NCBI GenBank assembly: GCA_973895155.1
Contig: OZ316896.1
Coordinates: 8,701,539-8,765,538 of the forward strand
DNA: 64,000 nt
Reading direction: 5' to 3'
Source of the DNA: Marsupella aquatica
Taxonomy: Eukaryota; Plantae; Marchantiophyta
Shown: piece by piece, positions 1 to 64,000 of the stretch
Layout of the letters: each line of letters begins with the position of its first letter
Position numbering within the stretch: position 1 is the stretch's first letter
Program-made: the position numbers and the translations under genes
The notes under the pieces: generated by a model
Database searches by the model: none
Told to the model about the DNA's origin: nothing
The model's input: only the letters and a program-made list of their open reading frames with translations

Positions 1-133
1 TAATAATATACTCCAACTTCGTTTTCTTTTGGTGAGTCTTATGATACGTTGGATTTCCTGCTGGACTAGCTGTGAATTCTTAGTTAGGGATCTGCCTTAA
101 CAGGAAGTAAACGCAAGACGTAATGTTTTGTAG

Positions 134-1494
134 GAAGCACATCAGAGTCTAAACCCGAGGAAGTCAAGAAATTGCCAGGTGGTAAAGTGAAGAAAAAGGT
201 TCGCTTCGCTGACTGTCCTGATGCACACTCAATCAAGGTTTCTTTGATACTTTAGGCTCCATTTCATTTGTGTGAATTTTTATTGTATTGTCGTATCTTT
301 AGCTGCATCACATTAAAATTATAGCAGATATTCAGGCAAACATCTGTGCACGCACTCATATTGATCTGTATCGTATTTTATGTAAGGTAAAGGCTAGGAT
401 TGTTTATGGAAGTTTACATTGATGCGTAAATTCATGCAGGACAAGCCAGAAGTAGTGGTGGAGAAAGTGGTTCGGAATAAGAAGAAATGTCTCACGATAA
501 TCAAAGGGCTTGATATGTTCGGTTCGTGTTCAGGAAGCTGTTCATATTGTTTGTCTGGCACAATTTATATGGCAACTTACTTCGGGGCTTAGATGTCGGC
601 AATTCTCTTTCGTAAACATACATGTTACTGTTATCAGAGCGGTATTCCGAGTTCTCAATAAATTCAAACTGAACTTGCTGCAGGGAAAAAGGAATGTTTT
701 AGCTGATGAAGGGAGGTCTTGTGTTGCAGGTGTCAAGTTGAGTGACGCATCAAAGAAACTAGGAAAGAAGTTTGCTTCTGGGGCATCTGTTGTGAAGGTT
801 AGAATCTGGCTCATGTTTTTTGAGATTTCGATTTCATAATAATTCTGTAAAACTATAGCTCTTAAGTACAGACCTCCATAGCTGAATAGGTGGTTTCATC
901 TGCAGATATTCCGGTTTTCGAGACTGTTTCCACGCCGTCCACTTACACTAGAAATATCTGTCATACCAGTTTGTGTATGGGAGACTCCGTGAAGTGCAGC
1001 TTTTGAAGTCATCGTGGTTGCCGTTTTTCTTGTAGGGCCCAACCGAAAAAGAGCAAATAGATGTACAAGGAGACATCACATATGACATTGTTGACTTCAT
1101 AACAGAGACATGGCCAAATGTAAGTTTCTTGAAGTTAATTTGAAATCTCAATTGCATGTGTTATCGAACAGAAAAATAAGTTAATTTGCTGCCTTTCTTG
1201 AGGTCATCACGGTAGGATATGGCCGGTATGAATTTGCCCAGCTCTTTCAAGAGAATTTGAAGAGATGTGGCGGGTTTGTGTATTGGTTTCCTAGGTACCG
1301 AGCTGACGAAGTGAAACACGAACTCTTTTAAGTATCAAATATAGAGAGATCGATTTTCCGTCCTGCTTTTGCCCCTAACGTGTATAATCTGGCCAGACAG
1401 TACAGTAATATATTCGGTTGTCTGATGTTTTTAGGTACCAGAGTCGGCTATCTATTTTATTGAGGATGGAAGGAAAGTCCCTGCACTTGGCTAG
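134..1494 (+). CDS. DENR: Density-regulated protein / translation machinery-associated protein 22 (SUI1 domain), last five exons; 5' part lies outside the window
   Basis: GT-AG exons 134-198, 440-521, 730-797, 1036-1119 and 1435-1494 splice in frame to ...KPEEVKKLPGGKVKKK-DKPEVVVEKVVRNKKKCLTIIKGLDMF-GVKLSDASKKLGKKFASGASVVK-GPTEKEQIDVQGDITYDIVDFITETWPN-VPESAIYFIEDGRKVPALG*. This is the recognisable plant TMA22/DENR C-terminus. Confidence 0.92.
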
Positions 1495-1740
1495 CTGGTT
1501 AAATATACCCAACAATTTTTGTGCCCAAGGTGCCACGGAAACATGATGGTCTCAGGATATCGACTGTGACTCACAGTAAGCTTCTGAAATAAACCTTCAC
1601 TGCACCTTCTGAAGAGTCCACGGGCGCACAGGCCTGGCAACTTCGACACGAAAATCCTTAGTGCAGCGGGCCAAGGGTGCTGAGAGAGTTGATAGGTGTA
1701 GTTTCTCCTTGGTGCTGTATCAAAATAGGCGCTTGGGAGT

Positions 1741-1860
1741 GAACTGGTTATGCAATGCCCAGGGATGTTCGCATAAAATGAGGTCTATGTGCTACAAAAG
1801 AACTGGTTATGCAATACCCAGGGAGGTTGGCATGAAAAGAGGTTTATCTGCTACAGAAAG
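1741..1860. repeat. Two imperfect ~59-bp tandem copies
   Basis: gaactggttatgcaat(g/a)cccaggga...gctaca at 1741 and 1800. Confidence 0.7.
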
Positions 1861-1991
1861 GGTTCCACCTCTGAACCATAGCACTGATTACCTTCTGCCA
1901 TTACAGTTGATGTTTCTTGTTTGATGTAAAGTTAGAGCACTGAACGGAGTCGACCCTTGACGAGTTGAAGTTATTAAAATACTTCCATTGA

Positions 1992-2074
1992 AGTGGTGTC
2001 AAATTTCACTAGACAGTGGTGTCAAATTTCACTAGACCCACAGTCTGCGAACGAGTTTAGGGTTTAGGGTTTAG
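1992..2074 (+). repeat. 23-bp tandem duplication followed by a short interstitial telomere-type repeat (TTTAGGG)~2.7
   Basis: agtggtgtcaaatttcactagac x2, then tttagggtttagggtttag at about 2056-2074. Confidence 0.75.
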
Positions 2075-3231
2075 ACTCCCATGAAACACGTCTTGAAACC
2101 TCCGACAGTCTCCCAAAGCCCTTTCATTGCAGTTTAACGCCAAAAATTCTTAGTGCTAAAAATTAATTTAAGAGTCTCTACATGCTCAAGATATTGACAT
2201 CGTTTCTGATTTAACGCCAACAACTTTGAGGTCTAGAAACTCGACCACCAATTTAATACTTGATCTCATGCACTTTCGATAGTGCATCACGCAGTTTTAT
2301 TAAAACTGTCAACTCGAAGTGATGTTCGTCAGCTTCCATAAGTACTTTCCAGATATATCCCACACATGCCCTAGAAATATTCGTCAAAAAAAGAGGGATG
2401 AGAGTGGTAGATATTGTACGAATTGGCCAGGTCATGAGACTGGATCTTATCCAAGCTCTGGTCAATGTAAACTGACACGCTCTTTAGGTCAGATAAATCA
2501 CACTTCTCACCTATGTATGATGTTTTATATGACACCAAGATCAGTGGTGTATTGTATCTTCCAATAGTGTGGACACTCGAGAGACACCATAATGGGTAGC
2601 CTACAGTATATATCGGACTTGACTCTATCCTGCAGAACACCGACATCATAATAGGGATAGTCTACAATATCCTTCGGACTTGTTTACCCAATACTGCGGT
2701 GCGCCGAAGCCCTCATGAGAAATCACTCACCAATTTCTGTAATCGAAGATTAGAATCCTAAGCGAACTCATATAGGATGAGTTCCAGTCTCTACCTAGAA
2801 ATAATCTGATGCTATCTCTTTCCAAGATGCCCAGATAACAAATGCTGGGGGGGAACTTACTATATGAGAACTGCCCCATGTTGGGTTGGGAATGGCTTCT
2901 AGTTTGTTATACGTATCTGATGATGGATGCCGTGAGCGTCAGAGATTAACTAAAACTTCCAACGACTGGAGTCAGCTCCAGCTGTTGTCATTGCTGACGG
3001 ACTCGGACATTCATCAGCATTTCCAGCTATTGTCGTTAAACAAAACAGACACAGATCACTCTTAGCAGCTCGGTTGTCCATGGCCACCAACCATCCATTG
3101 GCTCTCAATCTGACTGTTTCTTGCTGTTCGAAAATCAAGCTGTTCATTTACAGGGAAAGTGGTTATCGATATGGCCCCGTACTATCGTGAAGATTCTTGA
3201 ATTTAGGAATATCCGACACTGGCGTGCCAGG

Positions 3232-6200
3232 CTACCTCACTTCCCCATACTCAGCTGCAATGCTTTCCTGTACTTTCTGTGTTAAGAGATGTTGGGCAAT
3301 CCGAACACCTTCTGCCGTTCCTGCAATAGTAACCTTTCTGCGAAGTAAACCACTGACAGAAAATAAGAGGCTCGCTGACAGAGTTCTCTGGACACCCTCC
3401 AGCGCAATTTCGATTCTGAATTGCTAAACGTGCCATTTACATAAACCGTTCATTTCAGGACTTGGGTTCTGGTGATGGACTGTACTTTTGATTTCAAGAA
3501 TCGTAAGACTATGTTGAATGAGTCATTGTCGGGGGAAAAAGACTTCTCTGTGAGTAAGAACGAAGTAGACGAAACATACCCCAGTTGATAAGTATCCAAT
3601 TTAGCTGAAATTTTTCCTAAGATGCCCTACCTTGTGGTCGCCCCAGACTTTTGAATTATGGAAATCCAATCAAGTTGGACCTGGATTAATAATGGAGTAC
3701 CTGCCAATTGTAAAACTTAACAAGTTTTTGTTTTATTTTCCATGCTAAGATTCAGAGTTCCTTCTTTCAGATACAGAACCTTTCCAATTTTAAGCTTATT
3801 CTTCTTGTGGATATTTTGAAACAAGGATCAAATTCAGTTTCTGTTACTTTTCGTATCGGTTCCATGATTCTAGCACACTTTTGAAAGAACTACATCGATT
3901 TTGGTAGACGGAAACAATCTCAGAAATTCATAGAGAGAATCGCTTGCTACATATGTGAAGAAGAAACAAACCGATTTTTAGTCCCTGCAACAAAATCGCC
4001 TCGATCTGAAATCTTTATTTTCACACCACTTGCCTGCATTTCACCAAATAACACTAGCAAGTTTCAGACCGCAGAATTTGTGGTCATGGACTTAAAAGCA
4101 TGCCAAGTAACAAAAATTCTGTTATGTGATTTGAATGAGGCACCTAATCGACAGAAAAGACGCTGGGTACATTTCAGATATAATGTGCAATGCTGGAATA
4201 TGAATAGCAGTCCTCAGGTCCTGGACAATTTCTTTAACCTGCTGAATTTCTGTAATAGTCTTTCCAGCGCGACCAACAATAGCTCCAATTCGATCATCAG
4301 GAACAGCAAGAGTCAGCGATGTCGTGACAGGTCCGGTTTCCAAAACTGGTAATGTGATTTGAATGGGAGGCACGAGCGACGGCATGAAACCCTGAGAATG
4401 TAATCACAACAAGCCACGTCAAGGACTAGCACTATAGCTAAGGGAATATGTGGACAATATTTGGTACAAAAGATTGCCAATTAAGCTTGGAGTGGTGGGA
4501 GCGTGAAGGGAATTTCTTGATCTCAAGTCCAATGTCAATTGTGAGTTTCCTCTAGGCAGTGCCCGTACAAAACACGCACGTCTCTTGCATCGCACAGGCA
4601 GACTCCAGAACGATGAATATTTAAGATACGACGTATAGAAGCTGGGTCTTCCTTCCCCGAAAAATACCTTCGAACGAGGAATTCCGCCGGGACTGGCAGA
4701 AGTGTACGGTACTGCACCATAGCCAGTGCTTTGGATGGGTGAGCCTACAAATCGCCCTCCAATTCGCATACTTAGCATGCCGAGGCCTGGAAGGACAGGA
4801 AATTATTAAACTATTTTCTAGGATTGAGATTTCGACATTCAATGACCCACACAAGGGCAGATTCAAAGCACAAATATTTCCCAACTCACTTGAATAAGAA
4901 ATTGGGGAGTTGGCATATTGTGCATAGTTTGGGTCGTCAGATAACTTCGTTATGATACTGTCAACTGCTCGAAGTTGTTGTTCTAAGGTTCCGGTAATGG
5001 TAACCATTCGGTCGCTTACTCCTGGAATTGTCTGATCTTGTGGTGAGAGTTTAATATTCGCACCTGTCTCCTCAACAAATGCCCTGTGTAGCCACGATAT
5101 CAGTACTCCATCAAAACCACCTTGAGCACACAATAAGAGTGCAATCCCGCAAATTCAGCTCTGGGTAACGTGCCAGTAGACATTTCACGACGCTGAAGAT
5201 ATGTGGAACGAACAGACTTGATTCAGCTTTCGTAATTAAATATTCATTGCAGCTCCAAATTCAAGGGAACTGAAGCCACTCCTGACTTCCGAGTCTCTCA
5301 TGCTTGAACGCCTTCGCAAAGCAAATCAGAGTATATACAGCAGATCCTCTATATTTCCGCAGCAGGTCATATCCTGACCATCTATAGCCTTTACGACGCG
5401 ATACTAACGCGACAGCTGTAGAGGGCAACCTCATGAGAAGACGAAAGCTTTATCTCATGTCAGAGGACTTATTCGGTAAAACATTTGCGAAGGGAGGACC
5501 GGAACAGGAACCCCGTACTTGATTGTGGAACCGCCCTTGCCAATGATCGCTCCACATACATTATTTGGCACAATCAGTCTCACGTGGTTCGGCTTGTGAT
5601 CACCATCATTTTCTTCTTCAGCCTGCCCAGCCGATTGCAGAAGCATTTTGTGATACAGTCAGCAGCGAGAAGGAAATTGGACAGCGGAAATCGGACATGG
5701 TCTCATAAAAACAGCTTCAATTTGTCATAATGCCTGTAAGATCGGAGGCATGTAGCCCAATCAACAACCTCTGCGTAGCATGCATACCTCATTTATTATC
5801 TTGGAGAGGATAAGATTTAAAGCAGTCGAAATCTCGTTGACAGTGCCGCTAATCAATATAATTCTATCTGTGGTACCCGGGAAGTATTCGTGATTCCTGG
5901 AAAGCTGTATTCTTGCACCAGACTTGGCTTGGAACTCGCTAATAGTTCCTCCTCCTTTGCCAATCACTGATCCTGCTGCTGCATTTGATATGAGGAATCT
6001 GATGCTGGATGTGACACTGCTCATGTTGTCTGCACATTTGCGAATGAGAAATTGAGGATAGAAAGGTGAGTGTAGGGTAAAACAGTCGAACGAAGGGCCA
6101 GGTCGACTCCCAGAAGATAAACCCGCACATACAATTAGGCGGCTAAGACACGCACTATCATCACAACCTCCGATGTCCTTAAACCTCGAAGCTCCCTCCC

Positions 6201-7361
6201 TGACAAATTTTCGTACTGAAAACAACCCTAGGACGATAATACTTCCTCGCATCCAAGAAAGGCGAAGAATGCGGACAAGTCAGAATAAAGGAGGGCCCAA
6301 CATCCATGAAGAACTCTGACGTGCAAGCTAGAAAGCTGGCCTTCACAAAACACGAGCCGCAATGTGGACGAATGCAAAAAAGAACTCCCAAAAACAGCAG
6401 GCAAGGTGGTTAAGAACAGATCCATTTTTTGCAAGAAGTATCTCACAGCCTGAAACACAATCAGAAGAGGCATCAAGGATCGCGCGGACAATTGTCAATG
6501 CTCGTCGTCTTTCAATTTGTTCTTCGGTAAGACGATTATAGAAATTGCCCCCTTGGAAAAAAGAACCGCATAATTTGCTCAGCTCAAATAAAGAATGACT
6601 GACGGATCACTTAATGGTCTGTACGACCACATAATGGCAGATTATAAAGACTTCGGTAGGTACGACATTTGGTGCACTTCGTACGTCCTTAAAAATATCC
6701 GTAACTAAGAGGTTAGCGACTTTTCGTTCCTCTAACCGATCACAGCGGTAGATGGACCTGACATAATTTGAAGGTTCTGCCGGAACAGAAGTCATAATTG
6801 GCGGCAATGAAGGACACGCTCGCAAAAGGGACTATCGACGCGGACTGTCTCATCCCGTATCGACCAATTCAGAAGTCTCTGTCCCTAGCTGACAGCATTT
6901 CCATCCTGACCAGTTTGAATCATCGTCACAAGATGGACGATCAATTGACATCTAATGGCCGCACACTCGTTGTTCCACTTGCAAATTCTACAACCCGCAC
7001 AGATTTGCCGGATCACGAGCTAAAAACGCCGGTTCGTGTCGGAGTCAGTAATCACAATCTTGCTTTACACCTCCTCCATCTGGATGTTTTGTGTTCTTAA
7101 CGACGCTCAAACTTCCTCTGCCCTCATCGATCCAAAAAGATAATTTGTTTGCATCGCCGTACTGAGTTACTCCACGAGGCTAGCACAGAGTGTGGACGAT
7201 GGAAGGGTGAGGCGGAGTTCCAAGTGTAGCAGACAAACCAAAATGATTCAGTGGAACATGTTACCTGTACTCGGTAGCTCGGGAAGACTAGTAGAGTGGC
7301 CATCTGCTGCTGTTGCTGCTGCTGCCGAGGAAGATTGCTGCGGCTGCTGCAACGACTCCAT
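3232..7361 (-). CDS. BTR1: BTR1/NOVA-like RNA-binding protein with three KH domains, 8 exons
   Basis: Exons 7361-7265 (MESLQQP...), 6029-5788 ([20 protein letters not shown]1), 5622-5519 ([20 protein letters not shown]2), 5083-4890, 4786-4668, 4391-4239 ([18 protein letters not shown]3), 4033-3972 ([13 protein letters not shown]) and 3337-3232 ([18 protein letters not shown]...*). All introns are GT-AG and phases are consistent. Confidence 0.9.
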
Positions 7362-7498
7362 GGCAGAACGCTAGAACAGATCTCCTCCTGGAGAGTCCCA
7401 GTGCATGGCCCCGGCATCCCCCTCGCTCCCTCCTTCCCACGCGCCTTGCTCTGAGAATGTCGCCCTCCCGTCTAATTTTCTCTCTACTCCTCCGACCA

Positions 7499-7980
7499 TC
7501 AATCAATCAATCAATCACTCACTCACTCACTCACTCACTCACTCACGCACGCACGTCTCTCGTCTCCGCTACTCCGTACAATTTCCTCTCCAGATTTCTC
7601 TCTCCGATCCCGCTGCATTCTCCCTCCTTCCTCCGTCTCCCCACCTCGCTTCTCCTCCTCTTTCTCAGTCGCAATCTCCTTCTCTGCCTCGCTCGTTTGG
7701 ACTCTTTCGCTCTTTCCCGTCTGCAGTCGACAACATTTCCCTTTCGATTTTGTCGCTCGGCCCTCGTTTTGTCCAGCTCCGCCTCTTCCCCCTCCCTCCT
7801 CTCTGATTCTCTCGCTCCGCACGGCTCTCCTCTCCTCTCCTCTCCTCCGTCTCCTCTCCTCTGTCACTCCTCTCCTCTCCTCTCCTCTGTCTCTCGTCTA
7901 GTCGTCTCTCGTCCTCTGTCTCTCTCGCTCCCCCGCTCTGCGCTGCGCTGCTCTGTCTCTCTCGCTCCCCCCTTTCGTTG
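7499..7980. repeat. (TCAA)n/(TCAC)n microsatellite and CT-rich low-complexity tract upstream of the KH gene (probable 5' UTR/promoter)
   Basis: tcaatcaatcaa, tcactcactcac and long ctcctctcct runs immediately 5' of the ATG on the - strand. Confidence 0.75.
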
Positions 7981-8049
7981 GGTCCGTCCGCGGCTCGCTC
8001 GCTGTCCGTCTAGCCACAAACTCGCTGGCTGCTCTTTGCAGCTACTTAC

Positions 8050-9300
8050 TCTTACGCTACCATGCTGCTGTCACTTACAAGCTCTTGAGCTGCTGATCCT
8101 TGACTCTTCGCTCCCATGCTAGTGTCACTTACAACCTCCTGCAATGCTCATACTCTTCGCTCCCATGCTAGTGTCACTTTACAACCTCCTGCAATGCTCA
8201 TGCTACTGTCACTTACAACCTCCTTAATTCCTGGCAGGAAGAATGGTTACCGGTGTGTAACCTTTTCTACTAGGTGCTACCATTTTCATAACCCTATGCC
8301 CAGAAAGTCTTACCCGAAGAGATATTGCGTATGATAATGACTGTTTGGGTTGGGGTTCTAATCTGAAACTTGTTCCCACAAAGCTCAGAAAAATTCTCCA
8401 GCTGTCACCGGTCGACATTTCCTCACTTTCTGGTCACAGAATTACAGGCTAGTAACCCCAGACCAAACCGTCATTACCCTATACTTCACTGCTCATGCTA
8501 GTGTAACTTACAACCTCCTTTGCTGCTCATGTTACTACAACTTACAAAGCTCCTTCGCCGCTCTTTGACTCTTTTGCTACCATGCTACTGTCACTTACAA
8601 GCTCCTTCCTTGCTCTTTGCCCCTACCTACTATTCTGCTACTACTTTACTACTGTAAAACTTACAAGCTCCGATGCATCTCTTTGCCTACGCTACTCTTT
8701 ACACTTCTTGTTACTATGCCATTGTAATTACTATGTTATTGGAATGTAATGTGCTAGGTATGTAAGCATTTCTGGAAGTCTTTGCTATTTCCATAATCTA
8801 TTGCTTGAAACCTCATGATTGATAATTTTTTTCCATACCATATCTACATAATATGAAGACTGTCTGGGCTTGGGTTCTAGTTTAAACCCTACTCCCAGAA
8901 TGCTCATAAAGGTTTGTCGACTCTAGTCTGAACCTTGCTTCCAGAATGCCCAGAAAATTTTGTTTGTTAGCTACTGCCAGTAGGCTTTTCGTCGCTTTTG
9001 GTCACAGGGTTACAGCCTAGGAATGCCCTTCCCAGACTATCACTATCCTATACTTACCAGCTCGCTTGCTGTATGATTGTGTTGTTACAAACTTGTGGGC
9101 TGCTCTTTGTAGCTCCTTACTGCCAAACTATTGTAACTTACCAGCTTGCTCTGTGAAGCTAAAAACTCAGTTGCTCTTTGCAGCTCCTACTATGCTTCTA
9201 CCCTACTGTAACTTACCAGCTTTCCTGCTGTATGATAGTCTGGCTACAAACTTGTGGGTTGCTCTTTGCAATAACTTACTACTATGCTACTTTGCAACGT
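8050..9300. repeat. Degenerate minisatellite (catgct..tgtcacttacaa core) with an embedded ~250-bp imperfect duplication
   Basis: The core recurs many times; 8335-8490 resembles 8855-9060 (gactgt.tggg.t.gggttcta...). Confidence 0.6.
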
Positions 9301-10329
9301 ATGCTAAGTGCGCAAGGCCAGGAGTGAAGCAGGCTTCAATTGTGGGCAATCAAAAGGGTTGTATGTCCATCTAAGCCCAGGGAAACAAGGGCAGGAGGTA
9401 CTATCATGCTTGGGAGTTGTTGTATATGATCTGGCAGGAACCCGCACAAAGGAGGAAGGGCAAGCGCCTGGAAGATCAATATGTATACAGTAAATTTCTA
9501 TTTAATTAACATTATGGGATATAGTGCCCCAAAAAATGAGAGCTTCATCTTGACTTTTGAGGGGCTATTATTGCCCATAATGCCTTGGATACACATGTAA
9601 ATTACTCTAAATTTTGATACTAAAATGAAACACACAACATGATTTTCTATGATACAGAGTGTGATTCAAAATGTGAAATTGTTAGGGAAATGTGAACTTG
9701 ATTCACCTGACTACAAATGCGGCCCCTTTTCACTCGGCCTAGCACAAACTACCAGTAGATGTAAAATTGCCAAAAGTGTTTGGTCAAGAGAATCTTTCTT
9801 GCCAAATCAACACCATTGAATGGCTAGAGTCTACTGGGGAGTCTACAAGTCACAAGGTTCAGGTGTACTGGTTCTCTTCCCATATCTTGGAAACTTCTGA
9901 GTGAAATCAAACTCTTCTACTCTTAGAGCCACAACTTGCATGTGGGCAGTGATCAAGACATTGGCCCTTAGCACTTCTAAACTGTTTGAAAAAGCAGATC
10001 TTGCTTTTTCACAATATTGAGATTTTTCACAAGACCTTTCAAAGAATGTTGTTGTTTTGCCATTTGCAAATATGGACCTCAATGGCTATAAAGTTGAGGT
10101 ATATGCTTGATTGGCCATTTGGTGTTACTTTCTTACCTAATGCCCCTACGAAACTTTTTTTACCTAATAGGCGCCCTGTTACACTTTTGTGTCGGTTGTT
10201 CTTCTAGTAGTCACTCTAACCATTTTTTTTCTTGATGCAATGATCAACTGCACCGTCAAACCCCGCACCCAACCTTGCATGGTCAAACAAAAAGGTCAAA
10301 CGACATGGTTAGGGGAACCGTGGAATTGC

Positions 10330-10442
10330 GGCCGCCTCTACCCAAACTGCAAAGTGAAGACAATACGGCCACCGCTACCCAAACTGCAAAGTGAAGACAA
10401 TATGGCCGCCGCTACCCAAACTTCAAAGTGAAGACAATATGG
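10330..10442. repeat. 37-bp tandem repeat, three copies
   Basis: ggcc(g/a)cc(g/t)ctacccaaact(g/t)caaagtgaagacaata x3 with no spacers. Confidence 0.85.
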
Positions 10443-13400
10443 ATTATGTCTTCGGATTTGAACCGCAGACACTACACGAACAAGGCAAGAAATTCTCTGT
10501 TAATGTTTGAACGCCATTCGTTAACTTGAGGGCCGGAAAACAAAGGGCTGCCCACACTCAACTTGGCTCTTAGCATGTATTTTAACAAATCTGTTCCTGA
10601 GGTAGACTTCAAGATGTTCTTCAAGACTGTGTACTCCAGCTTAGCTCAATCTACTCATCCTAGTAGAGAGCCCAGTCCATCTAGCCATGTTTTGCGGTGG
10701 AGTGCAATGTGCAGTCCCATGGAAGTTATTGGTGTGGAGAGCAATGTTTTACCACTCGAACAATCAATTTAGTCAAGATACCCAAGCAGGATTTATTCAG
10801 TGGCAAGAGCAACGTTTTGCTGTGGAGCACAAGGCATTGCCATGTGCATAGCTTGAGAGCAAGAGGTTGTACAAGATAGCACCCAACATTACAAATCCAG
10901 GCAAGGATGAGTCCTGGCTTTCAAGCTAGCACAACATTGGCTCGCACAATAATAGAGGTTTTTTTTGTGAATGAGCCAGGTTTTGGCACTCTAGCTCTAG
11001 TCCACTTTGCCGTGTTGTCCCCTTTCGTGGGCCACCCTGTTGTATGCTCTCCTTTTGATTGGATTTCAATGCGTTGTTTCAAACCCCAAAAAAAACGTCT
11101 ATTGACCCTTGAAAACTCACCCTGCCATGAAACCGCAGGCCAGGAGCCGTTGCGGCCACATTTCGAAACACTGGATAGAACGCGGGCGACCTGCGGTGGG
11201 GACCATTGCCCGTTGGGTGGGGATTCGGTAGGGGAAAGGAGAGCTGCCGGGGAAAGGAGAGCTGCCGGGGAAAGGACGAATATAATAATTAATTATTATT
11301 AATATACAAAAGTGAAATACGGCGTGAAATGAAGTCAAACAAGACCGGTACACTACCGCGTGAGGCCACACTGCCACAGGCCGGCTGCCGGGGCCAGCCG
11401 ACCAGCGACCCGTCGCCATCGCGGGGCCGCGCAGGGCATCGGACAACTGGAGTGGCCGGGCCGATCTTGCAGTCGGGCAGAGCCGCAGAGGGGCGGTGGG
11501 GATTCCCAAGCGTTGCGGTGTTGCGGTTCTCTTCTACAGGAGTTCTACACTTCTACGAGACGGGCGGGCGGTCCCGTCAACATTCCCCTGGCCCCACAGG
11601 CGGGCGGGTGTGGGGCTACGGGCATTCCCTTATCCTTTGTCGGGGGGTGCTTCGACGCCCACACGTGTCCGACGGGAACTCCTTCCCATCCTTTTGGGAT
11701 TTTGGGATTGGAAAAACCGCATTTTACTTTCCCCGTTTCCCGTGTCCAACCAACCGTATTGCCATCTCGGTCCGTTGAAAAGACATTGTTATTAAAAAGT
11801 CTGGGATTGACTAACTATTTTGAGTCTCAATTTTTTTTGTCTTGTATGTCTTAAAAATATTCTGAGCATCCTGGTATGCACTCTGACTGTAAGGAATGAT
11901 TTTTTTTAATGTTAAAGCATCCTGGTATAGACATTGAATTTTCAGTGTATTGGGGTAACATTGACATTTCAGTGTAGACATGACTTTGAGTGCATTCACT
12001 GCTTTTCAAATTTAAAATTAAATCAGGAGAGAAATATTTTTGCCTTGCTTTCCTGAACTGAAAGCAACCAACAAGAATGGCACTATGGTAGTGTAAATTT
12101 ATAACCTGCCCCAAGGGTCAGTAATTCTAAGGTTGCCCCCATTCCTTATGTGGGTTTGCTTAACTACACTGACTCTTGTCTAAACTGAGATGATACGTAC
12201 TTGATCAGGGGGTGCGGGGAGGCTCATGATTTGCCCAGGTTAGCCCCCTTCAGCCACAAAAGTGGTAGAAATGAGGGGGACCAGAATGTGATAGTTTTTG
12301 CTTGTAGATAGTAGTCAACATCTGCATTCCAGTGAGTGTTGACTGGGCAAACCTGTTCCCGGGTGAAGGTATGGTTGGAGGGGGTTAGCATGGGTGAATC
12401 ATGAGCTCTATGTGACCCAAACCAATTACATGTCATCTTGGATTAGTATAATCAAGTCAAATCAAACCATATAAGAAACCCGGGTAAGACACCAAGGACA
12501 ACCGGATAATTGAATTAGTTTGTGGGTCGGGTTATTTATTTTGACCAGTCTGGGGACAGGATACTAAAAAATGGTTTGAAATGGAAACACCAATTTCTGT
12601 GATCGATCTGCATTTATTGTTACTCCTCTACAGAAAGTAAAGCCCCCATGGACCTCCACATCTGCCAAAATGCTCAGGTAGACTGGGATGAACTGGAGTA
12701 AAACCCTCTTTTATACTTTAAATTTATGGTACGTATCACACCAATGGGTGAAATGTGACGAGAAGACTAGACAGTCATCCTTTGAAATCAATGGGCATCT
12801 CAATTCTCAAAGAAAGCTGAGGATATTAGGCAGATTGGAAAGAATCTTCTAACTAGAGGGAGATATAATGAGTGTCAAAGTTAGCTGCTCCAAAGACTTC
12901 CAAGTGTAAAGTTGGGACAATGAGTGATCAAGTAGTATTTCAAAATTCATAGCGAATTCAGTTTGGTGTCAAGATAGATAGTAAATGTCAAATTTTGCTC
13001 TCTAAACTTGTCACAAAGAATGAGGGCGTCAATGAGTGAAGGTGTAAAAGGTGTCACAGTCCATGTGATCAAACAATTTAGGGTCTCAATACATCCAAGC
13101 TACAACTTCCTCCCCTAAACGTTGGACTGGACTCTGTTGGTACCAATCTATCTAAGTATATCTATACTGTAAGTCAATCAAAGCGTACTTTTTATGACTT
13201 ACTTGGTAAAGAGAAACCACAGGCTGTAGTTTCTCTTTTGACTATGCTTGTGATAGGGACAGGCATGGGAATCTGGGTACAGGGAGCCCTCCTTGTCTAA
13301 GATTTGTCATACATTAAAGTGATAATAGTTTGTCATTCTTGTCACAACTCTACTTTGAAATTTCTAGTATTTGAATGCAACTCTGCCCCTAGTGAAAGGT

Positions 13401-15850
13401 TCAATTACCTCAAAACCCTAAACCCTTGCCATCCTGCCAGCTTCTCTTGTGTGACATATGACCAAGCTTCAATTCCTTGAATTAAATTGAAATTTCTGTG
13501 TTACTGATATTAGTATGCCAACAGAGGGCGGACAAATGTGAATGGTTGACAGATGGTAGCGGTTCCAACACCACGTGGCATGCAGGCTCATTAGGAGATA
13601 CTGGATGACCTGAAACTAAGAAAAAACAAAGCATGCATATCCCTTTATAAATATCTAAGACTAAAGTGATAAATCTCTATCCTGTCATTTTGATGAAATA
13701 AAAATAGATTGACAATATACACTATGACAAATCAAGCTGCATGATAACATTACTAGAGTAAGAGCAACCCTGTCCTGAAGATTTTTGGGAATCCCCTAAG
13801 CTTGCAAAAAGTTGTCCATACAGGTCCCCTTTCTGGGCTGAATAGAGTGCCAATTAGTGTACATTTCACAATTTACCAAAATTGTTTTGGTTGTTTTGCC
13901 AAAACACATTCACTGAAGAGTGAGTGCCACATATCCCAATCACTCAGTCTTCATCCTTCCCTTCACAACTGTCCTCTCACTCAATTTGGGCACATTTTGC
14001 AAGGCCTGATGCAAACTTGAAAACTCACAATGCACATCAGGGAGAGTCTGACTACATGCCCCAAGTTGAGCCCTCATTTTTGCATTACTCATGCTCCACA
14101 TTGGCAGAACTGACTGAGATGCTCTTTGGACATTTATATCCTTTTGGATGAGATTTAGCAAGAGAATATTCAAAGCAACTTTAGTACGTGACTGTGTTAG
14201 GTACGGGTTTCGAGGAAGGATTCTAGTACAGACAAAAAAGAACTAAATGAGACAACATTACCTTGTTAAGTGTTATAGTAGCTGAAGAGTTTTTTTTCTA
14301 CCCACGGTTACTTCTAAACAATTGTCAATTAAAGGAAAATTCAAACAATTTACCAGAAAATACTATTACACCAACCACAACCCAACCAAAGGTTATATTC
14401 TCTTACCCCTGTCTTTGTTTATTTGGAAATATCATTTTTTATTTTACATTGTTTTTATAATTACAAGGTCTAATGTTATTCTTTGCCTTCCCTCAAACAC
14501 AAATAGTCACATTTGGTTTTTCTTGCATAACTAACCATTCTTGTTTGTGACCAATAGTGGTGATGTGATTGCACGTGCTTCCAGAGATTTGGAAGGAGCT
14601 TCCCATGGGGATCTGTAAAAAGAATTATGAATTATGACTTGGATGAACTGTGTGTAAGTCATTCGGTCAGCATTTTGGCATAGGATTGCTCATCCATCTG
14701 GATAAATGAATGCAGGGCATTGTGTGGAAAATCTATCAGGTGTCCAGAAATATACATGTATGCCTATTTTAGGATTCAAAACAAAAATCTTCACATACAA
14801 TGTGAGAAGCAAACTTTTCTTTTGCAAAGAGAATATAGGGGGAAAAATATGCAAAAATAGGATAAGATGAGTAGCAGGCACACACTGAGACTTGCACGGG
14901 TAAGTGCAAATGGAATAGAACAACAAGGGCGGCAAGGTAGGAAAGTCCTTACACAACCTTTCTTATGAATATCATGAAATCAGAATGCACAATTAACACC
15001 AAAAACCTCACATCAGTGACTAAACTAAGTGAAGTCAATAGTAGTGGGATCCTCAAGAGTTGATTGTGTATCTCAGAGCACAGTTGATTATCTCAGAGCA
15101 TGGTCGTCAGGAATAATAGGAAAACACCTGGGAATATATAAGGAAGGCACGGGGCCAGGATGGTACAATTCAAAATACAGCCTGAGGGAGGATGAAGCAT
15201 GTACCCTGAAGGAGAAGGATGGAGGGAGAGAGTTTTGTGTGGTAGTTTGTGGCCAGGAGGGAGGGAGGGTTGTGGAGGCAAAGACTTTGTTCAAGTCTTC
15301 ATGAGACCAACGAGCTCTGTGCTCACGGACCTGGTAATTACCAATGTCAAAGAGAATTGATCCTCAGTTGACTCAATATCTTGATCATTCCTCCTGTAGA
15401 GTAGTATTGCCAACTACCAGGTTCATCAATAGTGTAACTAGAGTAGATGAAAACAAGGGCTCACAACTTTACATACAGTAATAAATTCTTGTTTCCTCAG
15501 TTGTGAACTTGTGCCTTTTGCAGGCAGAACTGACAAACATCCATACTTTAGGTTTCACTTTGAATCATTTGGGCCCCACTATGTCTATCTACTTTCTGTT
15601 TGCTATTTGCCTTCCTTGGTCATTCATTGCTGACAGGCTAAAGGTGAGCAATCTGGAAAATTATGCTCTGGTTTTGAACTTGAATAAAATTAAACCATGG
15701 ACCCCCAAGTTCATCCAAAGAATGTGTAACTGTGTGATGAAGTGAAATTGTTTTATTTTGAGAAAATGAAAGAAAGAAGTAAATGTTTTGTTTAAGAAAA
15801 ATATTTTTTTGATATAATATTTGATCCACGTAACAGTGCCTAAGTCCCCT

Positions 15851-16478
15851 CTAGTTGGAATTGTATTTGCGCTTCAAAGAAGCGCCCACTGTCGAGGTCT
15901 CATCCCTGTTCTGAGTGGGGACGTCGGTGATTAGACCTTCCTCGCTGCTCCTCTGCAGACGGTCGATCAGCGTCTGTGCATTGTCTTTGGTCAAGTTGAC
16001 CAGCATGTCGATTGGCATCTTGAAGTCGTGCCTCAGCCTTGTCACCTGGGTCAGGTGCGCTCCCTTGGTATGCTGAATGTCTTCGTGTGTCGCCTCCTTC
16101 TTGGTCAGCTGGTCCTCATTGAAAGGTACTCCCATGTACCTGAGCACCTCTTTCTACACTCATGTGTTACAATTTGTGGTTGAGTTAGTACATTGTTGTT
16201 CTTGAACATTGTGAGATGGATTTGAGTGGGAGTCTGAGCTTGTTACTTGTCGCTGGTCTCTCGTTGTAGAGTTCCTTGAAATCTTTGAAGAATTTCTTGT
16301 GGTTGTCTATCAATTTTGACATGTCTATCCTGCCAATGCTGGAGTCCCATTCCGAGGCCTCCATTCCCATACCATCTGCGTACTGGATCTGCTTTGTCGT
16401 GGGGATGTTTATCTCAAGACTGTGGTCCCTTGTAGGCAGCTCACGCATGATCAATCGCGCCAGCTCGACTACCGTCAT
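15851..16478 (-). pseudogene. Unidentified coding-like segment downstream of the Helitron helicase (accessory or captured gene fragment)
   Basis: Two co-oriented ORFs with the same composition as RepHel, separated by an intron-like stretch (gtaaca...tactaac...tgtag). No recognisable domain. Confidence 0.4.
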
Positions 16479-16763
16479 GGGCTGTAGTGAAAGACCGACA
16501 AACTGTTAGTTGGTGTAAGTGTCATGTTAGTTGTTATCAATTTCTTTAGATGTGTTTTTCCTCATGAATTTAATAGTGGTGAAGAGATCGGGAGATGGAT
16601 TATAGTGGTGTTACTGTCGTGATGTTTGTCTTGGTGGCTGGTGCGATCGTCTCAATGTGCGCCGGCTCCCATGGATGTGCCTGGGATGACTTCCTGGCCT
16701 TGCTCTGTTTGCTGGTCGACATCGCTTCACCATGAACGGGTAAATCTTGGGATAAGCAAAACA

Positions 16764-19700
16764 CTATGAAGTCAACGGCCTGAGATTTCCAACAATGCGC
16801 ATGAATGACCTGTTTGTGACTCTACTCAACATGACATAGACTAGCCCGGGTGCAAATGCATTACTTATGTCCAACACGACCTTGTTGGCTACCGTGCATC
16901 CTTGGCTTTTGTGTCTGGTAATTGCATACTCGAGCATCAAAGGGAACGTGGATTTCCTATAGGTCTCGAGTCCTGAGAGAAATTTGTTTTCATGCATTGT
17001 GCGGTTCACTTTGATGAGGCAATGGTTGGAAGCCAGGTGGACAGAAATAGTCTTTTTGCCGTTGGCGTTGGTTGTGATGTCCTCAATGACTATGTCGTTG
17101 CCATTGACTACATGTTGGGCAAGGTCGATGTTGTGTGTGAGAATCACCTTGCATCCAATTGCCGCGGTTGAGAGTGTGTGGAAGTTGGAATCTTGGATCC
17201 AAGCATTTGTTGCATCATTGAATGGGGCGTTTGTGAGGTTAGGAATGTCTACGATGTCCTGCGGTGCAAAGTAGCTTTGTAGGGCCAGGTTGTTGTAGTT
17301 GTTGACGGAGTCTCTATGCGTGCATATGACGGTCATAAAGGCGTCCATGAAGTCTAGCGCTTTGGTTTTTGAGTCTATGTAGCATTTTGCGAGGCAAGCC
17401 TCAATTGATTCTTGGGTGGGGAGCTCTGTCCGGATTGCATCGAGGAACTCCATGAATTGTTGGTCCGTGCTTTGCCTGAGGACTATGCTGAGGTGGAACT
17501 TTTGCATGGACTCCTAATATGGCAATGCTGATATATGGCACAATTTGCATATGTTGTTTGTGTGATGGTTGCACACTAGAGGCAATTGGCACACGTCACC
17601 CACTAGGATCACCATGCTCTTGAAAGGGTCGGCGGTGCGATACTCATCTTGGAATGTCTTGTGGAGCCTCGTGGAGATACACCGTAGTAGTTTAGGCGTC
17701 AGCATGCTGGCCTTGTCTATGACAAAAACGTTGAACTTGTTTCTCAATGTCTGAAAGTATGGGCTTGTGATGTGGAGAGGTCGGAGCTCTCCGTGTGTGG
17801 GAATGTTGAACAAGGAATGCATAGTCACTGTGTTGGAGTTGAGGTTGGTTGCGGCCGTGCTAGTGGTGGCACACATCTTCACCAACCTTCCTTTTGATCT
17901 CCAATACCTATCCATGTGCGCTATGAAAAAAGTCTTCCCTGAGCCCGGGTTCCCGTTGATCATGAACAGTCCGCTTTTGACGTCCTTGAGTGCCTTGAAC
18001 ACTTCCTTTTGGTCTGGAGTCAAGTTTACATTTTGGATTTCTTCATCTACAGTGGTGGTGGCCATTGTTGGTGGTACGACATTGGAAGGGCCTGGCTAAA
18101 ATGTGGCCACTTCCCTAAAAATTTCAGGAGGAAGCTTGCCGTTCAGGTCCTGCAATAGGTGCGATGTGTGGTGGGTCGAGTAGAGGTGCGATGCACAGTA
18201 CTCAAGAACCAATTGGTGTATGCCATCTACATTGTTGATCAACTTGCAATGGATGCACTCGTGTAGGTAGGTCCAAGTGTCGCTGAAGGGTTTGAGTAGA
18301 ATTTCTCCTTTGGCACAAAACCTTACGACCTTCAACAGGTAGTTGTAGAAGAAGCCATTCATCTTGTAGATCGGATGGTACTCCAAAAATCTCATGAGCC
18401 GGTTTGTGCAATACATGAAGTTGCCTTGTAAGTCTCGACAAACATAGTCAATGTTGTTGCTTTTCTTGTCAGTGAGGACCTTGTGATTTGTGAAGTAGTC
18501 ATGGAAGGACATATCAAAGAGTGCCTCGGGTCTCTATGCGTACAATGAGTTAGATGTAAACATATCCCCAACAATTTTCTATAGATGGCTGATCTTAGCT
18601 CAGGAGGGGAAGAATCCATGTATAACACTGTCTCTGAGTGATGTATGATGTTGATTTTGAGGCATGTCAGAGCCGCCTCTATGGCGCACACACTTTGAGA
18701 AAGAAATGCTCCACTGACCAACTTTAGTTGAATTTCAGTCAAGTCGTCCAAGCCTAGGGTACGCGCGTCGTCTAAATTCAACTTGAGAGATCCCAACGGC
18801 TCGCATTTGATGGCGTACTTGAGCAAATAGAATGACCAGGCTGCATTCGTGATGCGTTGGAGGTTCATGTGCGCACCCCATAGCAATAGCACCAGCGGAT
18901 GGTACGGCACGACATTTTGATGGTGGTCACTTAGTCTGAGGTACCTCCATCTGGCTGTGGTTGGATTTATCGTGGCAATCCTCTCAGCATATGTCTCTTG
19001 AGGGAATCCCAATTTGCAATATCGTAGACCTGTTTGGTGTTGCGCCTGCAAGCATAAGCCAGGCTTGCAAAAGTGCATTTGCTTTGTCACCACATTCTGA
19101 TACAGATTGTTCTCTCTTCTGGATTTTTGGGCCCCTTGAATCTATCCAAGGCTGCATCAAATTTTCCGGGAATGTATGCAACTATCTTGTTTGTGACACA
19201 ATCGATGTCAGATTCCTCCACCCATAGCACAGTGTGTGTATGTAGTGATCCTCTTCCCTGCAACTCATACTTGATGATGTAGTGCAGCACCTTGCCAAGT
19301 ATGGCACTTCTCGACAAAATGTAATCCTTGAAAATTTGTTGTATTTGTTCAAGGAAAAGGACAGCACATTGGACTGGACAGTCTTTCCACGAGAACGAGC
19401 GATTCATTCTCTTTGCTACGGTTTCCAAATTTGCTATCTCTGGCCATCTTGTATCGTTGAGCTCGTCACAAGTCAGCGTTAGGAAGAAATGTGGCAATCC
19501 CCATTTTCTTGCCATGCACTTTAGTCATTGAGATGTTTTTTGTGCCACGCTGGGCTTCCGGGAACGGCCTGGGTGATTGTCTTCTTTATCAACATTTTGT
19601 AGATATCTTTCTCAATGAAGTGTGGGAACTTCTAGATACTTAATGGACAAGTATTCCTTTTCTATCATTGTCGCCCTGCTCATGGACGCTATCTGGCTGG

Positions 19701-20786
19701 CCTGTCGCAGCTGGTACATGATGAGCAGGTACAGCTTATACAAAGTGAACACATTGAACAGCTATATATTGGGTTATGCGTTTCATGTAGTCGATCAAGC
19801 TAAGCTGTCCTTGGTGGAATCCCTTGGAGTGCACAGACAGGAAAGGGAACCTTGCGGTCTCCAACATCAATTTTGTATTGATTTCTCTGATAGCCCTCAA
19901 CATTGGTCTTGACTTCTTCTTTTGTGCACATTTGCTTGTGAGCGTAAATGGTGCCGGAACGGAAGATTTGGCAATTGCGCTAGTGTGAAGTTGGGATTGT
20001 GTACGTGATGTCCTACAAGATGTGTAGATCAGGGTCAAAGGGGTCAAAGTTCATAGATCTTGTGGTGATTCCTTTTGCCCATTTGTCTTTGAGGATGTCA
20101 TCGACAGCCTCGAAACTAAGGATGCAGAGTCCAAGCAACGGTTCCGACAGCTCGACCAACAACACGTATTGCTTGAAAAGTTTGTTCTTAGTCAAATTCA
20201 ATTCCATGACCTTGTAGATCTGCAACATGATCTCATCTTTGTTGTCACACTCCAAGGTCTCCAGTTTCCAAGATATCAAGGGGCTGTCTAGGAGGCTTTT
20301 GTTCTTATAAAAGCCAGAATGGAAGCCATGGAACTTTTGTATGATGCCTAGTTGACAGTCAATCAACAATAATAGTTGCATATAGAGTGGCTTTGCAGCC
20401 AGGATATTGATCGCGTACTGTGGAGACACAAAAGTGTTTATCTGAATCCTTTTGGGATTTTGAGCGCATGTTATGCAAACATTCACTTTTTCGTCTTGGG
20501 TGTCAATGTATTGGTTCATGAAAGCGTTGCATATCCCGTAGAGTGTGACACCGATCTTTTGAATGGTGGTGAATGTCATATCGTATTGCCATACCGCACA
20601 AGTCCGCACATTCCGCAGACCCTCATGTCTTGTACCATCTTTTGGCAGACTGTTTGCCATTCTTGTAGATACAATTGGGCCGAAGCCCATCATTCCTTGA
20701 TAGTACGGGCTTTGCAATTCAGCACGGGCGGATGTGGCACGCTCCCATGCTGTGTCTCTCCTCTCAGATAATGTACGGCGCGGCAT
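16764..20786 (-). mobile_element. Decayed autonomous Helitron (Rep/HUH endonuclease + PIF1-family helicase), broken by stops and frameshifts
   Basis: Rep motifs PHFFLTLT, YELQGRGSLHTHTVLW and YLLKYAIK. Helicase motifs GNPGSGKT, VIDK(E)ASM, LVGDVCQLP, VLRQ, FPLMLEYAITRHKSQG and GLVYVMLSRV. Termini were not identified. Confidence 0.9.
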
Positions 20787-20914
20787 TTACTTGCAGACCT
20801 ATGCATATCAACAAGAAAGGGTCAGGGTTTATGCAAGAAGACGGTCTTCCTTGAAATGTCACATGGGAAGAAATGACCAAAATTGTGATCCTAGCATTGC
20901 AAATATAGCCAATT

Positions 20915-21170
20915 CAAGGTCAAGAGAATGAGTTTTGTGCAAAGCACAAAGAAAGAATGTAAGTGATGACATATAATCAGGTGAACAAAACATGTAGAAT
21001 CATGTAGCAACTTGGAAGACATGGAAGTTCCATATTTGAGGTCAAGAGAATGAGGTATGAGAGAAAGAATGTAAGTGATTGCCTGTATATAATCAGGTGA
21101 ACAAAACATGTACAATCATGGATCAACTTGGAAGAGATGGAAGTTCCATATTCGAGGTCAAGAGCTAGAA
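20915..21170. repeat. ~116-bp imperfect tandem repeat upstream of the Helitron ORFs
   Basis: aatcaggtgaacaaaacatgta...ggaagttccatatt.gaggtcaagag at about 20975 and 21091. Confidence 0.7.
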
Positions 21171-21269
21171 TGAGGTATTTCCTTTCACAGACAAGGGGCA
21201 AACCAAACATTCCAAACCAAATGGTCAGGACCTTTGTCTACATGTTCCCAACTTATATATATATATATA

Positions 21270-21503
21270 CAAGCCCTATGCCAGTGCTTTGCACTGTGCA
21301 AGGAGGGCAGGCCCATAGGGATTGGCCAGGGGCATTACGGGGCAGCGGGAAGCAAATATGTGATAGGGGTGTACATTTCTCTCATCAATGGTGAGCAAAA
21401 ACAGCTAATCAAATCCAATGGCTGTGGATCTTTCCCGCCCAAAAGCTTTTTTGTATGGGGACGGAGGACGAAAAAAGGCAGGATCCCTTATTATAGTTGT
21501 AGA
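21270..21503 (-). mobile_element. Non-autonomous Helitron, family A (234 bp), inserted in a (TA)n tract
   Basis: On the - strand it starts A|TCTACAACTATAATAAG and ends with hairpin CAGTGC-AAA-GCACTG plus CTTG|T. The paralogous empty site caacttatatatata|taagtggtc is at 23806-23829. Confidence 0.8.
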
Positions 21504-21888
21504 TAAGTGGTCTAATGAATTAAAAGTTGTAATGTCTTTGGAGAAGGAAAGTGAGTTTTCCTCTACCCTAAGTTGTGGATGAACGGGTTATGTATTACGA
21601 CACATTTTGCTCTATATTCATCCATAAGGACAAATACTAAAAACATAATGAAATTGCGTACTTTCAAAGTAAGGGACTTTGTTTTATGTTGATATTTAAA
21701 GCTACAACATTCACTAGCACTAATACCTATCTCAAGGTGAAAATTTATCTTCTAGGTCACCCGTCTAGGAAAGCCTACCAACTAAAATACAATGAGTAGA
21801 CAATGACTTTCTACTACAAATATAAGATTAATTATTATTTTATTGTATGTGTGTTAATGTCATGTTTCTATATTGATGATATAATAAA

Positions 21889-22305
21889 CTAGCCCCGATT
21901 ACCCGTTCTTTGAACGTGAATAGCGGAGAGTACAATAAAAGAAGTATCAAAATATATTTTTGATTCATATTCTTTGAAGATTAATGAAATGATAAAAAAC
22001 CCATCATTTTAATAGTCATATATAATATATCATTCTCCTTGATGTCCAGAGGCTTTTTGTATGCACATCCATGTTCTATGCACATATGTTGTGGTGGGGC
22101 CATATTACCTATATATTTTTAATGTAAATATTTAAAAATTATCACATAAAACTGGCATGTATATACATCATAGTCATGATGTCATAAGTTTTTCTCATGT
22201 ATATGATGACCATGCACATGATGACCATAGAGTTACGGTCTAGAGGCTTCACTCTAGACCCTAGCTTGTGAAAAGTAGGCTGCAGTTCGCGCTTTATTAG
22301 TAAGA
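21889..22305 (-). mobile_element. Non-autonomous Helitron, family B, uninterrupted copy
   Basis: On the - strand it starts A|TCTTACTAATAAAGCGCG and ends with hairpin CGTTC-AAA-GAACG plus CTAG|T. A second copy is at 44865-55981. Confidence 0.88.
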
Positions 22306-23006
22306 TTGATTCCATAGTAGGGTCGTTAGTATTTCACTTGTTATTCTTCTTAGTTTTGTTTTAGTGTTTTTTGTGTTTTAATTATATTTTTTATATAAGC
22401 GATAAAACAAACTGATGGCAAAGTAGGTTTGATGTTTACTCTTAGCATGATGTCTTGGTTTATAATTTTCTTAAGATTACTTTAAAAATATTTTCAATTA
22501 AATTCACATTTATAACACATGATTGTGCTGTGAGATTGTCAGTCAACTATTTGTTGTTGTTAGACTAATGTTTTATTAACGGTTCTTTTAGCAGTTTTTA
22601 AGGGAGTTGAGTTGTATAGAATCATCACTAAACATCAATAAATGTGGCTCGTATTGCAATTTGCTTTCCAAAGCGTTGATGTGTTGTAATCCACCTATCA
22701 AGGTAAGAGATAATAGAATGACACTCATAGTAAAAAGTCTGGAAATTATCAACCTATAAGTGGCTTGTAAACAGTCTGCGAAATGATGAACAAACAACAA
22801 CAGATGTTCAAGAAGCAATCAATGATGATATTGTAATTGTGAAATGAAGACTTCTATAAGTTATTTCATGAACTCATAGTTGTAAAATCCTTCTAGAAGA
22901 ATAGGGAGTTCATGTCCACCCTAACTTTTGAATGAATAAGACAAGGTATTCACAAGATACTAAAGAGAAATTCTTGCATAAGTATCTCATTTCTCCTCCA
23001 ACATCA

Positions 23007-23340
23007 TGTTGAACTATGACGTCTTTCACAACCACCATACAACCATGACTCATTCCATGCACACGTAGTCGACACAATCTCTACGTGGTTCACCTCTTCT
23101 CTAAGGCTACGTCCACACGAACACTCAAGCTTTATTTCAAGAGTAGACGAACACACATGCTCTCCCTCTTCCTCAAGTTGCTCCATTACAATGAGTAAGC
23201 ACACCACACACCAACGGCTTACACTAGCCCTGGTATATACAAGGTCACACACAACTAACCTAACCTCAGCTAAGACCCTAACTGTGGTTAGCCTAAGTAC
23301 CGTAACCTTTGAGTCACAAGACTAAGAGCGATCCTTAACA
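23007..23340 (-). mobile_element. Solo LTR of a Copia family related to the element at 25269
   Basis: TGTTGA...TAACA ends, 5-bp TSD catca/tatca (one mismatch). Shares tagtcgacaca, acgtggttcacctc, gctacgtccac and gagtcacaagacta with the 344-bp LTRs. Confidence 0.8.
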
Positions 23341-25268
23341 TATCAAGCATACCCAACTTTCCAGACCAAACATTGAGGACCCTTATGAGCATGGCTTTTG
23401 GAGTCGTTAGGTATCTCAAAACTGAAGGGCTGTATTCCCAGTCCCAAAATATGAGATTCATGTTTTTTTTAATCAAAATCCACTTTCCAGCTTATACCCA
23501 AACTTTAGTGTTTTATACTTTTGGATGATCTATTGCAAACTGTCATACTGCCAAAGAACAAGAAGTTTCCATCAGGGAGACGTTGTGACAAAGGAAGGAG
23601 AGCCAGTTAAGGGAAGACAATGGAATTGAAAAATGAAAAAGTGAGTCTGCCATGACTTTGTTAGACAAGGTGTTTCTAGTTGGGTTCGGACATTAGAGCG
23701 TGGCTGTGTCATCACTTAGTCTCAATGTAATTGCGGGTGTAATTGTGCTAAATTCAGACTCACTTTCCTTCTCCAACTTAGACATTACCTTTGTGTAGTT
23801 GTTCTCAACTTATATATATATAAGTGGTCTAATGAATTAAAAGTTGTAATGTCTTTGGAGAAGGAAAGTGAGTAATCCTCTACCCTAACTTGTGGATAAG
23901 CTACAACATTCGCTAGCACTAATACCTATTTCAAGGTGATAATTTATAGAGGTCGGATAGCCTACCAACTAAAATACAATGAGTAGAAAATGACTTTCTA
24001 CTACGAATGTAAGTTTACTTATTATTTTATTGTCTGTGTGTTAATGTCGTAGGGTCGTTAGTATTTTATTTTTTCTTCTTGTTAGTTTATTTTTAGTGTT
24101 GTTTGTGCTTTAATTACATTTTTATATAAGCATGAAACAAACTCATGGCAAAGTAGTTTTGATGTTTAGTGTTATTACGATGTCTTGGTTTATAATATTT
24201 TAAAGATTGCTTTACAATTATTTTGAAGTCAAGTCACAGTTATAACACATAATTGTGCTATGAGATTCTAAGTCAACTATTTGTTGTTGTTAGATTATTG
24301 TTATATTGACGCTTCTTTTTAGCACTTTTAAGAGAGTTGAGTTGTATAGAATGAACATACTTGTATTACGGAACAGCAATAAATGTGGCTTGTTGATGTG
24401 TAGTAATCCACCTATCAAGGTAAGAGATAATGAATTGACACTCATAGTAGTTAGAAATTTGATTTATATAGTCGTTCTCAAAAACTCCATTTCAACAAAT
24501 CCACATCATCAAGCTAATTAATCAGTGTACCTGCCTAATAGAGGATGACTTCATTTTTGCAATCTTTCACTAGTGCCCTGAATTCTAGTAAAGCAATACT
24601 CTGATTCCCTTGCACTTCCAGATGTTTTGAGTATTAGTATTAGTTCCCATATTTGAACGTAACTAGAGATATAAATAAATATTTGAACATAAATGCCCCA
24701 TATTGTTGATTTGGTTCATTATTTGACAAAAAAACATTTTATAGCTAAGCTTTCAAACTGGTATGTTGTGACATGGCGTAAAGCCTTGAAGACGCATGGA
24801 TTAGTATGCAAATTCACCTCAGTAGCAACTGGTCGATGGATTACAGATGGCTCTCTTCTGTCCAGATTCAGCCATTTTGGGGGGTTTACAATAAATGAGA
24901 AGTTTACTTAGAAAGATAGTAAGCTACCACTTTTCAGTTCCTGTCTTATAGTCTGCTGGCTCGCATTTGCACATTATAGTTGACATGACTCAGCAGTCCC
25001 AATATAGTAATAGGTACGAAGCTTTTCTTCACTATATCCAACAGTCATGCATGTACAACTTAAATATAGTAACAGGTACGAAGCTTAGTTTAGCCTTGCT
25101 TTGCGCTTCATAGAATAGAATAGAGTTTTAATGTCATTTTATTTTTCAATGTCCTTCTTTTCCCGGTGCATCCCTTGTATTTTTCATACTAGACCTACAA
25201 AAGAAAGATTCTAGTATTAGAATTTGTTTTCTCTATTTTGTTGTTAAGATAGTACATAGTAAGTTTAT

Positions 25269-28200
25269 TGTTGAGCATAGACAACATTCGTAACAGCAAG
25301 CCCATGAACCATCCAACGCACAATAGTCGACACAGAGAGATACGTGGTTCACCTCCACACGAGGCTACGTCCACGGGAACACACAAGAGCTTTACTGCAC
25401 TCTAGGCCGACCGGCCATACCAAGCATCCACAGCACAAGCTCTCCCTATCTCTCAACTAGCTCCGTAACAATGAGCCTAAGTTCCACCAGGGTCTGGCAT
25501 CAGCCCTAGCTATATGCACAACAGCACTACCGCTAACATTAGCTAAGCCCTAACCCAAGTTAGCCTAAATGTAGTTAGCTCATGAGTCACAAGACTAGAG
25601 CAATATCTAACAAACTTCCCCTTGACTCTTGTCTTGGGGACTGAACTAAATGCTACCATATGGAATCATCAGCGGGAAATTCTAGACAATCACCAAACCA
25701 GGTCTCCCCCTAAAAACCACAAGGGTTAACTAAGGGTTAACTAGAACTAAGCCGTAGCCTAACAGGAATGAGTAATCCATATACAAATAGTCACACATTG
25801 CTAAATAACTCTACGTGCACTACAATTGCAAAACCTGCAAAGTAGCACGGTGTCTTGAGAAACTCTCCAAAGGAATCACTTTGGTAAAGGCATCAGCGGG
25901 ATTGAGCTTTGGACCATCAATCTTGACTAGCTCAAAAGTTTTATCAGACACTGCTTGCCTGATAAAATGGTACCTGATATCAATGTGCTTCACCCTGCTA
26001 TCCATCACCTGGTCAGCAGCCAAGTGAAGAGCACTCTAACTATCACAATTTAGAGTCATTTTTCCATGCTCTAAACCCATCTCTGCGATCAACTTATCCA
26101 ACCAAATTGCTTCCTTTGCTGCTTCTGCTGCTGCAACATACTCTGCTTCTGTAGTAGACTGAGATATGCACTTCTGCAAGGTAGATTTCCAACTGATACA
26201 TCCTCCTCCAAGAGTGTATACAAACTCAGTTGTAGACCTCCTTGTATCCAGACAGCCTCCATAGTCAGAATCTACATAGCCAACTAACGTTCTATCTGAT
26301 CTCGCATCAAATAGTAATCCATAGTCCTGTGTTCCTTTCACATACCTGAGAATCCATTTCACAGCTTCCCAGTGTACTTTCCCTGGATTTGACATGAATC
26401 TGCTGACCTTGCCCATCGCTAGGGCCAAGTCAGGTCTAGTACAAGTCATCAAATACATCAAACTGCCTACTGCCTTCTCATAAGGAATCTTAGCCATCAG
26501 ACCTTTCTCCACAGCATTTGTAGGAGAGAAAGCCGATGATAACTTGAAATGTGAAGCTAAAGGAATACTCATTGGCTTACAGTTCTCCATGTTGAATCGT
26601 GCAAGTACTTTTCTCGCATACTGGCCTTGACTCAAGCACAACTGTCCAGTCTCAGAGTTCCTAAAAATCTCCATCCCTAAGATCCTCTTGGCCTTACCAA
26701 GATCCTTCATTCTGAATTCAACACTCAATTTTGCCTTGAGACTGTCAATCTCAAATTGATCTTTAGCCACAATTAGCATGTCATCCACATAGATCACCAG
26801 AATGATGAAACCAAATACATCATTCTTGACTGATTTCGTATACACACAAGGATCATACACCATCCTTGTAAAACCTTGAGCAAGCATGAAATCATCAAAC
26901 CGCTTGTTCCATTGTCTGGGAGACTACTTCAATCCATACAAGGACTTGAGCAATCTGCAAACTAAGTTGTCTTGGCCTTTCTTCATAAAGCCTAGTGGCT
27001 GTCTCATGAAGATCAACTCTTCCAAGTTGCCATAGAGAAAAGCAGTAACAACATCCATCTGATCCATCACCAGACCAAAAAACACAACAAGCTCACACAA
27101 GATCCGAATTGTGGAATACTTAGCCACCGATGAAAAGACCTCATTGTAGTCCACTCCTTTCTCCTAAGTGAACCCCTTGGCAACAAGCCTTGCCTTGTAG
27201 ATTTTATCTCCACCCTCTGAAGGACTGTCCTTCTACTTGTAAATCCACTTGTTGTTCACCACTTGTTGACCTCTTGGAAGCTCCACTAGCTCCCATGTCT
27301 TGTTGTCACTCAAAGATTGCACCTCCCTCTGCATTGCTGCATTCCACTCATGCTTCTGCTCTGAAGCACAAGCCTCATCAAGATCAGACACCATTCTGCT
27401 GAGGAGCATAACTTGTTGTGAGATGGCGGGTAATCCCCTGCTCCTTACAATACGTTCCAATTCACCAGAACTGTATTCACCGCCATTATCTGATCGAAGA
27501 TATCTCACCTTATTACCAGTCTGATTCTCTACTTGGGCTTTCCACTCCTTAAAAGTGGCAAAAACATCAGACTTATTGTGTAGAAAGTATATCCACACAT
27601 ACCTTGAGTAATCATCAATAAACATGACATAGTATAACCGTCCAGAATTTGAGGGAGTAGGGGCTGGATCCCACACATCACTATGTACATACTCAAGTAC
27701 TTCCTTGTTGGTGTGAGTTCCAACTCCGAAGGGTTTCCTGTGCTGCTTCTCTAGCACACAGTGCTCATAAAATTCCAACTTACAAGATTGCAAATTAGAA
27801 AGTAATCCTTTTTTCTGAAGAATAACCAAACCTTTTTCACTCATGTGGCCCAAACGGAAGTGCCACAGCCGGGCCGTCTCCTCATGAGATAAGGTTACAT
27901 TGTCTTCATGACAGACTACACTACCCTCCAAAATGTATAGATTGCTATGTCTCTTTCTCTTCAATACAACTTTAGTACCAGTTGAAACCTGAAGGACACC
28001 ATTAGCAGAACTCCACTGATGGCCATTTGCTTCTAAAACTCCAAGTGAAATGAGATTTTTCATCATGTTGGGAATGTGTCTCACATTCCTCAACGTTCTT
28101 ACAGCACCATCAAACATCTGAAATCTTACAGATCCAAGTCCAAGAACTTGACATGGGATTCCATTTCCCATCAACACTGACCCGTTAGAAACCGTGTAAG

Positions 28201-29750
28201 AACAAAAAAAATCTCTCCTAGAGCAAATGTGAAAAATACATGCACTATCTAGAATCCAGTCATCACTACCTAGATTTGACAGTACGTTGAGAGCATAACC
28301 TTGACATCACAATATGTCATCATCATTGATTAAATCTACCTCATGCGAGCTCGATGCTGCGTTAGCAAATGCAGTAGGGACCTTTACTCGACAATCCCTT
28401 TTCATGTGGCCAAGCTTGCCACAATTCCAACATGCAAGAGGCTTCCTCTCTTGCGATTTCCCTCTGGATTTAGATCTCCCCCGTGATGTAGATCTAAACC
28501 TGTTCTGCCCATTCGTGCGCTGCGCTGCTCTCCCACGGTTCACGTTCAGCGCAGTGCTAGAAGATGTGTTTGTGATTGACCCAGCTTCTTCTGAGCATCA
28601 TCAGACAATAAAGAGCTCACCACCTCATTATACGGAATGGACTTCAGATCTCTATACAAGAGCACCTATTTCAAGCCCTGATATGATGGCGGTAAGGAGC
28701 TTAGCAGAAGCAAGGCCTTATCCTCATCTTCAACTCCTTTTCCTAGGTTTGACAGATCCACCGCTAGATTATCAAACTCATCCAGGTGATCCTGCATCTT
28801 GCTCCCTTCCTTGAGCCTGAGGCTCATCAAGAGAGACTTCTTGTACAGCCGGTCTGACGCATCTTCCCGGTAGTACTTCTCTCTTAGAGCCTTGAACAGT
28901 GACGCGCAATCCACATAATCATCCAACTGCTTGATGATGTGTGGCTTGAGATATAGCATCACTGCATTGACAGCAATCACCTGCTCCTGTCTCCACTACT
29001 TCACATAAATCTCCTCTCCATCATACTGCTCTCGCGAGGAAAGTAGATGAGCTAGGCCCATGGCCCGTAGAACACCCTTCACTTGTTTCTCCCACAGCAA
29101 GTAATTAGTACGACTATCATACTTCTCCACCTCAAACTTCACTCCTCCAAATCTAGCCATCTCCCTCTTCTTCCCAACTACCAACAACTCTGGTAGTAAG
29201 ACAGCTTCCTCCACTGCACGCCGCACCGGTGATCGTACCGGTGTTACTAGTTCCTCCTCAAACGGTAGCAGCTCCTCCTCAGACTCTCTGTCTGACCGTT
29301 GCGATCCTGAAGCTCCACCGATGCCAATTCTTCCAGTATCCTCCGAGTCACTCATATGAAACAATCACCAAAAAATGTCACCTCCCAGGCATGCTCTGAT
29401 ACCACTTGTTGAGCATAGACGACATTCGTAACAGCAAGCCCATGAACCATCCAACGCACAATAGTCGACACAGAGATATACGTGGTTCACCTCCACATGA
29501 GGTTACGTCCACGGGAACACACAAGAGCTTTACTACATTCTAGGCCGACCGGCCATACCAAGCATCCACAGCACAAGCTCTCCCTATCTCTCAACTAGCT
29601 CCGTAACAATGAGTCTAAGTTTCATCAGGGTCTGGCATCAGCCCTGGCTATATGCACAACAGCACTACCGCTAACACTAGCTAAGCCCTAACCCAAGTTA
29701 GCCTAACGGTAGTTAACTCATGAGTCACAAGACTAGAGCAATATCTAACA
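25269..29750 (-). mobile_element. Ty1/Copia LTR retrotransposon, 4482 bp, non-functional (stops, frameshifts, integrase deletion)
   Basis: 344-bp LTRs at 25269-25612 and 29407-29750 (TG..CA, about 14 mismatches by eye), TSD TTTAT, tRNA-iMet PBS TGGTATCAGAGC (29393-29404) and a PPT next to 25613. Domain order is gag (CWNCGKLGHMKRDC) - PR (WILDSA) - IN (WHFRLGH, HSDVW, RSDNGGEY) - RT (YVDD) - RNase H (YVDSD, TEAEY). Confidence 0.97.
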
Positions 29751-30035
29751 TTTATGACAGGTTAGAGTAATAAAGTTTGGAGATGACAAAGATAGAAGAT
29801 AGTGGGAATCTGGAGCAATATGAAGTATTCTAAAATGGTCATACCAGTTGCAAAAGTTATGTAACAAATATGTTTTGCTATCTCTTTTTGAATGATTGTA
29901 AAAGTTGAACTCCAAGGTGAAATAGAGATTTTCTAGATGCTCCCATTTGCTCTAACCTCTCATTGGTCAGAGTAGTAATGAGGTATCCTGGATCCAGTGC
30001 TTTTCTGCTGTTTGTTCAACAGAGACTCTGCAATG

Positions 30036-30111
30036 AACCCGAGCTTTTGTTCAACAATAGACTGTCACTAGTCAACCCGAGCTTTTGTTCAACAATAGAC
30101 TGTCACTAGTC
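30036..30111. repeat. 38-bp tandem duplication
   Basis: aacccgagcttttgttcaacaatagactgtcactagtc x2. Confidence 0.8.
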
Positions 30112-31931
30112 CGGGTGTGTAGCTAGACACTGCGAAGTGGTGCAGTGAGCTGAAGAATGTGGACGGCTGCCTAACGAGTATGAAGTCGGGCTGAAGCCAT
30201 TTCCAGCATAGTTGCATTTAAGGTGAATACAGGTGCTGCAAATCTCGTTATATCTTGACATTCTTCACATTGTCCGAAGAGGCTCAAGTGTTCGAGTTGA
30301 TGGATTTTCCAGTGGATGTCTACGTCTTGTTTCAACTCTGTAGTCTGCTGATTGGTTGAACTCACGACAATTTGGGGCTATGTCACAATCGGTACTTGCT
30401 TATTACTTAGGTGTTGTGCTCCTAGGATCATCCCGATTCAGCACTTCAGTTTAGATAACAGGTAATATTGTTCGCTTAAGAAAGCTTTCTACTACACGTT
30501 TTCTATACAGATGCCACTCAAGGGCTTAAGCATGTAACTGGGAGCACTTCAAACCTCTATCCGGAATACCACTTTCTCTCTTGAGGAGTATCTCACCAGA
30601 CAGTGTTCCAGCAGAGATAGTCAAGGGTTAGCCTCCAGACCAATTAATCCCATGTGGAAACGTGAAGGCTATTGCGTGCCATTCCTTGGAGAAACAACTG
30701 CTACTCCACACTGTTCTATATGCCGGTTCAAACAAACACCGCTAAATCGTCCAAGCATCCCCACAGCAGACGAAAATCTAGCCTAGATATTGCGTGAAGC
30801 CGTTTTCGGGAGACATAGAAATTCTCATAGCGACTGACTAAATTCCAGTCTCTGGAAGGAAAACACGCAGCACGAACAAGAGAAGAGTCGGCTCCCGCCA
30901 CGACATTCAAGTCCGAAGAGTTGGGAGTGCTGACCATGACCAAAGATTAGTCGGCAGAGCAAGCTCAATCCCACAACAAAGCATGCCCTACATTGCTTGT
31001 TCAAATCTACTACTGGCTTGACAGAGCTGGCTTGTGAAAACGACAATTTAATTCACTCTCTCTCAAAAATTGTCTCTAGCTATTAGTGAAATTGTTGTTA
31101 GCTACGATTAGCCTCGAATAGTTTGATCTCTGAAACTGCCTAAAGTAGTTTGATCTTTGAAATTGCTGGAGACTCAATCCGCAGAGTTTCATCTCCAAAG
31201 AATTCTTAACTTTCTGTTCGACTTTCTGCCCAACCGAAATTATACGGAGCTTTGTTACAAGATCGAGCAATCAGAGAGACAAAATAGCCCTGCCCGACTA
31301 AAATACTACGCATCTTTGTAACACTCAAGCAATCAGAGAAATTATGTAGCGTCTGAATTGAACGCTATCTTCCGAACGACACAGGATTGCCCAAACGGAA
31401 AATCTTCCATGCGCGATGAGGTGAAATGAACCAGAACAGAGATTCTAATCATAGACACATCTAATGCCAAAGTGTCAAGACGCAAGCTCGTTCTCCCAAA
31501 CAGTAATAATTCTGTTGTCTGTAATCATATCGGCTTTCATTCACATGTCGAATTGGCTAATCTATCCAACAAAATTGGAGGTAGAAGAGAGGCGGAATCG
31601 CGAACATGAACGAAGCACGAGTTTACCAAAATACACATACCAAGACCGAGCTTGTATTAAGTAAAGTGCATGCAGACATACTTCCATAACGATCAATCTC
31701 ACCTGGTTTCAACCTCGAAAGATATTTTTGTCAACCAATCATCGACCAGATCCTCGCCTCGACGAGGAGCCCACCACAAGCACAGCTATAGCTTTCCACA
31801 CAATAGTTCAAAAAGAGAGCTTCCAATTCCCTTCAAAACGCTCTGCAAAGGAGTCACGCCCTCACCCAGAGTCACAGAATTGCCTTATTTTGGTTTCACT
31901 CTCCTCCACAAAGATGATGGACCAGAAAGAT

Positions 31932-32070
31932 GAGAGCCCCCTACAGCTTTCCACATACAGACAGACCAAAAGGACGAGAGCTCCCTACAGCTTTACACGT
32001 ACAGAGATTTCCACATACAGACAGACCACAAGGACGAGAGCTCCCTACAGCTTTACATACGTACAGAGAG
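31932..32070. repeat. ~60-bp imperfect tandem repeat
   Basis: gagagc(t/c)ccctacagcttt x3 and ttccacatacagacagacca x2. Confidence 0.75.
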
Positions 32071-35004
32071 GATCATGTGTGACAGGTGACGTTACTTTTG
32101 TTATTTATTTGCTCTATTTTAGAAGCATTTAGAGGCATAGTAAACAATTTTAAAATAGTCAAACTGTAACAAATATAGTTAGAAGTGAAAAAAATGTTAT
32201 CTCTCTCTCTTTGTATTCCCTTTTTTTTTTTTACTTTTAATAATAGTTACCGCATGGCACCCAAAAAATTACATTGCTTTTGCCACAAACACGACAAAGC
32301 CCTTTTTGTTTTACAGAAAACCTGTTTTGTCCTGTTTATCACCATCCTTGGTGATGTGGTGCATCCTAGTGCTAGAGAATTTGCAAGAGGGGTCCGTAAA
32401 GAAAGCTAATTTTCTTTAGCCTTGAGCAGAATCCCAGAGAATTCCAGGATTTCAAGACTGGAAATTTATGGTACTCAGGGTTAATTATACACTCGTAGGT
32501 GGGCTACCCTGCTCGTTAACTCTCTGGAATTTGTTTTTAACTTGTTTAGTTTTATTACGGACCCCACTAGAGGTCTCTTCCAAAATTCCTGGCACCAGAG
32601 CATGCCACGTCAACAACAACCGCAACAAACAAGACTCGTCGGTTTTGTGATCAAACTTACAGTTTTCCTTCGTGTTTGCGTCAATTTGAGTGTAAATTTT
32701 GGGAAGCCATGCCGTAAAAAGAAATGTAAAATTTTAGAAATGCAAAGAGCGAGACGGGTAAAAGTGTCACTATGTAACCGTTTTAGTTACGTATCCAATT
32801 TTAAAAATTAAATTCAAAGATTTGAAAAGTATTTTTCATATAATAAACAATGACTAATAACTAACTTGATAACTTCCTTGTTAACGGGTAACTAGCACAT
32901 GGAGTAAGATTTTCAGCCTTTTGCAATTCATGCAAAATGCCATGGTCGAAACTTGAACTCAATGAATTGATACAATTCATTTGATCAGACATTGATCTGG
33001 TTTCAATTGGACTTGCCACGAATTTACTATTGACTCTCTTGAGAATTTGGTTGCATGTAGCCAAAAGGGCTGATTTTGACAACTGCTTGTGATAAATCAC
33101 GTTGTCGACTTCAGCCTACAAAGCAAAGTATTCATGTGGCAGTTGTGGCAGTTGAAAAAATGTCAAATTGCTCAGTCCCTGAATGGGTCCACAATGATTT
33201 TGTGAGAAAATCTATCCTACTTGTTCAACACAACATGACTACCACCTTCCCTTCCTAATCAGACTTCTCTCTTCTCAAAACTAGTTTTGTACTTCTCCAT
33301 TTGGTGAATAGCTGCATCAAGATCATGAGGCTATTAACCTCTAATTCAGGCTTTAGTGACGAATCTCCAGAATTTTCAATAATTTGAAAGTACATTGACA
33401 AATCTTTTACAAATTAACAGGGCTCAACGACTAGAAAGCTTAGGGTTAGTTGTTGAGAAGAGCAGTCTTCTCAATTGATCTTGAGAAAGTAATTTTCTCA
33501 ACTCAAAGTGCCTTCTAAACTCAAGGCACTTTAGTGATCAAATATAGTGCCATCCAATGCCCAAATCAACTAACTAAAAAAAACTGTGCCTTGGGTTTAT
33601 TAATGTTCTAAACTTAGCTAAAATATCTCATATATCTTAAGTGTTTTAACGTCTGCTAGCAGAGCATTATGAACCATATTAGCCTCTCAAAACTCAAGCT
33701 AAAAGCCCTCATTTTACTGGTCATTATGAAGACTATTGCAAAATCACATTTGGATGAGATAATTTATCCTATATTTCTCTAAAATTTGTAAAACTATCTC
33801 AGCATAATAACATGTGTTACTAGATCATTTTGGACCATCACACAACTTGAGCTAAAACTAATATCACATACATTATTTAGCTAGGGGGTCCACGAACTAA
33901 TTTTGCTTTGGAGAAGTTTTTGTTTATGAAAATACTCCTTTAAGGCTAGCTTGTAAAGTGATCATCTGCATGACATGGGACAAAGAACTGTACAAGAACA
34001 AAAAACTTCAAACCTGGAGAAAGGTCCCAAAGGCAGGAGACTACACTTTGTCAGGCCAAGGCGGTTGATTTTAGGGCATCTAGTCAGATCACTTTTTGCG
34101 ATATTCCTATACATTTTTACCCCGGAGCTATACCAGGCTTTCCAGTTTGTGGGAGGGCTTCACTTCTTGCCATTTGGACTCTTGGGCTTTGTAGCATATG
34201 TTCTTATTGGCTCTTTGGTTTTTCCTTGTTTCCCCCTTATTGGGATTTTGCCTTTGGGATCCTGTCTCACAGTAAGGGGCTTTTTGTTATTTGGCAGTGA
34301 TATAGAGGCGACCCAAGAAAGGGAACAAAGTGAAAGGACTGTCATATGGTTCACAAACTTCACCCTTTTACTTGGGAGGTGGTTCAAATGGTGAAGGCAC
34401 AACTTCCACATTCCAAGGTTGATGTAGCTGCCTAAGAATATGTGATGTTGCAGGATAATTAAATTACTTAGCAGGAAAGCAAAACAGAGAAGCTAATATA
34501 GAACTTGGAGAAAGAAATAAAACTAATCCTGATAGAACAGAGGAAAGAAAAGTAAATAATGGAACAAGCAACTTTCCAAAGGATGCTTTGGTGAAAAGCA
34601 ATGTCCAACAACCCTCTCTAACTGGTCCGTTAGAGAGAATCATGAATAACATACATGATTCATACATTTTGTCGTTAGACACTAACTTTTACTCCTTGAG
34701 TAGACCTCCTCAATCCATTTGTTTTTCGATGAAGGTGAGGGTTCACCATATGTATTAGAAACCCGCAGCAAACTCCAGTCTTGCACAAAGAACACAGAAA
34801 TCCAAAGAGCCACCACAGCCCAAACATATCCTCAATCCACTTGTATGGATAATAATTTATAAGGATTACTGGAGTCATGATTTTGTCTACCTCATTGGCA
34901 GGTTAAGAGATTGAAACAAGGGAAAGCTCATTTAGAATAGGGGGTATCTACACGAACAACGAGTCTGAACAATTTGTACAAGTTCTTAGAAAACGTTTGG
35001 TCAC

Positions 35005-35200
35005 GACTATCATCCTCTCCAATTATGCACAACTGTAATATAAAGTCATATCGTCTATCATCATCTCCATTTATGTACAGCTCTAATATATAGTCACATT
35101 ATCTATCATCGCTCCATTTAAATATTTATGTGAGTTCTCTATTATATGCATTGTTTCTCGCTCTCCATTTTAAGAACAACTATAATGTATAGTCACAGCT
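35005..35200. repeat. ~44-bp degenerate tandem repeat
   Basis: ctatcatc.tctcca.ttatg.aca.ct.taatata.agtca recurs about four times. Confidence 0.65.
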
Positions 35201-37619
35201 AAGGGCCCTATCCTGGAGTCCTGGCGCCTCATTGTGCTCTAGGTAGTTCTGCATCTGAGATTTTACCAAAAGTGGGCTCATCCTTTGGCAACAAAATCAG
35301 CTTATTGTTGCTAGCCATCTGAACACCAAACTGTTCAGCCCACTCTCACCTGTTCCAACATCATCAGCTGCCCAACCATTGCTGGATGATGTTGGACGTT
35401 TATTATCACCCCTCTACAGGGTTGGCTTGAATATTCCAATGGGGCGTCTGGAAGGTGGCCCAGCATAGTAATGGGCATAGGCAAGTGAAGTGAACTCAGG
35501 GTCCAAACTATCTGAAATTTGAAACCAGAGAGACCGTCTCTAAGTAACCTTTAATTAGAATGAATTACCATTCTGCTCTCAAAATCTTTGACATCTGACT
35601 CCTTTCAATAAGCAGTGCAATATTTTCCTCGCGTGAAGCACCAAAATTGTTTCAAATCTTCAATTCCAAGTTCTGCTTTTGGAAGCTCTGAGATTTGACT
35701 TTAGCAAAAACAAGAGAACAACTGTGAATTTGCGACATAACTATTATATCTTGGAATCTAACTTGGGCACAACTAACTCTGGTGTCGAATGGACTTGAAT
35801 TTTTTTGCCTTGAATTCCGATACCAGATCTAAATTACTCTAGCTCAAATTTCACATTAAGGTTTGACCGGTCCAGACGTGAGTGGTAGAATGAAATCACA
35901 AGCAATTGGAACACTTGGGAGCAATTCAGATAGAATCAAATACCTTGACATGCTGCACTTTGGTGAGAATTGTATTGAATAGACTGGAGGGTCATTGTAA
36001 TTGTGATTAGGTTCGCCTTCAAATGCAGTACAAGGTCATTCATCTGTGCACCGTTTCGTCCTGGACGACTAGACAAAATGCATGTTCCTGTCAATCATTT
36101 TGTGGTCGTTCTGTGCTGTAAAGAAGACCTACTTCATACTTAGTGAATCAATTTCTCGGGCACATGGGAGAGAACCTAAGTATGGATCGGAACTGTGAAA
36201 ATCAACTGGTCTTAAGGTCTTATTTCAGTCAATAGACCAGAGCTCCTATTGTTGACCAGTATTCGATGTCACAAATGGACCAGCTTTACAATGCCTCAAG
36301 CTACTCCTTGAAATTTCTAATTTATCTCCAATGTCTCTAATGATTGAAAGGAACCGATGGCAATTTCCAAAACTGTTTCTGCTTGTACTTTTCCTGCATG
36401 AAATACAAAGCATCACTTGATTCTTTCCTCAATTCTTTGACGAACACTAAACATCTATGGAAAAACCTAACGGTTGAGCTACCAGTTCATTGCTAACAAA
36501 TCATAACGAGATACATCCAACACTCGGCAACGGTTCTTATTAGAGTTAGGCCTTAGCGGATTTGAAGCTGCATGACCATAGATTTGGAATTGAACGCTCC
36601 AAAATCTCCTGAAAAGTGCATTTTTCAAAATGCACTGGTAGCCGTCTACACTTGTCGAGTCCCACAAGAACTATGCAACTTGACTCATTGCGGTTATTTA
36701 GGTTTTCCCATATCTGACAAATTCCCAACAAGCACCATTGCCCGGCCTCCCCGTCATTGCTGCTGCTGGCGCTGCTGAATCACCAATTGCATGGGCCAAC
36801 TTCCGAACAGCGTCATACCCATAGTGATAGCTTCCATCCTCTCTTTTGCCTGCCTTACATTCCACAAATTGCGACACCTTAATGAAGAGATCTTGCCTCT
36901 CATGCACTAAAAACCCTCGCCTCTCTTTGCAAAGCCAAGACCCAACTGAGCGAAACTGGGAGTACTACTCTCTCTCTACCGCCGCTGTAGCTGTTTACCA
37001 ATCACTGGTAGACTCTGTGGCCGAGAAACTCCGGATTCTTCATCAGCGCGTTGTGAGATTCACTTCTAGCTGAGGCCGGCCTGCCAGTAAAGTCAGATAG
37101 TCATCCACTCCGTGTACAAAATCTACGTTGATGGATCAGGTCTAGTCAGTTTCATACAGGAGCTCGCGTTCTGTAGACATTGATTGATTCGGATAGCCGA
37201 GTAGACAATCATATTAATCCCTCTTGTGTTTGTTAGGAGTCAGTCTCCTTGCCTTCCACTCCACTTCACACTTATCTTGTTGCAATTCTACACATGAATG
37301 AGGCTGACTTGGGTCTTTCTCAAGGTAAGAGTACATTCAAGCCCCTTTAAACATGAATTGGTTTGGGTGACAGTTCATCAATTAGTGTTCAATTGGTTTG
37401 GTTGACTCCTCATTTGCTCAGAAATTTTCAGAGACTCATCGCACCCTCAATCCCCATTTTCCACCTCCACCTCTAAACTCAATCCCATTAGCCAAGACCT
37501 ACCATTCATCCTTTCTCTTTGACTGTATCTATGAGGGGGCCTCAATATTCACAACTGCCTGATTTTTGGCCGCATGCAAATAGGGAACGGGCACCCACAA
37601 GGGAGGTCCACACCAGCTG

Positions 37620-40600
37620 CCCAAAAGTGTAGTCCAGTGACAATTGCTGTGTAGTGGGAAACCTCATTGACCCAATACGTCTGCAAAACTCAGTGCGCTC
37701 TGCCCTGGTCAAAACCCAAGGTGGATGGATGCTAGGGGGGTCTCCAGGGGGTCCAAAGATGGCCAAAAAAACAAGAAGACCATGCATCCCCATCTCCTCA
37801 TAACTTTCATAACTTTTTCTCCAATTGTGGTTCTTCTCCCCATATAGATGACGAATCAATGACCTCCCCATATTCCTTCAATGTGCATCAGATCTAACAA
37901 GTGATTAATGGGCATCTCTGACCAATATGACAACTGTGACAATGCAGACAAATGGGTCAATCATGCCACATCTGAGAAATTGTAATGGATCATCTGGGTC
38001 TTGAACTCTTTGTCATACCTCTCTCCAATATCTTGTATCCTTTTGTTGAGGTTGAGGACGGGTATCAGGTTGGCCCTCATCAGTGTCATGCAGGAAACAG
38101 TCACTCCTCCAAGGATGGTCTGCTAGCTCGGGGGGTTACTATATGGAGGGCCGTACATCGCGTGCGACGTTTTAGGGTTTGACCCCCCTAACTTATAAGT
38201 GAAAAATATTTTTTTGCAAAGCCCTTTCTTTCTTTAAATTTTGTCATTTTTTATTAAAAAACCCCTAAAAACTTTAAAGAAAGTATGTTTTGCAATTAAA
38301 TAGGCCTATGTGTTCTTTAAAGTCGACCAGTCAATAAAACATGCCCTATGTGTTCTTCCACCAAACTTTGGAAGTCTTCCGCCACACCCATTTAAATGGG
38401 CCTATATAACTTCGTCGCACGTGATGTGCCACTTCCGTGGAAGTGACCCCCCCCCCCCCCAAGTCTGCTAGAAGATATTTGCTATGACCAATGTAAACTA
38501 TCTTCCGCAAAGTAGTTGACTTGCGTATTGCCACTCCCTCCAAATCTGGTCCACATGAAGGGCAAGCTTGATAGCTTGATGTTTGCAATCCAGAGATATA
38601 TTCAAACCCTATGATTCGTCAAGGGACAACCAGCCAATGAAATAAGGTTAGAGAAAAAAATACAATATTTAATTAAGTGCAAGAATGATGTAGGGTTAAA
38701 TTAATTGCAAGGTTTACTGTGATTACCTGGTAAATCATGCATGGTCCACATAAGAATGGCCTTGAGGGTGAATGCACGAGATAAACCTCCAGTGTTGGAC
38801 GTCCGTCATAACAATCCACACCCCTCCAAAGTTGCAAAAGCTCATCAATCAAAGGTTGCAAGTAGATGTCAATCTTTTTTACTTGCTTAGGACCCAGGAT
38901 GATCATTGAGAGTAGTAGATGACCTTTCTTCATGGCCATCCATGGAGGGATATTGTAGTTTGTTAGACCTGCTGGCCATACTTAATATGGTTTTGCTTTA
39001 CCTGCCAATGCAAAAGGGCTAATACCAGCTGCTGCCAATCCAAGTCTCACATGTCGTGGGTCAGTTTTGAACTCACCCCATCTGTCCTCTACAAATTGAT
39101 TGGGAGGAGAGTCAACCATCATTTGCATGGCACTAGCTCGTTTGTACCCATATCAAAACGATGTAGTTAGTGCCATACCATATACTCAGCCAACTCTGCA
39201 CAACGGTATTGATATTGCAATCGAGGGATGAGAGGGAAATTGAATACCGCATAACCTTTTGAGGCACCTTCCCCGTCAACATGTCATCATGGTACCGCGG
39301 CTTCTCACACTCAGGACATATGATTGCATTCTCATGCTCACCCCTAAGAAGAATGCAATCATTCACACATGCATGTATCACTTCATACTTTAGGCCAATG
39401 GACTTCAACACCCGTTTAGCCTCCTTCCAAGAGCTTGGCATGTTGTTGCCTGGTGGTTAAATGTGATCATGTAGCGTACGAAAAACATCATCCAAAAGTA
39501 GGTTGCTTGCCCCATGTCTTTGTTGCACATTCAACAATAACATTATTGTTGAGAGCCAAGATAACCTACTCCCCTCAAATATGCGAGTACGAGCATGACG
39601 TTGAGCCTCTTCCCATTCCTTCTGCTGGCCCCCCTAGAAGGATGAGTGGTGTTGTTGTTGGTGAAACCCATGTCCTCCATACCAATGTCAGCATCATCTT
39701 CATAAAATTGGTTCATGAGCTCATCCATGGCTTCCTCATCGTCAAGCCAATCTTGGGTAGAGTCATCATCCTCATGTTGTACCTCATTCTCCTCCCCATC
39801 ATTGGCCACCATAGCCTCAACAAGGTGTTGTCGCATAGCTCGTGATATTACCCCAATATCAAGCACCACATATTGATTATATCATACAACATCAATGCAT
39901 GCAATCTCATCAACATCAATATTGTGAACAACCTCAATTATCCAATACTAAAAATGGAAAACAATCCGATATATATATGTAAGTCCAAGAAACTATCTTG
40001 GATGGGAAGGTAGGGAAAATTTTGGTGCATCCCACTCATAATCACACAATAATTGTCTCCTCACCAGCTCGAATGGTCCTAACCTCTACCATCATGATGT
40101 GATCATCCATATGTCTCACAAAATATGGATCTTTAGGTGGACCAAACATCTGGATCCACTCTACGTTAGCCTCCAAATCTCTACCTCTACCCGTGGTACA
40201 CCTCCATGCTAAGCCAAAAACTTGGCGCAATGCTAAGTGTGTTACTCGCCTTGACCAAAAGGGACGCGGGAACGGGAAACTTTTGGATGGTGGGGATGGA
40301 CTCCATCCAATTGTGCATGAGTGAAGCATAAGCATCTCACCCCAAGAAGATGTAACCCCCCCACCCTCGACATATAACCGGCACACCTCCCCCTTATTGA
40401 GCCCCACCCCCTTAATTGAGACCTAACCGGCCCACCCTTGACATATAAACCCCCTTTAGTGGTGACCCCCCACACCCTTGACATATAACCGGCCCACCCT
40501 TGAGACCTAAACCCACTATGGAGTATATGAGACATTAGGGCATTTCAACATTTACTGAGTTTGTACGTGTTCAATATAGCGGGATGTTGGTAATCCTCAT

Positions 40601-40868
40601 TTGCCAAATCAGTTGTGCAACCACCCCATATGCCCATTATCAAATTAAAGCCCGCAACTACACCCATCATGTGCTAAAGTGTTCACCCTTTCACAAAGTA
40701 GGGTGGAAACTTTTCATAGTCTTTTCCTAAACCAAAAAGCACTCATAGTCTTTTGTAGTGTTCATGTGAACCGGTGCAAAGGTTCCGAGTCATTTAAAGT
40801 TGCAAAAAAGGACTTAGTGGCCTGAGTCCTATAAGGTTTGGTCTAAATTGCCCTGGTTTCTACTAGTG
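37620..40868 (-). mobile_element. Truncated, decayed CACTA (En/Spm) element with Tnp2-type transposase fragments
   Basis: Fragments IHACVNDCIL...CPECEKPRY, SMIILGPKQVKKIDIYLQPLIDELLQLW, ACPSCG, HSKYLLA|DHPWR, LDLMHIEGN and PWVLTRAERTEFC. The terminus ggtttctactagtg reads CACTAGTAGAAACC on the - strand at 40868. The other terminus was not found. Confidence 0.85.
38127..38463. mobile_element. MITE (337 bp) with ~40-bp imperfect TIRs and 8-bp TSD, inserted in the CACTA transposase
   Basis: TSD tctgctag at 38119-38126 and 38464-38471. TIR CT(C/T)GGGGGGT(T/C)ACT...ACATC(G/A)CGTGCGACG. Removing it restores ...KYLLADHPWR. Confidence 0.85.
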
Positions 40869-41564
40869 AGTGTACCGTGTGCCCCATTCTCCCAGAGTCC
40901 CTGGGCCTCCCGCAACAGCAAGTTTGAGGAAACCAGACCACTCGAATGAGATGTCGGGGAAGGACATTAGGACACTCCTCCAGACTTCCAGATTTGAGGA
41001 ACTCCGCCCTTCATGGCTCCATCCAATGCGTGTTGTACTGGGTAAGGACTCCACAAAACTGGAAGGAAAAAAGCTACACACACACCACACCCTCATACAA
41101 TTTACACATTCGCAGCATTCATTTCAAATTTTTGAAATCTGCAATCTGTCCACAGTCTTTCCAGCTCATAACCAAAATACTTGCATTCCAGCAAACTTGG
41201 CCAAGTGTAGACTTCTCGGCGCCGTTGAACCCATGTCAATACAAAGAGTTTACTCTTTCTAAGTGTGCACTCCTGGGAAGTACTTGTTGGAAGTAGAGGA
41301 CTATGGTGGACTGGTTTGAGGGTTACTAACCTATGAATTTATGACCAGAAATTGAGGAAAATATACGGTTACTAACCAATTAATTTTTGACCAGAAATTG
41401 AGGATAATGTAGGGTTACTAACCTGTAAATTTATGACCAGAAATTGAGTAAAATGTGACCCGTGACAACCATAAGTTTTTGAGCTTCCTTGGAGTAGGGT
41501 TCAGGTTCAACCCCTTCCCCAAAAACCTCCATTATAGTACACTAGCCCCACTCCTGTGTGTTGC

Positions 41565-42035
41565 ACAAAAGATGTCAAGGTGAAGAAAAATTTTGAATTG
41601 AAAAAAGATGTTGAGGTGAATAAAGATATATGTTAAGGCGAGGAAAGGATGTTGAGAAGAGAAAAAAGATTTCGTGATGAGTAAAGATGTCAAGATAAGA
41701 AAATGATGGGAAGATGGGATAAAAGAAGTCAAGGTGAGAAAAGACGTTGAGAAGAGAAAAAGATGTCAAGGTGAGAAATAGATGGCAAGATGAGATAAGA
41801 GATGGCAAGGTGAGAAAAAGATGTCAAGGTGAGAAAAAGATGGCAAGATGAGAAAAGGATAAAATTTTGAGGTGAGAATAAATATCGAGGAGACAAAATG
41901 ATGTTGAGGAGCGCAAAAGAAGTTGAGGGGAGGAAAGATATGGAGGGGAGAAAAGATGTCAAGGCAAGAAAATGATGTTGAGGTTAGGAAAAGATATGGA
42001 TGGAGGAGAAAAGATGTGAAAAAGATATTGTTGCA
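41565..42035. repeat. GA-rich degenerate minisatellite (~20-bp unit aaaagatgtcaaggtgaga)
   Basis: Roughly 20 diverged copies. Confidence 0.75.
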
Positions 42036-42109
42036 AAAGTGATATGGGAGATAGGCGAGGACAACATGAGCATGCCCATTTACACAACCCTAGGTGGAGG
42101 GTGACAACA

Positions 42110-42605
42110 CGCTCCTGAGATAGGAAATCTCATTAGTTATCAGTCACTTTCATCAGTGTACCTGAGATCAGTTTCCACCTCATCTCAAAGAGGTCGCCAA
42201 GTTATGGTGCGAAAAAAATGAAGAAAAAAAATTTGAATTGTTTTTCAAAATTTGAGGGAAAATGTTTTTTTTTAATTTAAATTTTGCCATGGGTCATCCA
42301 TACTGTACGAACACCTCATCTCGGCGAGGCCAGCCGAGATGGGAGAATTGTTTTTTGAGATTTTTTTTTTTTGGAAAATTTTTGGTTAAAAAAATAAATT
42401 CCGGTCCGTACAATCTCAAAGACCAGCTGAGATGGAGAGAGAAAATTTCCGATTTTTTTTTCGGTTTTTTTTTGGTCCGTACCACCATCTCGGTGAGGTC
42501 AACCGAGATTGAGTCCACCTTAGCTACCCAGCTGAGATGCACGGAGGTTCGAAGGCCCCATCTCAACTCCTCAGCTGAGATCTTGAAATTTTTGAGATAA
42601 CTAAT
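42110..42605. repeat. Probable non-autonomous DNA-transposon remnant with recurrent (ct/cc)gagat / atctc(a/g) motifs
   Basis: The motif recurs in both orientations; attagttatc (42132) and gataactaat (42596) are inverted copies. No TSD seen. Confidence 0.35.
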
Positions 42606-45074
42606 ACCCCCCCTCTTTTTTTCATTGCCTCCCTGATTGTCACCTCTCCCCCTTTCTCTTGGGCCGCCTCTCCCTTCTTCCCCCCTTCCCCCGACCCCTC
42701 CTAAAAAAAAAGCAACTAAAAGCAAGGGTGTGCCTTTTCTCCTTTTTTTTCCTCTAATTGCCTTATTATTAGTATCTTTATTTTCACTTTCCTTTGTTCC
42801 ACTTTGTCTCATCCCTTATCTTGTACTTATGGGAGGGTATATACTATTCATCCCTTCACCCATGGGTGTATATCATTAATTCCCCTCCCTATTTTGATCT
42901 TTATGTCTCATAGTTCTTATCCCCTCACAATGGTGTCCCAAGTGCCCCATTCTAATGGCAACACATGGCATTCACATAGAGCCTATGTCACACATACCCC
43001 CTTATTAGAGAATCTTTGTGCGTACCAAAATACTTTGTCTTGCTTGGGTTAGAGATATTGTTTTTGACAAATGAAAGGCTAGGATGAAAGGGCTTATAAA
43101 TCAAGGGTCATGAGATCTTCCCTCTAAACTTGGTTTTTGTAAACCTATTACATCCACTTATGGCCGGATAGGGTATTATAATAGTAAAAACATTATTGCC
43201 CACAAAAAAATTATTTCAGAGCAAGAGATTATGTGAATTCCAGATACCTCCAAAATGGCAAAATGGTTATACATCCCTTCAGAATTTATATATAGAATAA
43301 TGATGGTCTGGGAAATTTGATGTGGGTGCTCGCCATGTTAATTGCACTCAGGAAGGGCATTATGCCCCGTTAAGTGTACATATTAATTGCACTTATATAA
43401 CGCCTTGCTGATTTTTATCTTTGCAAGTTGCGGGACATTCATGGAGAAGAATGCACTGGTCAATATTTTGATAAGCTATCATGGACATCATCCTCTACAA
43501 TATAAAACTAGAAATCTCTTAGTCCTTGGAGTGTATTGAGATCCCGTCACCAAACTATTATAGGCAATAACTGTTCTCTCTTTTTGGGGCCTTATGGCAC
43601 ACAATGCCTTGTACACAGGATTTCATCATACACAAAATGTGCAACCAAATTGCACCCTCCATGTTAAAAACAAGGGAAGAATGGGACTCGTTTTGGGGGG
43701 CACTGTTGCACACATACCAGATGTGAAAACAAAGTGCACCCTCCATTTAAAAAGGCTCTTACAGGACACATTTTTCGGGGCACTATGGCAAACAAGCCTC
43801 ATACACAGGATATATTATGTACAAAATGTGCAAACAAATGGCACCCTCTGTAAAAAAAAAGGTTTAGCCCGGTTTTACACTTATGGGGTTGGCACTAGGA
43901 GAGGGCCGGCTGTACCTCACGTCGCCCAATCCGTTGGCACAGACAGCCAGACAGGCGCAGCCGTGACCGCATTCAAGGCCCCAAGGTCCTCAACGCACTG
44001 CCGTCAGAGAGTTCAATTCGCGGCGTCGAAGATTTGCCGTGACGGATGCAGTTGCCAGCCACGACAGCGCCAGGTGCAGAATTTGGGGTCCGGCCTTTTT
44101 ACCCTGTAGGGGACATGATTTGTCAGTTCCCGCTCTGCACTGCGCTGTGCATGACATGTGGCCAGCTGTGTCCCGGTACTGAGATCCTGTCAAATGGGTA
44201 ACCGAGGCAAGCAGGTAGGCGCGTTGGTCCCCACGCCATGGTTTTGTGTAAGGTAACCCAGGGCCTGTTCTGGGGCGGGTCATTTTTTAATGTGTTTTTC
44301 TTTGTCGCTATGGTGGGGTCCATCACTTGCCTGAAGCAGAAAATGCGAAGAAGATTCCTTGTCTGAATTTGCTGGACTATTCTGTGATCGTTAGATCTCC
44401 CCAAATTTAAAGATAATGGTCCGATTTTGGCTAATATATCTCTCTAAATTTAACCCTCATGATAACGGCTACTGCGTCCGTGGCTAGGTGGGAAAGTTGC
44501 TAATCAAGACAAAAAGCATGGTTCCCTTGTGCCAAAAAGTAGTAAAGACTTTTTGAGTGAGGTGGAATCTGGCTAACTTTTGCCACATAAAAAAAACTCT
44601 GTTTATGGGTGAGTCCTAGGGGGGTTAGAGGGTCTTTTTCTCAATACCGAAAATTTGCCAAAGTCCACCTCACTGAAAGTCTCCCCACGGTCTAGTAAAC
44701 TTTTGCCAAACTTTTTGTGTTCGAGTAGAGGATCTCCAACCCTTACTAGAAAGTCTTATCTTACCTACTGTAGCTGTTGAGTACTAAAGTACAAACAATC
44801 ATGTCCAACCCACCCATCTATTGCAACTCTATGGGATTTCCAGGCACTGGGTTTCTTATTACTACTAGCCCCGATTACCCGTTCTTTGAACGTGAATAGC
44901 GGAGAGGATAATAAAAAAATTATCAAAATATATTTTAGATTCATATTCTTTGAGGATTAATGAAATGATAAAAAACCCATCATTTTAATAGTCATATATA
45001 ATATATCATTCTCCTTGATGTGCACAGGCATTTTGTATGCACATCCATGTTCTATGCACATATGTTGTGGTGAG

Positions 45075-45790
45075 TGTCGTGACATATAGTATCGTAGCCA
45101 TAGTGTATCAAAAATATACAAGTCACCGGCAATGCATATGTGCAAGCTGCTAGCAACCAACATCCTTAGAAAAAGTCCAATCACATTCACAAGTGCCAAG
45201 AAAAAGCAACATAGGTGGTATGTACGTAGTGGAGGTGTAAACCTCTGTATATAAAAGGCGTGATAGAAACAAACGTACTGAAATCGAATCAAAAACCGGC
45301 GAGATGCCAAGATCGGCCGGGAGCATCTAACGAATCACTGTGTGAATTCCGTGTACGGAACCGACGAGCAGCCTCTGAAAAACTTTGTCTCACAGCGATT
45401 CAAGAAGAACTGAAAAATGGCAAAGAAAAACATGCCCTAAGTAGGACCGGGTCCAGGCATCACACTAACAAACACCTTTGCTTCAAGAACGGCCCAGACT
45501 CGCTACAAGAACATGACACTAACTCAAGTAGTACACTAGCCCTAACTATATACTAGCGGGCATGCGAGGGACATGCCGATGTGCACAAGAGGCACTGTCC
45601 CTCGGCATGACAGCTGTCGTGACATATAGTATCGTAGCCATAGTGTATCAAAGACATACAAGTCACCGGCAATGCATATGTGCAAGCTGCTAGCAACCAA
45701 CATCCTTAGAAAAAGTCCAATCACATTCACAAGTGCCAAGAAAAAGCAACAGAGGTGGTATGTACGTAGTGGAGGTGTAAACCTCTGTAT
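45075..45790 (-). repeat. 3' terminal repeat block: B1 (45615-45790), gc, A2 (45251-45612), B2 (45075-45250)
   Basis: B1 and B2 are both 176 bp with about 3 substitutions. A2 matches 55476-55821. A G7 tract (45791-45797) directly precedes B1 on the sense strand. Confidence 0.93.
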
Positions 45791-45829
45791 CCCCCCCAGA
45801 CCACAGCTAAAAGGAGGGCTGAAGAAATG

Positions 45830-47816
45830 TCAGGTAGCACGTGGAGCACAGGAAGGGCAAAACCATAACCCTTCTGGCACCTGGGTAAGTTCAGGCCGAA
45901 GGCAGAAAAGATGGTACCCTCCATTGCAATTATCACACAGCAGCATCTGGTCAGCATCATCAATTCGCAAACACACTTTGCAAGGGTAGTCCACAGGTGG
46001 AATCCAGGTAGAAGTCACAATGGTGGGATCCAGGTTAGGCAGATGACAAGGGGCACAATTCTTGGCATTGTCAGCAATTGTGCGCCCATCTGCCCCTTGT
46101 AACTCTAGCACTCCAGACGGTCGAATAGCTTTAACCCTGAGAATAGTATGACTGGTAGAGGTGTCCAGGGTGTCGTTAGCTTGCCGCTGCAAGTACACAA
46201 AATCTCCTACATCAAACTTCCTGACCTTGGGCTGAAAAGTGCCCCCTCGTGTGTGTGCATAACGTAGTGTGTCCCTATGCTGTGCAATGGCCAAATTCTC
46301 CATGGCCATGGGCATAACCCTCCTGAATAGGGCAGCCCTCTCAGAGATCACATCAGACCAAGTCACAGCTGAATCCAAGTCCACCACCTGAAGCATGTGA
46401 GCAGCAATAGCAGAAGGTGGAACTGGGTGATGACCAAACAACAAGAAGTAGGGAGAAAAGTTAGACAGTGATGCATGTCTGGACATCCTATACCCCATGG
46501 CAATGTAGGGTAAGGCCAGGTCCCAATCCTCCTTGTTTTTGGTGAGGCAGATCTTCCGGAGGCCCTTCTTGCATGTCTGAACCATGCGCTCTGCCAAGCC
46601 ATCTGCTTGTGGGTGATCTCGTGACGTTCGGCGATGATCAATGAGGGCCTGATCAAACAGCTCCTGGAACTCTCCTCTGAACTCTGATCCCTGGTCAGTG
46701 AGACATTCTGCACAAGCTCCAAAGCGGCTGAGAACTTGTTGTAGGAATGCCTGGCTGGTGCTACGGGAGGTCTTATCCGGCAATGCCACAAGTTCTATCC
46801 ACTTGGAGAAATGCTCTATCATGATCATGATGTAGAGATTACCCCGAGACGTGAGGGGTAATTCTCCAGCCAAATCACATGACCAGCGATAAAACATGCC
46901 CTGAATAGGGAGTGGATGAAGTGTGGGTTGCCGAGATGTGAAAGAAGTCCTCACCCTATCACATTGTTCACACCGGGCAATAACATCTTGAACCTGGCCA
47001 TGCATGCCTCTCCAATGATAATGAGGGACCAAGAGGCTACAAGTCCTCTTAACGCCAAAATGACCAAGCTCAGAATGTACCTTACGGATAAGGCCAACCC
47101 TCTCATGAATGGGTGGAACCACCACTTCCCTGTCTGGCAAGCAGCGCACGAGATGATCTCCCTTCCACAAGTAACACTTGGACCTTTGCTGAATTCGGTC
47201 TCTCTGGGTTGTAGTAACATGTATGGGGTACTCCCCATGCTGCAAAAATCTCAGAGTGTCGCTGTCCTCCCATATGTCCACCACAGGTTGGTCAACGATG
47301 TAGCATGGCAGCAAAGCAAGATAGGTAGATGCATGAAATGTAGGCAGGATGAAAACCTGGTCAAAATCCTGCCGTGCATCTGAGGAATCATCAGAGGCAA
47401 TCAAAGGGCTGCGGGACATAGTGTCAGCATTTTGATGTGTCACACCAGGCCTATGAATTACCTCAAAATCATACTCCTGGAGTATGAGTGCCCAACGAGC
47501 AAGCTTGCCAGTAAGCTTGTCGTTGGTCATCAACCACTTCAAGGGCTGGTGGTCGGTGTAGAGAACAAACCTGGTCCCATAGAGGTAGGGCCTGTAATGT
47601 ATTACAGCCCACACAACAGCAAGGAATTCACCCTCATAAGAAGAATAATGACTCTCTGCCTGATTGTTGCTCCTGGATGCATAGGTAATGACGTACTCTT
47701 TACCTTCCTCATCATGCTGGCCCAGAATGGCACCAATCCCAAGGGCACTCCAATCTGTGTGTAGCACAAAGACCTTGCTGAAATCAGGTCTTCTCAGCAT
47801 CGGGTATTCTGAGAGC
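45830..47816 (-). CDS. RNase H - DDE integrase - PHD finger, open frame
   Basis: RNase H: LHTDWS, YEGE, YTDH. Integrase: VHSELGHFG..CEQC, CDLAG, TDQGSEF, LAERMVQ. Terminal PHD C4HC3: CKVC...LLCDNCNGGYHLFC...WFCPSC (45848-45982). Confidence 0.95.
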
Positions 47817-48473
47817 CCCCAGCCTTTGTAAACTAAAGAGGTATACGTGCGTACACCCCCCTCCCTAGTACCCCTTATTATTTTTGGAAGCCTATAAAAA
47901 TTTCTCTTGTTATTCTTAAAAACTTAATTTTGGAGAATAAATCTGCCCCTTTGAGATATTATAATTTCACATTTTACACCATTTATGAAAGCCTTGAAAA
48001 GTTATAAATTCATCATGTGCAAACGGTTCTAAAACTGACGGGAGTGTTTTGGAAGGGTTTTGGGTACATACATTTTTGTGTTCGTGACCCTTTAACCCCA
48101 AACTTCAACTTTGGGGCATTTCTGAACCATAGGGCAGGGTAGTCAGGGTTCAAAAGCTCCAAAGTCCTAAACTACTCTGAATCATAGATGTTGCAAACAT
48201 AATTATATGTCATATACACATGTTCCAATAAAGGGTGGCCACAAGGACCAATCCTATTGTGACGCGTGTCACATCCATATTACATCACCTCTTGAAGCAT
48301 ATTAACTTGGGCGACATTTATATAAGCCTATATTAGTTAGAAAGGGTTCTTTGAATAAAACCATCCCTTGATATTTCTAAGCCAATTATAAAAATTAATC
48401 TCAAATCAGATTTTTTGCACCCTTCATCCGTTCGCACGTCCAGCCCATTATTAATAATGTTGGGGGCCCAAGG
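47817..48473. mobile_element. 657-bp AT-rich non-autonomous insertion with 8-bp TSD between RT and RNase H
   Basis: ctgagagc is duplicated at 47809-47816 and 48474-48481. Removing the insert restores LKEKLSEYPMLRRPDF. Short inverted cagcctt/aaggctg motifs lie near the ends (hAT-like, uncertain). Confidence 0.85.
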
Positions 48474-49480
48474 CTGAGAGCTTCTCCTTCAAAGTGGCAA
48501 ATGCTGCCTCAGCATCTGTACTCCATGTCCAAGTCACATTCTTTTTCAACAAAGCATACAATGGGTGTGCAATGGTACTGAAATCTTTGATGTAGATCCG
48601 ATAGTAATTGCACAACCCAATAAAACTCCTCAAAGTGTGAACATCGGTAGGAGTGGGCATTTCCAAGATGGATACCACCTTGGCCCAATGAGCCATGGTT
48701 CCATTTGGAAGAATGCGATGCCCAAGATATACTACTGATCTGACAGCAAATTCACACTTCTTGGGGTGTATCTTTAGGTTCACCTTCTTAAGCCTCATGA
48801 ATAGCTCCTCAAGGTCAAGTAGATGCTGGTCAAATCCTTTGCTGTGGACCAACACATCATCAATGTAGCATTTCAGAAACTCAGCACCTTGAAGAACCTG
48901 GTCCATGACTCTTTGAAAGAATATGGGCGCATTCTTCAAGCCAAATGGCATCACCAACCACTCCCATAGTTGGTTACTACCATGGAAAGTTGTTTTCTTG
49001 CGGTCTTTTGCAAGCAGCAAAATCTGGTTGAAGCCTTGCCTTAGATCCACAAGAGTGAAGATGTCTGAGTCTCCAATACTGTCAAATAGCTCCTCTGGCC
49101 GCGGCATGGGGTACCTGTCCTGGGGTGTGACCAGGTTCAATGGCCTGTAGTCCCCACACATGCGCTTCTCTGTCCACAATCCACTGGAATCCTTCTTTGC
49201 TGGCATCACTATAGCTGCCGCAAAATCTGATGTAGATGGCTGAATAAGACCAGCTTCATAAAGCTCTTGGCACCTCTCATCCACCAGCTGCCACTCATGC
49301 TTACTCAAACGGTGTCTCCGCCTGAAGATAGGTGTTTCATCAGCCAACTCAATGGAGAACTGCATAGTTTTGCACTTACCCAAGTCCTTCATAGAGAAAG
49401 CAAACACATTCTCATGCTTGAGGAGCAAATTCAGCAGCTGGTCCTTTTGTCTTTTACTCAGGTGGTTGCCCATGATAAAT
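48474..49480 (-). CDS. Gypsy reverse transcriptase domain
   Basis: RMCGDYRPLN, VDLRQGFNQI, MPFGLKNAP, YIDD, YLGH and SFIGLCNYYR. Confidence 0.95.
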
Positions 49481-49824
49481 GTGTAGTTGGCAACACTAGG
49501 AATAGGACCTAATGTACTCGTGCTTGAAGAGCCAGAAGTGCCAACCTCTCCACTGTCCAAGCTGCTAGCATGCTGCTGATAAGGTGATGAGGCCTCTCCA
49601 AGGCCTGTTGTACCTGCTGATCTGAAGTGGTCCACACCATGAAACTCAGAAATAATGTCAGCCGCATTACAAGGGACCTCCTCCCCCCCAACACTTGGAC
49701 TGAAGTGGTGAGTGTTGGACAGAGGTAAGTGCACCTGGTCTGGATGCCATGCAGCAGCACTGTGGAGTGGTAGGGCTGGAGCCCCTAATGCTGGAGGAAT
49801 GTACATCTGAAAAAGGATGCAAGT

Positions 49825-50770
49825 GACCAGAAGCCAAGTGAGAGCATTGAGATCCATTACCCTGCCAAGTAAAGCATTCCTGGCCAGCCTGGTGATTTTG
49901 GTGTGACCTGTAGTACCGGGTTGGAAGCCCATAGCCCGTTCTCTCTCCTCAGGACTAGGTTCATCCCATGTACCGGTAGAATGTCGATAAACCAGACCAG
50001 GACCATCACCCTGAAAAGCATGTGCACCTAGAAAGGACACAAATGTAGGCCAAGCAGCATGGGGTTGTCCAATGGTATTGGCTGGATACCAAGGTGCTGG
50101 CTCTTGCCGTGTAACTGGTTGCAAGAACTGTCAGGATCCAAAATCTGGTCCACTGTAAGGTTAGTGTCCCTGGATGTGTGGTGAAGAGCCATCTCCAGCA
50201 AGGAAAGTGGTGCAAGGTTAGTCCAAAAGTTACGAAGACGATGTGCATAAGAACCACAGTGCACTGCATCAATGAGAAGGGGTGGTCCCAAGTAGTGCTG
50301 GACCACACTGAAATCCTCTTTGACCTGTGGACGCTGGTCAAACTGAGATGGAGTATTCTCAATGATATAACCAACAGCAGGATAAAGGGATTGAGCCCAG
50401 GTGAGAATCTGAACCAATGCTGTGAAAAGGCCAGAACGAGAATCATGTAGTCCAGCACCGTGACCAGCAGTTGAAAACCCTTGGCATTCCCAACCAGCTA
50501 TGATCAAATCAAGGGAGCCAAGAAGGGTTAAGTGTCGGTGTTGGACAAGCTGGATATCTGGAGGGAAGAAAGAAAATGTAGACTTCCATGCACTATGTGG
50601 AAACTGCTGGGGAAATCGCTCTGAAAATTCCAGCAGACGGGATTCAGCCACTTGCCTTGCACTTGGATCAACATCCACATAGATGTACTGCTTCACCACC
50701 ATGCCAAACTTTAGGAGAGCTTCCAGGCCTGTAGAAATGCCACCAAAAAGCTCAAGCAATGTAAGGCCAT
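49825..50770 (-). pseudogene. DNMT3-like C5 cytosine DNA methyltransferase domain in the pol polyprotein (one frameshift near 50120)
   Basis: Motif I LLELFGGI, II YVDVD, III DI, IV DLIIAGWECQGFS, V SGLF, VI IIENT, VIII IDA..HRLRNFWTNL, IX ERERAMGFQPGTT, X RLARNALLGR. Order and spacing follow the DNMT3 catalytic domain. Confidence 0.92.
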
Positions 50771-51139
50771 CTGAAGGAGGAGTCCATGTAACTGGTGCGC
50801 TCAAGATTGGGGCTATTAGTTGTCCATTATGCTGCCCAAGGTCCTCAAATTTGTGCAATGCAGCCACCAAAGGTCTATGGGCTACTTGGAGCCGTTGTAC
50901 CACCTCTGGTTGATGATCCACGTTGCTGGAAAGTGCTGCTATACGTGCAGCAGCATGTGCAGTAGCCACCTCATCATCATCCTCCTCAATCCAATCCTGC
51001 AATGGGTGGTTGACATAGGTAGCTGTGTGCACTACTTTGAACACACAGTGGTGAGCCATAGGGGTATGGGCACCATGCAAATCAAGTGGAATGTATCCCA
51101 AGTGTGAGCCATCCGTATGCCAATCAACTCTGTAGTATA

Positions 51140-51500
51140 CATGCTCATGCCAGTTGTCAATGGTAAAACCTGGTGGGAACAAAGCCTCCTGGCCAATGAG
51201 CACATCATACGTAGTGGCATTGGTAACCAAACATCTGACTGGGAAATGCAGTTCCTAATGTGTACCTCCATTAAAAGTGAGAGTGAGTAAAGTAGAACTC
51301 TCACCCAGCACATCCTCCACAGTGCCACTAGCAGTCCGAATGTGCCACCTGGATTGCTGTAAATGATCAGTCAGCAGTCCCATCTTCTTGGCAAACTGAA
51401 TGCCCAAAATTACTGGTTGAGCGCCTGTGTCTAGCATGACCACCTGAGGAGTGTGACCCTCCAACTTGACTGCTGAATTCCTGTTGTCAACAATGGCAAT
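51140..51500 (-). pseudogene. Retropepsin aspartic protease (stop at 51255)
   Basis: VMLDTGAQPVIL...IRTASG...YDVLIG. Confidence 0.88.
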
Positions 51501-52152
51501 GGTGGTGGAAACTAAAGTCCTGTCACTAGGCACCACTTTTGGCAAATGATGAGGTACCTTGTGAAGGGAGTTAGTGTCCACGGTCTTCCCACTCAACAGC
51601 ATAGCCAGGGAAAGATGAAGTAGCATGACCAGAATCAAGTGTAGCTCTGGTCACACAATTTGCAGCAATACTGTCATCTCTACCACTGGAAATCGGTACT
51701 GGGATAGCCAAACCAGTGGAAGCATGCAATGGAGAAGAAGAAGGTCCAGTATATACATGAGATTGGACCTCCAAAACCGGTGTCACAGGGGCTGATGAAG
51801 AATGCAGTGAGCCCTCTAGCGCTCTGATGACAGTTCTGGCATCTAGCTGTAAATCATGGCAACTGAAAAGTGGAGTGGTAAGAATCCTTTGTGCCATACC
51901 GGAGGTGAAATGCTCAAGCAGCTCAGGAAAAACAACTCCCTGTGAAATGTCAGCAGCACCTGGTGGTGGAATGGATGTAGCTACAGCTCCCTCCCCCCTC
52001 GCCAACAAGGTGCGCTCTTCAGCAAGTGTGAGTGGCTGAAAAGACTAGGGCATGACAGCCCGAGCTCCCCTGGCTCTAGTCATAGGACCAGCAGCAAGAC
52101 CATCAGCCTGTACAATGCGGCGTGTGGGAGCAATACGGGAGGCAGCACTGGC

Positions 52153-53673
52153 CTATTGGGAAGCAAAATAGGAAGGACAGAATGAATCTAAAAATTCTGC
52201 TGTAAGGCCAGGCTGTGTAGCAGAGGACAGCACACACTCACCCATATGAGCATCAAATGGCAAGCCATAGAAAGAGCGGGGTAGAGGTGCTGAACTGTCA
52301 GTGGTGCCTGGGCCAGGGATGGGTTGCACGTGACCAGCCGGTTGAGAAGGACCAGCAGAGGCAGTGGACTTGCCTTTGATGTTGGCAAGTTGGGCATGTA
52401 AGGACTCAACCTCATGAGTCAGAGACTGGAGTTGAGTTGCCTGTGCGTTGTGAGCCTCCTTCTGAGCTGGTTGCTTCTGTTGCTGCTTGGGCAATTTGTT
52501 AGCACTGGATGCTTTGCCACTGGAAGGAGGAGAAACTGATGCAGTAGGAGCCCTCCTAGCTTGTGGGGGAGTGGAAGCAAGAGTAGGATGAGGGGTCTAC
52601 TATCGTAGCTGCTTCATCTCTGGGAATTTGGCAAAACAAACTGCCTCCAAGTGGCCCACTTTTCCGCAAAAATCACAAGACAGGTCCTTAGCAACAATAT
52701 CACATTCATTAGCCTTGTGATTGGGGTTACCACAGTAGTTGCAAGATGGCAGCATGAAAGTAGCATGTGCTGGCTTGGTCTTGGAACCATACTGTGGCAC
52801 ACGGGAAGGGGTGGTCAGTGTAGGGGCAGTAGCCTGGTACCTGGATCGCGGGGGACGCGCAATACTGGCCTCATAATGTGCATGGGCCAACTCAAGTTTC
52901 TCAATAGTGTCATAGACATTGAGCAGGGTGTAGCTGTCTCCAAACTCTGAGAATACTTGTTGCAACACTTGCGAATGGAGAGCTGGTGTGCCCTCCAATG
53001 CGCGAAGATAGCGATGAGCAGCTTCTAGGTCAGTGATGCTCTGGGTGTCTTCCTTCAGCTTGAGAAGCCGGCGATACAGCATCTTCAATGTTTCATCGCG
53101 TTGCCTCACAAAGGTGGCCAACTACAGGATTTTGTCAGCACTCTTGATTGGGAATTCCAATTCAAGAACCTGGAAAAACTCAGCCACTGGATCAGCAAAG
53201 GCAGGGGAATCAATGGTGGGAGAAATGCCTGATGTAGCCTGTGCCAAGACAATGGGAGTAACTGGTGCAGTGGTGGGAACTGGAGTAGGAGGGGAAGTGG
53301 CAGGAGCAGCAACATGGGCTGCAATGGCATTCTGTAATGCCAGTTGTGAGGCAGCCGCAATTGCAGTGGCATAGGCAGGGTTAGGCAATTGTGTGACAGC
53401 AAGCAGCCATTGAGAATGTTGCTCATGCACATCCAAAGCCTTGTGGTGCACATACCTGGCTAGCTGCTTAAATGCAAAAGCATTTGTGAAGTTGCTGCCA
53501 TACTTCAACTCCAATTCGTAAACGACAGTGTAGAAAGTGGATTTGAACTCACGCAAAGAAACAGTGCCTGGCCGCCCACTGAAGTGCTCAATGCGGCCAA
53601 ATGAGTGACTGGCATCCATGCTGTATGTTGGTGAAGCTGGAACAATCACTGATGCAGAAGGAGAAAAAGGCAA
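52153..53673 (-). pseudogene. Gypsy gag with two CCHC zinc knuckles (in-frame stop at 53122)
   Basis: CNYCGNPNHKANEC and CDFCGKVGHLEAVC; FVRQRDETLKMLYRRL resembles the retrotransposon gag motif. Confidence 0.85.
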
Positions 53674-54109
53674 AGAAGTGATAGCAGGCTTCGGGGTAGA
53701 GGTGAAGCGACCGCCAAATGTAGCAGAAGGGTTGCGTGGTGTGGGTGCTGCTGCTGTCTACTGACGTCATCAAAATTGCCGAGACTCCAATGAAATTGGC
53801 ACCCACGGTCGTGGATCACTCCGTAAGTGGTACCGGGGTGTCGGTGGCGATGAGCTGCTACGACTCGGCTCCTCTGCTGACATGCTGCATGCTCACCCGG
53901 GGTGCCTAAATAAAAAATGTCCCCCTTCCCAGTGGTATGAGGTGCTGAGGGGAAAGAAACTGACAAGAAAAATGGGATCTAGCCCCAAGGCTAGGAAATA
54001 AGACCCACAAAGGAAACAACCGTGCGAGGCAGAAATGTGTAGAATGTGTAAGCGCTGAGAAACTGTCAAAGTCTATGCAGATGACATGTGGTGGCAGCAA
54101 AGAAATCCG

Positions 54110-54870
54110 GGAAGAATGGGCCCTTGAAAACATGAATAGGGGCCCCCCTTAAGTGTATACATTGGGCCCCTTTAAAGTGTATACGTCGGGCCCCTATGTG
54201 GACCCGAAAAAGGAAGGACCGGCCGGCACGGTGCCCTATGCAAGTAGTCGAGAACAAAGCAAGAGCGAACGGAAAAAAATGGGCACTGCAACACGTGAAA
54301 GGGGCCCCCTTAAGTGTATACACATCGGCCCGATGTGGACCCAGGAACTGGCAACAGGTCGATCGTCGCACGGCAAAAAACTGAGAAAGGCCGAAAAAGG
54401 GGAAAATAGCCGAGGCAAGCTCACAGGTGACCGGAAAGAGGAGAAAAGACGTCGCGAGGCGGGGCAAAAGAAACCGGGCCCTCTTAATGGCATGAGCCCT
54501 CCATAGGGCTTCGTGCCCCACCTTATGTGCTCCCGAAAAGGGGCTACGAACTCCCCTCCTCCTCTCCTTCAATGCAATTTGGGCCTCGTGCCCTGGCAAA
54601 AGACTCCCATGAGAGGAGTCAAGTGTACTCCCCCCCTTCAATGCTGACAGTGGGCTCCGTGCCCTGCAGAAGGACTCCCGAAGGGGGTCGTTAACTCCCC
54701 CTCCCTCCTTGAATCTTCATAGGGCCTCGTGCCCTGGTGACAGTATGCCCGAAGGCAAGGGAGTTGAGTGTACTCCCCTCCCCTGCTTCAATGTCCTTGT
54801 GCCCTCTCCTGGCACCCTCGCTCCCCCTCCTTCTTTAATGCAGCATAGGGCCTCGAGCCCTCCTTTCGCT
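54110..54870. repeat. Repeated motifs in the long GC-rich 5' leader of the Gypsy element
   Basis: gggcccc..taagtgtatac x3-4 and gggcctcgtgccct / actcccctcc x4-5. Confidence 0.7.
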
Positions 54871-55475
54871 TCCCCCTCCCCCTCCTTTCCTCACGCGTAT
54901 GCTCCTGCTCGGCTCCCCCTCTCCTCGCACTTAATTAAATGCTGGCAGAAATGAGAGGGCACGATGCCCTTTGCGCAGCCTGCCTCATGCGAGTCGTCGA
55001 CAACAAGGCGAAGGAAAGAAAAATAGCCAGAAAAGGGAGGCGCACAGAAAAATGACGGCCGGTGAGGAGAGAAAGAAAAACCTCGGGAGTGGGTAACACT
55101 AACATGGGCGTGCGGCCCTATGTGCGTGGTCGCCCCTCGGCCGTGTGCATACACAAAGGTGCGGCCTCCGGCTGCCAGGCGGCAAGAAAAGAAGGATCAA
55201 GAGAAGGGGCGAAAAGGCCCCCCTGAAATCGCAAAACCTCCCGGAAAGTGAGAAGCGCTCCCCTCGTCTCCTCTTGGGTGTACTCCGCTGGTCCGCAAAT
55301 TTAAGTGTATACACATAAGGGATGTGTATACAAAGAAAAATCTAACTCTAACTCCATCACTAGATTTTTCTTCAAATAAATTGCACTGCTGTCGACAGAA
55401 AGTGTTGACCGTCGCGAGCAATTGAGAAACACAGCGTTTCTGATCTTCTTCCCTTCACTCGGCAGTTCTTCTTGA

Positions 55476-55821
55476 ATAAAAGGCGTACTGAAATCGAATC
55501 GAAAACCGGCGAGATGCCAAGATCAGCCGGGAGCATCTAACGAATCACTGTGTGAATTGCGTGTACGGAACCGACGAGCAGCCTCTGAAAAACTTTGTCT
55601 CACAGCGATTCAAGAAGAACTGAAAAATGGCAAAGAAAAAATGCGCTAAGTAGGACCGGGTCCAGGCGTCACACTAACAAACACCTTTGCTTCAAGAACG
55701 GCCCAGACTCGTTACAAGAACATGACACTAACTCAAGTAGTACACTAGCCCTAACTATATACTAGCGGGCATGCGAGGGACATGCCGATGTGCACAAGAG
55801 GCACTGTCCCTCGGCATGACA
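55476..55821 (-). repeat. 5' terminal repeat A1 (346 bp) with TATA-like motif; no B segment
   Basis: Matches A2 with about 6 substitutions, a 1-bp indel and a 15-bp indel. Sense TAGTATATAG lies at about 55756-55765. Confidence 0.93.
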
Positions 55822-58800
55822 TGAGGCCATATTACCTATATTTTTTTTATGTACATGTCATAAGTTTTTCCCATGTATATGATGACCATGCACATGATGA
55901 CCATAGAGTTACGGTCTAGAGGCTTCACTCTAGACCCTAGCTTGTGAAAAGTAGGCTGCAGTTCGCGCTTTATTAGTAAGATATCTGGATTTAAAGGACA
56001 ATATACAGTTTTGACTGTCTTTTAGGTTAGTTGTTGGGTTTTCAAGATGTTCGTCCTACTTGTGCTGTGAAAACTGATTTCTAGTGTGGAGGCAAATTGT
56101 CCGGTAAGCGGAATCCCGCAGGCCATGTAAATACCCTGGCTAGTGAGGCTTTGGGCCCTGAAAAGCCAAATTTGAATCCCCGCCTGTACTACACTTCCAC
56201 CCTCACTTCCATCGTGCCACTTTTTGCTCTCCAGGTGCCAGAGCATGTGGGGAACTCGTCCTTCATTTCTTTGAACTGTCTCAGTGTAGCCATCACAACA
56301 GCATGAACAGCCCTCCTGTCCTTGAAAAAGTGACAATATGTGGATGCACCTTTGCTTGTGTGCTATAGCTCTTGATCCCAAGCTTGAATGGTGAGTCCTA
56401 AACTGGTACACAACACCATGGAATCCTAAACTTGCCACTCACTGATTTTACTGCCTTGCACATAGAGCAATTTGGAAATCAATATCAAAATTGGTGTTGA
56501 CAGACTAAGTATTTACTCTGTACATTAACCTTATTAAGGATGAAAGATAATCTTGAGGCTAATCAATGTTGATCAGCCCATGCACCTAGGGAGGTGCTGC
56601 CCACTGCCCGCTTGTACCTCACCCCCTATTGGGTTAAGTGCTAGTCACAAATAAAGCTGAGCATGAGCCCTACTCTGGTGCAGTGACAGGCAAGGTGGGC
56701 CCAGGTTCAAAAACTACTGGTAGTAATTTGAACCATTCTTACACACATTCCACCCAAAAGTGTGGATTTATTGGAGCTACCAATACTTGGAAACAATTTG
56801 CAGAGAGCAGGGCGTGGGCAGCTGACTACTCAAGGCTCATAATGAGCCTCAAGGTGCTTTTTGTCCTGAATGCATGCTTTGGGGATGGTCCGGTCTTATG
56901 GGTGAACCTGAGGGGGTTGGAGCCAGCATATTTTTAGTGGCAGAATTTTGCCCAAATTCTACTTCACTAATAGTCTTTGCCACTTATTGTGAAAATTTGC
57001 CAAAATTTTTGTGTTCCATTCTCCAGTTTTCTACCTACCCTCAGACCCCATTAGCCAGGATCTAATGGTTGTCCTTAACTCTAAGGAGATAGAATCTAGG
57101 ATAGAACAAACAAAAATTACACCAGGAAATCCATATGGATGATAATATTCTTACTAAATTTTCCTTCACCAAAAGTAAAATTTGTATAGCAAAAGAGGTG
57201 AAACCTTAAACTCACCCAGGTTAGAGCCCATGGGTTTCCTTGTGAGTCTTCAAAAAAGTATGTTTGGGTAGGAGCCACTGTCTTGATCCATGCCACTAAC
57301 AAAGAGATTTAAATCAGAGAAAATGGGGCCAGGCTGGCTGCAGTTCACGATTACAGCCTTTAATGTAATTATCACTATACTGAACTAAAGTTCAGCCAGT
57401 GCCAAACTGCACGGGTTTGAACAAAAAAGGAGAATAGAAAGTGGGTGATTGCGTTGCTTCCCCAACAGATTCACCTTTTAAATGCTGAAACTCAATCAAC
57501 TTTTGCTGAAAGCTAAGGATAGTTTAAACCATCTAAGTCTCTCCCATAAGAGGTGCCAAATGTAAGGAACTTTCAAGCATGGAGGGAGATTTGTCAGTCA
57601 ACTATTTTCAAAGAAAGTCAACTTTGATAGTCACTATCTTCCTCAGCACCCAGTGGAATCTGGTTTTGTTGGGTTGCTTAGAAACCACTTGGAAAGATCT
57701 TTCCATGAGCCTAATCCAGTAAAATTCCATTAAAAATTGAGAGACTTACAAATTTCAAAAGTTGACTGACTCATTTTCTTGCCACCTTCCACTCATCAGT
57801 GTAGTATGTACTACATGAGAAAAAGAAAGGGCTCTGGGTTGCAAAAAACATCCAAGCATCTTGACTGCAGACATTGAGGTCCATCCAAGCTCTTCCAAAA
57901 ATTTCATCAATCCAGAATATTATCTCACGTTTGTTTTCTCTAGTTGTGATCCATAGTATAACTCCTATCTAATCAACATGAACTCATTTTATTTATTTTT
58001 ATTTATTTTTAAATACACTTTTATTGACGAAGCCACCACAGCGAAGACCAGCAAGGCAGACAACAAACCAAACTGTGAGCCACATGCGCCAAAAAAAGTG
58101 ACTCAATGCCAGAACCATAACCATCCCAACGGATCACAACTCATGAATTCAACATGAACTCATGAACCATTGGGTTGGCAGTCTTTTTGTGTGTTATTCC
58201 GCTCCGGGTATTTGGATCCTTTTGGCCTTGTGTTTGCAGTCCGTGCAATTGGTCTCCTTCTGAGTTGTGAGGTAGGGGCTCTTGGTTTGCCTCTATCTAT
58301 TTAAATACCTTGCCTTTAAAGATGTGCCTAATTACCATACTGTCAAATTTTTATTGTATTTGTTCTACTGCAAGGGTTTTGCTATATGGGTACTTGGTTA
58401 TTGACTTCCATATGTCGCATGCTGATTGCTTGGAATTTTCATCTGGATGGTTTCCCCATCGACATTGTGCAGGATAGTGCCAACGGAAGAGACCATATGC
58501 TGACATGTGTCTTGTGCAGGACGGATTCATGGTTAACAATTCTCTATATTTGGCTACTACCATCTTCCCCCAAACAAAGTGCCTGGGCGTTGTGTTCAAA
58601 GTATTTTTTTTCTAAAAACACAACGTCATTTTAACACAACACTCGGGCGCTGTGCTCAAGATGTTACTCTAAACTGTTCTACATTGAGCACAAATAGTAA
58701 AACATTCAAGAAGCATATGCCAATGCCGATATTTAAACACAGCGCCCTGCAAGTACAAAAAATGGAAACACATAATCAAAATATGAATACAATGTCGGGG

Positions 58801-60159
58801 CGCACTATTCTAATCGAGTGCCCCACTATTCAAATATATGGCCTTGTGTGGCCTCGTGTTGGGGGAATATACATTAGTATTATAATTACATACAATTTTA
58901 GTGGCAATGTACTTCAAACTGATTTTTGGAATAATTGGTCTAGTTTTGTTGGTGTATTTAGATAAATCATGTGGAACACTGAGGCCCAGTGTACTAATTT
59001 GAGAGTGCCTGTCCCAGTTTCGATAACCAACTTTTGTGCCTATGAGAGCTTTTCTGTTGAGCATAAAAGTGTAGGAATGATCAGGTTCGTGCATGGTGTG
59101 GGGATAGTTATTAATTTCTTTTCAAATTATAAGGCAAAGCCATAACTTATTTTCCCGGATTTCAGTTTGCTTGAATGTTTTTCAAGATTGATTTATCAGT
59201 GTTTAGTAGAATCTTTACTGAAATATATATTGTAAATGTTTTTCTAAGTTTCACGAACATTACCTAAATTTGGTCCCTTGACTGAGATTTTTAATAAGTA
59301 TATTATGTTTTGGCCACCGTGATGTCCCTACACTAATGGCTTGAAAGGACAATGAGCACAAAAGCGAAAGAAACATTGATGATCCCCAGGTTACACGTGT
59401 CCAACGGTTTTGAGCACCTGGGCTTCTGGAGACTGGAGACTATGGTTGTGTAGGTGGACTGGCGTATGTGGGTTGCTTACCTGCAAATAAATGTCCTTTC
59501 CAAGAGAATAAAATAAGAATGGGAATCCAAGAATGGTGACTGATTACCAAACATCACAATTTTGATATGGAACATTTGACGCAGCGGGCTGCTAGGGAGA
59601 ATTAACTCCTATAATACACAATTGAGCCACTTTTTAGAATGATGAAGTCATTCAAATTTGCAGGGCACAAAAATTAAAAAATCTAATCAAAAGAAATAAT
59701 AAAACAAAATTAAATTATATTGAATGTGAAATAAAGAGTGACACTTTTTCCAAGCAAGAACTAAAGGGGAATTGGAAATGTCAGGGAATGACAATACACA
59801 ATAATAAAGTATTTTATGGACCATCTATGTATAATATTCTCCATGCATACTAAGCCCCATACATAGAAATAATATTCTCCATGCCTAGACATTGTACCCA
59901 TGGTAATCTATATCCTAGGAGTAGTTTAAATGATTACAAATATTACATAATGTAATAGAAAAGATCAAACCAAAAAATAGTACAAAAGGCCTAAGGGGGG
60001 AGGGGGGGTGGGAGCGGGGCTGGGCCGGGGCGGGGCGGGGAAGGTAAAGGTTTTCAAGGAATTACAAAATGAAAAATATAAAGACAAAAATCATTCTTGA
60101 CTGGTGATACTTTGTGGTTGTTGTTACTCATTTTTTACGCCCTTTTTCTGCAATATTTT

Positions 60160-60640
60160 TTTCTTAAGAACATCTTGGACGACACCACATCTTTTTTTCT
60201 TAACGGCATCTTGGGTGACACCACATTTTTTTCCTTAAACAACAACATCTTGGGTGACACAACATTTGTTTTTCTTAATGACATTTTAGATGACATGACA
60301 TCTTTTTTCTTTATAACATCTTGAATGGGAGACATGACATCTGTTGTTCTCAATGACTTCTTGGCCGACACAACATTTTTCTTCTCAACAACCTCTTGGC
60401 CGACATGACATCTTTTGTTATCACCGACATCTTGGCCAACACGACATCTTTTGTTCTCACATCTTGGGCAACACAACATCTTTCTTCTCAACGACCTCTT
60501 GGCTGACACGACATCTTTCTTCTCAACAACCTCTTGGCCGACACGACATCTTTATTCTCAACAACCTCTTGGCCGACACGACCTCTTTTATTCTCAACGA
60601 CATCGGGAACGACGTCTTGGCCGTCACGACATCTTTTGTG
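60160..60640. repeat. Degenerate ~39-bp minisatellite (tcttggccgacacgacatctttt..ttctcaacaacc)
   Basis: About 12 diverged copies. They generate the spurious repetitive ORFs in the ORF track. Confidence 0.8.
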
Positions 60641-63600
60641 CAACGCACGGGTATTGAGCTAGTTAATAATAATGATTTGGGAGCTGCCTTTGCTATGCTA
60701 CAGTCACTGATGGCACCAGACGTGTTTAGCGACCCCACCCTTATTACAATATTCTTTTGTCAGGGCAACTGCAATCCCTCTCCTGTCTTTGTACCAGTGG
60801 GGTCTTGTTTTTCCTTCCTATTCCCACAGCTTGGGAGTGAGATTTACTACCTTGGAGCACTTTCATGGGACCGGGATTGGGATCGGCAGGGAGTGAGTTT
60901 AGCACCCGGTTTAGCAGGAGCTCCCCCCCCCCCCTGGTTCAGTCTGTGACACCCTAATGTAGCGGCCCTCCATTTTTGACTGCCAAGACTGGCAGTTGTG
61001 CGCTCCAGAACCAAGCGGGAGTGAACCAGCCAATTAAGACCAGTCAATGGTTGCACCAGTGACAAATTGGACATCTCTGCGTAGGTGACAGTGGGTCCAT
61101 CTTGCCAGTATTGGATAGCAAGGGTGGAGGGCGCAGTGAAAAACATATGAGTCATCCATGTGCACTTTCATCCAGTTGCAAAATTAGATTGAAGTTTGTT
61201 TGGGTAGTTGAAGTATTACGTCCTAATAAATTGAATCTCACATGTTTATTGGCACTGTTGACAGGCACTACACTAAGTCACTAGGGAAAAACAGATAAAT
61301 TTATTTACCTCCTATTGAAAGCCAAGTGACTCTAATAGATGAGCATAAATTACTCATGGTCAATAAAATATCCAGAATATCTAAACCACCAATGCCCAAG
61401 GAGTTGGGGGAGGGAAACTAGTCACTTTTTGTTTCTTGTGAGGAACATTATTGACTTAGTAGGGTGACCTGGATCCACCATGGTTTGAAAATGGATAGTC
61501 TCTGTTTAACCATCATTGTGATATGAGCTACAGGTCTCTACCTCCGTCTCTACACTCTTGTACTCTACAGAACAATTCAATGTGTTTTTTAAATCTAAGT
61601 TTGACTGAGTATAACTAAGTGTGAAACATATGCAAGAGGGACTTGCTTGATAGGATCCCAAAATGAAAATTGTTACTTGATAGAATCCTTCACTGATCCA
61701 GATCATTGACTGACCTTGAATGAAGGTAGATTGACTGACCTTGAATGAAGGTACTGAAAAATTCAGGGGTCCTATCAAGTAAGGCCATTCATTTTGGGGT
61801 CCCATCACGCAAATCCGGCATGTATTCAATGATGAAAATTACAATATATTCCTGACCTAGTAGGTGCTCTGGAGTAAGGATATTTTCCCGCATGGCTAAT
61901 TGCCAGGTTCACAGGGGAAAATGTCCGGCCGCCCGAAGAAGGTAAGTTCAGGGAGAATACAACGTGGATGTCCCAAAGACAGGGCATTGTGCGCTCAGAG
62001 TGTTTGAGTGGGCCCACATTTTACCCGTAGGCTTCACGCATGTGCAGCGTGCATGGGCAAGATGACCAGAGTCAATCCTGGGACCTCACTCCTGCAAACG
62101 CTGCACTTGAGCCATCACGGCAAATACACCTCGATGTCAATTGTTTTTGAGGCAGACTACTTAAAGGGAAAAAATTAGTGTTCTTGGTGGGGAAATGACT
62201 GCTGTACAAAAGTAGAATGTCTATAATATTGTGGATCTAGTGGATTAAATCTAATCCTTTTTGTCTCTTTCCTCATGGGCTCCAAGTATGAAAGCCAAAG
62301 GGATATGGACTTTCCGTTCTTTAAAATAAGAATTTGGTTGCAATGAAATTCACCTTTTGAAGAAGTCAAGAAAGTTGCATGAATGAAACACTGTAATGAA
62401 GGAACCTGCCAAAAAGGTTGGATCACAAAATGGAATGAGGCAGCAGCCAATTCGCCCTTCACTAATTTCCAGTGCACTGTGAGGGCGACCCATACACCCC
62501 GCTGCCTTACCTGTCTGTCCGAGCTGCCCGGCGCCTGCCTACTATGAAGAAAAGAGTGTATTATGTGTTTCTGTGCATACACAGAGGTGTTCGGACTACT
62601 TTACACTAATTTCAGTGCTGGGATGGAAAATGATCTCAATAGTTGGCACAGCAACACAATACATAAAGCTGACTAGTTCCATGGTAACATAGTAACTGTT
62701 TATTACTAAGTTATGCTAAAATCACCCCAACTTTCTTAAGTTTCCCCCAAAACTTATTTAATTAGTAAGCTACCCCCATGGAGCCATCCTAGTTGCACAT
62801 TCCAACTATGTGACTTGTTTATGGCCATGTGATTCCTTGCAAGGGGGCAACTAATTAATTAAATGAGTTAAGGGGGCACCTTACTATTGTTGTTCAATTT
62901 TGTGGGTGAGATATAAAGAATTAAACACTATACTATCCAATCCTGCCCATTCTGAGTGATAGCCTTTTTATGGAATGTCATCTAGGTGGGAAGAAATCAT
63001 GGTCATTTTTTAGGAAAGTGTTTTATGTCTCCCTTTGATTGTCCAAAAATATCTCACATGCGTCTTTTGTGTTGAGCTCACCATCTGTGCCTCACCCTCC
63101 ATGCCTCACCCTCACCCTCCAGGTGCAACTCAAGGGCTTGTGCACATAGAACATAGTAAATCTCATAAATTTGACCATGTATGCATCTCCCTTGCTAATT
63201 GTGTCACTCAATGGTATTGCACTTGTAGAACACATAAAATCTCATTTGGCCAGGAAACAGGCACACAGGCCCAAAGTGGGATAAGCACTTTGGCAGAGCG
63301 GGGTGGGCATGTGCGAGTCCCCATTCTGGTAAATTTGAAAAATGTCGAGCATCTCCAAATGCTGACCTGGCCTGTGAGGACTGCCTTGGTTGCTTGTTAT
63401 CCCGGTGTAAAGGCAGGCAGGCAGGGCACAATGGCAGGCCAGCTACTAGACAAGTGAGCGGGGGAGGGCGGGCGTGTATTGTTGGTATTGTTGGAGTGAC
63501 AACCAATGGGTGGTAACTAACATACTAACCATTCATTCTCCAAATTTTGCAATGTTCCTTGGATCATTTGTCTGGAGCCCCACCAGGAGCCCCTCGTCCT

Positions 63601-64000
63601 GCAGTCATAAACTTGGTGGGTGTCCTAAGTACTCCCATAGACATAATTGGGCTCCCACAACAAATAAATGATTTTAAGTAAGTTTTTGGCACCTGGCCAT
63701 AAAAATAAATTTGACCCAAAAACGGTGGGAATGGAAAAAACATGTCTCCCGAAATGGGAAGGAATCAAACTCCGGACACTTACTTTACAAGAGGCTTGAA
63801 AACTTTTATATGAGGTGAAAGGCCCTGGAAAAATGTGTTCTCTGTTGAGTAATGGCCAGCACATGTTTTGGCTAGGTGTCAACCAAAGATTAGAAAAAGT
63901 AGACTGAGAAAATTCTTCTTGGCTGGGAAAAATAAAAATGTAAGCCTGTAAAGCTGGAAACAAGTTAAAATAACTTTTCTATATCTTTTTGGTCAAACAT

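Follow-up and report, generated by a model that had tools for sequence, protein, structure and literature searches.

A dead Ty3/Gypsy element with split repeats in Marsupella aquatica and its possible integration from an end-joined circle

A dead Ty3/Gypsy element was identified in the window, by which is meant the whole stretch of 64,000 nucleotides of Marsupella aquatica DNA analysed here (contig OZ316896.1, positions 8,701,539 to 8,765,538). Its domains are in the order gag, protease (PR), cytosine methyltransferase (DNMT), reverse transcriptase (RT), RNase H (RH), DDE integrase (INT) and PHD finger, and on the minus strand its repeats follow the order A-int-B-gc-A-B. The ends are TG..CA, and 4 bp of target are duplicated. 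The reading favoured here, with a probability of about 0.58, is that the att site of this dead copy lies within a B-gc-A repeat, that the cDNA ends were joined to give a two-LTR circle, and that the circle was cut at its 5' palindrome. Its parts differ in strength: cutting of an internal att site within the repeat by integrase is highly probable, while joining of the cDNA ends as a circle before integration has somewhat better than even odds.

Organisation of the element

The features, listed from the 5' side of the element and numbered by window position, are as follows.

55822 to 55825, no strand: target-site duplication tgag (4 bp), 5' side of the element
55476 to 55821, minus strand: A1, left terminal segment, 346 bp, begins TGTCATG
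55608 to 55622, minus strand: putative self-primer CAGTTCTTCTTGAAT, at A position 200
55463 to 55477, minus strand: primer-binding site (PBS) ATTCAAGAAGAACTG, which overlaps the A1 end and is exactly complementary to the self-primer
52600 to 53757, minus strand: gag with zinc knuckles, interrupted by in-frame stops
51255 to 51650, minus strand: aspartic protease (PF13975, PF13650)
50028 to 51254, minus strand: C5 cytosine methyltransferase, broken by a frame change (PF00145, E=9.6e-7)
48475 to 50130, minus strand: RT open reading frame of Ty3/Gypsy type (PF00078; best PDB matches 4OL8 and 7Q5B, Ty3-G)
47809 to 48474, no strand: secondary insertion of 666 bp at the RT/RNase H boundary, with an 8-bp duplication
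45830 to 47800, minus strand: RNase H, H2C2, DDE integrase and PHD finger
45791 to 45797, minus strand: polypurine tract (PPT) G7, immediately before B1
45615 to 45790, minus strand: B1
45613 to 45614, minus strand: gc spacer from B1 to A2
45609 to 45618, no strand: palindrome GACA-GC-TGTC at the B1/A2 joint, a circle-junction-like internal att site
45251 to 45612, minus strand: A2, 362 bp
45243 to 45259, minus strand: A2/B2 junction ccttttat|atacagag, the presumed join of two cDNA ends
45075 to 45250, minus strand: B2, right terminal segment, ends CACGACA
45071 to 45074, no strand: target-site duplication tgag (4 bp), 3' side of the element
21888 to 22306 (about), plus strand: empty counterpart of the insertion site in a paralogous copy of the host repeat, a control outside the element

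The order of segments, the terminal motifs and the tgag duplication given in a first-pass annotation of this DNA were reproduced at these coordinates, as was its estimate that the paired repeats differ by about 2%: A1 and A2 share 97.9% identity over 339 bp, B1 and B2 98.3% over 176 bp. Close to its 3' end A2 has an additional 15 bases, flanked by two ACG, and no B segment is present at the 5' end of the element. A1 would consist of a promoter part followed by an R/U5-like part. The DDE triad is D309, D369 and E404 of a 656-aa stretch, with 34 residues separating the second D from the E, as also in the distant relative L081, against a usual integrase spacing of 35. By comparison with passages of a 2018 paper (PMC5890265), the methyltransferase appears to be DNMT3-like. 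This domain, the self-primer and the extra A2 bases are additions to the first-pass annotation.

The empty paralogous site is 96-99% identical to both flanks of the element and has one TGGG in place of the TGAG...TGAG of the filled site, so the 10,747-bp block is a single insertion. Among the Logan contig pieces listed, none spans the window locus. The 666-bp secondary insertion is skipped by contigs of three of four runs, and a joint that equals the A2/B2 joint of the window element except for one extra T has a depth of 995 in run X2 and 274 in run X4.

Primer site and reverse-transcribed unit

Between the primer site that follows A1 and sequence inside A, complementarity is perfect over 15 nt. 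Such matches were also found in L027 (15 nt), L059 (16 nt) and L081 (13 nt), and self-primer and PBS covary from family to family. Of 3000 shuffles, none reached the match for the window, L027 or L059, and two did so for L081. This complementarity suggests that the family is self-priming in the manner of Tf1, and transcription would start at the self-primer inside A. In L018 and L081 a TATA-like box is present some 30 nt 5' of the self-primer; none was seen at about that distance in the window copy. The predicted fold of the 5' RNA has a 14-bp primer/PBS helix in its best structure, with a global z-score of 0.02, and because of this score it was not counted as support for self-priming.

A G-rich tract stands directly before B in 52 of the 54 relative clusters that bear a B. 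Since the self-primer inside A is complementary to the PBS after A1, the reverse-transcribed unit would be B-gc-A; the same unit had been proposed in the first-pass annotation from the primer site and the PPT, and the mid-A complementarity and the G7 before B1 bear this out. The integrase ends would accordingly sit within the unit, as the palindrome GACA-GC-TGTC. The two cDNA ends share a microhomology, AT in the window and the L001-L080 families and 7 nt in L081.

Survey of relatives

Relatives were collected as the best 80 of 478 found in metagenomes and de-duplicated to 62 clusters; the 80 loci are the best matches of one scan, seemingly from few hosts. At the 3' end, 26 clusters have BAB, 19 have B followed by flank, five a partial or cut B and four BA followed by other DNA or the contig end, and eight do not reach B. 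An ordinary LTR, or an A after the PPT, was found in none of the 62. Sibling copies thus share the layout and AB-int-AB copies are absent among these clusters, as the first-pass annotation had predicted.

Eleven clusters show both ends: eight are A-int-BAB, with a 4-bp duplication that is exact in six and has one mismatch in two; two are A-int-B, both with exact duplications, a form that had likewise been predicted; and one is unclear. No clear duplication of 4 bp was evident in L014. The earlier suggestion that the circle may be opened at either B-gc-A site was not supported, since ABA-int-B is absent from the 11 two-ended clusters (0 against 8 A-int-BAB, binomial p=0.008). L016 carries a second copy, whose 5' end does not show this form either. 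The A-int-B copies are not a distinct lineage (16 changes against 14.5 under the null) on an integrase-DNA tree which is star-like, with 24 of 42 forks open, and from which L039 was left out as misaligned.

In the window's own family (four runs, two studies), surveyed in Logan contigs, which lose rare forms, A followed by the PBS was seen in all four runs as a loose end. Among the joints listed, diverse flanks follow B in three of the four runs and precede A in one, and a PPT-to-A joint is absent from the 11. The best named protein matches are to the liverwort Calypogeia fissa, at 79% identity. The palindrome is kept in L077 and L081-L084, lying 58-241 nt downstream of the G-run in L081-L084 (41-54% aa identity), and the contig of L087 ends in its first half. 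L082, at 54% aa identity, has the BAB layout. Palindrome-bearing relatives that lack a DNMT were looked for and none was found: L081, L084 and L087, the distant relatives with enough sequence for the domain to be seen, all have it, the L083 contig being too short upstream. No relative was found among 19 pattern matches in viral contigs or 26 matches of a second contig scan with RT as query, and a pattern search of five genome records gave eight matches, two of them known sites and six apparently chance matches or coding sequence.

Constant spacer and variable junctions

All 30 B-gc-A spacers have a length of 2 bp, and 28 of them are GC or a product of its C>T/G>A decay. The spacer is constant, whereas the A|B joints vary in the manner of end-joining scars: of 26, nine are blunt, seven show the AT microhomology, two have an added T and eight are of other kinds, including large deletions (long ones in L049 and L057). 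This variety agrees with the first-pass annotation, in which the A|B junction was an end-joining product. In total, 18 of the 26 lie within 3 nt of blunt. In L059 a second GG|ATAC, located 137 nt upstream, marks the start of B2, and in L048/L050 and L037 A2 ends at the presumed cDNA end and is fused to unrelated DNA.

Over 24 loci, the distance of B1 is smaller to its own B2 (0.089) than to other B2s (0.133; permutation p about 1e-5); L041, with a partial B1, and L019, with B2 cut by the contig end, were left out. In these old, decayed copies A1 is nearest to its own A2 in just five of eight cases, and B1 to its own B2 in 12 of 25. Microhomology junctions make up five of eight rows in one supported clade against two of 17 outside it, and the sisters L006 and L007 share this type; over the whole, poorly resolved tree, junction type required 11 changes against 12.1 under the null (P=0.31). 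Junction type may be partly inherited or lineage-biased.

Proposed mechanism and alternatives

The element starts and stops in mid-repeat, inside a repeat that was likely placed at the cDNA ends, and for this reason the ends were probably circularised. Transcription would begin inside A1; by folding back, the transcript would bring its first 11-12 nt onto the PBS after A1. Once the minus strand had been transferred to A2 and the plus strand primed at the G-run, the product would be BA-int-BA, as expected from standard LTR reverse transcription and from the observed boundaries. The A end and the B start would be end-joined with variable loss, a step to which the junction variety points and whose enzyme and timing we infer. 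If both strands were cut after CA in a staggered fashion, 2-nt 5' GC overhangs would be left, the same ends as those of 3' processing, and their strand transfer would create the 4-bp duplication; the cut and transfer chemistry is proposed from the TG..CA ends and duplications observed. Cutting GACA-GC-TGTC in the 5' repeat would yield an inserted A-int-B-gc-A-B. Dead A-int-B copies could come from a cut one-LTR intermediate, from cutting of both sites or from later B-B recombination.

A symmetric circle predicts ABA-int-B as often as A-int-BAB, so the counts of 0 and 8 require an extra bias. A speculative account of the preference for the 5' site is timing: plus-strand transfer would be followed by some 0.5 kb of synthesis before the 5' repeat is duplex, and by some 9.5 kb before the 3' repeat is. 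The DNMT may also contribute by marking or shielding one of the two. The wider proposition, that a widespread green-lineage Gypsy clade with a prefabricated circle junction in its LTR has abandoned linear end-integration for an obligatory end-joined circle, opened by the DDE integrase at one chosen palindrome, is evenly balanced in our estimation.

The first-pass annotation proposed integration from a circle; the circle is not established, because cutting first and end-joining after integration yields an identical product. Integrase would in that case cut the 5' palindrome of linear BA-int-BA and insert the halves, and the host would join the ends within the chromosome, giving the same variable junctions without a covalent circle. 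The A ends fused to unrelated DNA resemble failed repair, the large junction deletions suit chromosomal repair, and a timing bias toward the 5' site fits naturally. However, every insertion would be a chromosome break, and yet most junctions are near-blunt and matching flanks are retained in all eight two-ended BAB copies; we consider this sequence of events unlikely. A little more doubtful is an A|B join made by RT, through an end-to-end template jump or a PAT/Ngaro-like route, with the DDE integrase cutting the regenerated junction. In a PAT/Ngaro-like route, the RNA includes B2, and the circle junction is copied from B-gc-A. Such a join could account for the single product class, and is in keeping with the microhomology of the cDNA ends, with some clustering of junction type and with a layout that passages of PMC5890265 give for split-repeat tyrosine-recombinase elements. 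Against it, the canonical PPT, the covarying mid-A self-primer and the TATA-like box of L018 and L081 favour ordinary LTR-type priming, the junctions include long deletions and an alternative plus-strand start, and the overall phylogenetic signal of junction type is not significant.

Integration by a tyrosine recombinase acting in trans, as in DIRS, PAT and Ngaro, would explain the repeat layout alone and is very improbable, given the TG..CA ends, the 4-bp duplications of unrelated sequence and the conserved DDE integrase. The integrase is of the DDE type, as the first-pass annotation had it, and no recombinase family was matched in the open reading frames scanned (14 in the window, seven in L018, three in L081 and two each in L084 and L087), and in L081, apparently a complete unit, no other frame reaches 170 aa. 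Least probable of all is that this copy is an assembly artefact, or an ordinary AB-int-AB element rearranged on a single occasion. The layout recurs in independent assemblies down to the 54% aa identity of L082, the ordinary form is missing from the own-family joints listed, the repeats are 2% divergent plus an indel, and the empty paralog shows a clean insertion. As a general explanation, a one-off rearrangement is ruled out by the 0 of 62 clusters with an ordinary LTR.

Comparison with known elements

The window element is Gypsy by its proteins and not by its LTR layout. It has the PR-RT-RH-INT order, a Ty3-type RT, a DDE integrase with H2C2, TG..CA ends and a duplication in the 4-5 bp range, and it lacks two complete terminal LTRs with the PBS after the 5' LTR and the PPT before the 3' LTR. 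Contrary to the first-pass annotation, such a layout has been described for a DDE-integrase element: the Fig. 4c legend of de Mendoza et al. (2018, PMC5890265) gives DIRS-type repeats with Gypsy domains for KnitGypsy-Dnmt3. Both elements combine Gypsy domains, a DNMT in pol and DIRS-type A-coding-B-A-B repeats. The host of KnitGypsy-Dnmt3 is Klebsormidium nitens and that of the window element a land plant; RH/INT proteins are 50-55% identical, the comparison being with K. nitens proteins in general. The passages on KnitGypsy-Dnmt3 are silent on duplications, primer, PPT, palindrome and mechanism. No mechanism for the layout was found in the literature searched, which was mostly outside subscription journals and did not include Repbase.

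Tf1/Sushi and plant Tcn1 Ty3/Gypsy elements self-prime, according to passages of PMC4600332 and PMC6317226, and like them the window element has a PBS complementary to sequence inside the 5' repeat, with no evident tRNA primer. They are chromoviruses with two ordinary LTRs, whereas in the window element the ends are permuted and a DNMT and a PHD finger are encoded. A chromodomain after the integrase was not matched in the proteins scanned, the PHD finger standing in its place. With PAT/Ngaro split-repeat elements such as SymbioDIRS-Dnmt3 it shares the A-coding-B-A-B order, an internal B-A junction matching the joined ends and a probable circular intermediate. It differs from them in a DDE integrase replacing the recombinase, a protease, a Ty3-type RT, TG..CA ends and 4-bp duplications.

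Foamy virus integrase reportedly cleaves the two-LTR circle junction. For HIV-1, parts of PMC4372172 set out that pre-integration complexes are able to cleave two-LTR circles at their palindromic junction and to integrate them; there, as in the model favoured here, integrase cuts a palindromic CA-NN-TG junction to give integrable ends. Circle cleavage in retroviruses is a side route and the junction comes from ligation, whereas in the window family the palindrome is inherited in the repeat, the ligated junction lies elsewhere and internal cutting appears obligatory.

Implications

According to standard teaching, retroviruses and LTR retrotransposons insert linear DNA that bears att sites at its ends. 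Two-LTR circles have long been viewed as dead ends with side-route exceptions only (parts of PMC4372172). A circle route is unexpected for a Gypsy-class element; the layout itself is already published. Clade-wide, the att sites would lie inside the repeat, and a full element would be restored only once the true cDNA ends were joined. The family suggests an integrase that cuts an internal palindrome of 10-16 bp, and makes circle-junction integration testable in a seemingly dependent system. It would be a convergence on the DIRS/PAT layout by a different enzyme and, if the wider proposition of an obligatory circle is true, the first DDE retroelement with a circle as its normal precursor. Annotation tools that seek two equal terminal LTRs would probably overlook such elements or set their bounds wrongly, and counts from bryophyte and algal genomes may therefore be too low.

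Structure of the insertion

The element lies on the - strand and is bounded by split terminal repeats, segments A and B, each present in two copies around an internal coding region (int).

55821-55476, - strand: A1, starting TGTCATG
45797-45791, - strand: PPT, a G7 tract directly before B1
45790-45615, - strand: B1, followed by a gc spacer
45612-45251, - strand: A2, after the gc spacer
45250-45075, - strand: B2, ending CACGACA

Both sides are flanked by tgag, a 4-bp target duplication. A paralog of the host repeat at approximately 21888-22306 is uninterrupted and carries a single TGGG where the insertion point falls; this shows that all 10,747 bp went in as a single insertion, which duplicated 4 bp of target. 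These coordinates and the empty paralog bear out the first-pass annotation, which had read the order as A1-ORFs-G7-B1-gc-A2-B2 with TGTCATG and CACGACA ends and tgag flanks. Its estimate of about 2% divergence between paired repeats also holds, A1 and A2 being 97.9% identical over 339 bp in the self-match of the window, plus a 15-bp indel near the 3' end, and B1 and B2 98.3% identical.

Based on ORFs and self-matches inspected by eye, the window also contains a Copia-like element (25268-29750, 345-bp repeats at 96%), a Helitron-like helicase region (16764-19141) and a KH-domain-like host gene (4621-6279).

Coding content

Pfam matches occur in the order gag zinc knuckle, aspartic protease, C5 DNA methylase (DNMT), RT, RNase H, H2C2 and rve integrase, and PHD. 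The best solved relatives of the RT were 4OL8 and the Ty3-G polyprotein, while those of the RNase H-integrase stretch were Ty3-G followed by foamy virus integrase. The integrase core (46570-46700) has the DDE triad, its second D and its E separated by 34 residues, as also in L081, one of the more distant relatives; the usual spacing is 35. The shorter spacing may be linked to cutting of an internal site. The 28 ORFs scanned, taken from the window and from four relatives, gave no match to tyrosine recombinase families.

This copy is dead: in-frame stops and frame changes interrupt its coding sequence, and RT is separated from RNase H by an insertion of 666 bp. The insertion (47809-48474) is AT-rich, has imperfect inverted ends and is accompanied by an 8-bp duplication (GCTCTCAG); family contigs in three of four runs skip it, and it is possibly a non-autonomous DNA transposon.

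Among 7996 candidates scored, 530 were protein relatives, the named ones coming from liverworts (Calypogeia fissa, 79%; Riccia), Klebsormidium, Closterium and chlorophytes. The DNMT lies between protease and RT in the window (50028-51254) and L081, and between RNase H and integrase in the distant relatives L084 (122-9916) and L087 (3061-9516); its differing position within one clade points to domain shuffling or separate captures. P before the catalytic Cys is the DNMT norm. The catalytic motif is WECQG in the window (~50490, - strand), in 20 metagenome loci among L007-L073 and in L087, WPCQG in L081 and WPCQD in L084. An extra 713-aa ORF lies between pol and PPT in L084 (10033-12174), for which the Pfam scan gave no match.

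Putative self-priming and the predicted reverse-transcribed repeat

A 15-nt stretch at the A1 end and just beyond it (55477-55463) is perfectly complementary to 15 nt within A, at its position 200 (55622-55608). The complementarity is kept with different letters in the metagenome relatives L027 (15 nt) and L059 (16 nt) and in L081 (13 nt); matches of such length were reached in 0, 0, 0 and 2 of 3000 shuffles for the window, L027, L059 and L081, respectively. Such primer/PBS complementarity is used, in passages of PMC6317226 and PMC4600332, as the signature for calling self-priming in Tf1/Tcn1 elements. A TATA-like box about 30 nt before the primer was found in L018 and L081, and none at this distance in the window copy.

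The G-run directly precedes B and the PBS follows A, so that PPT and PBS delimit a B-gc-A repeat. This repeat contains the TG and CA ends internally, as CA-GC-TG within the palindrome GACAGCTGTC. In L081 the boundary between A end and primer site (7410-7416) and the start of B (6948-6954) share 7 nt, CACTTGA; in other families the two share AT. This sharing would constitute a built-in microhomology between cDNA ends.

Occurrence in the family and in distant relatives

Joints of the element's own family were taken from contigs of four runs in two studies, and one of these runs may be the source of the window. The PBS followed A in all four runs (agreement 0.97-1), while diverse flanks followed B in 8, 14 and 13 contigs of three runs (agreement 0.41-0.47) and preceded A in 12 contigs of one run. 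An A|B joint longer by one T was present at depths of 995 and 274 in two of the four runs. No PPT-to-A joint was among the 11 joints listed from these contigs, which drop rare forms.

The best 80 of 478 metagenome relatives (66-81% amino acid identity) were reduced to 62 clusters by de-duplication. Their 3' ends were B-gc-A-B (BAB) in 26, BA followed by other DNA or the contig end in 4, and B followed by flank in 19; B was partial or cut in 5 and not reached in 8. A directly after the PPT occurred in none of the 62, in agreement with the prediction that AB-int-AB copies would be absent. Both ends could be seen in 11 clusters, eight being A-int-BAB (4-bp duplication exact in six, with one mismatch in two) and two A-int-B with exact duplications. 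Two of the predicted end structures were thus recovered, and the third, ABA-int-B, proposed as a possibility, was not. The eleventh cluster, L014, is A-int-B without a clear 4-bp duplication; GC directly precedes A (3140-3160), AC and a 6-bp near-duplication follow B (12205-12215), and these odd flanks are possibly an unprocessed end.

GACA-GC-TGTC was found in L081-L084 within palindromes of 10-16 bp, 58-241 nt after a G-run, and the L087 contig ends with half of the motif; chance alone would give about 0.04 such 10-mers in these five distant loci. L085 and L086 do not extend far enough beyond the integrase match to show the palindrome. L082 reads B-gc-A-B followed by flank. The L081 contig spans one int-B-gc-A unit and begins and ends with the same 127 bases. 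L081-L087 come from bacterial-titled genome records, are eukaryotic Gypsy elements by content with long open frames, and are likely algal contamination of bins.

Two junctions compared

The B-gc-A spacer was 2 bp in 30 of 30 clusters (GC 9, AC 9, GT 6, AT 4, other 2), with GC or its deamination products in 28. The A|B junctions were blunt (9), collapsed on AT (7), extended by T (2) or of other form (8), the last including two large deletions and the junction of L059. There the B2 start is displaced upstream by 137 nt to a second GG|ATAC, as expected from aberrant plus-strand priming. In two clusters A2 runs up to the inferred cDNA end and is followed by unrelated DNA. Junction type gave no significant signal on the tree, itself weak (11 vs 12.1 changes, P=0.31); one clade is richer in microhomology junctions (5/8 vs 2/17). 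B1 is closer to its own B2 than to others (0.089 vs 0.133; 24 loci, p about 1e-5), its own B2 being nearest in only 12 of 25, and A1 and A2 are nearest to each other in 5 of 8. In L012 (1780-1929) a B end (CACGACA) abuts an internal stretch of A in inverse orientation, which would reflect autointegration or insertion into a sister copy.

Proposed integration route

The observed ends, duplication, PPT and PBS boundaries, conserved palindrome and variable A|B junction can be accommodated as follows. Reverse transcription would yield the cDNA BA-int-BA, the ends of which (A end and B start) would be joined. Integrase would cut the palindrome after CA on both strands, leaving 2-nt 5' overhangs equivalent to normally processed ends, and strand transfer of these would produce the 4-bp duplication. 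HIV-1 complexes are able to cut and integrate at a two-LTR junction, according to a part of PMC4372172.

The final product is the same whether the ends are joined before integration, after it, or by RT. Joining before integration, through a circle, is favored at a probability of about 0.58; joining after integration appears unlikely, and joining by RT slightly more so. The circle as first proposed, opened at either B-gc-A site, does not suffice: two equal sites would make ABA-int-B as frequent as A-int-BAB, and among the 11 two-ended clusters the count was 0 to 8 (p=0.008). The imbalance may arise because, after plus-strand transfer, the 5' repeat would become duplex well ahead of the 3' repeat. 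Copies of the A-int-B form occur in many parts of the tree. They are without the 3' R region and would be dead ends.

Relation to known elements

The element resembles Ty3/Gypsy in its proteins, TG..CA ends and target duplication but is without two complete terminal LTRs; it shares its layout with PAT/Ngaro elements, yet is not one of them. The layout had been thought undescribed for a DDE-integrase element, which is not so: the Fig. 4c legend of de Mendoza et al. 2018 (PMC5890265) gives KnitGypsy-Dnmt3 of Klebsormidium nitens DIRS-element repeats and Gypsy domains. Keyword matches in the supplement of that paper added nothing on the mechanism. Streptophyte Gypsy-DNMT3 is mentioned in a 2026 preprint (10.64898/2026.05.21.726589), in the portion available without its repeat structure. 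The literature search returned nothing on permuted ends, self-priming or circle cutting in Gypsy-DNMT elements.

The element adds a land-plant member to a family that the literature has noted once. It represents a real and ancient variant of LTR retrotransposition that extends across its clade, and its integration route, as read from sequence, appears to be undescribed and should be testable.

Follow-up and report, generated by a model that had tools for sequence, protein, structure and literature searches.

It is puzzling that a retrotransposon should carry the very enzyme responsible for its silencing, and the sole Gypsy example assayed was inactive in yeast (de Mendoza et al. 2018, PMC5890265). 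In the 64,000-nt stretch of DNA analyzed here (the window), the original prediction had placed a DNMT3-like cytosine methyltransferase (DNMT) between the protease (PR) and the reverse transcriptase (RT) of a retrotransposon.

The DNMT lies within a 10.7-kb Ty3/Gypsy element on the minus strand of the window (55822-45075), ordered as repeat A1, long leader, gag, PR, DNMT, RT, RNase H, integrase, PHD finger, G run, and repeats B1, A2, and B2 (Table 1). As predicted, the DNMT is bounded by the protease (51255-51560) on one side and RT on the other; the Ty3/Gypsy domain order PR-RT-RNase H-integrase, with a DDE integrase, is present. The direct repeats are split in the layout A-coding-B-A-B, and their identities (97.9% between A1 and A2 over 339 bp, 98.3% between B1 and B2 over 176 bp) are close to the 98% expected. 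The element ends, TGTCATG and CACGACA, are of the TG...CA type. The element is nested in another repeat (flanks 44864-45072 and 55855-55982), and an uninterrupted copy of this target repeat at 21888-22306 of the window constitutes the empty site, which confirms a 4-bp target duplication. The TG...CA ends and 4-bp duplication identify insertion by a DDE integrase. Membership in the DIRS group, defined by a tyrosine recombinase, was rejected because of the rve and H2C2 integrase domains and the 4-bp duplication, and no tyrosine recombinase was found among the eight frames scanned for domains.

With repeats split in this way, it is hard to see how an element of the integrase type restores its ends. 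The G run precedes B1, not a TG end, and is kept in five of five related loci inspected; the internal B-A joint reads CA-NN-TG, resembling a joined pair of element ends; and inspection by eye revealed no obvious tRNA primer site directly after A1. Were a circle open to integrase at both of its B-A joints, either one serving, insertions permuted to A-B-A-coding-B would be expected. This arrangement was rejected, as B preceded the 5′ A in none of 28 loci, three of which had less than 200 bases of flank.

Table 1. Features of the element and motifs of its methyltransferase domain, in window coordinates.
Feature	Positions	Strand	Remarks
Repeat A1	55484-55822	-	5′ end of element; starts TGTCATG; 4-bp target duplication outside
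Long 5′ untranslated region	53620-55483	-	
gag	51763-53619	-	Zinc knuckles and linker; five in-frame stops
Aspartic protease	51255-51587	-	LDTGA at 51434; upstream frameshift; stop at 51255-51257
DNMT3-like C5 cytosine methyltransferase domain	49822-50780	-	Motifs I-X unpermuted; frameshift near 50120
Motif ELFGG	50739-50753	-	
Motif GWECQ	50481-50495	-	Motif IV
Motif IENT	50352-50363	-	
Motif AHRLRNFW	50223-50246	-	
Motif ERERAMGF	49924-49947	-	
Motif LLGRVMD	49852-49872	-	
Reverse transcriptase	48474-49482	-	YIDD at 48867; open, in frame with DNMT end
665-bp insertion	47809-48473	.	Noncoding, MITE-like; 8-bp direct repeat at ends, imperfect inverted ends
RNase H, HHCC zinc finger, and DDE integrase	46000-47808	-	Open frame
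PHD finger	45833-45988	-	End of integrase frame; PF00628, E 1e-11
G run	45791-45797	-	Polypurine-tract-like; abuts B1
Repeat B1	45615-45790	-	Ends CACGACA; two bases join B1 to A2
Repeat A2	45274-45612	-	97.9% alike to A1
Repeat B2	45075-45250	-	3′ terminus of element; 98.3% identical to B1; followed by 4-bp target duplication

The DNMT domain is encoded in two minus-strand frames (50780-49822) separated by a one-base frameshift near 50120. Six methyltransferase motifs map between 50753 and 49852 in the order I, IV, VI, VIII, IX, and X, unpermuted and with the catalytic Cys present, which bears out the predicted succession of C5-methyltransferase motifs inside pol. The N-terminal piece of the domain scored 29 bits against PF00145 (cut-off 22, E 1e-6), and its best sequence matches in the PDB were DNMT3A/B/C, ahead of M.HhaI and DRM. 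A profile built from 24 family members matched DNMT3A at E 1e-25, DRM2 at 6e-11, HhaI at 1e-9, and DNMT2 at 6e-4; the DNMT3A match comprised three stretches and covered both DNMT3A ends. An intact Calypogeia relative (P0189), whose domain shares 76% and 83% identity with the halves of the window domain, was used for structure prediction in place of the window copy. The resulting model (pLDDT 94) superimposed on DNMT3A with a Z score of 29.4 and an rmsd of 2.5 over 271 residues, compared with a best Z of 25.6 outside DNMT3. The domain therefore ranks as DNMT3-like by profile and by the predicted fold of its intact relative. Animal DNMT3A/B are its closest counterparts and share the unpermuted motif order, although identity is approximately 24%, the family has Glu-Cys (EC) for Pro-Cys (PC) in motif IV, and the PWWP and ADD domains are missing. 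Plant DRM2, whose motif order is permuted, is the weaker profile match. This ranking also bears on the suggestion that the enzyme methylates element RNA (m5C) and not DNA, a possibility that de Mendoza et al. raised for SymbioLINE-Dnmt (PMC5890265) and that would suit a domain presumably packaged with RNA. We judge it very improbable for this family, as profile and fold fit DNMT3 (E 1e-25) far better than DNMT2 (E 6e-4).

Alternatively, the domain could be a host DNMT3 captured once by a single copy and left to decay neutrally; changes private to the window copy do look neutral. However, sibling contigs from four public runs (6344 in X1, 12363 in X2) covered 30 of 30 bins of the element. They skip the 665-bp insertion, and the DNMT frameshift is absent from them in X10 (depth 364/373) and X4 (3071/3071); in X1 and X2, about half lack it, and loose contig ends occur there. 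Runs that contain the family have it in great abundance. A metagenome scan confirmed 496 relatives from 599 candidates, and among the best 80 of these 496, which were retained, the other element domains occur in window order at 79, the remaining one being a 1.6-kb contig. B-A-B follows the PHD finger in 15 loci, and five of these have the whole A-coding-B-A-B layout, with three exact 4-bp duplications, one with a mismatch, and one unreadable. The DNMT3-related domain is intronless and inside the Pol frame: intact Calypogeia protein P0189 is a single gag-PR-DNMT-RT frame, and P0004 comprises DNMT-RT-RNase H. In relatives P0007-P0009 and P0197, gag-protease-DNMT closes as its own frame before RT. 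Because siblings, 79 of the 80 loci, and proteins of Calypogeia, Closterium, and Klebsormidium all have the domain at this position, and because purifying selection acts on it (below), a one-off capture was rejected and can be virtually discounted.

The best named match of the window DNMT is from Calypogeia. The window also carries exons of a host KH-domain gene (BTR1/Nova-like; 4621-6279, minus strand), one of which shares 97% identity with Calypogeia fissa, compared with 89-90% for Riccia and Marchantia and 76-77% for Sphagnum. These identities in one exon indicate that the host is likely a leafy liverwort, in keeping with the land plant originally proposed.

Between the window and the loci, the N-terminal half of the DNMT had a dN/dS of 0.12 (76 unsaturated comparisons of 78; dS about 2.4), similar to the protease (0.11); the C-terminal half and RT were mostly saturated in this comparison. 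Among the loci themselves, ratios were higher (DNMT halves 0.31 and 0.61, RT 0.40, protease 0.83), as expected if most loci are decayed copies, which weakens the signal within the family. Indeed, most loci carry stops, and only seven of 78 have a stop-free N-terminal DNMT half. The spacer between DNMT and RT (dN/dS 0.82) is represented by only 12 alignment-picked loci and is not usable as a control. A second comparison, confined to liverwort-type runs, used 40 of 55 variant sites, with one site unclassed. The sites that separate X10 from the window plus X1 comprise 17 silent and seven replacement changes, whereas those private to the window comprise four silent and 11 replacement changes, spread evenly over codon positions (Fisher p 0.01). 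Thus, active lineages kept the protein, and the window copy decayed neutrally. The DNMT domain is under purifying selection in the family, and the neutral evolution named as grounds for refuting the original prediction was not found.

In motif IV (GWECQ), the window domain has Glu where DNMT3A has Pro, and the usual PC dipeptide is absent. The same Glu-Cys form occurs in 76 of 78 loci, and Glu precedes the catalytic Cys in 118 of 203 related domains scored. This recurrent substitution is one reason to consider that the domain persists because it binds DNA or flips bases and transfers few or no methyl groups. It might, for instance, hold or shield the ends of the cDNA, or the B-A joint inside it, while the unusual split repeats are replicated. 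Further points in favor of such a module are that the domain accompanies split repeats in the window, the related loci, and Klebsormidium, and that KnitGypsy-Dnmt3 was inactive in yeast (PMC5890265). We nevertheless find such a module unlikely. The catalytic Cys is kept in 77 of 78 loci and the motif VI Glu in 75 of 78; the SAM-binding motif and the motif VIII Arg pair are likewise kept; and intact relatives retain the SAM-binding, Cys, Glu, and Arg positions. Moreover, the PC form occurs in relatives, with EC and PC mixed through the DNMT tree and within clades, a pattern easier to reconcile with a tolerated variant than with loss of activity.

Retrotransposons that carry a DNMT were known before, as the original prediction recognized, and by its sequence features, the window element is classed as a member of the KnitGypsy-Dnmt3 kind. 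KnitGypsy-Dnmt3 of Klebsormidium nitens has a Dnmt3 within Gypsy Pol, DIRS-like split repeats, and a DNMT under purifying selection (PMC5890265), all shared with the window element; in yeast, it produced no methylation, a result that its authors call inconclusive. The two differ in host (an alga versus a likely land plant) and in the abundance of the window family. Motif IV reads PC in Klebsormidium protein KFL_009030040 (P0281) and EC in the window, and the C-terminal PHD finger of the window element has no counterpart in P0281, which is annotated as a partial protein. According to the same paper, the dinoflagellate SymbioDIRS-Dnmt3 also combines a Pol-borne domain of Dnmt3 type with repeats laid out as A-coding-B-A-B, and its domains conferred de novo CG methylation in yeast; SymbioLINE-Dnmt, likewise from a dinoflagellate, is another cytosine methyltransferase inside a retrotransposon (PMC5890265). 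Compared by published description, SymbioDIRS and SymbioLINE rely on a tyrosine recombinase and a LINE-type endonuclease, respectively, unlike the DDE integrase and 4-bp duplications seen here. In EpiLTRs (bioRxiv 10.64898/2026.05.21.726589), LTR elements likewise combine DNA methylation and chromatin reading in one element; the sister of their methyltransferase is DNMT4, an adenine methylase and a chromodomain accompany it, and the authors hold EpiLTRs distinct from streptophyte Gypsy-DNMT3. The openly readable text that we searched contained no report from liverworts, mosses, or chlorophytes. Later papers citing the 2018 work use the broad word "streptophytes," so a land-plant mention may exist. 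On this basis, the kind of element is known, and what is new is its land-plant range and its chlorophyte relatives with a relocated domain.

A profile search of the family gave 642 representatives at E up to 1e-30. Closterium proteins have the domain order of the window element, and P0281 is colinear with a Calypogeia relative across protease-DNMT-RT (856 columns, 31% identity). A second arrangement, RT-RNase H-DNMT-integrase-PHD, prevails in the wider family; its named members are all chlorophytes, including Chromochloris, Chlamydomonas eustigma, Monoraphidium, and Pleodorina (P0013, P0017, P0031, P0313, and others), and PF00145 missed the methyltransferase in both of two such proteins scanned. 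The DNMT domain stays within Pol even where it is relocated. Chlamydomonas REM1, by comparison, has a PHD in a separate, reversed frame. A midpoint-rooted FastTree phylogeny of the N-terminal DNMT half, computed from 204 sequences and lacking a host DNMT3 outgroup, resolved the two arrangements as separate groups of 38 (support 0.96) and 166 (0.85), with the window, Calypogeia, Closterium, and Klebsormidium together in the former. An RT tree (141 sequences) separated all DNMT-bearing elements from a further 72 Ty3 RTs with support 0.8; in it, the chlorophyte-type group (0.96) and the Klebsormidium group (0.98) are sisters, a mismatch in detail with the DNMT tree. Built without host DNMT3, the trees suggest one old DNMT capture in green plants and one relocation. 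A fuller history can be offered tentatively, and with more doubt than assurance: a Ty3 lineage would have captured DNMT3 once, before chlorophytes and streptophytes split, and kept the PHD finger and split repeats since; one branch would have moved the domain between RNase H and integrase; and the lineage, now plentiful and active until recently, would supply liverwort and moss genomes with de novo methylation via a Glu-Cys loop that Pfam screens largely miss.

As to function, we think it somewhat probable that the DNMT3-like domain of the family's Gag-Pol methylates cytosines of the element's new cDNA. The domain would be packaged with RT and would act on newly made cDNA, and the precedents of DNMT3A and SymbioDIRS-Dnmt3 make CG the probable target; each new copy would, as a consequence, enter the genome already marked. 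The lack of activity of KnitGypsy-Dnmt3, the closest enzyme assayed, and the EC loop count against this reading. The PHD finger of integrase may read histone H3 at the target and help to choose or read it. The element would probably benefit because a new copy passes for host DNA with its usual methylation or keeps its expression low. CpG in the element coding region is 0.13-0.31, compared with 0.48 for the window; such depletion was rejected as a sign of self-methylation because it is unspecific, the flanks being more depleted than the element in five related loci.

An active enzyme might instead work mainly on host chromatin, with the PHD finger directing it to the site of insertion, to sister copies, or to elements in competition. 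That finger is in the same polyprotein, animal DNMT3 reads histone H3 through a PHD-like ADD domain, and the great abundance of the family would also fit. Nonetheless, RT and integrase separate the DNMT from the PHD finger in this lineage, and protease cleavage would likely part them; the methylome of Klebsormidium, which carries such elements, is moreover ordinary and plant-like (PMC5890265). We regard action on host chromatin as quite unlikely. If the enzyme proposed to mark new cDNA is active, bryophyte methylomes could receive a contribution from these elements that does not depend on host DNMT3. The land-plant family has many recent copies, and a public assembly of Calypogeia contains a natural domain that is intact; Calypogeia CAM6101866.1 is an example of such a domain. 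Together with hundreds of relatives in two domain arrangements, these supply many more enzymes to assay and a host group with known methylation genetics.

The window copy itself is dead. A single frameshift, as originally predicted, is correct for the DNMT domain but not for the element: a second frameshift falls between 51587 and 51763, in-frame stops number six, and the 665-bp insertion interrupts the RT/RNase H border. The repeats diverge by 1.75%, in agreement with approximately 15 window-private changes in the 960-base DNMT domain; at usual plant rates, we take the copy to be of the order of a million years old. The MITE-like insertion, given its 8-bp duplication, is presumably hAT-like, and contigs in the compared runs match its sequence too. 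Elsewhere in the window, we observed a decayed Helitron (16764-20786, minus strand) with Helitron_like_N and PIF1 helicase domains, a decayed Copia element (25268-29705, minus strand) with 300-bp terminal repeats 96% alike, and degenerate tandem arrays of approximately 19 and 35 bases at 41603-42005 and 60155-60604 that are related in inverted orientation.

Follow-up and report, generated by a model that had tools for sequence, protein, structure and literature searches.

A probably self-priming Ty3/gypsy retrotransposon of Marsupella aquatica whose inserted copies appear to end at a palindrome inside the copied LTR

Results

The window, a 64,000-nucleotide stretch of the genome of the liverwort Marsupella aquatica, carries on its minus strand a 10,747-bp element of the Ty3/gypsy type (55821-45075; Table 1). 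Its domains are gag with a zinc knuckle, protease, a DNMT3-like methyltransferase, reverse transcriptase (RT), RNase H, a DDE integrase and a PHD finger. The order gag-PR-RT-RNase H-DDE integrase is that of Ty3/gypsy elements (Pfam), and the best solved-structure match is Ty3 Gag-Pol (E 1e-35). The methyltransferase domain belongs to PF00145, and 29 out of 29 solved-structure matches are DNMT3A, DNMT3B or DNMT3C. A chromodomain match was not found in the element, the C-terminus of its integrase being a PHD finger. The copy is broken by stops, one frameshift and a 665-bp insertion. The latter (47809-48473) lies between RT and RNase H, is flanked by an 8-bp direct repeat and is not present in other copies; by eye, a terminal inverted repeat was not seen in it.

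The repeats of the element are arranged in the order A1-internal-G7-B1-GC-A2-B2. The left end reads TGTCATG, the right end CACGACA, and CTCA flanks both sides. TG...CA termini and a 4-bp target duplication, as they are found in Ty3/gypsy LTR retrotransposons, are present. Two complete colinear terminal LTRs are absent: the repeats follow the pattern A...B-A-B, with the purine tract adjoining B1 and the primer site adjoining A1. The length of 4 bp is confirmed by an uninterrupted paralogue of the insertion site near 22100 and by a contig in which 45072 is joined directly to 55825. The element sits in a host repeat, whose uninterrupted paralogue 23 kb away represents the empty site (21888-22306 versus 44864-45072 plus 55855-55982). 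A scan for a tyrosine recombinase, which covered 13 element frames of the window, the long ORFs of four relatives (L079, L083, L086 and L089) and part of the short frames, detected none.

Simpler accounts of this layout can be dismissed. An ordinary LTR element with a truncated 5' LTR is at odds with the target duplication at both ends and with the same layout in 12 relatives. A-B is not the true LTR, since the primer site and the purine tract do not adjoin its ends. Finally, an assembly artefact is ruled out by the 2-19% divergence of B1 from B2 and of A1 from A2 within copies, and by the recurrence of the layout in independent contigs.

Elsewhere in the window we found a Copia element (25268-29750, minus strand) with 345-bp LTRs that are 96% identical, and broken PIF1-like helicase frames (16764-20786), which are probably a Helitron remnant. 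Two degenerate tandem arrays (41530-42030 and 60150-60680; units of ~19 nt and ~35 nt) share a 47-nt inverted arm.

Table 1. Features of the element, in positions of the window and in the order of its minus strand.
Feature	Position	Strand	Remarks
Target-site duplication CTCA, left copy	55822..55825	-	contig joining 45072 to 55825 represents the empty site
Repeat A1	55476..55821	-	starts TGTCATG, left element end; 15-nt deletion near 3' end
TATATA word at -140, alternative promoter candidate	55756..55761	-	TATA-like motif of the first-pass annotation
TACTTA, aligned with the TATAAAA box of relatives	55647..55652	-	-31 in A1, -32 in A2
Self-primer segment in A1 (predicted)	55608..55622	-	predicted +1 is A at 55621, primer 12-14 nt; start inferred from TATA spacing in relatives
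Primer-binding site (predicted), complement of the element's predicted 5' end	55463..55477	-	first 2 nt (AT) common to the end of repeat A
gag region, zinc knuckle	52600..53757	-	interrupted by stops
Aspartyl protease	51255..51650	-	
C5 cytosine methyltransferase, DNMT3-like	50028..51254	-	PF00145
Reverse transcriptase	48451..50130	-	followed by the 665-bp insertion (47809-48473) missing in other copies
RNase H, DDE integrase (zinc finger, core) and C-terminal PHD finger	45830..47923	-	
G7 polypurine tract	45791..45797	-	directly before B1
Repeat B1	45615..45790	-	starts ATACAG, ends CACGACA
Internal attachment-like palindrome CACGACA-GC-TGTCATG	45606..45621	-	B1/A2 junction
Repeat A2	45251..45612	-	second primer copy (45412-45398); TACTTA at -32
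A2.B2 junction CCTTTTAT.ATACAG	45245..45258	-	A end joined to B start; predicted joined cDNA termini
Repeat B2	45075..45250	-	ends CACGACA, right element end
Target-site duplication CTCA, right copy	45071..45074	-	

At the inner boundary of A1 the minus strand reads ATTCAAGAAGAACTG (55477-55463). As stated in the first-pass annotation of this DNA, this is a perfect 15-nt complement of a segment inside A: the reverse complement CAGTTCTTCTTGAAT is found at 55622-55608 and at 45412-45398. Apart from these three sites, neither sequence matches anywhere in the whole window with up to two mismatches allowed. Chance is a poor explanation, as in a comparison of the 40-nt zone at the A1 end with shuffled A1 the longest perfect complement reached 14 nt in 0 of 3000 dinucleotide shuffles (maximum 13). 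The 15-nt helix is present in both the minimum-energy and the centroid fold of the window segment, which overall is no more stable than shuffles (z = -0.35). Homology between the A repeats stops at 55476 (...CCTTTTAT), so that the duplex overlaps A by 2 nt, in line with the annotated offset of at most 2 nt. Since the AT can belong to either side, the primer would be 12 or 14 nt long. Moreover, the annotation was right that a TGG-type tRNA site is missing: TGG is absent directly after A1, which excludes a full tRNA 3' end as the primer.

The 15 nt just before the end of A are present in A2 and missing from A1. Contigs from related runs, one of which extends into the primer site, carry these 15 nt, and the gap in A1 is therefore a deletion in the window copy. 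In the related contigs none of the 19 variable sites falls into the 30 nt of primer and primer site, a result that about 1 in 10 random placements would equal and to which we give no weight.

The best named protein matches to the element are from the liverwort Calypogeia fissa (79% identity over 80% of the query), and proteins of Klebsormidium nitens are 50-55% identical to the RNase H-integrase ORF of the window over about half to two thirds of it. We collected close relatives (the best 80 of 452 from one metagenome scan; 74 elements at 98% identity) and seven distant loci from a genome-contig scan (41-54% identity). Viral contigs gave no match with a single-protein query and only two unrelated loci (28-29% identity) with an alignment query. 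In the intact distant relatives L079 and L083 a single in-frame stop (L079:5083-5085, L083:3489-3491) separates gag-protease-DNMT from RT-RNase H-integrase-PHD, which suggests readthrough. The GC-rich loci L086 (5000-9913) and L089 (3061-9516) have the DNMT between RNase H and integrase, not before RT, and keep the palindrome and the G tract; both come from bins of prokaryotic assemblies, in which they are probably contaminants of algal origin.

The pairing between primer and primer site covaries across the family, a check that the first-pass annotation had proposed. L029, a close relative, pairs TAGTTTTTCTAGAATT with AATTCTAGAAAAACTA; compared to the window, three positions are changed in each of the two partners. 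There are thus three compensatory changes between the window and L029, and two more between L079 and L083, whose alignment is unambiguous. In total, compensatory changes keep the pairing in four sequence types, namely the window, the close relatives, L079 and L083. Among 22 decayed close relatives that show A1 and the primer site, at least 12 of 14 pairs are kept in 18 and all 14 in three, and only 10-11 in the remaining four; these counts are the best of a small register search without shuffle control and, coming from related copies within the best 80 of 452 of one scan, they are not independent. Distant relatives have perfect duplexes of 16 nt (L079), 13 nt (L083) and 12 nt (L085), and folds keep the helix in L006 (z = -3.7), L079 (z = -3.7) and L083 (z = -2.7). 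L085, whose 12-nt duplex is of similar sequence, is the weaker case, because it has neither a TATA word nor a second repeat copy that would fix the boundary. In L086 no complement of at least 10 nt was found within 600 nt after the junction, the best match to the contig head being 10 nt. L089 stops at the palindrome and L087 and L088 stop before it, so that none of them bears on priming. Taken together, the site differs among sequence types while the pairing is kept, and the claim that the element primes itself gains considerably from this. We put the probability that the 15-nt site is the primer-binding site of a self-priming Ty3/gypsy retrotransposon at about 0.88.

We then asked where the transcript would begin. 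In 47 of 52 A repeats of relatives a TATAAAA box lies 32 nt upstream of the first A of the primer; in two the distance is 31 nt, and in three the box was not found. L079 and L083 have a TATA word 29 nt upstream of this A, and upstream of the candidate primer of L085 a TATA word is not present. Given the spacing in the relatives, the primer is likely the 5' end of the transcript, as in Tf1, and the reservation in the annotation that it may not be is probably wrong. By this spacing, transcription of the window element would likely start at the A at 55621. The annotation had also pointed to an overlap of the primer with a splice acceptor-like sequence; this, too, is probably mistaken, as the pyrimidine tract followed by TCAGTT fits what we take to be a plant Y-patch and initiator. 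In L079 (8825-8856) and L083 (7228-7258) the predicted start is enclosed by an inverted repeat of 12 bp, which overlaps the primer.

Two other readings of the priming region have to be weighed. The primer of the window subfamily might be internal to a transcript that starts near the TATATA word at -140, in which case self-priming would leave a long 5' flap. That word is found in both A1 and A2, and the box at the canonical distance is an atypical TACTTA, which also occurs in contigs of related runs. We therefore only infer the start of the window subfamily. Yet the window aligns with the relatives in register, in spacing, pyrimidine tract and primer, with TACTTA simply replacing TATAAA of the box that they have at -32, and TCAGTT fits an initiator. 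An internal primer is thus unlikely, and of the annotated distance between TATA-like motif and primer only a part of the doubt stays, namely that for the window subfamily. A much smaller chance remains for a structural leader stem, next to or within which a tRNA or a tRNA half would prime. Half-tRNA priming does exist in plant copia lineages (PMC6317226). However, there is no TGG behind A; the site has five versions, one per sequence type, each of them matching the element's own segment; and the A2.B2 junction lies 0-3 nt from the end of the helix. Such joint change of the site and the element's own segment is not expected where a tRNA binds. ARAGORN detected no tRNAs, neither in the window nor in 90 other sequences. 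We regard tRNA priming as highly improbable, and retain self-priming from the 5' end of the transcript.

If the minus strand is begun at the end of A and the plus strand at the start of B, behind the G tract, then the copied LTR is B+A. In agreement with copying as one unit, rare sequence states are shared within copies far beyond expectation, both between B1 and B2 (53 versus 13 expected; n=25) and between A1 and A2 (100 versus 21; n=11). No internal alignment column separates B1 from B2; the only one that does reflects trimming of the ends. The A2.B2 junctions vary among 29 relatives: 13 have AT+AT, five a single AT, four a one-base variant, three one extra base, two an extra G and two a deletion. 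This variation looks like that of fresh joins between cDNA ends. The first-pass annotation had proposed that the end of A is a cDNA end, and the compensatory changes and the A2.B2 junctions agree on this same boundary. The B2 repeat of L029 extends 142 nt further upstream, so that it takes in the G tract and begins behind a purine run within the PHD coding sequence; it is best read as mis-primed plus-strand DNA and represents one event seen in two contigs. Tf1 cDNA often retains tails of primer site and purine tract (PMC11042837), and such tails, by analogy, hint at an advantage of integrating at an internal site. Junctions with a single AT may, by the same analogy, come about because RTs, that of Tf1 among them, are able to clamp overlaps of 2 nt (PMC3035444). 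In the window and the close relatives the overlap between primer site and B start amounts to AT only. The primer site and the B start of L083 share the 7 nt CACTTGA, a possible microhomology for the joining of cDNA ends (L083:6947-6955 and 7414-7422; see also L084:2770-2790).

The ends of integrated copies lie elsewhere. Where B meets A inside the element (CA-NN-TG), a 2-nt spacer was seen in 26 of 27 scored rows, the other row being mis-anchored. The palindrome (CGACA or TGACA-GC/GT-TG) is kept in L079, L083, L084, L085, L086 and L089 at 41-54% integrase identity, and its spacer variants AC, GT and AT would be expected from deamination of GC in CAG/CTG. The outer ends of the element lack this spacer and show a 4-bp duplication instead. 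In 20 scored copies the duplication has at most one mismatch in 14 (exact in eight, one mismatch in six) and 2-4 mismatches in six (two mismatches in two, four in four); two more copies could not be scored. In two of the four copies with four mismatches the duplication does match once the position of the end is shifted by one subterminal repeat. CA ends combined with a 4-bp duplication are the signature of a DDE integrase, which here would cut after CA on both strands.

Some further features of the ends were seen. Repeat A opens with an inverted repeat of 8 bp in the window (55818-55781, minus strand) and 10 bp in relatives (e.g. L044), whose arms differ yet stay complementary; it is possibly a hairpin or an integrase-binding pair next to the left end. 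The 3' end of B in close relatives (e.g. L013:12170-12200) consists of at least two tandem units of ~16 nt ending in ACGACA, and L018, L039, L040 and L042 are among the copies that end at the inner unit. The unit carries CG sites, which the element's own methyltransferase could modify.

Among copies with both ends visible, 13 have the form A-internal-B-A-B and nine the form A-internal-B, whereas the mirror form A-B-A-internal-B was found in none of the 22. The upstream B is also absent at three further 5' ends. The 3' ends (n=62) are B-A-B in 29 and B only in 30 cases. Most of A2, as far as the junction, is missing from L058, and L044 is a solo A.B with a near-exact duplication; the short forms and this solo A.B may derive from 1-LTR circles, from repair of the insertion or from later recombination. 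A circle with two equal palindromes should yield the mirror form and A-internal-B-A-B in equal numbers. The lack of mirror forms excludes a symmetric circle that is cut at either palindrome, and means that a simple circle model needs an added asymmetry. Such an asymmetry may arise, in our model, if the integrase commits to the LTR that is completed first, as the 5' LTR would be double-stranded after ~0.5 kb of synthesis following the second strand transfer, compared to ~10 kb for the 3' LTR.

From these observations we derive the following pathway. Transcription would start in A at 55621, as predicted from the TATA spacing in relatives. The first 12-14 nt, for which the covariation demonstrates the pairing, would fold back on the site after A; after an RNase H cut like that in Tf1, the RT would copy A from its 3' end. 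The plus strand would begin after the G7 tract, to which the tract itself and the identity of the repeats point, and yield a linear [B-A]-internal-[B-A] cDNA. Its two ends would then be joined to A.B, the sequence seen at the junctions. Finally, the DDE integrase would cut after CA on both strands of the palindrome in the 5' LTR; the 2-nt spacer would be lost and the element inserted as A-internal-B-A-B, with the ends and the 4-bp duplication that are observed. That the element primes itself, that its copied LTR is B+A and that inserted copies begin and end at the CA-GC-TG palindrome in the middle of this LTR is, as a whole, probable. The part that has the integrase cut an internal palindrome in combination with end joining we hold with somewhat less confidence, though we still favour it.

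The most serious competitor changes only the joining step. The integrase could open the 5' LTR palindrome on the linear cDNA and insert both pieces, the host then repairing the A2/B2 break either by end joining, giving the long form, or by annealing of B1 with B2, giving the short form; a free circle would not be needed. The nearly equal numbers of long and short 3' ends (29 B-A-B and 30 B only, of 62) speak for this, as does L058 without most of its A2 up to the junction. Yet the choice of the 5' LTR is likewise unexplained, and the short forms and the solo A.B of L044 follow equally well from later recombination or 1-LTR circles. We therefore consider this variant possible, at rather less than even odds. 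Alternatively, the transcript might run through B2 and be copied from its 3' end as proposed for PAT and Ngaro elements, so that A2.B2 is an inherited relic and the integrase makes only the left end via the palindrome. The layout is indeed that of PAT-like DIRS elements (PMC5890265), and the lack of A-B-A-internal-B (0/22) would be accounted for. But B1 and B2 share copy-specific variants and do not form separate groups, the A2.B2 junctions vary as fresh end joins would, and B2 of L029 starts at an alternative purine run, all of which makes this reading improbable. Joining of the ends of a [B-A]-internal-[B-A] cDNA thus remains our preferred account of A2.B2.

Discussion

Self-priming is established for the Tf1/sushi group and predicted for the moss Tcn1 and for copia TAR elements, and one plant survey assigned it to 12% of elements (PMC6317226). 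In Tf1 the self-primer is the 5' end of the RNA (bioRxiv 10.1101/2022.12.06.519325, PMC4600332). In Tf1 and Tf2 of Schizosaccharomyces pombe, and in the Tf1/sushi group including moss Tcn1, the primer site follows directly after the LTR and complements the RNA 5' end (bioRxiv 10.1101/2022.12.06.519325, PMC4600332, PMC6317226), as is predicted for the window family. Moreover, as in the relatives of the window element, the primer sequence of Tf1/sushi elements lies downstream of a TATA box. Tf1/sushi elements use no tRNA, which is likely for the window family as well. The Tf1 primer site also begins with AT (PMC11042837), and in the close relatives of the window repeat A still ends in CA before it. 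There are differences, too. Tf1/sushi elements have ordinary LTRs, the ends of which are the integrase sites, and a chromodomain, whereas the window element has a PHD finger, a DNMT and ends that are internal to the LTR. The duplex of the window family is 13-16 nt long, unlike that of Tf1/sushi. The Tf1 pretzel consists of three duplexes; next to the primer, folding predicts a second one for L079 and, weakly, for the window, with no clear third duplex. Self-priming here is likely and would be a new instance of a known mechanism, by itself no more than its extension to a lineage bearing PHD and DNMT domains.

The layout A1-ORFs-B1-A2-B2 is shared with PAT-like and Ngaro elements. These, however, have a tyrosine recombinase, in contrast to the DDE integrase, purine tract, TG...CA ends and 4-bp duplication of the window element. 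The nearest described system is KnitGypsy-Dnmt3 of Klebsormidium nitens (de Mendoza et al., 2018; PMC5890265), which, like the window element, has Gypsy domains with a DNMT3-like domain in the polyprotein and, according to the legend of its Fig. 4c, DIRS-like A-coding-B-A-B repeats; our comparison with the K. nitens elements is one of pairwise protein identity (50-55%). The accessible text of that paper contains no priming mechanism, internal palindrome, target duplication or integration model. Besides this paper and a passing mention in bioRxiv 10.64898/2026.05.21.726589, we found no earlier description of priming or integration in this Gypsy-DNMT3 family, in a search that left out most subscription journals and repeat databases.

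The integrase of foamy virus cleaves the palindrome at the junction of two LTRs; it cuts each strand after CA and leaves 2-nt 5' overhangs (Delelis et al., 2005; PMC1180852). There, the palindrome consists of the joined cDNA ends and colinear LTRs are restored, whereas in the window element it is a fixed site inside the LTR, apart from the cDNA ends, and the product is permuted. Integration at an internal palindrome is the surprising part of our reading; within the literature searched we did not find it in print, and we lean towards it being real.

Self-priming would fix the start of reverse transcription, and the integrated ends would therefore not be the copied ends. On balance, though with less assurance than for the priming itself, we favour the view that the Ty3/gypsy elements of one green-lineage clade, which spans algae to bryophytes, no longer use the same ends for reverse transcription and for integration: its self-primed, ragged cDNA termini would be joined, and insertion would always proceed via the palindrome of the 5' LTR. 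Such elements have probably been missed or mis-filed as DIRS, because standard LTR finders require two terminal LTRs. If this view is correct, the split-repeat layout of PAT and Ngaro elements arose independently with a DDE enzyme. For retroviruses it has long been disputed whether 2-LTR circles can serve as precursors of integration, and end-joined 2-LTR DNA is usually a dead end. In this family every replication-competent copy would have to pass through such DNA, and a natural family that seemingly depends on an internal palindrome makes the question of the 2-LTR circle testable.
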